Below, one piece after another: positions 1-64,000 of a DNA stretch of 64,000 bases. The notes under the pieces are model-generated. The model was not told the DNA's origin. It searched no databases and worked only from the letters and a program-made list of their open reading frames with translations. Positions within the stretch are counted from its first letter, which is position 1. Every line of letters begins with the position of its first letter. The position numbers and the translations under genes are program-made. Source of the DNA: the human T2T-CHM13v2.0 reference genome, Homo sapiens; the NCBI GenBank assembly GCA_009914755.4, contig CP068257.2:6368001-6432000 (forward strand), given 5' to 3'.

Positions 1-47
1 TAGTGCCACTACACTGCAGCCTGGGTAACAGAGCAAGACTCTGTCTC
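1..47 (+). mobile_element. Alu 3' end fragment; the window starts inside the element. It ends in ...cagcctgggtaacagagcaagactctgtctc.
   Basis: Matches the canonical Alu right-arm terminus (CAGCCTGGGCAACAGAGCGAGACTCCGTCTC), followed by an A-rich tail. Confidence 0.8.
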
Positions 48-95
48 AAAAAACAAACAAACAAACAAACAAACAAACAAAAACAGAAAGAAACA
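48..95 (+). repeat. (CAAA)n / A-rich microsatellite derived from the Alu poly-A tail
   Basis: Direct reading: aaaaacaaacaaacaaacaaacaaacaaacaaaaacagaaagaaa. Confidence 0.85.
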
Positions 96-1218
96 TGTGT
101 AGCAGAAAATTGCTGCCTGCTGGGCCTAAACTAACCCAAGATTTTTAAAAAATATATATATATATAGCAAGAGCTTACAGAACAGGCAGCACCAAGTGGG
201 AGCTGGGGGGCTTGTCTTGATGCTGCATTTGATAAATATACACAGTTTTACTCAGATTATATGTTTGCTTAGATTTGGGCTAAGATCCCCAAAGCCACCC
301 CTTGGTATTGACACTCATTAAGAAATTAAGGAAGAGATAGTACTATTGAACTATTTTCCAAAAAAAGAAAAAAAAGGACAAAAACCCAAAACAAATGGGA
401 TGTGATGTACATTTTCCATGTTATTTTATACATGAGCTATCTTTCCAATACTGAAGTTGGTTTAGCAAGAAAATAATTAAAGACGTCAATGTGCAAGCCA
501 AGAGCCAAAACCACTCTCAACAGCCCAAGGTTGTGAACGTATTTAATTTGCCGTTTCCCTGGGAAGTCATTTTTTGGATCATTGACTTAATATTATTCAG
601 TAAAACAGTGGTAGCCCCTGCCTTCCTCTGCTTGCTGCCAAGAGTATGATCCAGCTGTGGGGTCTGAAGAGTCTATGTTTATTGGATTTTAATGACTTAG
701 TTAACAAAGGTCATTCTTAAAAGTAATAGAAAACTAAGGTTGTGGAAACAGAACGGAAAAGACTGACTCGAGGGTTATTTCTATTAGTTCCTTGGTGTTG
801 TCCTTAGATACATGTTTAATCCTTAAAAGCAATTATGAAGGAGTCTTCCTCATAACCAATTTACTGATGCTATATTCAACTATACTTGTAAAATGTTATT
901 TTAACCCTCTCAGTAACAAAAGGAACAGGGCTTAAAATATGTTAGATAATATTGCCATAAACAATGTACTGGTAACATAATATTGCTGACAGTATAATTG
1001 TAATTCACTGTAATACTTGAATGCCACAACTGTAGTGCTTCCATTATCGCTGACGGTAGGAAATAACTTCAGTCTCAGGTGAAATCTGGTTGGATACAAA
1101 TCTCCAAGTTAAAAGAAACCTCAAGGATCATTTAATCTTGTCCTTTTAAATATTTAGTAACTCATTTGGTAGTAAATATTTATCCAAATTATGTTTCTTA
1201 GGCTGTTAAAGAATTTCC

Positions 1219-1362
1219 AGGCTGGGTGTGCTGGCTCACGCCTGTAATCTTAGCACTTTGGGAGGACGATGCAGGAGGATCACTTGAGGCCAGGCGTTCG
1301 GGAACAAATTGGGCAACAAAATCAGACTTTATTCAAAGTAAATAAAACTAAAAAAAAAAATT
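1219..1362 (+). mobile_element. Truncated or degenerate Alu-derived element (left-monomer-like) with a poly-A tail
   Basis: ggctgggtgtgctggctcacgcctgtaatcttagcactttgggagg... followed by a degenerate 3' part and a run of 11 A's. Confidence 0.6.
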
Positions 1363-1365
1363 AGG

Positions 1366-1664
<299 letters not shown>

Positions 1665-1834
1665 TAGCTGGGTATGGTGGCACACACCTGTAGTCACTTC
1701 TACTCGGGAGGCTCAGGTGAGAGGATTGCTTGAGCCCAAGAGTTCGGGGTGTTGTGAGCTATGATCGCACCACTATACTCCAGCCTGGGTGACAGAGGAA
1801 GACCCTGTCTCAAAAAAAACAAAACAAAAAAAAA
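1665..1834 (+). mobile_element. 5'-truncated Alu (right monomer only) inserted directly after the previous Alu's tail
   Basis: ttagctgggtatggtggcacacacctgtagtc...ccagcctgggtgacagaggaagaccctgtctc, then poly-A. Confidence 0.85.
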
Positions 1835-2508
1835 CTTGAGCTAAATGGTGATTGAATTATTTGAAATTAAATTGATGAAATCATTTAAGAATATGTGGAA
1901 AGAAAGAAATTTACAGTCATTCCTCAGGTATAAATTAAATATTTTCCACCTCAAAAATCCAATGACATGAGATATAAATGTATAGTTCACATATGTAATA
2001 CATTTCTCACATGGTTACAGAACCTTTCTGATCTGGCTCCGGTTGACTTTTCCAGCCTTATCTCATTTCTCCCCCCTCCTTCCAGCCGTTTTTTCTTCCT
2101 CCTCTCCTTAGCTACAGCTTTACTAATCTTCCTACTGTGAGCCTCAAACCCACGCTGCTCTCAGGTCTCAGGGCCTATGTACAAGTAATTCCCACTGCCT
2201 GGAATCCCTTGCCCTCATTCTTTGTTGGGTCATTCTGCAGACCCAGTACTACTTCCTCTTGGGAGCCTTTGTCCATCTCCTCTTCCCCCAATCTCCGAAC
2301 CCCACCAAGACCTCAGTAGTTCTTGAGCAAGCCTCTGCTTAGTTTTCCTGGGATGACCAAAACTAACACTGTCTGATCCGTTGTTCAATCCCCAATCCCT
2401 AGAACAGAGCTGCAACATAACAGGCACTCTAAATGAATGAATGGATAAAGACAGCACTGAATAACTTCAAATTATAGTTTACACATGTAAACAGTAACAT
2501 AAATCTGA

Positions 2509-2920
<412 letters not shown>

Positions 2921-3729
2921 TAAAACAAAAATTTTAGCGTTGTCGTATGCTAAATTTCTTTTACTAGGTTAAAAAAATGTAGAATCCAAAGAGCTGTAAA
3001 TGCAAATAACAAATACTGTACAAAATTTATCAAGCAACTATAAGTCACAACTTGCAAGTTTTCTCCTCAGCAAATGAGTTAAAAAGAAAAGTATTTGAAA
3101 CTTTCTTGGTAGAAAACGAATGACCTTTAAAAATGCCAACATTTTCCCCAGAGAGTAGATTTGGTCTGAGTTCTTCATTTCTGAAATTGTACAAGATAAG
3201 ACCGCTTGGTTTGGAAGTCAAACTGCATCCTTCTAAAAAGGTTTTAGATATTTTAAGTCTCCATACAAAACACTCCCCTTATTTTCAGAACAAAAGGAAC
3301 AATAAGACAGCTTAGGCGGGGCAGAGAAAGAAAGGCCTTGAAACAAAGTCCCTGGAAAGGTAAAAACAACAACAAAAATAGTACGTTAGAGCTTGTGTTA
3401 GATCTGATAACTCAAAACTGCACAACTTTTGCCATACATCAAAAGCAACATGGGAAAACAGAAAAAGAGATCACAAACACTTTTTGAGTGTCCTAACTTG
3501 TAGAACCCCTAAGAATGAAACAAATACACTTGGACAAAGCTCTTTTTTTCTCTCTCTCCTTCAAGTCTCACACTAGGGGTGTGGGGCGGGGGACAGGGAG
3601 TAAGATGGGGTCTCTAATAAATACAAAACCCAGCCTCAGACGTGTTTAATTGCTGGCATTTTAGAAGAAAAATGGGCTACTTACAATTAATGAACCAAAC
3701 TACCAAACTAAAATCATGAGTAGGAGGAG

Positions 3730-4960
3730 GAGTAAATGGAACTGTCTGGGCGAAGTTTCAGAAAGCGCAAGCTGGGGTCGCTGCGCCCTCCCCCACCCAT
3801 ACCTCGGGGCTCTCCAGTCGCTCCCGGCCCCCAGCGCGGACTTTCGGGCGCCGGCGGCCCAACCATACAGAGTTGGCAGGATGTAGCCCCCTTCTCCCCT
3901 CTCCAAGAGAGAAAAGTGCGAGGAGACGCAAACCGTATTTCCGTGTCCGAGCGCTGAAACCTGCGGAGTCGCACGCGGGGCGCCCACACTCGTTCCCAGG
4001 GAGCCCCAGCCCGGTCGCCCGCCCCGGTCACAGCTCCAGCCCCGGCCTCCCTTACTCTGGGGCTCCATGATCGGCTGCTCCCCGCCCTCCGCGGGCGAAC
4101 GCCCGGGCTCCTAACGCCTCTCAGCCAGGGCCGGCGTCCCTACGGTTGCCCTGACAACCCGGAGGCAGAGTGGGCAGAACCAGAGGGATGGCGAGCGGGA
4201 GGGACCAAAAGCCGCAGGAAGTGAGGGAGCGCGTGAGGATCCGCGCGTCGCTGGGGACACTGAGCGACGGTAGCGGCCAGGTCACCGGCTGAGGACACTG
4301 CCTGTGAAGCCCGGTCAGGTGGTCGCGCCCTCCCTGGCGGCCCCCGCGGCCCCGCAGGACCTGTGCCCCGACTTCGCCGACCCACGGCGTCCGTTGGGCG
4401 AGTGGGCCTGCCCGCGGGTAAGGCGCCGGCCCTGGGCCGCCCTCCCGGGACTCGGGAGGCGCCGCTGCAGGTAACAGCTGGGCCCCGGCGGCGGAAGGGG
4501 TCGGGGGTCGGCGCAGGGGCGGGCGCGCCCCGAGCCGGGTGGGCGGACCCGGCGCACCTGTTGTAGCCACCTGGGGGTCCCCTGCCCGCAGTTGGCCGTG
4601 GACATTCCCTGCCCCGACTCTGAAACGCCGAGGGCGGCCTCCGCGCCCTCTGCTCCGGGAGCCACGCCTCAGCGAGAGGACGGAGCCCTGCTGGCAGGCC
4701 TCGCACCAGGGGCTCCCTCCGAGCCCGGGCATGGGCCGGGCCTGGGGTGGTCCCTAGAGCCCCCCTGACGGGAAGCGTGGAGCAATGCGAGCCGCTGCCA
4801 TCGTCGCTGTCGTCCCCAGTGAGCTGGGAGCGCCTCCTGAATCGCGAGAGCCAGGAGCACGGCTTTGCCCGGCTTTGCCCGGCTTTGCCCCGTCATCCCC
4901 GTGTCCCATTTCAGGCAGGGGGCCCAGGTTGGATCTTTCTCACTGGCTTCGTTTTGTGTG
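3730..4960. promoter_or_regulatory. CpG island (about 1.2 kb, very GC- and CpG-rich): presumptive gene promoter/first-exon region, possibly bidirectional
   Basis: Dense CG dinucleotides, e.g. gcgcgtcgctgg, ccccgcggccccgcagg, cggcgcaggggcgggcgcgccccgagccggg. Flanking sequence is AT-rich and CpG-poor. GC-box-like motifs (ggggcggg) are present. Confidence 0.8.
4861..4890. repeat. Perfect tandem repeat (GGCTTTGCCC)x3 inside the CpG island
   Basis: Direct reading: ggctttgcccggctttgcccggctttgccc. Confidence 0.95.
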
Positions 4961-7163
4961 TGTTGATTTGTTTCAGTCCTTCGCGTTTCCAGTTGAGTTA
5001 TGGAATCTGCCCACACGTTTTGTGGCCAAACTTTGTAGGGCTGTGAAACAATGTAACATTATCCCACACAATAGTCTTTCATACTGGTTTTAAAACACAG
5101 TGATGCAGGGTTTGCTTTAAGGAAGCTTTGAGGATCACAAGGGATTATTATCTGGTAGGTTGTAAAAATTCAAACAACCGGCAGAGTATCATAGGTTCTG
5201 GAACACCGGAAGGAGGAAAGAAAAATGGAGAGGACAGAAAAAGGATAAGCAAGAAAGTGCAGGGGCATTAAGGGTGTGGGGGGCTGCAGGATTGATTTGG
5301 TACTCAGGTCTGGAGATTATGGCCCCTCTATTAGTTCCAACCGCTGCTCCAGACAGTACTTGAGGGAAATGGAAGGAAGAGCCGTTATGGGGGTCATGCA
5401 AGTGATTAATAATCTTGCCAGTATAAAGATTTCCACTCCATGGATGACAAGGACACTAAGGAGAATTACTTTCCTCTTAGAAAGGGAATCATTGAGAGGT
5501 TAATTGAACTTGAGAAGCATATATTCTGTGATGGAAACTGACATATATTATATTCTTCCAAATTAGCTCTTCCCCCTCTTAGACTATATGGGGACTTTTT
5601 CAGATTAATTGTCAAAACAAGAAGGTTTATGTGTGGATATTGACAAGCAGCGTGATATATACAGAACACATAATTCTTAAGCTGAAGTATTAAGGTAATA
5701 ATTTGAGGGTGGAAAGTAAACACTTCATGGAACCTTAACTCCCTGTTCCTGAAATTTGGAGACAGGGCTTCATTTTTAGACAGAAAGTATCTAAAGATCA
5801 GCAGTACTTCTGTATCCAGTGGTTCTCAAGTTCTAGTTTACATATCATTAGCAAAATCACAAATCGGTCTTTTCATTCAAGATACAAATAGAGTGATCAG
5901 TATATCATAATCAAAAGTGACAAGATATTGATTTAAAAAACACCTGGCATTTATTGACAAAAGAAAAGGTAAGATTAAGTCTGCTCAAACAGTAAAGGAT
6001 TAGCATTAGTATTTTTTTAAAAAGAAGAAACAACAGTGCAGGTCTCTATATTAAAGTAGTAAGGACTGAAGAAATTTTAAGTTTGTAAAAAATGGGGATA
6101 TGTATTGGTGAAACACTTTGTAATCATATAGAATGATTATTTTATCAGCAGCTGTGAAGTTGACTTCGAGGAAATTTTGAATTGAAATACTTTAGGTGAC
6201 AAGTAAAGGCAACTGTTAAAAGCAACATTTGATTTTAGGGGACAGGGTACCTGTGGAAGAAGACTGGTTAGGAGTGGAAGTGAGGCGTAAAAGCACTGAA
6301 ATGTCTGAGGCAGGGACAATATTCAGTTTCTGTTCCTCTATCACCTAGTGCAATGTACTTGTTAAACGTTTTTGAATGAGTGAGAAGGGCTTTAGAGAAA
6401 TTGTTTGGATATAGGGATACACATTACTATTGGAAAAAACACCCGAGATCAGAAAGTTGCTAATGAGATAGGGGTGGGGGATGAATGGTAAAGACACTGA
6501 TTGTACCTTTTTGGAGTTTTCTACCATTGTGTTTTATTTCTTTTCACCAGCATGTTCAGTATGTTATTAGTGGTCAAATGAAAAGGAATAAAGTTCTATG
6601 TATATTTTTTTAAGTCTCCAAGCTCATTACTAGATAGAATAGTTACATTATTGTTTACTTTGCTGGTGTTAAGCTAAATGTAGCAAACTGAAGCATTATG
6701 GATAGGGAATAACAAAGTAACAATGAAGAAACAGATGTTGTCTTTTTTCTTATTTAAATCTCTTGACTATTTCAGAATTCAAAGTAGAAATAACTTTAGT
6801 GGGAGGTTAACATTATTTAATGCAAATAGGTTGATATAAATATAGCAAATGAGCATGCTATTAATAGTTCTGTCTTCTAGCCTTACTGTGGTAAGTTGAA
6901 GGAAGTTTTCATTTTTGTTTTTGTTGGTTTTAGGGTTTTTGTTGGTTTTTGTTTTCTTTTCCAGAGTCAGGGTACTTTTTTCTCTATCTGATACTTTCTG
7001 AAACTCTTAAGGAGTTCGGTCAAAGGTGGAAAACAATCAAATTTCTATTTTTGGTGTTTTCCTCTTTATTCTCCAAACTTGTCATGGTCTACATTCAATT
7101 TGTTGCACTCACATGGAATGTCTATCTCTCAGCCGTTTACTCATCCACAGTCTAAAGGAGACT

Positions 7164-7545
<382 letters not shown>

Positions 7546-9149
7546 TCAGGATTAGGCTAATGCCCACTAAATGCACTTCTCTCTCCTACTGGGGGTGCTA
7601 CACGGTTTAGCATTTAGCTCTGTAGGATATTTTCCTATAGAATTTTATCTCATATGGTTGGATCTTGTACCTCTGACTAGATTAAATATGTTTGGAGCTA
7701 AGTGCATGACTTACGCTTCTTCTGTGTTGCTTTTAGCACACGGTGGGCTTCATTGTGTACCTGATAATTTAAGTAGGGTAATAATAGAGAGGTCAAACCT
7801 TTAGTTTGGGGTCATTGCATTGATTTCTAGCTTTGCCCCTTTGGAAAAACAGAAGCTATTATTTTGTCATTGATAACTTGGGATAATAAAACCTGCAATG
7901 GTTGTCCGATAGTCTAGTTGCGAGAATCAAGATAAATGTTATTATAGATTATGAATGAAAATATCTTGTATGTCGTAATGAACTTTTTTAATATAAAAGG
8001 CTGTTATTGACTTAGGCATAGAGCAGACATTGATACCACATTCACAATGTGTTAGGTACTTCCTGAGCTCTGGAATTGCATGTCATAAAGGGTGAACAGG
8101 AAATGACCAGGTGCTTCTGAAGCAGAACAGCCTGGGCTGAGGCACGAAGGCTGGGAGAACAAGCAAGCCTTGGTTTATTGTGGCTGAACTGGAGAATACT
8201 TCTTCACGTGTATTAGCAGAAAATGGGAGGAAGTAAGGCCAGAAAGGCAAATGTGGGCCAAATCAGAAGGAACCTAAGGACCATGAGTTTATTTTCCTTA
8301 AAGGTAATAAGGAGGATTTGGGTCAGTGACTGGATCAGTTTTGCATTTGGAAAGGATCACTGGCAACACTCAAATGACAGATTGGTAGAGAGCTTAAATG
8401 AGAGACCAAAAAATTGGAGATGTTGTTGAAGCTCAGTGAAGAAATGAAGAGAACTAGGAGAGCGATGGTGGGAATAAGAAGGAGGGGCCACGAAAAAAGG
8501 TAGAATTGGCAGATCTTGGTGATACAGGAGATGAGGAAGGAGAAGCCAGGGATGACAGTGGGGTGATAGAGTGGATTGTTCTGTTATTCATTGAACTCTA
8601 AAGAAGAAAAAAAAATTGAGGAGTTTAAGAAGTGGGGTAGATGTGTTCAGTTTGAGAAGCCTGTCATATATGTTGGGAGGTCCCATAAGTAGTTGGACAT
8701 GTGGGTCTGGAACTAAAGGGAAAAAGTCTGAGATGAAGATAGAAATTTGGATTAAGCATTTAGTGATTGAAGTTAAAATGTGATTATTTTCTCCAGGGAT
8801 ATTATGTGGAATAAGAGGGTAAAGGATAGAGCCCTGAAGTATGCACATTTTACGTTGTGGGGAGGGGCTGATGGTGGAAGAACCCGCGGAGACTAAAGAC
8901 GAGTGTTCAGAAAAGGGAACTGAAAATCTGGGAGGATTAATGGAAGAGTGCCTACTCCTGAGGAGTTCATGCATTGGCATTCCCCAAAATGATTATATTT
9001 TCCTCTAGTCACCATAGAACGCACAACACAGTTCATCTATTATTGTTTTATTAAAGTTCATGTAAAATGACTACCCATTACTTTGTTAACAACAGAAATC
9101 TTCATATTTATGTTTAAAAATATTTTTGAAACATTTTTAAACAGATTTT

Positions 9150-9257
9150 TTAGATACAGAGTATTGCTATGTTGCCTACGCTGGTCTGGAACTCCTGGGC
9201 TCCTCCAGCCTCAGCCTTCCAAAGTGTTGGGATTCCAGGCATGAGCCACTGTGCCTG
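9150..9257 (-). mobile_element. Alu left-monomer fragment, reverse orientation
   Basis: gatacagagtattgctatgttgcctacgctggtctggaactcctgggctcctccagcctcagccttccaaagtgttgggattccaggcatgagccactgtgcctg. Confidence 0.75.
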
Positions 9258-9360
9258 TGTCTATTTATGGATTTTTTTGTCTACATTTGGGACAACAAAT
9301 CAAGTAAAATGTAACTTTAGAAGTTGATTATGATTATGCCTCAAGCAAATACTTAAAAAA

Positions 9361-9378
9361 AAAGAGAGAGAGAGAGAT
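9361..9378. repeat. (GA)n microsatellite
   Basis: aaagagagagagagagatgg. Confidence 0.8.
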
Positions 9379-9763
9379 GGATAAAAGTTAATTTTGTGTA
9401 TATCTCAGGTAAACTATGTTAACTTGGGGAGACCAGCAGTAACCTGTTCTTTAAATCTCAGCTTTTATTGAATCTCACACAAAATTTTTCTCAGATATGT
9501 CACTAGACTACTTAAATAAGCCAGATTAGTATTTTTGCATACTTTATTAACTCTGCTTCTACTCAAAGTAAATTAGTTTTTGGAATGGAATGCAGTCAAA
9601 AAATCATCAAAATAATATCACAAAGCACTGAGTGGTCCAGTCTTTTGAACTTCTGACAATACCTTTGACTTAGAAACTTATTTGTGGGGAGTGGTATATT
9701 AATACTCTACATAAACATTGATTGAGCTTGGGGGGACTTTCTGTAGATACATTTAAAAATATG

Positions 9764-9890
9764 TTTTTTAGTAGAGACAGGGTCTCACTGTGTTGCCCAG
9801 GCTAGTCTCTAACTCCTGGGCTCAAATTATCCTCCCCACTTGGCCTCCCAAAAGGATTGGATTACAGGCATAAAGCCACTGCCCCAAGCC
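9764..9890 (-). mobile_element. Alu-family monomer fragment (FLAM/FAM-like, older and diverged), reverse orientation
   Basis: ttttttagtagagacagggtctcactgtgttgcccaggctagtctctaactcctgggctcaaattatcctccccacttggcctcccaaaaggattggattacaggcataaagccactgcc. Confidence 0.7.
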
Positions 9891-10000
9891 TAAAATTTTT
9901 TAAAGTACCATTAGAATGTAAGGATTCTTTTTAAAAAATTTGATTGTGCAGGGTTGGTTATTCAACCAGTATGCAATACAATACTCAATACTGTATATTC

Positions 10001-10065
10001 ATCACTTCTCGGCCTTTTGGCTAAGATCAACTGTAGTATCTGTTGTTATTAATATAATATTTTAT
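10001..10065 (+). pseudogene. U2 snRNA-derived pseudogene fragment (5' part only, diverged)
   Basis: atcacttctcggccttttggctaagatcaactgtagtatctgttgttatt... against the U2 snRNA 5' end ATCGCTTCTCGGCCTTTTGGCTAAGATCAAGTGTAGTATCTGTTCTTATC. Similarity decays after about 50 nt. Confidence 0.55.
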
Positions 10066-11615
10066 ATTCAACCAATTGTCAATACAAGGCTGGTTGTATC
10101 TCATATGAACCAACATTGAGTTAAAAATGGACCTTTTTTATTTTTAAAAAGCTAATTAACTAGATTTGCTTACTTAAAATCAAAGCAATCAACTCGTTAC
10201 AAGTCTAGAAATAAGGATTTTAAAATAAATTTTGAATTTTGACCTTATCTTTTCCCAGAAAGACTTTAAATTGATACTGGAAACCAAATAGGATATATTT
10301 TTGGGAGATTTGAGGCTATTAAAACAAAGGCAAACACAGAAGTGACCTTCTAAAAGTCCTAGTAATGATTAGGTCCATTGTTTCAATTAAAGCATACCGT
10401 GCTTGAGAGATAAAGTGTATTAAATATTTGACTGTAACTTTGTATTAGAAATATGTTTTTCAAATCTATAAAAAGATTTACAAATCTATCTTTACCATGT
10501 TTTTTAGTTTTATGGTATTTCTTCCAGACCTCTCTTCCTGACATCTCCATTAGTGTCAAGTATTTCTTCAACCCCCAGTGATTCAACGTGAGCCTATTTT
10601 TTAAAATGTAGTCTGGAAGCAATATATAACATAGTCAGGAAGCAGTATGGATATATGGTTAAGCATATACACTATACACTTAACTGGGGTTAAGCAGAGA
10701 TCATACTCCCTGACTTTAAGCACCTGCCCTACCACAGATGATCTTCTAGAAGCTGTTTAAATTAAACCTCTGAAGGTTTACATTTCCTCATTTGAAAAAT
10801 GGAAATAATAAAGTAAACCCTCATGAGGTCCTTAAGAGTTTAAATGAAATAATCCATATAAAGTGCTTAAGTGCTGAACATAGCATCTGGTGTGCAATAA
10901 TCATTCTATAAATGCTAATTGGTAAAATTATCATCATTGTTGTTGTTAGTCCATATATAGTAGTAGCATGGAACCAGGATTCTGAAAAGTGTGGCCTGCA
11001 GATCAGGGCCAGTGCAGACTTACTGGTTTGCAGTGAGATCCAGAGCTTGTGCCAGAATGTAAATAGGCGATGTCACTAAACATACTGATTACTGTTCAGC
11101 TGACTTTTTAAAAATAGCAAGACCTCTTCAGTGTAGGAAGCAGTTAGTTGATTTACATTCTGGTGCAAGCTCTTTACCTTGCCACAAACCAGCAGCAGAG
11201 TTGACGTGGAGTATTGGACCGATGATCCCACTCTCCAAAAAATAATAGTCCTTTATTCTGAAGACGTTATTATTCACTCATAATACCTCATTAACTTTCT
11301 TTTTTTCTAAACATTGTAATAATAGATTATAAGTATATTGTTTATGAGTTCAGCAGATATTTACTGATCACATAGTTTGTGTACAGACCTGTATCTTATT
11401 TTGCAGGAGTTGCAAAGCTGGCTCAGAAATTAATCTTGCCTTTAAGAAGTCTACCATAAACCCGCAAGAGGAAATAAGTGAAAATCTAAATAAATGTGTT
11501 GAATATATGCAGTGAGTGTTTGCAATAGTGTTATAGCTTGGTTCCAAAGATTTCAATATAGACGGATGTTTCCTTTTGCTGAGCTTCTACCACAATAGGA
11601 CAGAATTAATTATCT

Positions 11616-11914
<299 letters not shown>

Positions 11915-12252
11915 TAACTTTTACTTTTTCAGCATTATGCTATCACAATAAAGTTCAGCGTTTGCTTTATTAAGATAGTATTTGAATCTTCTAGGAGATT
12001 CAGAAACCTGCAGTACTAGGGAAATTTCAGTTTTAGATATAAAAACAAAATTATAACTTTTAAAGATTTGTATTGTAGAAGATTATCCTTAAGTGTTTTT
12101 TAAACTACTAATTTACTATTTCACCCTTCATGCAAATATATGAATTATAAATGATTGATTGTTCCATAGAATATGAAGAGACATTAAATAAATATTAAAA
12201 TATTTATAAAGTTTTGGTTAAAATGAGCACAATTTCTTCTCGAAAAAATTCA

Positions 12253-12467
12253 CTGCCAGCCTGGGCAACATAGGGAGACACTGTCTCTACAAAAATAAAA
12301 AAATAAAAATTAGCCAGGCATGGTGGTGTGTTCGTATAGTCCCACTACTGGAGAGACTGAGTCAGGATGATCAATTGAGCCCAGAAGTTGGAGGCTGCAG
12401 TGAGCTATGATCATGCCACTGCATTCCAGCCTGGGCGATGGAGTAAGACCTTGTCTTTAAAAAAAAA
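12253..12467 (+). mobile_element. 5'-truncated Alu, starting in the left monomer, with poly-A
   Basis: cagcctgggcaacatagggagacactgtctctacaaaaataaaaaaataaaaattagccaggcatggtggtg ... cattccagcctgggcgatggagtaagaccttgtcttt, then a run of A's. Confidence 0.85.
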
Positions 12468-12897
12468 TGCATTGCTCAAACAGAAAATGTTGAAACAAAT
12501 TCTGGAGTAATATAAACATAATAATTTTTAAAAGGCAAGGTGTGTATATTTTACATATAAATATGTATATTTTATAGTATAGGGTTTACAAACTATGAGT
12601 CAGATCATGAGACAGATTTATTTTTGCAGACTAATTTACTGTTGAGAGGGCTTAGGGAAAAAAGGAAAATAATGCAAAATGTTCAAGTCCAGAAATGTTA
12701 TTTCATTTTTAATATTTCTTAGAATGTTTTGCGTGGAAGTGGATGTATTGGTTTCTCTTATTGCCATGCTTGGTGCACCTGCTCGTAATCACTTTTGTTG
12801 TGCCTTTTGCCATAAATTGTTACCTAATCTCACTAATGACTTTAAGAAAATTGAAGGTGGGTGTTAGAAAGATTATAGGTAATATTAAAGAATATAA

Positions 12898-13030
12898 GGC
12901 AGGCATGGTGGTGTGTACCTGTAGTTCCAGCTACTCGGAAAGCTAAGGCAGCAGGATCACTTGAGCCCAGGAGTTGAATACAGCCTGGGCAACATAGACT
13001 CTGTCCCTATTTCTAAAATTAAAAAAAAAA
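12898..13030 (+). mobile_element. Alu right-monomer fragment with poly-A
   Basis: ggcaggcatggtggtgtgtacctgtagttccagctactcggaaagctaaggcagcaggatcacttgagcccaggagttgaatacagcctgggcaacatag..., then a run of A's. Confidence 0.8.
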
Positions 13031-13189
13031 TACACACACAAACACTTACAATGTAAAATAAAGAAAAGAGAGTAACCCGAAATTTAAGAGGAGAATTATG
13101 AGGAAAAACAGAGTAAAAAATGAAATTTGGATCAAGAAATGACTAGGTAAGTTAGACCCATGGCACTGTAATCACAACTTTTTTACCAT

Positions 13190-13450
13190 AGCAGATCAGG
13201 TATTTTGCGATCTGTCCCCTATCTCATCTTTGAACTCATCTTGTACCAAAGTCTTTCTCTCCAATTAGGTACCAGCCACCCTTGCCTTCTTTTAGGTAAT
13301 TGTCTGTAAGGTTGAGTCTACATATCATAGACAAAGAATTTTTATTTCCACACCCCACCCTCAGCCTCACCTAACCAGACCTGCCTGTTCAAACTGTGTC
13401 CCTACCACACATAGTAGGCCCTCAAATATTGGTTGAATAAGTAAATGGAA
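13190..13450 (+). mobile_element. MIR (ancient tRNA-derived SINE) fragment
   Basis: The 3' portion ...accacacatagtaggccctcaaatattggttgaataagtaaatgg resembles the MIR core/3' consensus ...ACAGTAGGCGCTCAATAAATATTTGTTGAATGAATGAATG. Confidence 0.55.
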
Positions 13451-14785
13451 AACGCAAAAATGGAGGCATTAAGGATGAGAAAACTTGAGGACACAGAAGA
13501 CGTATTAGATTTTGAATGATATCGATGATAAAATACAATCAGATGTTGCTCTTAGAAGCATATGATCCCTAAAGGATAGAAAATGACTCATTTATTATTT
13601 ACTCAGCCCATAATTATTAATTAGTCACCCACTATATTTGGATTTAAGAGTGGAAATTACCAGTGAAGAAGGTATAGCTCCAATAACAGTGTAAGTAAAG
13701 AGACAGAAAGACATGGGGAAAAGATAATCACTAGTACAAACGGTTCAAGAGTCACCTCATACTTGATGTTGCCTCCTCAGCATGTGTGGTTTACAAGCGG
13801 TCCCACAAAGATCAATGATCTGCTAGAGCAAGCGTGATACATGCCATTGTCTGAATCTCAGTGCAGCTTTGTACTTTTCAACATAATAACTCTTCTGAAT
13901 TGATCAAGAAGAAAGCAGCTTTAATAAATGTTGAAAGGAGTTAATTTGGGGTTTGGATGTATGATTCAAGGGACGACCAGGGGCCTCTACAAATATTCCA
14001 GTTTGTGGGCTTGTGAGTCTTAAAGAATTCTAAGAATAGCAAGAGTCTATCATATATCATAAACAGAAGGGAACAAAAAAGTCACATAAATCCAGAAACA
14101 TAGTGAATTCCTGATAGAAGTGTTTAAACTCTATGCAGCAGTAGTAAACTAGCTTGAACTTAGCTAAGAGTGAAATAATGAAGGATGTAACTATGCAAGA
14201 TAGACTGCAGTGGAGACACTAAGCCCCTGCTTCATAGAGCTCACATTCCAGTGAAGGGCACCAACAGAAAACAAAGAGGGAAAATATATACATTATGTTA
14301 GGTGGTGGTCTTAAGGAGAAAAAATGAAGCAGTTAAAGAGGTTAGGAAGTGGTTTTTGGGAGTGTGGGAGAGTGGTAAAAGTTTAGATAGGGTGGCCAGG
14401 GAAGCCTTTACTCAGCTGCCATTTGCTAACAACCTTTATGCAGCGAGGAAGATAGCCATTTGGATATCTGAGGGAGGAACATTTCAGACATACAGAAGGG
14501 TGAACACCAAGTCCCAGAGGCAGGCATCTGCCATGGTGTTTGAGGAATAGCAGGGGAGCCATCAGGCTAGAGAAGGCTGAAGGAGGAGCTGTTGCAACTG
14601 AGGGCGGAGAGGCGATGGGTCCAGATCATAAAGTGATTGTTGGTCCTCTTAAGGATTTTGGTTTTTCCTCAGAGTGAGATGAGATGGGAAGTATTGGAGA
14701 CTATTGAGCAGAGGAGACATGAGCTGACTTTAATAGGATGACTCTGACTGCAGGCTTGTGACCTGATTGTAACAACAAATGTTTT

Positions 14786-15108
14786 TCTCTTTTTTTGTTT
14801 TTTATTTTTTGATACAGAGTCTCTAGGAACTCCAGCTCTGTTCCCTGGGCTGGAGTGCAGTGGCCCAATCTCAGCCCACTGCAACCAATGCCTCCTCTGT
14901 TCAAGGGATTCTCCTGCCTCAGCTTCCCAAGTAGCTTGGAATACAGGTGCGTATCAGCATGCCTGGATAATTTTGTACATTTTTTTAGAGATGGGGGAAG
15001 GTCTTCCTATGTTGCCCAGGCTGGTCCCAAACTCCTGGCCTCCAGTGATCCTCCCGACTTGACCTTCCAAAGTTCTAAGATTACAGGCATGAGCCATGTC
15101 GCCTGACC
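14786..15108 (-). mobile_element. Full-length Alu, reverse orientation
   Basis: Poly-T, then gatacagagtctctaggaactccagctctgttccctgggctggagtgcagtggcccaatctcagcccactgcaacc ... ccaaagttctaagattacaggcatgagccatgtcgcctgacc. Confidence 0.9.
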
Positions 15109-15256
15109 ATTTTTTTTATTTTATATTTTCTCTTTTTTAGAGATGGGGATCTCACTATGTTGACCAAGCTGGCCTTGAACTCCTGGCCTCAAGTGATCTT
15201 CCCATCTCAGTCTCCCAAAGTGCTGGGATTACAGGCATGAGCCACTGTGCCTGGCC
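15109..15256 (-). mobile_element. Alu left-monomer fragment, reverse orientation, abutting the previous Alu
   Basis: T-rich start, then agagatggggatctcactatgttgaccaagctggccttgaactcctggcctcaagtgatcttcccatctcagtctcccaaagtgctgggattacaggcatgagccactgtgcctggcc. Confidence 0.85.
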
Positions 15257-15345
15257 TCTTTGTTTTTGTCAAGTTTTTGAGGTGTAAGTGTTCTTTATAT
15301 ACTCAATATTAAGCAATACCCTGTCTCTTAAAAACAAAATGATAC

Positions 15346-15640
15346 AGCCAAGCGTGGTGGCTCATGCCTGTAATCTCAGCATTTTGGGAGGCCGAGGTGG
15401 GTGAATCACCAGAGGACAGAAGTTCGAGACCAGCCTGGACAACCTGGTGAAACTCCATCTCTACTAAAAATACAAAATTGGCTGGGTGTGGTGGAACATG
15501 CTTGTGATCCCAGGAACTTGGGAGGGTGAGGCAGGAAGAATTGCTTGAATTTGGGAGGGAGAGGTTGCAGTGAGCCAAGATCATGTCACTGCACTCCAGC
15601 GTTGGACAACAAAATGGGATCTCCATCTCAAAAAAAAAAG
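15346..15640 (+). mobile_element. Full-length Alu with poly-A. It is the last interspersed repeat before the satellite block.
   Basis: agccaagcgtggtggctcatgcctgtaatctcagcattttgggaggccgaggtgggtgaatcacc ... gtcactgcactccagcgttggacaacaaaatgggatctccatctc, then 10 A's. Confidence 0.9.
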
Positions 15641-18600
15641 CTATTAGTCCCTTACCAGATATACGATTTGCAAATATTTTCTTACTTTCTGTAGGTTGTC
15701 TTGTCTTGATACTGTATGTCATTTTTTATGCTCTTTTATTTTTTGTTCTTACTGTTCCCTCTTTTATTTGTCTAAGCACTTTAAGTAATATTCTTTTGCG
15801 TGCTATATAATCATTCAAGTGGCTGAAATCCAACTAACCCATTTTTCTCCTATTGACTATTCCTCATGACGGATTATTTCTTCAGATATTTGGTAACATT
15901 TGCTTAACTGGTTTTAAATTATGAAAATTGAGAAAGATTCTTTACTTCGTGAAACTTTGGTCAGGCTCCTAAACCTTCTCTGGAAAGGAATTGAATGGAA
16001 TGGAATGGAATGGAGATGAATGGAATGGATTCCAATGAAATGGAATGGAATGGAGTCGAATGGAAAGAAACGGACTTGAATGGAATGGAATGGAATGGAA
16101 TGGACTCAAGTGGAATGGAATGGACTTGAACGCAATAGAATGGAATGGAATGGACTCGAAAGGAATGGAATGGAATGAACAGGAATGGAATGGAATGGAA
16201 TGGAATGGAATGGAATGGAATGGAAAAGTGGAATGGAATGGACTGTAACGGAATGCAATAGACTGGAGTGATATGGAATAGAAAGGATTCGAATGGAAAG
16301 GAATGGACTCTAGTGGAATGGAATGGAATAGAATAGGCTCGAATGGAATGGAGTGGAATGGATTCGAATCAAATGGAATGGAATTGAATGGATTCTAGTC
16401 AAACGGAATGTAATGGTATGGAATGTACGCGAACGGAATGGAATGGAATGGAATGGACTCGAATGGAATGGAATGGAATGGAACGGACAGGAATAAAATG
16501 GAATGGAAGAGATTGGAATGGATTGGAATGGAATTGAATGGAATGCAATGGACTCGAATGCAATGGAATGTACTCGAATGGAATGGAATGGAATGCAATT
16601 GAATGAACTCGAATGGAATAGAGCAGAATTTACTGGATTGGAATATAATGGTACAGACTCTAATGGAATAGAATGGAATGGATTCAAATGGAATAGAATG
16701 GAATGGAATGGACTCGAATGGAATGGAATGGAATGGACACAAAAGGTATGGAATGGAACGGGATGGAATGGAATGGACTGGAATGGAAGGGAATGGAGTG
16801 GAGTGGAATGCAACGGAATGGACTTGAAGGGAATAGAATGGAATGGAAAGGAATGGACTCGAATGAAATGGAATGGAAAGGACTCAAATGCAATAGAATG
16901 GAATCGAATGTAATGTAATGCAATTGAATGGACTCGAATGGAATGGACTCAAGAGGAATGGAATGGAGTGGACTCGAAAGAAATGGAATGCAGGGGAAGG
17001 AACTCGAATGGCATGCAATGGAATGGAATAGACTCGAATGGAATGGAATGCAATGGACTCGAATGGAGTGGAAAGGAATGGACGCGAATGGAATGGAATG
17101 GAATGGAGAGGAATGGAATATAATAGAATGGAATGGAATAGAATGGAATGGAATAGAAAAGAATGGAATGGATTTTAATCGAATGGAATGGAATGGAATG
17201 GACTCGAATGGGGTGGAATGGACTCGAATGGAATGGAATGGAATGGAATAGATTCGAGTGGAATATAGTGGAATAGTCTCGAATGGAATTCAAAGGAATA
17301 AACACCAATGGAGTGGAATGGACATGAATAGAAAGGAAAGGAAATGACTCGAGTGGAATGGAATGGAAAGCAATGGAAAGGAAAACAAATGACTTGAGTG
17401 GAATGGAATGGAATGAAATGGAATGGAATGCAATGTTCTCGAATGCAATGGAATGGAATTGACTCGAATAGAATTGAAAGGAATGGACTCGAATAGAATG
17501 GAATGGAATGGAATGGGATCGAAAGCAATGGAGTGAAGTGGACTGGAATGGAATGGAAAGGACTTAAATGGACTGGAATCGAATGGAATGCAACGGAATC
17601 GAATGGGATGGAATGGAATGGAATGGAATGGGATGGAATGAAATGGAATGGAATGCAATGGGATGCTATGGTATGGATTGGAATGGACTTGAATGGAATA
17701 GAAAGGGATGGAATGGAATGGAATGAATTTAAAAACAATGGAATGGAATCCAATGGAATGGAAAGGCCACGAATGGAATGGAATGGAATGGAATGGAATG
17801 GACTCGAATGGAAAAGATTGGAGTTTAGTGGAATGGAATCTAATGGAATGGAATGGAATGGATTCGAATGTAATAGAATGGAATCGAATGGAAAGGAATG
17901 TTCTGTAATGGAATGGAATGGAATGGAATGGAATCGAATGCAATGGAATTTAAAGGACTCGATTGCAATGGAATGTACTCGAATGGAATGGAATGGAAAG
18001 GAAACAACTCGAGTGGAATGAAATGGAATGGAATGGAGTCGCATGTAATGGAATGCAATTGAATGGAATCAAATGGAATGGAATGGAATTGACTCGAATG
18101 GAATTGAATGGAATGGACCAGAATGGAATTAAATGTAACGGAATGGACACAAATGAAATGGACTCGAATGGAATGGAAAGGAATGGAATGGAATGGAATG
18201 GAATGATTTCGAATCAAATGACATGGAATGGACTCGAATGGAATGGGTTGGGATTGGATGGTCTCGAATGTAATGGAATGGAATGAACTCAAATGGAATG
18301 GAATGGAATAGAATAGACTAGAATATAATGGAATGGAAATGGCTCGAAAGGAATGGAATTGATTCGAGTGGAATAGAATGGACATGAAAGGAATAGAATG
18401 GAATGGACTCAAATGGAATGGAATGGAATGGACTCAAATGGAATAGAGTGGAATGGAATGGAATCGAACACAATGCAATGGAATGGACTCGAACAGAATG
18501 GAATGGACTCCAGTGGAATGGAATGGAATGGTATGGTCTCAAAAGGAATGGAATGGAACGGAACAGACACAAATGGAATAGCTTGGAATGGAATCGAATC

Positions 18601-21600
18601 TAATGGAGTGGAATGGAATGGATTCGAATGGAATGGAGTGTAATGGAATCGAACGGAAAGGAATGGAATTGAATGGACTCCAATGGAATGGAATGGAATT
18701 GAATGGACTCAAAATGAATGGATGAGAATGGAATGGAATGGAATGGAATGGAATGGAATGGACTCGAATAGAATGGAAGGGACTCGAATGGAGTGGAGCC
18801 GAATGGATTCGAAAGGAAGGTAATGGAATGGAATGGAAAGAACTCGAATGTAATGGAATGGACTCGAATGGAATGGAAGGGACACAGAGTGTAGCCGAAT
18901 GGATTTGAATGGAATGGAATGGAATGAACTCGAAGGGAATGGAATGGAACTGAATGAAATGGACTCGAATGGAATGGCATGGAATGGAGTCGATGGAATG
19001 GAATGGAATGGAATGGCATAAAATGGAATGGAATGGAATCGAATGTAATGCAGTTGAATAGAATGTACCTGAAAGGAATGGAGTGGACTGGAATGGAATG
19101 AAATGGACTTGTATGGAATGGAATGGAATGGAAGGGAACGGACTCAAATGAAATGGAATGGACACGAAATGAATGGAATGGAATAGAATCGACTAGAGTG
19201 GAATGGAAAGGAATGGACTTGAATGAAATGGAATGCAGAGGAATGGACTGGAATGGAATGCAATGGAATGAAATAAACTCGAATGGAATGGAATGGAATG
19301 GAATGGACTCGAATAGAATGGGATGGAATGGACCTGTATGGAATGGAATGGAAGGGAAGGGAACAAAACGGAAAAGAATAGATTGGAATAGAATGGAATG
19401 GAATGGAGTGGACTCAAATGGAATGGAATGGAATGGACTCGAATGGAATAGAATGGAATTTACTGGATTGGAAACTAACAGAATTGACTCTAAAGAAATG
19501 GAATGGAATGGACTCGAATGGAAGCGAACGGAATGGAATGGACTTGAATGGAATGGAATGGAACGGAATGGAACTGAATGGAATGGAGTTGAATGCAATA
19601 GAATGGAATGGAATGGACTCGAATTAAATGGAATGGAATGGAGTCAAATGGAATGGAATGCAATGGAATGGAATGGAATGGACTCAAAAGGAATGGAATG
19701 GAATGGAATCAAGTGGAATGGAATGGACTCGAATGCAATGGAATTGAATGGAATGGAATCGAATGAAATGGAGTGAAATGGACAAAAATGGAATGGAATG
19801 GAATGGAATGGAATGGAATGGAATGGAATGGAATGGAATGAAATAGAATGGAATGGAATGGACTTGAATGGAATAGAATGGAAAAGAATGGAATGGACTC
19901 GAATGATATAGAATAGAAAGGACTCGAATGGAATGGAATATACGCTAGTGGAGTGGAATGGAATAGAATGGAATCAAATGGAATGGAGTGGAATGGAATT
20001 CAATGGATTCGATTCAAACGGAATGTAAAGGAATGGAATGGACTCGAATGGAATGGAATGGAATGGGCTTGAATGGAATGGAATGGAATGGAAAGGAATA
20101 AAATGGAATGGAATCGAATGGAATGGAATGAAATGGACACGAAAGTTACGGAATGGAATGCGATAGAATGGAAGGGACTGGAATGGAAGGGAATGGAATG
20201 GAGTGGAATGGAACGGATTGGACTTAAATGGAATAGAATGGAAAGGAAAGGAATGCACACAAAGGAAATTGAATGGAAAGGACTCAAATGCAATGGAATG
20301 GATTCGAATGGAATGATATGGACTTGAATGTAATGGAAAGGAATGGACTCAGGTGGAATGGAATGGATTGGACTCGAATGAAATGGAATGCATGGGAAAG
20401 AACTCGAATGGCATGCAATGGAATGGAATAGACTCGAATGGAATGGAATGGAATGGACTCGAATGGAGTGGAATGGAATGGACATGAATGGAATGGAACG
20501 GAATGGAATGGAATAGAATGTATTGGAATGGAATGGAGAGGAATGGAATGGAATGGAATGGAATGGAATGGATTGGAATAGAATGGAAAAGAATGGAATG
20601 GAATAGAAAAGGAATGGAATGGAATGGAATGGATTTTAATCGACTGGAATGGAATTGAATGGAGTCGAATGGAGTGGAATGGACTCGAATAGAATGGAAT
20701 GGAATGGAATGCACTCGAGTGGAATAGAGTGGAATTGACTCGAATGGAATTCAATGGAATGAACTCCAATGGAATGGAATGGACCCGAATGGAATAGAAT
20801 GGAATGGAATTCAAACGACTTGAGTGGAATGGAATGGATTGCAAAGGAATGGAAAGGAAATTAGTGGAGTGGAATGGAATGGATTGGAATGTACTCGAAT
20901 GGAATGGAATGGAATTTACTCGAATGGAATAGAAAGGAATGGACTCGAATAGAATGGAATGGAAAGGAATGGACTCGAATGCAATGGAGTGGAATGGACT
21001 CCAATGGAATGGAAAGGAATTGACTCAATTGGAATAGAATGGAATGGAATAGACTCTAAAGGAATGGAATGGAATGGACACGAAACGTATGTAATGGAAT
21101 GGACTGGAATGGAAGGGAATGGAAAGGACAGGAATGGAATGGAATGCTATGGGATGGTAAGCTTTGGATTGGAATGGACTTGAATGGAATAGAAAGGGAT
21201 GGACTGGGATGAATTTAAACAGAATGGAATGGAATGGGATGGACTCCAATGGAATGGAAAGGCCACGAATTGAAAGGAATTGAATGGAACAGACTCGAAT
21301 GCAATAGATGGAAATTTAGTGGAATGGACTCTGAAGGAATGGAATGGAATGGAATTGAATGTAATAGAATGGAATGGAATGGAAAGGAATGTAATTTAAT
21401 AGAATGGAATGGAATCAAATGGAATGGAATTTAAAGGACTTCAATGGAATGAAATGTACTCAAATTGAATGGGATGGAATGGAAACGACTTGAGTAGAAT
21501 GAAATGGAATGGAATGGAATCGAATGTAATGGAATGGGATTGAATGGACTCGAATGGAATGTAATGGAATGGAATGGCATGGTCTCAAAAGGAATGGCAT

Positions 21601-23599
21601 GCAATGCAGTTGAATGGACTCAAATGGAATGAAATGGAATTGACACGAATGGAATTGAATGGAATGGAACGGAATGGAATTAAGTGTAATGGAATGGACG
21701 TGAATGAAATGGAAATAAATGGACTCGAATGGACTCGAATGGAATGGAATGGAAAGGAATGATTTCAAATCAAAGGACATGGAATAGACTCAAACGGAAT
21801 GGGTTCGGATTGGATGGTCTCGAATGTAATAGAATGGAATGGACTCAAATGGAATGGAATGGAATAGAATGCCCTCGAATATAATAGAATGGAATTGGCT
21901 CAAATGGAATGAAATTGATTCGAGTGGAATGGAATGGTCACGAGTGGAAGAGAATGCAATGGATTCGAATGGAATGGAGTGGAATGGAATGGACTCTAAT
22001 GGAATGGAATGGACTCAAATGGAATATATTGGAATGGAATGGACTTGAATTCAATGGAATGGAATAGACTTGAATGAAATGAAATGGACTCGAATGGAAA
22101 GAAATGGACTCCAGTGGAATGGAATGGAATGGTAAGGTCCCGAAAGGAATGGAAAGGAATGGAACGGATTCAAATGGAATAGAATGGAATGGACTCGAAT
22201 CTAATGGAGTGGAATTGAATGGACTCATATGGAATGGAGTGTAATGGAATTGAGAGGAATGGAAAGGAATTTAAAGGACTCAAATGGAATGGAATGGAAT
22301 TGAATGGACCCAAAAGTTATGGATAGGAAAGGAATGGAATGGAATCAAATGGAAAGGAATGGAATGGACAGGAATGGAATGGAAGGGACTCGAATGGAAT
22401 GGAATTGAAAGGAATCCACTCGAGTGAAAAGGAATTGAATGGAATGGAATGAAAGTGAATGGAATGGAATGGAATGGAATTCACTCCAATGGAATAGAAT
22501 GGAATGGACTCGAAGGGAATGAAATAGAATGCAATGGACTCGAATGGAATACAGTGGAATGGAACAGAATGGAAAAGAATGGAATGGAGTCCAATGGAAC
22601 GACGTGGAATGGAATGGACAAGAATGGAATTGAGTGGAATGGACGCGAAAGGAGTGGAATGGAATTGAAAGGACAGGAATGAAATGTAATGGAATGCAAT
22701 GGAATGCAATGGAATGGAATGGAACGGAATGGAATGCAATGAAATGGAAAGGAATGGAATGGAATCAAATGGAATGGAAAGGAATGGAATCGAATGGAAA
22801 GGAACGTAATGGAATGAAATGGGATCGAATGCAATGGAATGCAGTGGAATGGGCAGGAATGGAATAGAATGGAAACGAAAAGAATGTAATGGAATGGAAT
22901 GGACTCCAATGGAAATCAACCGAATTGAATGGACTCGAAAAGAATGGAATGGAATGGAATGGAGTGGAATGATATGGACTAGAATAGAATGGAATGGAAT
23001 AGAATGGAAAGGAATGGTTTCAAATGGAAGTGAATGGAAAGCAATGGAATGGACCCAAATGGAATGGAATGGAATTGACTCAATTGGAATAGAATGGAAT
23101 GGAATAGACTCTAAAGGAATGGAATGGAATGGACACGAAACGTATGGAATAGAATGGGATGGAATGGAATGGACTGGAATGGAAGGGAATGGAACGGAGT
23201 GGAATGGAAGGGAATGGAACGGAGTGGAATGGAAAGGAATGGAATTGAATGGAATAGAAGGCAATGGAATGGAATGGATTCCAATGAAGTGGAATGGAAA
23301 GGAATCGAATGCAACAGAATGGATTCGAATGGAATGGAATGGAATGGAAAGGACTCTAAAGGAATGGAACGGAATGGACTCAAGTGGAATGAAATGGAAT
23401 GAACTCGAATGGAATAGAATGGAATGGAATGGAATGTACTCGAATGGAATGGAATTGAATGGACACGAATTGAATGGAATGAACTGGAATGGAATGGAAT
23501 GGAGTGGAATGGAAAGGAATGGACATGAAGTGAATAGAATGGAGTGGAATGGAATGGACTCGAATGAAATGGAATGGAAAGGACTTGAATGCAATGGAA

Positions 23600-25500
23600 T
23601 GGACTCGAATGGGATGTAATGGATTGGTATGGACTCGAACAGAATGGAATAGAATGGACTAAAGAGGAATGAAATGAAATATATTCGAATGGAATATAAT
23701 GGAAGGGAAAGGGCTTGTATGGAATAGAATGGACACGAATGGAATGGAATGGAATGGAGAGGAATGGAATGGAATGGAATGGAATGGAATGGAACGGAAA
23801 GGAATGGAATGGAATGGAATGGGCTAGAATGGAAGAGAATGGAATGGAATGGAATGCACTCGAATGAAATGCAATGCAATGGACTCGAATGGAATGGAAT
23901 GGACACGAGTGGAATGGAATGGAATCGAATAGACCAGAATTGAAAGGAATCAAATGGAATTTAATGGCATGGAATGGAATGGAATGAACTTGAATGGAAT
24001 GCAGTGGAATGGATTCGAATGGAATGGATTGGAATTGAATGGACTCGAGTCGAACGGAATGTAATAGTAAGGAATGGACTCGAATGGAATGCAATGGAAT
24101 GGAATGGAATGAAAGGGACTCAAAGAAATGGAATGGAATGGAATGGACTCAAAAGAAATGGAATGTAAAGGACTCGAATGGTAAGGAATGGACTCGAATG
24201 TAATGTTTTAGAATGGAATATACTCGAATGGAATGGAATGCAATGGACTCAAGTGGAATGGAATGGAATGGACTTGAATGGAATAGAATGGAAAGTACTC
24301 GAATGGAATGGAATGGAATGGTCATGAATGGAATGGAAAGAATTGGAATCGAATGGACTGGAATGGAATGGAATGGAATGGACTGAACTGGAATGGAATG
24401 GAATGGAGAGGAATGGAAAGGAATAGACATGAATGGAAAAGAATGGAGTGGTATGGAATGGACTCGAATGAAACGGAATGGAAAGGATTGAATACAATGG
24501 GATGGAATCGAATGGAATGTAATGAATTGGAATGGACTCCAATGGAATGGAATGGAATGGACTAAAGAAGAATGAAATGAAATATATTCGAATGGAATAT
24601 AATGGAAAGGAAAGGGCTCGTATGGAATGGAATGGACACGAATGGAATGTAATGGAATGGAATGGAATGGACTGGAATGGAATGGAATGGAAAGGAATTG
24701 AAAGGAATGGAATGGGCTAGAATGGATTAGAATGGAATGGAATGGAATGAACTCAAATGAAATGGAATGGAATGGACTCAAATGGAATGGAATGGACAAG
24801 AGTGGAATGGAATAGAATCAAATGGAATGGAATGGACAAGATTGGAATGGAATAGAATCAAATGGAATGGAATGGAAAGGAATCGAATGGAATTTAATTG
24901 AATGGAATGGAATGGACTCGAATGGAATGCAGTGGAATGGATTCGAATGGAATGGATTGGAATTGAATGGACTCGAGTCGAACGGAATGTAATAGTAAGG
25001 AATGGACCCAAATGGAATGGAATGGAATGAAAGGGACTCGAAGAAATGGAATGGAATAGAATGGACTCGAATGAAATGGAATGGAAAGGACTCCAATGCA
25101 AAGGAATGGACTCGAATGGAATGGAATGGAATGGAATGGACTCGAATGGAATGGAACGGAATGGACTCAAGTGGAATGGAATGGAATGGACTCGAATGGA
25201 ATGGAATGGAATGGACTCGAATGGAATGGAATTGAATAGACATGAATGGAATGGAATGAAGTGGAATGGAATGGACTTGAATGGAATGGAATGGAATGGA
25301 CTGGAATGGAATGGAAAGGAATGTAATGGAGTGGAATGGAAAGGAATGGACATGAATGGAATAGAATGGAGTGGTATGGAACGGACTCGAATGAAACGAA
25401 ATAGAAAGGATTGAATATAATTGGATGGACTCGAATAGAATGTAATGGATTGGAATGGACTCGAATGGAATGGAATGGAATGGACTGGACTCGAATGGAA
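23600..25500. repeat. Higher-order repeat of about 0.9 kb within HSat3, at least 3 copies
   Basis: Near-identical landmark strings recur at an offset of about 905-930 bp. ggactaaagaggaatgaaatgaaatatattcgaatggaatataatgg is at about 23,655 and 24,559. actcgagtcgaacggaatgtaatagtaaggaatggac is at about 24,040 and 24,965. gacatgaatgg...gagtggtatggaa(t/c)ggactcgaatgaaacg is at about 24,426 and 25,357. Confidence 0.8.
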
Positions 25501-28500
25501 TGGCATGCATTGAACCCGAATGGAATGGAATGTTATGGAAAGTAATGGACTCGAATGGAATGGAACGGAATGGAATTCACCCAAATGAAGTGGAATGGAA
25601 TGCGATGGAGTCGAATTGAATGGAACGCAATGGACACGAATGGAATGGAATGGAATGGTATGGACTAGAATGGACTGGAATGGAATAGTTTAGAATGGAA
25701 TTGACGCGAATGCAATGGAATGTAATGGACTCAAAAGGAATGGAGAGGACTCAAACGGAATGGAATGGACTGGGCTCAAATGGAATGGAATGGAATTGAA
25801 TGGACTCAAATGGAATGGAAAGTAACGGAATGGAATGAACTCGAATGGAATGGAATGGACTCGAATGGAATAGAATGGATATGAATGAGATGGAACGGAA
25901 TGGGCTAAAATAGAATGGAATGGAATGGAATCGACTCGAATGAAATGGAATGCAGTGGAATGGACTGGAATGGCATGCAATGGAATGGAAGAAACTCGAA
26001 TGGAATCGAATGAACTCGAATGGAAGGGAATGGAATGGTCGCGAATGGAATGGAAAGGAATGGCATGGAATGTAATGGAAAGGAATGGAATAGAATTGAT
26101 TAGAAAGGATTGGAATAGAATGGAATGGAATGGAATAGACTGAAATGGAATGGAATGCAATGGAGTCGAATTGAATAGAGTGGGATGTACTGGATTGGAA
26201 TTTAACGGAATTTGACACTAATGAAATGGGATGAAATGGACTCGAATGAAATCGAATGGAGTGGAATGGACTCGTATGGAATGGAATGGAATGGACACGA
26301 ATGCAATGGAATGGAATTGAATGGAATGGAATGGAATTGAATGGAATGGAATGGAGTTGAATGGAATAGAATGGAATGGACTCGAATAAAATGGAATGGA
26401 ATGGAGTCGAATGGAATGGAAAGGACTCGAATGGATTAGAATGGCATGGACACAAATGGAATGGATTGGAATGGCATGGACAAGAATGGAGTAGAATGGA
26501 ATGGACTTGAATGGAATGGAATTGAATGGAATGGACTTGAATGGAATAGAATGGAATGGAATGGAATGGAATGGAATGGAAGAGAATCAAAGGGAATGTA
26601 ATGGACTCGAACGAAATGCAATTGAATGGACTCGAATGGAATGGAAATGACTCGAATGGAATAGAATGGACTCGAATGGAATGGAATGTAAGGGAATGAA
26701 ATGGAATGGAATGGCCTGTAATGTAATCGAAAGGAATTCAATGGAATGGAAGTTAATGGAATGGAATAAAATGGAATGGACTTGAATAGAATAGTATGGA
26801 AACGAATGGAATGGACTCCAATGAAATGGAATCGAATGGACTCTAATGGAACGGAATTGACTCCACTGGAATGGAATGAATTGGAATGGACTCAAATGGA
26901 ATGGAGAGGAATGGATTCGAATGGAATGGAATGGAATTGACTACAATGGAATAGAAAGGAATGGATTCGAATGGGTTTGAATATAATGGAATGGACTCAA
27001 ATGCAATAGAGTGGAATGTAATCCAATGGAATTCGAATGGAATTGAATGGACTCAAATCAAATGGAATGTAATGGATTGGAATGGACTCGAAAAGAATGG
27101 AGCTGAATGGAGTCTAAAGGAATGCAATGGACTCGAATGCAATGGAATGGAATGGACTCGAATGGAGTAGAATGGAATGGAATGGACTTATAAGAAATGG
27201 AATTGAACGGACACGAAATGTATGGAAAAGAATGAGATGGAATGAAACGGACTAGAATGGAATGGAAAGGAATGGAATGGAATGGAAAGGAATCGACTTT
27301 AATGGAATGTACACGAATGGAATGGAATTGAATGGACATGAATGGAATGGAAAGAAGTGGAATGGAATGGACTGGGATGAAATGGAATGGAATGGAATGA
27401 AATGGACTGGAATGGAATGGAATGGAATGGAGTGGAATGCAAAGGAATGGACTTGAATGGAATAGAATGGAGTGGAATGGAATGGACTCGAATGAAATTG
27501 AATGGAAAGGATTTGGAAGCAATGGAATGGACTCGAAAGGAATGTAATTGATTAGAATGGAGTGGAATGGAATGGAATGGAATGGACTCAAGAGTATTGG
27601 AACAGAATAGAGTCGAATGGACTATAATGGAATGGAATGGGCTCGAATGGAATGGATTGGAGTGGAGTGGAATGGAATGGAATAGAATGGAATGGAATGG
27701 AATGGAATGGAATGGAATGGAATGGACTTGAATGGAATAGAATGGAATCGAAGGGAATGGACTCGAATGAAATGGAATGGAATGGATTCGAATGGAATGG
27801 ACACGAGTGGAATGGATTGGAACGGACTCGAGTGGAATGGAATTGAATCGAATGGAATGGACACAAGTGGAATAGATTGGAATGGACTCAAGTGGAATGG
27901 AATTGAATCGAATGGAATGGAGTGTAAAGGATTCAAATGGAATGGAATGGAATTGAATGTACTCGAGTCGAATGGAATGTAATGGTAAGGAATGGGCTCG
28001 AATGGAATGGAATGGAATGGAATGAAAGGGACTCGAATGAAATGGAATGGAATGGAATGAACTCGAATTAAATGCGATGGAATGTAATGGAATGGAATGG
28101 ACCCAAATGGTATGCAATGGAATTTAATTGAATTTACTCGAAAGCAATGGAATGGAATGGAATGGACTCTAAAGGAAAAGAATGGAATGGAATGGAGTGG
28201 AATGGATATGAATGGAGTGGAATGGATATGAATGGAATGGAATGGAATGGACTTGAATGGAATAGAATGGAAGCGAATGGAATTGACTAGACTGAAATGG
28301 AAAATAATGGACTCGAATGGAATGGAAGGGAATCCAATGGATTGGAATGGAATGGACTCAAGTGGAATGGTATGGAATGGAATGGACTCAAGTGCAATGG
28401 AATGGAATGGAGTCGAATGGAATAGAATGGAATGGAGTGGAATCGAATGGAATAGAATATAATGGAATGGACTCGAATGGAATAGATTGGACCTGAATGG

Positions 28501-31500
28501 AAAGTAATGGAATGGAATACAATGGACTGTAAATGAATCGAATGCAATGGAATGGAATGTAAGGTAATGGAAAGGAATGGAAAGGAATGGACTTGAATGG
28601 AATAGATTGGAAGTGAATGGAATAGACAAACGATTTGGAATGGAATGGACTCTAATGGAATGGAATTGACTTGACTGCAATGGAATGAAATGGAATGGAG
28701 TGGAATGGATTCGAATAGAATGGAATGGAATTGACTAGAATGGAATAGAAAGGAATGGACTCGATTGGATTGGAATATGATGGAATGGATCAAATGGAAT
28801 GTAGTTAAAAGGAATCGAAAGGAATTCGTATGGAATTGAATGGACACGAATTGAAAGGAATGTAATGTAATGGAATGGACTCGAAAGGAATGCCGTGGAA
28901 TGGACACGAGTGGAATGGAATGGACACGAATGGAATGGAATTGAGTGGAATAGAATAGAATGGAATGGAGAGGAAGGGAATGGAAAAGAAAGGAATTGAA
29001 TGGAATTCCATAGAATGGACTGGAATGTGTTAGAATTGAATGGAATGGAATGGTCTCAAATGCATTGGAATGGACTCGGATGGAATGGAATGGAATGCAA
29101 TGGAATGGACTCGAATGGATTTGAGTGGAATTTACTAGATTGGAATCTAATGGAATGAACTCGAATGAAATGGAATGGAAAGGACTTGAAAGCAATGGAA
29201 TGGACATGAATGGAATGTAATGGAATGGAATGGACTCGAATGGAATGGAATGGAATGGACCCACCAGGATTGGAATGGAATACACTCGAATGGAATAAAA
29301 TGGAAAGGTTAGGGCTCGAGTGGAATGGAATGGACAAGAATGGAATGGAATAGAGTGAAATGGAATGGACTGTAAAGTAATGGAATGGACTTGAATGGAA
29401 AAGAACGGAATGGAAAGGAATGGACTCGAATGAAATGGAATGGAATGGACTTGAATGGAAAGGAATGGACACGAGTAGAATGGAATGGAATGGACTCGAA
29501 AGGAATGGAATTGAATTCAATCAAATAGAATGGAATGGAATGGAATGGAATGGAATGGACTCGAATGGAATGGAGTGGAATGGATATGAAAGGAATGGAA
29601 TTTAATTGAATGGATTCGAGTTGAATGGAATGTAATGGTATGGAATGCACTCGAATTGAACGGAATGGAATGCAATGACAGGGACTCGAATGAAATGGAA
29701 TGGAATGGAATGAACTCGAATTTAATGCAATGGATTGTAATGGAATGGAATGGACTCAAATGGTACGGAATGGAATTGATTGGAATCGAAAGGAGTTGAA
29801 TGGAATGGAATGGATTCGAAAGGAATGGATTGGAATTGAATTGAATGGAATGGAATGGAAAGGACTCGAATGGAAGGGAATGGAATGGACTCCAACGGAA
29901 TGAAATGGTCTCGAAGGGAATGGAATGGAAAGAAAACGACTCGAGTGGAATGGAATGGAATGCAATGGACTCTAATGGGATAGAATGAAATTGAATGGAC
30001 TCAAATGGAATGGAATGGAATGGAAGAGAATGGACTTGAATGAGATGGAATGGAATGGAAAGGACTCTAATAGAAAGAAATGTAATGGACCCGAATGTAA
30101 TGTAATGTAATGGAATCGAATGGAATGGAATGGAATGGAGAGGTACGGAATGGAATTGACCCGAATGGAATGAAATGGACTCGAATGGAATGAAATGTAA
30201 TGGAATGGAATGGAATGGACTCAAATGGAATGGAATAGAATGGAAAGGAATGGAATGGACTCTAATGGGAAGGAATCAAAAGCAAAAAACTTCAGTGAAA
30301 TGGAATGGTATGGAATGGAATGCACTCAAATGGAATGGAATAGAATTGAATCTAATGGAATCGAAAGGAATGTACTCCAATGGAATTGAATGGAGTGCAG
30401 TGGACTCGAATGCAATGGAGTGGAATGGATATGAATGGAATGGATGGAATGGAATGGAATGAAATGGAATGGAATGAAATGGATTGGAATGGAATGGAAG
30501 GGAATTGAATGGAATAGAATGGAATGGGAATGAAATGGACTCGAATGAACTGGAAAAGTATGCGCTTGAATAGAATGTAATGGACACGAATGTATTGTAA
30601 TGGAATGCACTCGAACGGAATGGAATGCAATGGAATGGACTCAAGTGGAATGGAACGGAACGGACTCGAACGGAATAGAATGGACTTGAATGGAATGGAA
30701 TGGACAAGAATGGAAAGTAATTGAATGGAATGGAATGGACTGTAATGGAATCGAATGGAAAGTAATGGAATGGAATGGAATGGAATGGAATGGAATGGAC
30801 TTGAATGGAATAGATTGGAAAGGAATGGAATAGACTCGAATGAATTGTAATGGAATGGACACTAATGGAATGGAATTGACTCGCCTGGAATGGAATGAAA
30901 TGGAATGGACTCAAATGCAACGGAGTGGAATGGATTCGAATGGAATGGAATGGAATGGACTAGAATGGAATAGAAAGCAATGGACTCGAATGAATTGGAA
31001 TATAATGGAATGGACCCAAATAGAATGGAGGGGAATGGAATCAAAAGGAATTCGAATGGAATTGAATGGTTACGAATTGAATGTAATGTAATGGAATTGA
31101 ATGGACTCGAAAGGAATGGAGTGGAATGGACTCGAATGAAATGGAATGGACTCGAATGGAATGGAATGGACTGGACCCGAATGGAATGGAATGGAATTGA
31201 GTGGAATGGAATAGAATGGAATGGAATGGAATGGAATGGAATGGAATGCAATAGAATGGACTGTAATCGATTGGAATTGAATGGAATGGAATGGTCTCGA
31301 ATGCAGTGGAATGGACTCCAATGGAATGGAATGGAATGGAATGAAATGAAATGGAATGCACTCGAATGTATTTGAGTGGAATTTACTGTATTGGAATCTA
31401 ACGTTATGGACTCTAACGGAATGGAATGGAATGGACTTGAATGGAATGGAATGGACATGAAACGTATGGAATTGAATTTGATGGAATGGAATGTATTGCA

Positions 31501-34500
31501 ATGGAAGGGATTGGAATAGACTGGAATGGAACGGAATGGACTTGAATGAAATAGAATGGAATGGAATGGACACGAATGAAATTGAATGGAAAGTATTCAA
31601 ATGCAATGCAATGGACTCGAATGTAATGGAATGTAATGGACTCGAATTGAATCGAATGGAATGGACTCAAGTGGGATGGAATGGAATGGACTTGAATGGA
31701 ATAGAATGGAATGGAATGGACTCGAATGGAACAGAATGGAATGGAATGGAATGTACTTGAATGGAAAAGAATGGAATGGAATGGAATGTACTCGAATGGA
31801 TTCGAACTGAATGGACATGAATGGAAAGGAAAGGAACGGAATGGAATGGAATGGAAAGGAATGGACTTGAATGCAATAAAATGGAGTGGAAGGGAATGGA
31901 CTAGAATTAAATGGAATGGAAAAGACTTGAAAACAATGCAATGGATTCGAATGGACTCGAATGGAATGGAATGGAATGGACTCACAAGGAATGGAATGGA
32001 ATAGACTCGAATGGAATATAATGGAAAGGATTGGGCTCGAATGGAATGGAATGCAATGGACACAAATGGAACGGAATAGAGTGAAATGGAATGTACTGGA
32101 ATGGAATGGACTTGAATGGAATAGAATGCAATGGAAAGGAATCAACTCCAATGAACTGGAATGGAATGGACTTGCATGGAGTGGAATGGACACAAGTGGA
32201 ATGGAATGGAATGGATTCGAATGGAATGGAATGGACTCGAATGGAATGGAGTTTAATGGATTCGAATGGAATGAAATGGAATGGAATGGAATGGACTGAA
32301 GTCGAATGGAATGTAATGGTATGTAATGGACTCGAATGGAATGTAACGGAGTGCAATCAAAGGGACTCGAAATAAATGGAATGCAGTGAAGTCGAATTTA
32401 ATGCAATGGATTTTGATGGAATGGAATGGACTCAAATGTTACGGAATGGAATTGAATGGACTTGAAAGGAATTGAATGGAATGGAATGCACTCGAAAGGA
32501 ATGGAACGGACTTGAATGGAAGGGAATGGAATGGACTCCAATGGAATGAAATGGTCTCGAAGGGAATGGAATGGAATGAAAACTACTCGAGTGGAATGGA
32601 ATGGAATTGAATGGAATGGAATGGACTCTAATGGGATAGAATGGAATTGAATGGACACTAATGGAATGGAATGGAATGGAATGGAATGGAATGGAATGGA
32701 ATGTACTGGAATGTACTGGAATGAAATGCTGTTGAATTGAATGGATCCGAAAGGAATGGAAAAGAATGGAATGGAATGGAATGGACCTGAATGGGATGGA
32801 ATGGAATGGAAAGGACTCTAAAGGAATGGAATGGAATGGAATGGAGTGGAATGGACTCAAATTGAATGGAATGGAATGGAAAAGACTGGACCTCAATGGG
32901 ATGGAATGGAATGGAAATGACACTAATGGAATAGAATGGAATGGACCCAGATGGAATGGAAAGGAATGGACTCGAAAAGAATGGACTTGAATGGAATGGA
33001 ATGGATTGGAATGGACTCGAATGGAATGGAATGGAATGGACTCGAATGGATTGGAAAGGAATGGCACCGAATGGAATGGAATGGAATGTAGTGGAATGCA
33101 ATGGAATAGACTGGAATGGAATGGAATGGTATGAAAGGGAATGGACTTGAATGGAATAGAATGGAATGGATTGGAATGGACTCGAAAGTAATGGAATGTA
33201 ATGGACTCGAATGGAATATAATGGACACAAATGCATCGGAATGGAATGGAATGGACTCGAATGGAATACAATGGAATTTAAGTGAATAGACTATATTGGA
33301 ATGGAATGGAATGGTCTCGAATGGAATAGAACGGGATAGACTCGAATGTAATAGAATGCAATGGAATGACCTCGAATGGAATGGAATGGAATATACTGGA
33401 ATGGAATTAAATGGACTCTAATGCAATGCAGTTGAATTGAATGGTCACGAAAGCAACGGAATAGAATGGAATGGAATGGAATCGAACGGAATGGAAAGAA
33501 ATGGACTCGAGTGGAATGCAATGGAATGGAATAGACTCGAATGGAATGGAGTGGAAAAGAATGGAATGGACTCGAACTGAATGGAATGGAACGGTAATAA
33601 ATGGAATGGAATGGAATGGAGTGTTCACAAATGGAACAGAAAGGAATGGAATAGAATGGAATTTACTCGAATGGGATAGAATAGAATGGAATAGACTCAA
33701 ATTGAATGGAATGGAGTGGAATGGACTCGTATGGAATGGAATTGAATGGACTCTAATGGAATTGAATGGAATGGAGTGGAATGGAATGGAATGGACTCGA
33801 ATGGGATGGAATGGAATTGAGCATAATGGAATTGTATGGAATGGACCCGAATGGAATGAAATGGAATGAAATGTACAAGAATTGAATGAAATGGAATGGA
33901 TTAGTCTCAAATGGAATTGAATGGAATGGAATGGATTCCAATGGAATGGAATGGAATGGAATTCACTCGAACAGAATGGAGTTGAAGGGACTCGAATGGA
34001 ATGGAATGGAATTGAATGGACTGGAATATAATGGAATGGAATGAAATGGAATGAACTCTAACAGAATGAAATATAATGGAATGAAATGGACTCGAATGGA
34101 ATTGAATGGACTCGAATGGAATGGAATGCAATGGCATGGAATGTAATGGAAAGGACTCGAGTGGAATGCAGATGAATTGAATGGACCCGAAATGAATGGA
34201 AAGGAATATAATGGAATTTAATGGATTGGAATGGAAATGAATAAAATGGACTTGAATGGAATGGAAAGGAACGGAACGGAGTCGAATGAAATGCAATGGA
34301 CCCGAATGAAGTGCAATGGAATGGAATCGACTCGAATGTAATGGAAAGGAATAGACTCGAATGAAATGGAATGCAGTTGAATGGATTGGAATGACATGCA
34401 ATGGAATGGAATAGACTCGAATGGAATAGGATGGAATGGGATGCAGTGGACTCGAATATAATAGAATGGAATGGAAACGAATGGAATGGAAAGGAATGGA

Positions 34501-37500
34501 ATGGAATGGATTGGAATAGAGTGGAATGGAATGGAATGGAATGGACTCAAATGGAATGAAATGGAACGGACTCAAATGGAATCGAATGGAATTTACTGGA
34601 TTGGAACCTAATGGAATGGGCTCTAATGGAATGCAAAGGAATGGAATCGAATGAAATGGAATGGATTCGAATGGAATGGATTCGAATGGAATGGAATGGA
34701 ATGGAATGGATCTGAAAGGAATTGAATGGAATGGAATGCACTCGAATCAAATGGAATGGAATGGAGTCAAATGGAATGGAATGGACTCGAATGCAATGGA
34801 ATGGAATGGACTGTAGTGGAATGGAAATAAATGGACTCAAATGCAATACAAAGCAGTTGAATGGATTCAAATGGAATGTAATGGAATGGATACGAATAGA
34901 ATGGAATGGAATGACATGGAATGGAAGGGAACAGAATGGACTTGTATGGTATAGAATGAAAAGGAATGGAATGTTGTCAAATGATATGGAATGGAATGCA
35001 CTCGAATGGAACGGAATGGACTCGAGTGGAATGGAATGGACTCGAATGTAATGAAATGGAATGGACTGAAATGCAATGGAATGGAATGTAATCGAATGGA
35101 GAGGAATGGACACGAATGGAGTGGAATTGAATGGAATGGAATGGTCACGAATGGAATAGAAGGGAATGAAATGGAACGGACTAGAAGGGAATGGAATGCA
35201 ATGGATTAGAATGGAATAGAATGGAATGAACTCTACAGGAATAGAATGGAATGGAATGGACTCGAATGGAATGCAATGAAATGGACATGAAAGGAAACGA
35301 ATGGTATTGAATGGAATGGAATGGAATTGAATGGAATGGAATGAAATGGACTCGAATAGAATGGAATGGAATGGACTCGAATGGAATGGCAAGGAATGGA
35401 CTCGAATGGAATGGAATGGACTTGAGTGGATTGGAATGGAATGGAAACGACTCGAGTGAAATGGAATGGAATGGAATGCACTAGAATGGAATGGAATGGA
35501 ACGGACTCGACTGGAATAGAAAGTAATGGACTCGAATAGAATGCAATGGAATGGTATATACTCAAATGCAATGGAGTGGAATGGACTCGAACAGAATGGA
35601 AAGGAATTTAATAGACTGAAATCGAATGGAATGTAAAGGTATGGAATGGACTCGTATGGAATGGAATGGAATGGAATCAAATGAACTTAAATGGAATGGA
35701 ATGCACACGAATGAAATGGAATGGAATGGAATGGATTTAATGGAATGCAAGGACATGGACTAGAAAGCAATGGAATGGTATTGAGTGGAATAGAATGGAA
35801 TGGAATGGAATGAAATGGACTCGAATGGAATGGAATGGAATGGAATAGAATGGACTCAAATGGAATGGCATGGAATGGAATGGAATGGAATCGAATGGAA
35901 TGGAATGGAATGGAAAAGACTCAAGAGAAATGGAATGGAATGCAATGGAATGCACTCGAATGGAATGGAAAGCAATTGACTCTAATGGAATAGAAAAAAT
36001 AATGGAATGGAATGGAATGGAATGGAATGGACTCGAATGCAATGGACTGGAATGGACTCGAATGCAATGGAAAGGAATTTGATGCATTCAAATCGAATGG
36101 AATGTAACGGTATGGAATGGCCCCGTATGGAATGTAATGGAATACAATGGAATCAAATGAACACGAATGGAATGGAATGTACAAGAAAGGAATGGAATGA
36201 AACCGAATGGAATGGAATGGACTCAAAATTAATGGAATGGAAGTCAATGGACTCGAAATGAATGGAATGGAATGGAATGAAATGGAATAGAATGGAATCA
36301 AATGGAATGGAATGTACTCGAATGGAATGGAATGGAAACGACTCGAGTGGAATGAAATGGAATGGAATGGAATCAAATGGAATGGACTTGAATGTACTCA
36401 AATGGAATGGAATGGAATGGAATGGCATCGTCTCGAATGGAATGGAATGGAATGCATTTGAATAGACTCACAGAAAATGGAATGGAGTTGACATGAATGG
36501 AATTGAAAGGAATAGACTGCAATGGAATTAAATGAAATGGAATGGACTCGAAAGAAATGGAATGGAATGGATTTGAATGGAATGGAATGGAATGGAATGC
36601 AATGGAATGGAATGGAATGGAATGATATCAAATTGAATGACATGGAATGGACTCAAATGGAATGAGTATGGATTGGATGGTCTCGAATAGAATGGAATGG
36701 AATGGACTCAAATGGAATGGAATGGAATAGAATGGACTCGAATATAGTGGAATGAAATTGCCTCGAATGGAATGGAATGGATTCGAATGGAATGGAATGG
36801 ACACGAATGGAGCAGAATGGAATGGACTTGAATGGAATGGAATGGAATGGACTCGAATGGAATGGAATTGAATGAACTCAAATGGAATTGAGTGGAATGG
36901 AATCAACTCGAATGTAATGGAATGGAATGCAATCAAATGGAATGTAATGGACTCTAGTTGAATGGAATGGAATGGTATGGTCTCAAATGGAATAGAATGG
37001 AATGGAACGGATTCAAAAGGAATAGAATGGAATGGTTTCGAATCTAATGGAGTGGAATGGAATGGACTCGAATGGAAAGGAGTGAAATGGAATGTAACGG
37101 AATGGAATTTATTGGACTCGAATGGAATGGAAAGGAACTGAATGGACTCAAAACGATTGGATTGGAATGGCATGGAATGGAATTGAATGGACTGAAAAAG
37201 AGTGGATTGGAATGGAATGGAATGGAATGGAATGGACTAAAGTGGAATAGAAATGAATCAACTCAAATAGAATGGAATGGAATAGAATGGACTCTAATGC
37301 AATAGAGTAGAATGGACTCGAATGGAATGGAAAGGAACTAAATGGAATGGAATCGAATGGAATGGAAAGGACTCGAATGGAATGGAATGGAAAGGAATGG
37401 ACCCGAATGGAATGGAATGCAATGGAATGGAATGGTATGCATTGGGATGGAATGGTACGGATTAAAATGGAGTTGAATTGAATAGAAAGGGATAGAATGG

Positions 37501-40500
37501 AATGAATTTAAAAGGAATGGAATGGAGTGAACTACTTTCGAATGGAAAGGCCACGAATTGAATGAAATGGAATGGAACAGACTCGAATGGAATAGATTGG
37601 AATTTAGTGGAATGTACTCTATTGGAATGAAATGGAATGCATTCGAACGGAATAGAATTGAATGGAATGGACTCAAATGGAATGCAATGGAATGGTCCCA
37701 AATGGAAAGTAAAGGAATGGAATAGACTTGAAAGGAATGTAATATAATTGAATGGAATGGAATTGACTCTAATGGAATGAAATTGAATGGATTCGAATGG
37801 AATGGTATGTATTGGCATCGAATGGCATGAAATGAACTGGGTGCAAATGTAATGTAATGTAATGTGAAGGAATGGAATGGAATATAATGTAATGGAATGC
37901 AATGAAATAGAATGGAATAGAATGGAAAGAAGAGGAATGGAGAGAAATGGAATGGAATGGAATGGAATAGATTTCAATGGAATAGAATGGAATGGAATTG
38001 ATTGGAATGGAATGGAATGGAATGGAATGGATTGGAAAGGAATGGAATGGACTTGAAAGGAAAGAAATCAAATGGATTGGCCTCGAATGGAATAGTATGG
38101 AATTTACTGTATTGGAATCCAATGGAATGGACTCTAATGGAATGGAATGGACTCCAGTGGAATGGAAGGGAAATATATGCACTCAAATGGAATGGAATGG
38201 AATGGAATGTATTGGTATGGTATGGAATGGATGGAATGGACTCGAATGGAAAAGAATGGAATAGTATGGAATGGAATGGAATGGAATGGACTAGACTGGA
38301 AAGGAATGGAATGGAATGGACTAGGCTCAAATGGAATTGAATGGAATGGAATGGAATGGAATAGAATGGACTGGAATGTAATGAGTTTGAAATGGACTGG
38401 AGAGGAATGTAATGTAATGTAATGGAATGGAATGGAATGGAATTTACTCTAATGGGATGGAATGGATTGGAATTTACTCGAATGGAATGGAATGGAACTG
38501 AATGGAATGGAATGGACTCGAATGATATGCAATGAAATGGACTCAAATGAACTGGAATGCACTCTAGTTGAATGGAATGGAATAGAGTGGACTCCAGTGG
38601 AAAGGAGTGGAATGGATTCGAATGGAATGCAATGGAATTGAATGGATTTGAATAGATCGGAATATAATGGTACAGAATGGACACGAATGGAATGGAATGG
38701 AATGGAATGAAATGGACTCCAATGGAACGGAATGGAATGGAATCTAATGGAATGGTATGGATTGGAATAGAATGGAATGTTATCATATTTTATGGAACAG
38801 AAATGAATGGACTCGAAAGGAATGAAATGGAATGGAATGGACTCTAATGGAATATAATGGAATGAACTCCAAAGGAATGGAATGGACTCGAAAAGAATGG
38901 AATGGAATGGAAGGGACTCGACTGGAATGGAATCGAATACAAAGGCCTCAAATGGGATGGAATGGAATCAAAAGGACTCGAATGGAATGGAATGCAATGG
39001 AATCGAAAGGAATGGAATGGACCCGAATGGAATGGATAGGAATGCAATGGAATCAAATGTGTGGAATGTATAGGAATGGATTCGAATGGAATGGATAGGA
39101 ATGGACCAGAATGCAATGGAAATGAATATTGTCAAGTGGAAAGAAATGGAATGTCATGGACTCGAATGGAATGGAATAGATTCGAATAGAATGGAAAGAA
39201 ATGGACCAGAATGGGATGCAATGGAATGGAATGGAATGGTATGGTATGGAATGGAATGGATTTGAATGAATAGAATTGAAAGGACTGGAATGGACTCAAA
39301 TGGAATGGAATGGACATGAATGGAAAGGAATGGTATGGAAAGAACTCGAATGGAGTACAATGGAATTTAATGAAATGGACTCTAATGGAATGGAATGGAA
39401 TGTACTTGAATGGAATAGAATGGAAGATGCTCGAATGGAATGGAATGGAATGGAATTGACTCGAGTATAATGGAATGCATTCAAAAGGAATATAATGTAA
39501 TGGACCTGAATGGCATGGAGATAATGGAGTGGAATGGAATAGAATGGAATGGAGAGGAGTTGAATAGAGTGAAATGAAATGGACTCAAAAGGAATAGAAT
39601 GGTATTGAATGGAATGCAATGGAATGGAATGGAAAGGAAGGGAATGGAATGTAATTGAATGGAGTTGAATGGAAGGAATGGAATCAAAAGGAATGGAATG
39701 GAATGGCAACAAAGGGATTGGAATGGAATGGAATGGAGTGGAATGCAATAGAATTTAATGGAATGGACCCGCATGGAATGCAATGGAAAGGAATGGACTC
39801 GAATGGAATGGAATGGACTCGAATGGAATGCAATGGAATGGAATGGAATGGAAAAGAAAGGAATGGAATGGAATGGAATGGAATGAGGTTGGAATGAGTT
39901 TGGAATTGACTGGAATGGAATGGGCCCAAAAGGAATGGAATGGAATGGAATGGAACGGAATGGAATGGAATGGAAAAGAATGAAATGGAATAGAATCGAC
40001 TGGAATTTAATGAGTTTGGAATGGAATGCAATGGAATGGAATGGAATGCAATGGAATGGAATGGAATGGAATTTACTCAAATGGAATGGAATGGAATGGA
40101 ATTTACTTGAATGGAATGGAATGGAATGGACTGAAATGTAATTGCATGAAATGGAACGGAGTCGACTTGAACGGAATAGAATTAAGAAGACTCGAATGGA
40201 ATGAAATGGTATGAAATGGACTCAAATGGAATGGAATGGAATTGAATCAAGTGGAATGGAATGGAATTGAATGGACTCGAAAATATTGGGATGGAATACG
40301 CTGGAATGGACTCGAATGAAATGGAATGGAACGGGATGGAATGCACTTGAATGCAATGGAATGCAACGGAATGGACTCAAATAGAATGGAATGAAATTGA
40401 CTCGAATGGAATTGAATGGAATGTAATGGAATCGTGTTGTATGGAATGGAATGGATTTGAGTGGAATAGAATGAACGGAATGGAATGGACTGGAAAGGAG

Positions 40501-40999
40501 TGGAATGGAATGGACTCGAAAGGAATGGAATGGACTCGAACGGAATGGAAAGGAATGTACCCGAATGGAATGGAAAGGAATGGAATGGAATGGTATGGTA
40601 TGGAATGGAATGGATTTGAATGCAATAGAATGAAGGGAATTTAATGGACTTGAAAGGATTCGAATTTAATAAGTGGAATGGACTCCAATGGAATGGAATG
40701 GAATGGACTTTAATGCAATGGAGTGAAATGGAATGGACTCAAATGGAATGGAATGGAATTGACGCTAATGGAAATGAATGGAATAATACCGAATGGAAAG
40801 GAATGGAATGGAATGGAATGGAATGGAATAGAATAGACTGGAATACAATGTGTTTGGAATGGACTCGACTGGAATGGAATGGAATTGAATTGAATGGACT
40901 CAAACGGAATAGCATAGAATGGAATGGACTCAAACGCAATGGAATGGAATGCATTTGAATGGATTGGAATGGACTCGAATGGAATGGATTTGAATGGAC

Positions 41000-43900
41000 T
41001 CGTATGCAATGGAATGGCATTGAATGGACTCGAAAGGAATGGAATGTAACGGGATGGAATGAACCCGAATGGAAAGGAACGTAATGGAATCAAATGTATT
41101 GGAATGGAAAGGAATGGAATGAATGGAATGGCAAGGAATTTACTCGAATGGGATGGAATGGAAAGGAATTTACTCGAATGGAATGCAATGGAGTGGACTG
41201 AAATGGAAAAGCATGGAATGGAATGGACTCGATGCAACGGAATGGAATGGACTCGAATGGAACGGAATGGACTTGAATGGAGTGGAGTCAAATGGACTCG
41301 AATGGAAAGCAGTGGAATGGAACCATATGGAATGTACCCCAAAGCAGTGGAACGGAACGGAAAGGAATGGAATGGAATGTACTTGAATTGTATGGAACGG
41401 AATTGAATCGACTTGAAAGGAATGGAATGGAATGGAATGGAATGGCCTCGAAAGGAATACAATGGAATGGACCACAATGAAATGGAATGCAAAGGAATGG
41501 ACTCAAATGGAATGGAATGGAATTGATTCGAATGGAATTGAATGGAATAGAACCGAATGGAATGGAATGGAATGGAATGGAATGGACTCGAATGGAATGG
41601 AATGGAATGGACTCGAATGGAATGGAATGGAATGGGCTCAAATGGAATAGAATGCAATGGAATGGAAAATAATGTAATGGCATATAATAGACTGGAATGT
41701 AATGAGCTTGGAATGGACTGGACTGGAATGGAATGGAATGGAATGGACTCAAATGGAATAGCATGGAACGGAATGGACTCAAATGCAATGGAATGGAATG
41801 CACTCGAATGGAATGGAATGGACTCGAATGGAATGGATTTCAATGGACTCGTATGGAATTGAATGGCATTGAACGGACTCGAATGGAATGGAATGTAACG
41901 TAATGGAATGAACCAGAATGGAATGGAACGTAATGGAATCATATGTGCTGAAATGGAAAGGAATGGAATGAATGGAATGGAATGGAATTTACTCGAATGT
42001 GATGGAATGGAATGGAATTTAATCAAATGGAATTGAATGAAATGGAATGAAATGGAATAGCATGGAATGGAATGGACACGAATGCCAAGGAATGGAATGG
42101 ACTCGAATGGAACGGAATGGACTCATATGGAGTGGAGTCAAATGGACTCGAATGGAATGCAATGGAATGCAACCAAATGGAATGTACTCGAATGGAATGG
42201 AACGGAACAGAACGGAATGGAACGGACTTCAATGGGAAGGAAAGGAATGGACTAACTAGAATGGAATGGAATGTAATGAACTACAATGGAATGGAATGGA
42301 CTCTAATGGAATGGAATTGAAAGGACTCGACTGGAATGTAACGGATTCGAATGGCCTCGAATGGTGTGGAATGGAATGGAATGGACTCGAATGCAATGGA
42401 ATCTAATGGAACCGAAAGGAATGGAATGGAATGGAAAGGAATGGACCCGAATGCAATGGAATGCAATGGAATCAAATGGTATGGAATGTATTGTAATGGA
42501 CTCGAATGAAATGGATAGGAATGGACTCGATTGGAATGGATTGGAAATGTCTCGAGTGGAATGGAATGGAATGTCATGGACTCGAAAGGAATGGAATGGA
42601 CTCGAATGGAATGCAAAGTATTGGACCCAAATGGAATGGAATGGAATGGAATGGTATGGCATGGAATTCAATGGATTTGAAAGGAAAAGAATGAATGGAA
42701 TGGAATGGACATGAAAGGATTGGAATGGAATGGACTCAAATGGAATGCAATGTACATGAATGGAACAGAATGGAGTGGAATACACTCGAATGGAATACAA
42801 TGGAATTTAATTGAATGAACTCTAATGGAAAGGAATGTAATGGAATAGAAGGCAATGGAATGCAATGGAATGGAATCAAATGAAATGGAATTGAATGGAC
42901 TTGAATGTAATAGAATGGAAGAGACTCGAATGGAATGGAATGCAATGGAATGGACATAAATGGAATTGAAAGGATTTGACTCAAATGGAATGGTTTGGAA
43001 TTGATTGGAATTGAAAACATAGGGAAGGAATACAGTGGAATGAACTCGAATGGAATGGAATGGAATGGACTGGACTGGAATGGAATGGAATGGAATGAAT
43101 TGGAATGGAATGGAATGGAATGGAATGGACTCGAATGGAATGGAATGCAATGGACTGGGATCAAATGGAATGGAATGGAATGGAATGGGAAAGAATGGAA
43201 TGGAATAAAATGGACTGGAATGTAATAAGTTTGGAATGGACTGAAATGGAATGGAATGGCATGGAATGGAATGGAATGGACTCAAATTGAATAGCATGGA
43301 AAGGAAAGGACTCAAATGCAATGGAATGGAATGGACTTGAATGGAATGTAATGGACTCGAATTTAATGGATTTGAATGGGCACGTATGGAATGGAATGGC
43401 ATTTAATGGACTCGAATGGAATGGAAAGTAACGGAATGGAATGAATCCGAATGGAATGGAATGGAATGGGGTGAAATGTGCTGGGATGGAATGGAATGGA
43501 ATGGAATGGAATGGAATTTACTCGAATGGGATGCAATGGAATGGAATTTACTCAAATGGAATGGAATGGTATGGACTAAAATGCAATAGCATGGAATGGA
43601 ATGGACTCGAATGCATCAGAATGGAATGGACTCGAATGGAACGGAATGGACTCGAATGGAGTGGAGTCGAATGGACCTGAATGGAATGCAATGGAATGTA
43701 ACCGAATGGAATGTACTCAAATGCAATGGAACGGAATGGAATGGAAAGGAAAGGATCGGAACGAAACGGAATGGAAGGGAATGGATTTGAATGGAATGGA
43801 ATGGAATGGAATTGAATGGACTCAAAAGGAGTGGAATAGAATGGAAAGTACTCGAATGGAATGGAATGGAATGAACTCCAATGGAATGAAATGGACTCGA

Positions 43901-46900
43901 ATAGAATGGAATGGAATGGAAACGACTCGACTGGAATGGAATGGAATAGAATGGCCTCGAATTGGATTCAATGGAATGGAATGGACTCGAATGGAATAGA
44001 ATGGAATGGAATGCAATGGAATCGAATGAGATGGAATGTATTGGAATGGACTCGAATGGAATGGATTGCAACGGACCCAAATGGAATGGAGTGGAATGGT
44101 CTCCAATGGAATGGAACGGAATGTATTGGAATTGAATGCAATGGAATCGAATGGGATGGAATGTATTGGAATGGACTCGAATGGAATGGATAGGAATTCA
44201 CCCGAATGGAATGGAATGGAATGGTCTCGAGTGGAATGGAATGGAATGGTATGGAATGGACTCGAATGGAATGGAATGGACTCGAATGGAATGCAAAGGA
44301 ATGGACCCGAATGGAATAGAATGGAATGGTATGGTATGGAATTTAAAGGACTTAAATGGAATATAATGAATGGAATGGAAGGGACACGAAAGGATTGGGA
44401 TGGAATGGACTCAAATGGAATGCAATGGACATGAATGGAACAGAATCGAGTGGAATGTTCTCGAATGGAATACAATGGAATTTAATGGAATGGACACTAA
44501 TGGAATGGAATGGAATGGACTTGAATGCAATGGAATGCAATGGAATGGTATCTAATGAAATGGAATGGAGTGGACTTGAATGGAATAGAATGGAAGAGAC
44601 TCGAATGGAATGGAATGCAATGGAATGGACTTAAATGGAATTGAATGGAATTGACTCAAACGGAATGGTTTGGGATTGAATGGAATTGAAAAGATAGGGA
44701 TGGAATACAGTGGAATGAACTCGAATGGAATGGAATGGAATGGAATGATATGGAAAGGAATGGAATGAAATGGAATGGAATGGATTGGATTGGAATGGAC
44801 TCGAATGGAATGGAATGGAATGGACTCGAATAGAATGGAATGGAATGGAATGGAATGGAATGGAATGCAATGAAGCGGAAAAGAATGGAAAGGAAGAGAA
44901 TGGACTGGAATGTAATAAGTTTGGAATGGACTGAAAAGGAATGGAATGGCATGGAATGGAATGGAATGCACTAAAATGGAATAGCATGGAATGGAAAGTA
45001 CTTAAATGCAATGGAATGAAATGGACTTGAATGGAATGGAATGGAATAGATTCGAATTTAATGGATTTGAATGGACACGTATGGAATGGAATGTCATTGA
45101 ATGGACTCGAATGGAATGGAATGTAACGGAATGGAATGAACCTGAATATAATGGAATGGAATCGAATGAAATGTGCTGGAATAGAATGGAATGAATGGAA
45201 GGGAATGGAATGGAATGGAATGGAATTTACTCGAATGGGATGGAAGGGAATGGAATTTACTCGAATGGAATGGACTGAAATGCAATAGTATGGAATGGAA
45301 TGGACTCGAATGCAATGGAACGGAATGGACTCGAATGGAACGGAATGGACTCGAATGGAAGGGAGTCGAATGGACTAGAATGGAATGCAATGGAATGGAA
45401 CCGAATGGAATGTACACGAATGGAATTGAACGGCATGGAATGGAAAGAAAAGGAATCGAACAGAACGGAACGGAGTGGAATGGACTTGAATGGAATGGAA
45501 TGGAATGAAATGTGAGGGAATGGAATGGAATGGAATGGAATGAAATGAAATACAATGGAATGGAATGGAATGGAATGGAATGGATTGGAATAGAATTAAC
45601 TCGAATGGGAAGGAATGGAATGGAATTCTCTCGAATGGAATGGAATGTAATGGACTGAAATGCAATAGCATGGAATGGAATGTACTCGAAAGCGATGGAA
45701 CAGAATGGACTCGAATGGAACGGAATGGACTCGAATGGAGTGGAGTCGAATGGACTCGAATGGAATTCAATGGAATGGAACCGAATGGAATGTACTCGAA
45801 TGGAATGGAACGGAATGGAATGGAAAGGAAAGGAACGGAATGGAACGGAACGGAATGGAATGGAATGGAATGGAATGGAATGGAATGGAATCTACTCGAA
45901 TTGTATGGAATGGAATTGAATGGACTGAAATGGAGTGGAATTGAATGGAAAGGACTCGAATGGAATGGAATGGAATGATCTCCAATGGAATGGAATGGAC
46001 TTGAATAGAATGAAATGGAATGGAAAGGACGACTAAAATGGAATGGAATAGAATGGCCTCGAATTGCATGGAATGAATGAAATGGACTCGAATGGAATAG
46101 AATGGAATGGAATGCAATGGAATCGAATGGGATGGAATGTATTGGAAGGGACTTGAATGGAATGGATTGGAATGGACCCAAATGGAAGGGAGTGGAATGG
46201 ACTCGAGTGGAATGGAACGGAATGTATTGGAATGGAATGCAATGGAATCGAATGGGATGGAATGTATTGCAGTGGACTCGAATGGACTGGATAAGAATGG
46301 ACCCGAATGGAATGGAACGGAATGGTGTCGAGTGGAATGGCGTCTAATGTAATGGACTAGAATGGAATGGAATGGACTCGAATGGAATGGAAAGGAATGG
46401 ACCCGAATGGAATGAAATGGAATGGAATGGTATGGTATGGAATGGAATGGACTTGAATGGAATAGAATGAATGGAATGGACTCGAAAGGATAGGAATGGA
46501 ATGGACACAAATGGAATGGAAGGGACATGAATGGAACGGAATGGAATGGAATGAACTCACATGGAATACAATGGAATTTAATGGAATGGGCTGTAACGGA
46601 ATGGAATTGAAGGGACTTGAATGGAATTGAATGGAGGAGACTCGAATGGAATGGAAGGCAATGGAATGGACTCAAATGGAATGGAATGGAATTGAATGGA
46701 CTCGAAAGGATTCGGAAGGAGTACAGTGGAATGGACTCAAATGGAATGGAATGGACTCGAATGCAATGGAATGCAATAGAGTGGACTAAAATGGAACGGA
46801 GTGGATTTGAATCAAAAGGAATTGAATGGAATGGACCCGAATTGAATGGAAAGTAATAGAATGGAAAGGAATGGAATGGAATGGAATGGAATGGAATAGA

Positions 46901-47650
46901 GTGGACTCGAATGGAATGGACTCGAATGGAATGGAATTGAATGGAATGGACTCGAATGTAATGTAATGGAATGGAATGTGCTCAAATGGAATGGAATGGA
47001 AAACAATGGCATGGAATAGAATGAACTGGAATGTAATGAGTTTGGAATGGACAGGAATGGAATGGAATGGAATGGAAAGGAATGGAATGGACTCAAATGG
47101 AATAACATGGAATCCAATGGAATAGAATGTAACGGAATGTAATGAACACGAATGTAATGGAATGTAATAGAATGAACTGGAATGTAAAGAATTTGGAATG
47201 GACAGGAATGGAATGGAATGGAATGGAAAGGAATGGAATGGACTCAAATGGAATAACATGGAATCGAATGGAATAGAATGTAACGGAATGTAATGAACAG
47301 GAATGTAATGGAATGTAATGGAATGAAAGGTGCTGGAATGGAATGGAATGGAATGGAGTGGAAAGGAATGAAATGGAATGGATCTTGCACTAATGGGTTG
47401 GAATGCAATGGAATTTACTAGAATGGAATGGAATGGAATGGACTGAAATGGAATAGCATGGAATGGAATGGACTCGAATGCAATGGAATGGAATGGACTC
47501 GAATGGAACGGAATGGACTCGAAAGAGTGGAGTCGAATGGACTTGAACGGATTGCAATGGAATGGAACAGAATGGAATGTACTCGCATGGAATGGAAATG
47601 AATGGAATAGAACGGAACAGAACGGAATGGAATTGACTGGAATGGAAAGG
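41000..47650. repeat. Higher-order repeat of about 1.7-2.0 kb within HSat3, at least 3 copies. It contains a recurring module of about 400 bp.
   Basis: The string gaattgaaaa(c/g)atagggaaggaatacagtggaatgaactcgaatgg recurs at about 43,005 and 44,685, with a more diverged version at about 46,710. The module ggaatttactcgaatggg...ggactcgaatggaacggaatggactcgaatggagtggagtcgaatggac recurs at about 41.06, 41.91, 43.44, 45.13, 45.59 and 47.40 kb. Minus-strand ORF peptides 42303-42800 and 43822-44475 are near-identical, as are the peptides around 45767-46675. Confidence 0.75.
47032..47315. repeat. Tandem duplication of about 140 bp inside HSat3
   Basis: The string gaactggaatgtaa(t/a)ga(g/a)tttggaatggacaggaatggaatggaatggaatggaaaggaatggaatggactcaaatggaataacatggaat(c)caatggaatagaatgtaacggaatgtaatgaaca occurs twice back to back. 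Confidence 0.8.
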
Positions 47651-50600
47651 AATGCAATGGAATGGAGTGGACTTGAATGATATGCAATGGAATGGACTCG
47701 AATGAATTGGAATGGACTCAAATACAATGGAATAGAATGGAAAGGAATCAACTGGAATGGAATGGAATAGAATGGCCTCAAATGGATTGAAATGGAATGG
47801 AATGGACTCAAATGCAATGGAATGGAAGGAACCCAACGGAATGGAAAGGACTCGAATAGAATGGTATGGAATGGAATGGACTCAACGGGAATGGAATAGA
47901 TTAGAATGGCCTCGAGTGGGTTGGAATGGAATGGAATCTACTCAAATGGAATGGAATGGAATGGAACCGACAGGCATGGAATGGAAAGGAATGGATCCGA
48001 ATGGAATGGAATGGAATGGAATGCAATGGAATTGAATGGGATGGAATATATTGCAATGGACTCGAATGGAATGGATAGGAATGGACCCAAATGGAATCAA
48101 TTGGAATGGTCTCGATTGGAATGGAACGGACTTGAATCATATTGAATGGAATGGAGTCGAATGAATTGGAATGGAGTCTAGTTGAATGGAATGGAATAGA
48201 ATGGAATGGAATGGATTGGAATAGAATGGAATGGAATGGAGTGGACTCGAATGGAATGGAATGCACTGAAATGGAATGGAATGCAATGGAACCCACTCGA
48301 ATGGAATAGAATGGAATGGAATGGAAGGGACTCGAATGAAATGGAATGAAATGGACTCGAATGGAATGTAGTGGACTCGAATGGAAAGGAATGGACTCGA
48401 AAGGAAAGGGATGTAATGGAGTGGAATGGAATGAAATGGGCTTCAATGGAATAGAATGCAATGGAATGGAAGGGACTCGAATGAAATGGAATGGAAAGGA
48501 CACGAATGCAACGGAATGCACTGGAATGGAATGTAATTGTTAGGAATAGACTCAAAAGTAATGGAATGGAATGGACCCAATTGGAATAGAACGGAATGGA
48601 ATGGAATGGAGAAGAAGGGAATGGAATGGAATGCAATGAAATGGACTGGAATGGATTTCAATGGAATGGAATGGAATAGAATGGAATGGAATGGAATGGA
48701 ATAGATAGGGATGAAATGGAATGGAAGGGACTCCAATAGAATGAAATGCACTCCAAAGGAATGGAATAGAATTGAATGGAATGGACTCGAATGGAATGGG
48801 ATTGACTCAAAAGGAATGGAATGGAAAGGAATGGACTCGAATGGAATGCAATGGAATGGATCTAAGTGGTATGGAAAGTAATGGACATGAATGGAATGGA
48901 AAGGAATAGACTGTAATGGAAAGGAAAGGATTGAAAAGGAATATAATGTAATGGACTCGAATGGAATGGAAAGGACTCGAGTGGAATGGGCTCAAATGGA
49001 ATGGAAAGGCCTCGAGTGGAATGGAACGGAATGCAATGGACTCGAATGGAATGGATTGGAATGTATTCCAATGGAATGGAAAGAAATTGAATGGATTCGA
49101 GTCAAACCGAATGTGTTGGCATGGAATGGACTCGAATGGAATGGAATGTAGTTGAATGAAATGGACTCGAACGGAATGGAATGGAATGGAATAGAATGGA
49201 GTAAAATGGAATGGAAATGAATGGTATCTAATGGAATTGAATGGACAAAATAGGAATGCAATGGAAAAGAATGAAATGGAATTGAATGGACTCAATAGTA
49301 ATGCAATGGAAAAGAATGTAATGGAAAGGAATGGCCTCGAAGGGAATGTAATGGAATGAAATGTGCAGAAATGGAATTGAATGGAAGGAAATCGAATGGA
49401 AAAAATTTTATAGAATGGACTCGAAGGGAAAGCTGTTGAATTGAATGGACCCCAAAGCAATGGAATGGAATGGAACGGATTGGAAAGGAATGGAATGGAA
49501 TGAAATGGAAAAAACTCGAATGGAATTTAATGGAATGGAATGGAATGGAATGGAATTGACTAGGATTAAGTGGAGTGGAATGGAAAGGAATGGAATGGAG
49601 TGGAATGGAATTGACTCAAGTGGAATGGAATGCAATGGGCTCAAATAAAATGGAATGCAATGGACTCGAGTGAAATGGAATGCAGTGGAACGGACTCGAA
49701 AGAAATGCAGTGGAATGGAATAGACTGCAATACAATCGAATGGAATGGAATGGAGTGAAATGGAATGGACAACAAAGACATGGAATGAAATAGAACGGGT
49801 TCAAGTTGAATGGAATGGAATAGAATGAAATGGAATGGAATACAATGGACTCAAATGGCATGCAATGGAATGGAATTGAAACGAATGGAATGGACTCAAA
49901 TGGAATTTAATGGAATGGTGCCAAAAGGAATGGAATGGAAATGAATGTAATTTACTCTAATGCGATGGTACTGAATGGAATATAATATAATGGAATGGAC
50001 TCAGATGGAATAGCACAGAATAGAATGGACTCTAATGCAATTGAATTGAATGGAATCGAATGGAATTGAACGGATTTCAATGGAGTGGTGTCTAATGGAT
50101 TCGAATGGAATGCAATGGAATGGAATGGAATGTACTCGAATGGAATGGAATGGAATGAAATGAAACGGACTCGAATGGAATGGAATGGAATGGCATGGAA
50201 TGGAATGGAATGGATTTAAATGGAAAGCAGTTGATTTGAACAAAATGGAATGGAACGGAACGGAAAGGAATGCAATGGAATGGAATGGAAAACAATGCAA
50301 GGGAATTCAATAGAATGGAAAGTAATGAAATTGAATGGAATGGAATGCAATGCAATGCAATGCCATGAAATGCAATGCAAGGAAATGAAATGGACTCGGA
50401 TGGAATGGAATGGTCTCAAATGAAAAGGAATGGACCAGAATGAAATGGAATGGAATGAAATGAAATGGACAAGAATGGAATGGACCGGAATGGAATGGAA
50501 AGGAATGGAATGGAATGGAATGGAATAGAATGAAACAGAATGAAATAGAATGGATTGGAACAGAATGGAATGGAATGGACTCAAATGGAATGGACTCGAA

Positions 50601-53600
50601 TGGAACACAGTGGAATTTACTGGATTAGAATCTAACGGAATTAACTGTGATGAAAAGGAATGGAATGGACTCGAATGGAATCGATGGGAATTGAATGGAC
50701 GTGAATGGAATGAAACAGAATGGACACGAAAGGAATAGAATGGAATGGAATGGAATGGAATGGAATGGTGTTGAATGGAATAGAATGGAATGCAATGGAC
50801 TCGAATGATATGGAATTTAATGGATGCAAAAGGAATGGAATGAACTCAATGGAATGGAATGGAATGGAATCGAAAGGAATGGAATGGAATGGACTCACGT
50901 GGAATGAAATGGAATGGTATCAAATGCAATAGATTGAAATGGAATGGACTCGAGATGAAAGGAATGGAATGGACAGGAAAGGAATGGAATTGAATGGAAT
51001 GGAATGGAATGGAATGGACAGGAAAGGAATGGAATTGAATGGAATGGAATGGAATGGAATAGACCCGAAACGAATGTAATGGAAGGAAATGTGCTGCAAT
51101 GGAATGGAATGGAATGGAATGGAATGGAATGGAATGGAATGGAATGGACTTCAAAGGAATGTAAAGGAATGAAACGTGCTGGGAAGGAATGGAATGGAAT
51201 GGAATGGAATAAAATGTAATGGAATGGAATCGAATGGAATGTAGTTGAATTGCATGGACCTGAAAGCAATGGAATGGTATGGAACAGATTAGAAGGGAAT
51301 GGAATGGAATGAAAAGGAAAAGCCTCGAATGGAATGCAATGGAATGGAATAGACTCGAATGAAATGGAGTGGACTCGAATGGAATGGAGTGGAATGGAAT
51401 CGACTCGAGTGGAATGGAACGGAATGGCCTCGAAAGAAATGGCATGCAGTGGCATGGAGTCCAAAGGAATGCAATGGAAAGCAAAAGAATTGAATGGAAT
51501 GGAATGGAACGGAATGGAAAGGAATGGAATTGACGCGAATGAAATGGAATGGAATAGAATGGACTCCAATGGAATGGAATGGAATGGAATGGAATGGAAT
51601 TTACTCCAATGCGATGGAATGGAATCGAATTTACTCGAACGGAATGGAATGAATGGACTCAAATGGAATAGCATGGAATGGTATGGACTCTAATGCACTG
51701 GAATTGAATGGATTCGAATGGAATGGAATGGAATGGCATGGAATGGAAAAGTTTGGATTTGAATTGAAAGGACCCAAAAAGAAAGGAATGGATTGGAATG
51801 GAATGCAATGGAATGGAATGTAATGGAATGGATTGGATTTGAATAGAAAGGACCCGAAAAGAATGGAATGGCATGGAATGAAGAGGCCTCGAATGGAATG
51901 GAATGGATTGGAATGGACTCGATTGAAATGGAATGGACTCGAATGGAATGTAAAAGAATGGAGTTGACTGGAGTGCAATGGAATGGAATAGAATTGATTT
52001 GAATGGAATGCAATGGACACGAAAGAAATGGAACGGAATGGAATGGAATGGAATGGACTCACATGGAACGGAATAGACTCGAATGGAATAGCACAGAATA
52101 GACTCGAATGGATTGGAATGCAATGGAATGGGCTCGATGGAATGGAATAGAATGGGCTCGATGGAATGGAATAGAATGGACTCGAAAGGAATTCAATGGA
52201 CTCGAAAGGATTGGAACAGAATGCAAAGGAATGGAATCGAATGCAATGCAATGGAATTGAATCGAATAGAATTGAATGGAGTTGCCACGAATGGAAAGGC
52301 TGGAATGGAATGGAATGGAATTGAAAGGAAAGGAATGGATTAGGCACAAATGGCATGGAATGGAATGGAATGGAATGGATTCGAATGGAATTGAATGGAA
52401 TGGATTCAAACGACATAATATGTAATTGAATGGACGCGAAAGCAATGGAATGGAATGGACTCGAAAGGAATGGTATGGACTCAAACTAAATAGAGTGGAA
52501 TGGACTCCAATGAAATGGAAAGGAGTTGAATGGACTCGAATAGAATGGAATGTATCAGAATAGAATGAACTCAAATGGAATGGAATGGAATTTAATGAAA
52601 TGGACTCGAATGGAATGGAATGAAATGGAATGTACTGGAATGGAATGGAAGGGAATGGAATGCGTTTGAATTGAGTGGACTGGAAAAGAATGGAATTTAA
52701 TGGAATGGAATGAAATGGAAAGAAGTGGCTTCGAATGGATTCGAATGGAAAGGAATTTACTCGAATGAAATGGAATGGAATCAAATGGAATGAAATGGAA
52801 TGGGATCAACTCGTGTGCAATGGAATGGAATGGAATGGATTCGAAGGGAATGCAATGCAATGGACACGAATGGAATAGAACCAAAAGGAATGGAACGGAA
52901 TGGAGAGGTACGGAATGGAACGGAATGGAATGGAACGGAACGGAATGGAAAGGAATGGAACGGAACGCAATGGATTGAAATGGAATGGAATCGAATGGAA
53001 TGGAATGGATTGGAATCTAATGGAATGGAATATAATTGACTCGAAAGGAATGGAATGCAGTTGAGTGCACTCAAATGGAATAGAATGGAATGGAATGGAA
53101 GGGACTCGAATGAAATGGAACAGAATGGACTCGAATGTAATTGAATGGACTGGAATGGAGTGGAATGGAATGGTATGGAGAAGAATGGAATAGATAGGAA
53201 TGGAATGGAACGGAAGGGACTATAATAGGATGCAATGGACTCCAAAGGAATGGAATAGAACGGAATAGACAGCAATGGAATGGATTCAAATCGTATAGAA
53301 TGTAATGGAAAATATAGGACAGGAGAAAATGGAATGGAATGGACTCGAATGGAATGTACTGGACTCAAAAGGAATGGAATGGAATGGACTTAAGTGGAAT
53401 GGAATGTAATGGACAGGAATGGAATGAAATGGAACAGACGGTAATGTAAAGAAATGGATTGGAAAGGAATGGAATGGGATAGACTAGAAAGGAATGGAAA
53501 GGACTCGAGTAGAATGGATTGGAATGGAATGGACTCGAATGGAATGGAAAGGATTCGAGTGGAATGGAATGGAATGCAATGGACTCGAACGGAATGGGGT

Positions 53601-56600
53601 GGAAGTTATTCTAATGGAATGGAGTGGATTTTATTATAATGGAATGGAATGGAATTGAATGGATTTGAATTGAACTGAATATAATGTCATGGAATGGACT
53701 CGAATGTAATGTAATTTAATGGAATGAAATGTATTCCAAAGGAATGGAATGGAATGGACTCGAATGGAATGGAATGGAATGGAATAAAATGGAATGGACA
53801 ACAATGGTATGCAATGGAATTGAATGGACTCAACAGGAATGCAATGGAAAAGAATGTAATGGAATGGAGTGGACTCGAAAGGAATGTAATGGAATGAAAT
53901 GTGCTGAAATGGAATGGAATGGAATGGAATGGAGTGGAATGGAATAGAATGGAAAAAATGTAATAGAATGGAATTGAAGGGAATGCAGTTGAATTCAATG
54001 GACATGAAAGCAATGGAATGGAATGGAACGGATTTGAAAGGAATGGAATGGAATGAAATGGAAAAGACACGAACGCAATGGAATGGAAAGGACTAGAATG
54101 AAATGGAGTGGAATGGAATGGAATAGAATGGAATCGACTCAAGTGGAATGGAATGGAAAGGACGCGTATGATATGGAATGCAGTGGAATGGAATAGAATG
54201 GAATGCAATGGAGTGGATTAGACACGAATGGAATGGAATGGAATGGAATGGAATGGAATGAGATGGAATGGACGCAAATGTAATGGAATGAAACATAATT
54301 GAATCGGAATGGAATGGATTGGAATGGAATGGAATGGAATGGAATCTAATGGAAAAATATAATAGAATGGACTCGAAGGGAATGCAGTTGAATTGAATAG
54401 ACACAAAAGCAATGGAATGGAATGGAACGGACGGGAAGGGAATGGTATGGAATGAAACGGAAAGACTAGAATGGAATGGAAAGGAATGGAATGAACTAGA
54501 TTGAAATATAGTGGAATGGAATGGAATGGAATGCAATGGAATGGAATCGACTCAAGTGGAATGGAATGGAATGGAATCAAATAAAATGGAATGCAGTGGA
54601 ATGGACTCGAATGGAATGCAATGGGATGGAATAGACTCGAATGGAATGGAAAGAAATGTAATTTAATGGAATGAAATGGAATGGACGGGAATGAAATGGA
54701 ATGAAATACAATGGATTCGAATGGAATGGAATGGAATGGAATGCAACGGACACAAATGGAATGGAAAGGACTTGAAAAGAATGGAATGGACTCGAATAGA
54801 ATTTATTGGGATGGTTCCAAATGGAATGGAATGGAATGGAATTTAATTGAACGTGATGGAATGGAATGGAATTTACTCCAATGGACTGGAATGGAATGGA
54901 ATCAAAAGGAAAAGAATGGAATGGATTGGACTCGAATGCAATGGAATGGAATGGACTCGAATGCAATCGTATGGACTTGATCAGAATAGAGTGGAAAGAA
55001 ATCCAAAGGATAGGAGTGGAATTGAAGGGACTCGAATAGAATGGAAAGTAACGGAATGGAATGAACTCGAATGGAATGGAATGAAATGGACTCGAATGGA
55101 ATGGAATGATCTGGAATGGAATGGAATGCAATGCATTTGAATTGAATGAAGCCGAAAAGAATGGAATGGAATGGAATGGAATGGAATGGAATGGAATGGA
55201 ATGGAATGGAATGGAGTGGATTTGAATTGAATGGACCTGAAGAGAATGGAATGGAACGGACTGGAATGATGAGGCCTCGAATGGAATGGAATGGATCGGA
55301 ATGGACTTGAATGAAATGGAACGGACTCGAATAGAATGGAATAGAATTTAATCGACTTGAGGGCAATGGAATGGAATCGAATAGAATGGAATCGACTCGA
55401 GTTCAATGGAATGGAATGGAATGGATACGAATGGAATGGAATGGACCCAAACGGAATGGAATGGAACGGAATGGAATGGAATGGAACTGAATGGAATTTC
55501 CACGCATGGAATGGAATAGACTAGAATGGAATGGAAAGGAGTAACTCGAAGAAAATGGAATGCAATGGAATGCACTCGAATGGAATGGAATAGAACAGAC
55601 TAAAAAGGAATTCATTGGACTTGAAAGGAATGGAATGGAATGCAGTGGAATGGAATCGAATGGATTGAAATGGAACTGACTCGAAAGGAATTCAGTGGAT
55701 TGGCCACGAATGGAAGGGGTGGAATGGAATGGACTAGAATTGAATGGCAAGGAATGCATTGGTCTCAAATGGAATGGAATATATTGGAATGCAATTGAAT
55801 AGAATCGAAAGGAATCCAATGGAATTGACAGGAATGGAATTGAATGGAGTGGCCACGAATGGAAGGGGTGGAAAGGAATGGACTGCAATTGAAATCAAAG
55901 GAAGGCACTGGGCTCAAAAGGAATGGAATGGAATGGATTCGAATGGAATTGAATGGAATGGATTCAAATGGAATTGCATGGAATGAAATGGACTTGAATG
56001 CAATGGAATGGAGTGGACTCGAATGGAATGGTATGGACTAGAACAGAATAGAGTGGAATGGACTTCAATTGAATGCAATGGAATTGAATGGACAAGAATA
56101 GAATGCAATATAACAGAATGGAATGAACTGGAATACAATGGAATGGAATGGAATGAAATGGACTTGAATGGAATGGAATCGAACGGAATGCACTGGAATG
56201 GAATGGAATGCATTTGAATTGAATGGACCCGAAAAGAAGAATGGAAAGGAATGGAATGGAATGGAATGGAATGGAATGAATTTGAAATTAATGGACCTGA
56301 AAAGACGATAATGGAAAGGAATGGAATGAAGTGGCCTCGAATAAAATGGAATGGATTGAAATGGACTCGAAAGAAATGTTATGGACTCGAATGGAATGGA
56401 ATAGAATGGAATCAGCACGAGTTCAATGGATTTAAATTGAATGGATTGGAATGCAACGGAAAGTACCCGAATGGAATGGAATGGAATGGAACGGAATGGA
56501 ATGGAAAAGAAACGAATGGACTCACATGGAATAGAAGAGAATCGATTGGAACAGAACGGAATAAACTCGAATGGAATGGAATGCCACAGAATGGACTCGA

Positions 56601-57449
56601 ATGGAATGGATTAGAATGGACTAGAATGGAATTCAATGCACTCGAAAGGAATGCAATGGAATGCAAATGAATGGAATCAAATGGAATGCAAGGGAATTGA
56701 CTAGAATGGAATTGTTTGGAGAGGCCACGAATGGTAAGGGTGGAATGGAATGCACAGGAATTGAATGGAAAGGAATGGATTGAGCTTAAATGGAATGGAA
56801 TGGAATGGATTGGACTGGAATTGAATGGAATGGATTCAAATGGAATAGCATGGAATGGAATGGACATGAATGCAATCGAATGGAATGGATTCGAATGGAA
56901 TGGTATGGACTCGAACGGAATAGAGTGGTATGGACTTCAATGGAATGGAATGGAATGGAATGGAATCGAATAGAATGGAATGTAACGGAATGGAATGAAC
57001 TCGAATCCAAAGGTATGGAATGAAATGGACTCGAAATATTTCGAATGGAATGGAAAGGAATATATTGGAATGGAATGGAATCGAATGGAATGCATTCGAA
57101 TTGAAGAGAACTGAAAAGAATGGAAAGGAATGGAATGCAATGAAGTGGCCTCGAAGGGAATGGAATGGATTGGAAAGGACTCGAATGAAATGGAATGGAT
57201 TCGAATGGAATGGAATAGAATGGAATTGACTCGAGTACAATCGAATGGAATGGAATGGATTCTAATGGAATGGAATGGACCCAAATGGAATGGACCAGAA
57301 CCAAACGGAATGGAATGGAACAGAATGGAATGGAGTCGCATGGAATGTAAAGGAATGGACCCAAATGGAATGGAATGGAATGGAATGGAATGGAATGGAA
57401 TGGATTTCAATGTAATAGAATGAATGGAATGGAATGGACACGAAAGGAT

Positions 57450-60400
57450 TTGAATGGAATGGAATGGAATGGATTGGAGTGGAATGGAATGGAATAGAAT
57501 GGAATATAACGGAATGGAATGGAATGGAAAGGAATGGAATCAACTGGAATGGAATTGAATGGAATGGAATGGAATGGTAGGGAATGCAATGGAATGGTAT
57601 GGAATGGAAGGGAATGGTAGCGAATGCAATGGAATGGAATGGAATCAACGCGAGTGGAATGGAATGGAATGGAATGGAGTGGAATTGAATCCACTGGAAT
57701 GGAATGGAATGGAATGGAATGAAACGGAAAGGAATTTAATGGAATGGAATGGAATCAACACGAGTGGAATTGAATGGAATGGAATGGAATGGAATAAACC
57801 CGAGTGGAGTGGAATGGAATGGAATGGAATGGAAAGGAATGGAATAGAATAGAATGGAATGGAATCAACCATAAGGGAATGGAATTGAAAGGAATCGAAT
57901 GGAATAGAATCGAATGGAATTGAATCAACCAGAGTGCAATGGAATGGAATGCAGTGGAATGAAACAGAATGAAATAGAATGGAATTGAATTAACATGAGG
58001 GGAATGGAATGGAATGGAAGGGAAAAGAATGGAACTTAATCATCTGGAGTGGAACGAATGGAATGGAATGGAATGGAATAGAAAGGAATTGAATCAGCCT
58101 GAGTGGAATGGAATGGAATGGAATGGAATAGAATGGAATGGAATGGAATGGAATGGAATGGATTGGAATGGAATGGAATAGAATTGTATTGAATTAACTG
58201 GAATGGAATGGAATGGAATGGATTGGAATGGAATGGAATAGAATGGAATTGAATTAACTGGAATGGAATGGAATGGAATGGAATGGAATGGAATGAAATG
58301 GAATGGAAAGGAATGGAATAGAATTGAATTGAATTAACTGGAATGGAATGGAACGGAATGGAATGGATTGGAATGGAATGGAATAGAATGGAATAGAATT
58401 AACTGGAATGGAATGAAATGGAATGGAATGGAATGGAATGGAATGGAATGAAATGAAATGGAATGGAATGGAATGGAATGGAATGAAATAAAATGGAATG
58501 GAATGAAATGGAATGGAAAGGAATTGAGTCAAGTATAATGGAATGGAAGGGAATGGAATGGAATGGAATGGAATGGAATCAACTGCTATGTAATGAAACG
58601 GATTGGAATGGAATGGAATGGAATAGAAAGGAATTGAATCAACCTGAGTGCAATGGAATGGAATGGAATGGAATTGCGTCAACTGAAATGGAATGGAATG
58701 GAAAGAAAAGGAATGGAATGGAATTGAATGGAAAGGAATGGAAAGGAATGGAATGGAATGGAATGGAAAGGAATTGAATCAACCTGAGTGGAATGGATTG
58801 GAATGGAATAGAATGGAATGGAATAGAATGGAATTGAATTGAGTCAACTGGAATGGAATGGAATGGAATGGAATGGAATGGAATGGAATGGAATTGCATC
58901 AACTGAAATGGAATGAAATGGAAAGGAAAGGAATGGAATGGAATTGAATGGAATGGAATGGAAAGGAATGGAATGGAATGGAATGGAATGGAATTGAATC
59001 AACCTGAGTGGAATGGATTGGAATGGAATAGAATGGAATGGAATGGAATGGAATTGAATTGAGTCAACTGGAATGGAATGGAATGTAACGGAATGGAAAG
59101 GAAAGGAATGGAATGGAATTGAATGGAATGGAATGGAAAGGAATGGAATGGAGTGGAATGGAAAGGAATGGAATTGAATGGAATGGAATCGAATGGAATC
59201 AACTGGAGTGGAATGGAGTGGAATGCAATGGAATGGAATAGAAGGAAAAGGTGGGGAATGTAATAGAATGTAATGGAATGAACCCCAATGGAATATAATG
59301 TAATGTAATGGAATGGAATGGAATGGAATTGAATGGAACGGAAAGGAGTGGAATTGAATCCACTGGAATGGAATGGAATGGAATGGTATGGAATGTAATG
59401 GAATCAACCCGAGTGGAATGGAATGGATTAGTCTGGAATGGAATTGAATGGATTGGAAAGGAATGGACTGGAATAGAATGGATTGGAATGGAATAAAATG
59501 GAAGTGAATCAACACGAGTGGAGTGGAAAGGAATGGAATGGAATGGATTGGAATGGAATAGAATAGAATGGAATTGAATCAACCCGAGTGGAATGGAATG
59601 GAATGGAATGGAATGGAATGGAATGGAAAGAAATGGAATGGAATGGAATGGAGTGGAATGGAATGGAAAGAAATGGAATGGAATGGAATGGAATCAACCC
59701 GATTGGAATGGAATGGAATGGCATGGCATGGAATGGAATGGAATGGAATAGAATGGAATTGAATCAACATGAGTGGAATGGAATGGAATGGAATAGAATG
59801 GAATTGAATCAACATGAGTGGAATGGAATGGAATGGAATAGAATGGAATTGAATCAACATGAGTGGAATGGAATGGAATGGAATGGATTCAACTGGAATG
59901 GAATGGAAAGGAATGAAACGGTATGGAAAGAAAGGAATTGAATAGAAAGGAAGGGAATGGAAAGGAATTTATTGGAAAGGAATGGAATGGAAAGGAATGG
60001 AATCAACTGAAAAGAAAGGAATGGAATGGAATGGAATGGAATGGAATGGTAGAGAATGCGAAGGAATGGTAGGGAATGGAATGGAACGATAGGGAATGGA
60101 ATGCAACGGAATGGAATCAACACGAGTTGTATGGAATGGAATGTAATGGAACGGAATGTAGTGGAACTGAATCCAGTGGAATGGAATGGAATTGAATGGA
60201 ATGGAATAGAATGGTATGGAATGTAATGGAGTCAAGCCGAGTGGAATGGAATGGATTGGTCTAGAATGGAAATGAATGGATTGTAAAGGAATGGAATGGA
60301 ATAGAATGGAATGGAACAGAATAAAACAGAATTGAATAAACACGAGTGGAGTGGAAAGGAATGAAATGGAATGGAATGGAATGGAACGAAATCGAATGGA

Positions 60401-63400
60401 ATGGAATGGAATCAACCCGATTGGAATGGAATGGAATGGAAACGAATGGAATGGAAACGAATGGAATGGAATCAATGGGAATGGAATGCAATGGATTGGA
60501 ATGGAATGGAATGGAATGGAATGAACCCGAGTGGGAAGGAGTGAAATGGAATGGAATGCAATGGACTGGAATGGAATGGAATGGAATGGATTGGAATGGA
60601 ATGGAATGGAATTGAATAAAAGAATTGAATCAACCTGAGTGCAATGGAATGGAATGGAAAGGAATGGAATGGAATGGAATGGAATAGAATGGAATTGAAT
60701 CAACCGGAATGGAATGCGGTGGAATGGAATGGAGAGGAGTCGAATGGAGTGGAATGGAATGGAAAGGAGTGGAATGGAATGGAATGGAATAGAATGGAAT
60801 TGAATCAACCGGAACGGAATGCAGTGGAATGGAATGGAATGGAATGGAATGGAATGGAATGGAATGGAATGGAATGGAATTGAGTGAACTCTAATGGAAT
60901 GAAGTGGAATGGAGGGGAATGGAATGGAATGGAATCAACACGAGTGGAATGGAATGGAATGGAACAGAATGGAGTGGAATGGAATTGAATCAACCCGAGT
61001 GGAATGGAATTGAATTGAATGGAAAGGAATGGAATTGAATAGAATGGAATTGAATCCACCAAATTGGAATGAAATGGAATGGAATGGAATGGAATGGAAT
61101 GGAATCAACTGGAATGGAAAGGAATGTAATTGACTCAACTGGAATGGAATGGAATGGAATGGAATAGAATGGAATTAAACCAACAGGAATGGAATGGATT
61201 GGAATGGAATAGTGTGGAAAGGAATGGAATTGAATCAACTGGAATGGAATGGAATGGAATGGAAATGGAATGGAATCAACCCGACGGGAATGGAATGGAA
61301 TGGAATGGAATAGAATGGAATTGAATTCACTGGAATGGAAAGGAATTCAATGGAATGAAATGGAATGGAATGGAATGAAATGAAATAGAATGGAATTGAG
61401 TCAACTGTATTGGAATGGGTTGTAATGGAATGGAATGGAATTGAGTCAACCCTAGTGGAATGAATGGAATGGAAAGGAATTGAAGGGAATGGAAATGAAT
61501 GGAATGGAATGGATTGGAATCAACTGGAATGCAATGAAATGGACTGCAATGGAATGGAATGGAATAGAAAGGAATTGAATCAACCTGAGGGGAATGGAAT
61601 GGAATGCAATGGAATGGAATGCAATGGAATGGAATGGAATGGAATAGAATGGAATTGAACGAACCAGAATGGAATGGAATCAACCCGACTGGAATGGAAT
61701 GAAATGGAATGGAATGGAATGGAATAGAATGGAATTGAATTAAGCGGAATGGAATGGAATGGAATGGAATGGAATTGAGTCAACTGGAATGGAATGGAAT
61801 GGAATGGAATTGAATGGAGAGGAAAGGATTGGAATGGCATTGAATGGAATGGAATGGAAAGGTATGGTATGGAATCGGATGGAATGGAATGGAATAGAAT
61901 AGAGTGGAATGGTAGGGAATGGAATAGAATGGAATGGAATCCAACCGAATGGAAGGGAATGTAATGTAATGGAATGGAATGGAATAGAGTGTAATTGAAT
62001 CCACTGGAATGGAATGGAATATAAAGGAAAGGAATGTAATGTAATTGAAAGGAATGTAATTGAATGGAATGGAATGGATTGGAAAGGAATGGAATCAACT
62101 GGAATGGAATGTAGTGGAATGGAACAGAATGGAATGGAATGGTACGAAATGCAATGAAATGGTATAGAATGGAATGGAATGGTAGGGAAAGGAGTGGAAT
62201 GGAATGGAATCAACACGAGTGGAATGGAAAGGAATGGAATGGAATAGAATGGAATCAATTGGAATGCAATGGAATGGAAATAAATCAACCGGAGTGGAAT
62301 GGAATGGAATGGAAGGGAACGGATTAGAATGGAATGAACTGTAAAGGTATGGAATGGAATGGCATGAAAAAGAATGGAATGTATGGGAAAGGAATCGAAT
62401 GGAATTGAATCAACCTGGGGGGATAGAATGGAATGGAATGGAATGGAATGGAATGGAATGGAATAGAATGGAATGGAAACAACGCGAGTGGAATGGAGTG
62501 GAATGGATTGGATTGGAATGGAATGGAATGCAATGGAATGGAATGGAATGGAATGGAATGGAATGCAATGGAATGGAATGGAATGGAATGCAATGGAATT
62601 CAAAAGAATGGAATGGAATGGAATGGAAAGGAATCTACCCAAATAGAATAGAATGGAATAGAATGCAATGGAATGGAAAGGAATAAATCCGAATAGAATG
62701 GAATGGAATAGAATCAACACTAGTTGAATAGAACGGAATGGAATAGAATGGAATGGAATGGAATGCAATGGAATGGAATGGAATGGAATGGAATGGAGAG
62801 GGGTGGAATGGAATAGAAATTTATTGAATCAAACCCAATGGAATGTATTGGGATGGAATGGAATGGAATGGAATGGAATGGGATAGAATGGAATCGAATA
62901 GAATAGAAAGGAATTGAATAAACCCGAGTTGATTGGAAAAAAATGAAATGGAATGGAAAGGAAAAAAATGGATTTGAATCAACCCGAGTGGAATGGTATG
63001 GAATGGAATGGAATAGAATGAAATGGAAACAACCCAAGTGGAAAGGAATGGAAGCGAATGAAATTGAATGGAACAGAATGGAATGTAATGGACTGGAATA
63101 GAATGGAATTTATCAACCCGAGTGGAAAGGAATGGAATGGAATGGAATGGAATGGAATGGAATGGAAGGAAATGGAATAGAATCAAGCCGAGTTGAATGC
63201 AATGGAATGCAATGGAATGGAATAGAATCAACCCGAGTGGAAAGTAATGGAATGGAATGGAAAGGAATGGAATGGAATGGATTCGAATAGAAGCAACACG
63301 AGTGGAATGGAATGGAATGGAATGGAATGAAATCAACCCAAGTGGATTGGAATGGAATGGAATGGGATGGAATGGAATCAAACCGAGTGGAGTGGAATGG

Positions 63401-64000
63401 AATGCAATGGAATGGAATCGAATGGAAAGGAATAGAATGGAATTGAATTAACCCAAGTTTAGTGGAATAGAATGGAATGATATGGATTGGAATAGAATGG
63501 ATTTGAATGGAATGGAATGGAAAGGAATGGAACTGAATCAGCCCAAGTGGAATGGAATGGAATGGAATGGAATTGAATGGAATTTAATGGAATGGAATCA
63601 ACCCCAGTGGAATGGAATGGGAAGGAATGGAATGGAATGGAATGGAATGGAATGGAATGGAATGGAATTGAATAGAGTGGGATGGAATAGAATGGAATGG
63701 AATCAACCAGAGTGGAATGGAATGGAATGCAATAGAATAGAATGGAATGGAATGTTAGGAATGCAATAGAATGGAATGGAATCAACTCGAGTGGAATGGA
63801 AAGGAATTGAGTGGAATGCAATAGAATTTAATGGAATCCACTAGAGTGGAATGGAATGGTATGGAAAGGAGTGAAATGCCATAGAACGGATTTGAATCAA
63901 CCCGAGTGGAGTGGAGTGGAATGGAATGGAATGGAATGGAATGGAATTCAATCAACCCGAGTGGAATGGAATGGAATGGAATGGAATGAAATGGAATGGA
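57450..64000. repeat. HSat3 of the classical type. (GGAAT)n runs are interrupted every 40-120 bp by the 10-bp element CAACCCGAGT (complement ACTCGGGTTG, i.e. the published A(T/C)TCGGGTTG motif). The array continues beyond the window end.
   Basis: Recurrent ggaattgaatcaacccgagtggaatggaatgg, with variants caacctgagtg, caacatgagtg, caacacgagtg and caaccggaatg. The GACTCGAATGG motif that dominates upstream is nearly absent here. Confidence 0.85.
59740..59890. repeat. Perfect 45-bp unit x3 (gaatcaacatgagtggaatggaatggaatggaatagaatggaatt) within classical HSat3
   Basis: Direct reading of 59761-59805, 59806-59850 and 59851-about 59885. Minus-strand ORF 59579-59860 shows the matching 15-aa repeat MLIQFHSIPFHSIPL x3. 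Confidence 0.9.

What the first reader, a model, noticed from the sequence alone, without database searches (positions are those of the whole stretch)
57300..57700. Subfamily switch within the array at about 57.45 kb, from the GACTCGAATGG type to the classical CAACCCGAGT (ATTCGGGTTG) type
Upstream of about 57.4 kb the non-GGAAT punctuation is almost always ggactcgaatgg or ggactcaaatgg. Downstream it is almost always gaatcaac(c/a)(c/t)gagtgg, the 10-bp element described for classical satellite III, for example the 9q12-type. The changeover happens within about 150 bp, at 57,420-57,560, without unique sequence in between. It marks a junction between two independently homogenised HSat3 subfamilies. 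The downstream type is the one best documented as transcribed in stress.
Basis: partly seen in the sequence, partly recalled or inferred. Interest (0 to 1): 0.5.

Follow-up and report, generated by a model that had tools for sequence, protein, structure and literature searches.

The report
Boundary between two satellite-3 subfamilies
Inside one long (GGAAT)n satellite array the recurring "punctuation" motif changes abruptly at about 57.45 kb, a real but ordinary boundary between the two long-described clades of human-type satellite 3 (HSat3A and HSat3B).

Summary
A (GGAAT)n array runs from 15,981 to the window end, all on one strand. Exact GGACTCGAAT occurs 198 times in 15,981-57,446 and never after; GAATCAAC occurs 4 times before and 41 times after. 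A motif-blind hexamer changepoint scan peaks at 57,481, about 30 SD above a block-permutation null. The last A-like doublet ends at 57,445 and the first CAAC unit starts at 57,541. Between them lie 19 generic pentamers, with no foreign DNA, strand flip or phase break. An independent metagenome contig spans the same junction with 8 substitutions and only 5-bp-multiple indels, so it is not an assembly artefact.

Against one published diagnostic 24-mer per subfamily, the upstream block is HSat3A1-like and the downstream block HSat3B1/B2/B3-like. The literature places the classical CAACCCGAGT oligo in the HSat3B clade only.

"Almost always" is overstated, since about 18-21% of interruptions carry the diagnostic doublet. 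Neither block is recently homogenised (best internal identity 75-89%). "9q12-type" is not shown. Stress transcription of this locus is untestable here, and canonical HSF1 trimers are essentially absent. This is a known kind of feature, of low interest.

The parts
15981..57445 (+). Upstream block, HSat3A-clade (HSat3A1-like). GGAAT pentamers (38.5% perfect) punctuated by the in-register doublet GGACT CGAAT/CAAAT. It is CpG-rich (22.7/kb) and TaqI-rich (13.9 TCGA/kb).
   Evidence: TRF. Motif counts. Pentamer spectrum. HSat3A1 24-mer: 2 exact and 42 one-mismatch hits here, none downstream. CpG and TCGA densities.
57229..57445 (+). Eroded edge of the upstream block. The last exact ACTCGA is at 57,229, followed only by degenerate A-like doublets: GGACC CAAAT at 57,277 and 57,357, and GGACA CGAAA at 57,436-57,445. 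A 1-bp deletion lies at about 57,420.
   Evidence: In-register parse. Phase runs. Exact GGACTCGAAT is lower in the last 9 kb, at 9 against 15.5 per 3 kb.
57446..57540 (+). Junction interval: 19 generic GGAAT-like pentamers carrying neither diagnostic doublet, on the same strand and in the same 5-bp phase as the sequence on either side.
   Evidence: The hexamer changepoint at 57,481 falls inside it.
57541..64000 (+). Downstream block, HSat3B-clade (B1/B2/B3-like). GGAAT pentamers are purer (52.5% perfect) and punctuated by (T)GAAT CAACN NGAGT. CpG is lower (11.0/kb) and TCGA is 1.55/kb. The block runs off the window end.
   Evidence: The HSat3B1, B2 and B3 24-mers are enriched here.
57243..58974 (+). 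Stretch, including the junction, that is replicated in an independent public contig (VNIW01006290.1, locus L001, reverse strand).
   Evidence: Exact 36-mer hit. Full-length alignment with 8 substitutions and indels of 15, 15, 5, 5, 5, 5, 10 and 10 bp.

Best explanation
The feature is a fixed, ancient boundary inside one pericentromeric satellite-3 array. A 41.5-kb block of the HSat3A clade (closest to HSat3A1) abuts a block of the HSat3B clade (closest to B1/B2/B3; at least 6.5 kb is in the window).

Shown:
- Each block carries its own 10-bp punctuation element. Both elements sit in the same register relative to the GGAAT pentamers: GGACT CGAAT and CAACC CGAGT.
- Intermediates between the two elements are rare.
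- The switch occurs across a 95-bp tract of generic GGAAT pentamers, on the same strand and in the same 5-bp phase.
- The same junction exists in an independent sample.
- The only length differences between the two copies are whole-pentamer gains and losses, which indicates replication slippage or unequal exchange as the ongoing mutational mode.

Inferred:
- The two blocks were amplified from different founder variants. They were then joined, or grew towards each other, by unequal or non-allelic exchange within shared (GGAAT)n.
- Such an exchange needs no foreign sequence and leaves strand and phase intact.
- Since then both blocks have decayed without homogenisation, more so at their edges.

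The junction itself has no demonstrated function. Its practical consequences are step changes in CpG density (halved), TaqI sites (ninefold lower) and GGAATG/TEAD-core density (60 to 80 per kb).
For: - Step change in motif use.
- Motif-blind changepoint at 57,481, about 30 SD above the permutation null.
- Register and phase are continuous.
- No CATTCC on the + strand, and no window with a low count of GGAAT-like pentamers, so there is no transposon or unique insert.
- The 10-mer types are bimodal: 198 copies of the 4-step form and 8 of the 0-step form, against only 8 two-step and 3 one-step intermediates.
- Published subfamily 24-mers: HSat3A1 gives 42 one-mismatch hits in A and 0 in B. The B1, B2 and B3 24-mers are enriched in B.
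- Altemose 2014 divides HSat3 into two well-separated families, A and B. The paper states that the classical HSat3 oligo of Tagarro et al. occurs only in the B clade.
- An independent contig spans the junction at 99.5% substitution identity, with pentamer-multiple indels only.
- Both blocks are diverged (75-89%).
Against: - Subfamily assignment rests on one published 24-mer per subfamily, mostly through near matches. The full subfamily-specific 24-mer set was not available for HSat3.
- The chromosome and the species could not be determined with these tools.
- The window ends 6.5 kb into block B. It is therefore unknown whether B is a large array or a small island followed by more A-type sequence.
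- The mechanism of juxtaposition is inferred, not shown.
- Edge erosion is only suggestive (Spearman p = 0.2; the last three bins are low at Poisson p = 0.001).
Confidence: 0.85

Rival explanations
1. Assembly artefact: a chimeric join of two HSat3 arrays from different loci, made within shared GGAAT sequence.
For: The join lies in 95 bp of generic pentamers, exactly where an assembler could mis-join.
Against: An independently assembled public contig (VNIW01006290.1) crosses the same junction. It covers 57,243-58,974 with only 8 substitutions and 5-bp-multiple indels. The same mis-join would have to arise twice.
Confidence: 0.03
2. In-situ drift: a single array whose punctuation element mutated gradually from one form to the other along its length, with no juxtaposition of separately amplified blocks.
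For: The two 10-mers share register. They also share two derived positions relative to GGAATGGAAT (A to C at position 4, G to C at position 6). A few intermediates exist, such as CGACTCGAGT x5 and CAACTCGAGT x2. Both blocks look more eroded near the junction.
Against: Motif use is flat for 41 kb and then switches within 95-310 bp. Intermediates are rare and do not cluster at the junction: the sites at 18,005, 29,937, 35,448, 36,339, 51,401 and 55,393 are scattered. GGAAT purity, CpG density and TCGA density all step at the same place.
Confidence: 0.07
3. Functional boundary: the switch marks the start of a stress-inducible (HSF1-driven) SatIII transcription unit of the classical type.
For: Stress-induced SatIII RNAs are G-rich and are described as (GGAAT)n CAAC(C/A)CGAGT (PMC2241877). 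Here the G-rich strand is the + strand throughout.
Against: Perfect inverted HSE trimers number 1 in block A and 0 in block B. At one mismatch or fewer the densities are 1.4/kb in A and 0.16/kb in B. Published heat-shock induction maps chiefly to chr9 HSat3, with HSF1 motifs confined to sub-regions of arrays. The 9q12 subfamily is HSat3B5, and block B does not resemble its 24-mer. There are no expression data for this locus.
Confidence: 0.05

Closest known systems
HSat3A clade, subfamily HSat3A1 (Altemose et al. 2014; clones pW-1, cMEN219, QP23; chromosomes 10, 13, 21, 22 and small blocks elsewhere)
   Same: The published most-common A1-specific 24-mer reads ACTCGAATGGAATGGAATGGAATT on the G-rich strand and contains the upstream block's punctuation. 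It has 2 exact and 42 one-mismatch hits in 15,981-57,400 and none downstream. The block lacks CAACCCGAGT, as stated for the A clade.
   Different: Most matches are near, not exact. No periodicity such as the 1,524-bp unit published for clone pW-1 was detected, and the block looks more diverged. The chromosome is unknown.
HSat3B clade, B1/B2/B3 group (Altemose et al. 2014; pTRS-63, HUMASAT3, HUMPPD9; B1 specific to chr17 in T2T-CHM13)
   Same: The block contains the classical CAACCCGAGT element. The B1 24-mer (AGAATCAACCCGAGTGGAATGCAA) gives 5 hits at two mismatches or fewer. The B2 24-mer gives 6 hits at one mismatch or fewer. The B3 24-mer gives 3 hits at one mismatch or fewer. All of these fall in 6.5 kb of block B, against 0, 0 and 1 in 41 kb of block A.
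   Different: B1, B2 and B3 cannot be told apart. There are no exact 24-mer matches. No ~1.4-kb repeat unit is seen in the 6.5 kb available.
9q12 satellite III (HSat3B5, pHuR98), the main nuclear stress body locus
   Same: Same satellite family and same B clade. Transcripts from stressed cells are described by the same (GGAAT)n CAAC(C/A)CGAGT formula.
   Different: The representative B5 24-mer is not enriched in the downstream block: 4 hits at two mismatches or fewer (0.6/kb), against 66 (1.6/kb) upstream. Nothing ties this window to chromosome 9.

Membership tests
Human satellite 3 (HSat3) | Tandem array derived from (GGAAT)n/(CATTC)n pentamers | tested here: met
   TRF finds period 5 and 9,609 copies over 15,981-64,000. 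Perfect GGAAT makes up 38.5% of pentamers in A and 52.5% in B.
Human satellite 3 (HSat3) | Not HSat2 (no HSat2-type diagnostic 24-mers) | tested here: met
   The HSat2A1, 2A2 and 2B 24-mers give 0 hits at two mismatches or fewer anywhere in the window.
HSat3B clade | Presence of the classical CAACCCGAGT / ACTCGGGTTG element. Altemose 2014 Text S1 states that the Tagarro oligo is found only in the B clade. That the oligo contains this 10-mer is from my own knowledge. | tested here: met
   In the downstream block, CAACCCGAGT at one mismatch or fewer occurs about 30 times in 6.5 kb and GAATCAAC 41 times. The upstream block has 0 exact copies, and 1 copy at one mismatch or fewer before 54,981.
HSat3A clade / HSat3A1 | [quoted passage not shown] | tested here: inconclusive
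   Only the single most common 24-mer per subfamily was available. For A1 it gives 2 exact and 42 one-mismatch hits in the upstream block. A2 gives 0 exact and 5 one-mismatch hits. A3-A6 give 0 hits at one mismatch or fewer. The held copy of the full list does not reach the HSat3 entries.
HSat3B5 (9q12 type) | Matches to B5-specific 24-mers and localisation to chromosome 9 | tested here: not met
   The B5 24-mer gives 0 hits at one mismatch or fewer in the downstream block. At two mismatches or fewer it is denser upstream. This rests on one 24-mer only, and the chromosome is not testable.
Homogenised satellite array (HOR/NTR) | Long-period repeat units with high (over 95%) identity between copies | tested here: not met
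   Best off-diagonal identity of 500-bp chunks is 75-89% in A and 78-85% in B. Lag autocorrelation shows no long-period peak.
HSF1-bound stress-inducible SatIII | HSF1 occupancy and G-rich transcripts after heat shock | not testable with these tools
   Only a motif proxy was possible. Canonical inverted trimers are essentially absent from both blocks.

The most novel reading that the evidence does not exclude
The junction could be the preserved breakpoint of an ancient non-allelic, possibly interchromosomal, exchange between an HSat3A array and an HSat3B array. The exchange would have been mediated by (GGAAT)n microhomology. Because the two sides differ twofold in CpG density, the junction could also coincide with a methylation or chromatin step. 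The evidence does not exclude this, but nothing here specifically supports it beyond the clean, in-phase join.
Probability: 0.15. Interest if true: 0.3.

Novelty: already known. Interest (0 to 1): 0.12.

Why it matters
It matters little beyond annotation. HSat3A and HSat3B blocks and their boundaries were defined in 2014 and are annotated genome-wide in T2T-CHM13.

The junction does have three modest uses:
- It is a unique, mappable landmark in otherwise repetitive DNA, demonstrated by recovering it from an unrelated data set with a 36-mer.
- It illustrates that a clade boundary can be as narrow as 95 bp and preserve pentamer phase.
- It is a place where CpG, TaqI-site and TEAD-core densities step, which could serve as an internal control in methylation or ChIP studies of satellite 3.

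Tried and rejected
1. Higher-order periodicity. Ungapped lag autocorrelation to 12 kb and self-BLAST of 500-bp chunks found only old 0.9-3.5-kb duplications at 80-89% identity, and no HOR/NTR.
2. Rigorous subfamily classification with the full Altemose 24-mer list. The held copy of Dataset S2 is truncated and contains no 3A1, 3B1 or 3B2 entries. Only the one 24-mer per subfamily from Table 1 could be used.
3. Chromosomal placement.
   - The flank (1-15,980) has no convincing coding ORF.
   - Rfam finds only a U2-like element there.
   - Table S8 of Altemose 2014 lists HSat3A1-bearing hg19 clones on chromosomes 1, 2, 10, 20 and 21, and one HuRef scaffold mixes 3A1 with 3B1/B2/B3.
   - None of these could be tied to this window.
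4. The same 36-mer scan of the bacterial and archaeal genome collection found nothing.
5. The functional-motif reading. A simple HSE consensus scan shows essentially no canonical sites in either block, so a functional interpretation was not pursued.
6. A second changepoint inside block A near 38.7 kb is significant. It reflects only modest frequency drift in generic k-mers, not a motif switch.

Full report
**What is in the window.** Bases 1-15,980 are ordinary non-satellite sequence. They contain a GC-rich, CpG-island-like stretch, a U2-like element and Alu-like copies. From 15,981 to the end of the window, Tandem Repeats Finder reports one continuous period-5 array with consensus TGGAA, 9,609 copies and 68% matches. 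The G-rich strand is the + strand throughout: CATTCC never occurs on the + strand. No 200-bp window has a low count of GGAAT-like pentamers, so no transposon or unique insert interrupts the array.

**Checking the observation.**
- Counts per kb show ACTC[GA]A at 7-19/kb from 16 to 57 kb and 0-1/kb afterwards. ATCAAC is at 0-1/kb before 57 kb and 4-8/kb afterwards. GGAAT rises from about 75/kb to about 100/kb.
- The last ACTC[GA]A of the series is at 57,229, and the ATCAAC series starts at 57,539.
- Exact counts in block A (15,981-57,446) versus block B (57,541-64,000) are as follows:

| Motif | Block A | Block B | Binomial p |
|---|---|---|---|
| GGACTCGAAT | 198 | 0 | 6e-13 |
| CAACCCGAGT | 0 | 8 | 1e-7 |
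| GAATCAAC | 4 | 41 | 2e-31 |

It peaks at 57,481, on a plateau from 57,231 to 57,531. Its LLR is 2829, against 1368 +/- 48 (maximum 1520) for 200 permutations of 250-bp blocks.

The step change is real, lies at the stated coordinates and is far beyond chance.

**Anatomy of the junction.** I cut the sequence into pentamers in register.
- The upstream punctuation is the doublet GGACT CGAAT, with variants GGACT CAAAT, GGATT CGAAT and TGACT CGAGT.
- The downstream punctuation is the doublet CAACN NGAGT, usually preceded by TGAAT or GGAAT.
- Both doublets occupy the same two-pentamer slot.
- Approaching the junction, the A-type doublets become degenerate: GGACC CAAAT at 57,277 and 57,357, then GGACA CGAAA at 57,436-57,445.
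- The first B-type unit is a lone CAACT at 57,541, and the first full CAACG CGAGT is at 57,646.
- The interval 57,446-57,540 holds 19 generic pentamers: GGAAT x12 plus GGATT x2 and one each of TGAAT, GGAGT, AGAAT, ATAAC and GGAAA.
- The 5-bp phase is constant from 57,426 to 58,011. The nearest phase shift, a 1-bp deletion near 57,420, is of a kind that occurs about 1.5 times per kb everywhere in the array.

The join therefore sits within shared GGAAT sequence, on the same strand and in the same phase.

**Two types or a continuum?** The two 10-mers differ at four positions. Among the 16 possible combinations, the counts are strongly bimodal:
- the pure A form occurs 198 times;
- one-step neighbours of the A form occur 39 times;
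- two-step intermediates occur 8 times;
- one-step neighbours of the B form occur 3 times;
- the pure B form occurs 8 times.

The intermediates are scattered through block A rather than clustered at the junction. Relative to GGAATGGAAT, both elements share two derived positions (A to C at position 4, G to C at position 6). A distant common origin of the punctuation is therefore plausible, but that is inference.

**Is the junction real?** A 36-mer spanning the 1-bp deletion and the last A-like doublet was searched in public collections.
- It has one exact hit in the metagenome collection: contig VNIW01006290.1, 1,702 bp. It has none in the bacterial and archaeal genome collection.
- The contig aligns end to end with window 57,243-58,974. 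There are 8 substitutions and indels of 15, 15, 5, 5, 5, 5, 10 and 10 bp.
- An independently assembled copy of the same locus, presumably host DNA in that sample, therefore carries the same junction. This all but excludes a chimeric assembly.
- It also shows that whole-pentamer gain and loss is the prevailing length mutation.

**What the two blocks are.** Altemose et al. 2014 (PMC4022460) split HSat3 into two "very well-separated" families, A and B, and give one most-common specific 24-mer for each of 14 subfamilies.
- On the G-rich strand the HSat3A1 24-mer reads ACTCGAATGGAATGGAATGGAATT, and the HSat3B1 24-mer reads AGAATCAACCCGAGTGGAATGCAA. The published markers thus contain the two punctuation elements.
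- In the window, the A1 24-mer has 2 exact and 42 one-mismatch hits, all upstream.
- The B1 (two mismatches or fewer), B2 and B3 (one mismatch or fewer) 24-mers have 5, 6 and 3 hits in 6.5 kb downstream, against 0, 0 and 1 in 41 kb upstream.
- HSat2 markers have no hits.
[quoted passage not shown] From my own knowledge, that oligo contains ACTCGGGTTG, the reverse complement of CAACCCGAGT.

The finding is therefore an HSat3A|HSat3B clade boundary, most likely A1 next to the B1-3 group. The full 24-mer list for HSat3 was not available. The subfamily call within each clade thus stays provisional.

1. "Almost always". In A only 17.7% of runs of non-GGAAT pentamers contain the A-type doublet, and in B only 20.9% contain the B-type. 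Most interruptions are single-base variants. The doublets are the commonest multi-pentamer, C-containing punctuation, not nearly all of it.
2. "Independently homogenised".
   - The best off-diagonal identity of 500-bp chunks is 75-89% in A and 78-85% in B.
   - Only a few old internal duplications were found, and no long-period peak.
   - The blocks have distinct founders but show no recent homogenisation.
   - Exact A-type doublets are fewer in the last 9 kb before the junction (9 against 15.5 per 3 kb, Poisson p = 0.001, though Spearman p = 0.2).
   - Exact CAACCCGAGT first appears about 1.9 kb into B.
   - This hints at eroded edges.
3. "9q12-type". The 9q12 array is HSat3B5, with pHuR98 assigned to it. 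The B5 24-mer is not enriched downstream.
4. "Best documented as transcribed in stress".
   - The literature does describe stress-induced G-rich SatIII RNA as (GGAAT)n CAAC(C/A)CGAGT (PMC2241877).
   - Induction maps chiefly to chr9 HSat3 (PMC11622622).
   - HSF1 motifs occur only in sub-regions of arrays (PMC11526998).
   - In this window, perfect inverted HSE trimers number 1 in A and 0 in B. At one mismatch or fewer they are denser in A (1.4/kb against 0.16/kb).
   - Nothing supports transferring the property to this locus.

**Consequences of the step that are directly visible**:

| Feature | Block A (per kb) | Block B (per kb) |
|---|---|---|
| CpG | 22.7 | 11.0 |
| TaqI sites (TCGA) | 13.9 | 1.55 |
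| GGAATG (TEAD core) | 60 | 80 |
| GAAnnGAAnnGAA | 38 | 75 |

**Most likely history.** This part is inferred. Two blocks were amplified from different founder variants. They were brought together, or grew together, by unequal or non-allelic exchange within shared (GGAAT)n, which explains the in-phase, same-strand, insert-free join. They then decayed without homogenisation.

The rivals are:
- assembly artefact, largely refuted by the independent contig;
- gradual in-situ drift, disfavoured by the abruptness of the switch and the rarity and scatter of intermediates;
- a functional transcription boundary, for which there is no supporting evidence.

**Verdict.** HSat3 A and B subfamily blocks have been defined since 2014 and are annotated across T2T-CHM13. 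Chromosome and species could not be determined here. Interest is low.

Noticed in passing
window 3750-4900: A GC-rich, CpG-island-like stretch (GC 0.716 over 4001-5000) lies in the non-satellite flank about 11 kb from the array. It contains a short (GGCTTTGCCC)x3 repeat near 4862-4891. ORFs there look like GC-driven noise rather than coding sequence.
   Followed up: partly
window 10001-10137 (+): Rfam U2 spliceosomal RNA match (RF00004, 74 bits, E = 2.7e-13). It covers model positions 1-192 in only 137 nt, so it is probably a U2 pseudogene with internal deletions.
   Followed up: no
window 14981-15253: Two tandem Alu-like copies (TRF period 148, 1.8 copies, 79% matches) lie about 700 bp before the array begins.
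   Followed up: no
window 15975-15990: The satellite array begins abruptly after unique sequence (...CCTTCTCTGGAAAGGAATTGAATGG...), with no transition zone. The first A-type doublets appear within about 100 bp.
   Followed up: partly
window ~38,700: A second, weaker compositional changepoint lies inside the upstream block (LLR 1623 against a null of 1273 +/- 40). It reflects only modest shifts in generic k-mers, such as more GCAAT and fewer GGACT beyond it, not a motif switch.
   Followed up: yes
window 16,500-22,500; 23,500-25,500; 40,600-46,300: The upstream block contains old internal duplications: a lag of about 3.4-3.5 kb at 80-84.5% identity, a lag of about 0.9 kb at 87-89%, and lags of 1.7-2.1 kb at 85-89%. 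These are remnants of past local amplification, not a current higher-order repeat.
   Followed up: partly
window 57,930-58,578: A stretch of about 650 bp in the downstream block has no ATCAAC punctuation and the highest GGAAT density in the window (118/kb in 58-59 kb). Many chunks from all over the array find it as one of their best BLAST matches.
   Followed up: no
L001 (VNIW01006290.1) vs window 57,243-58,974: A contig deposited as metagenome sequence is a near-identical copy of this satellite junction, which implies host DNA in that metagenome assembly. All length differences from the window are multiples of 5 bp.
   Followed up: yes
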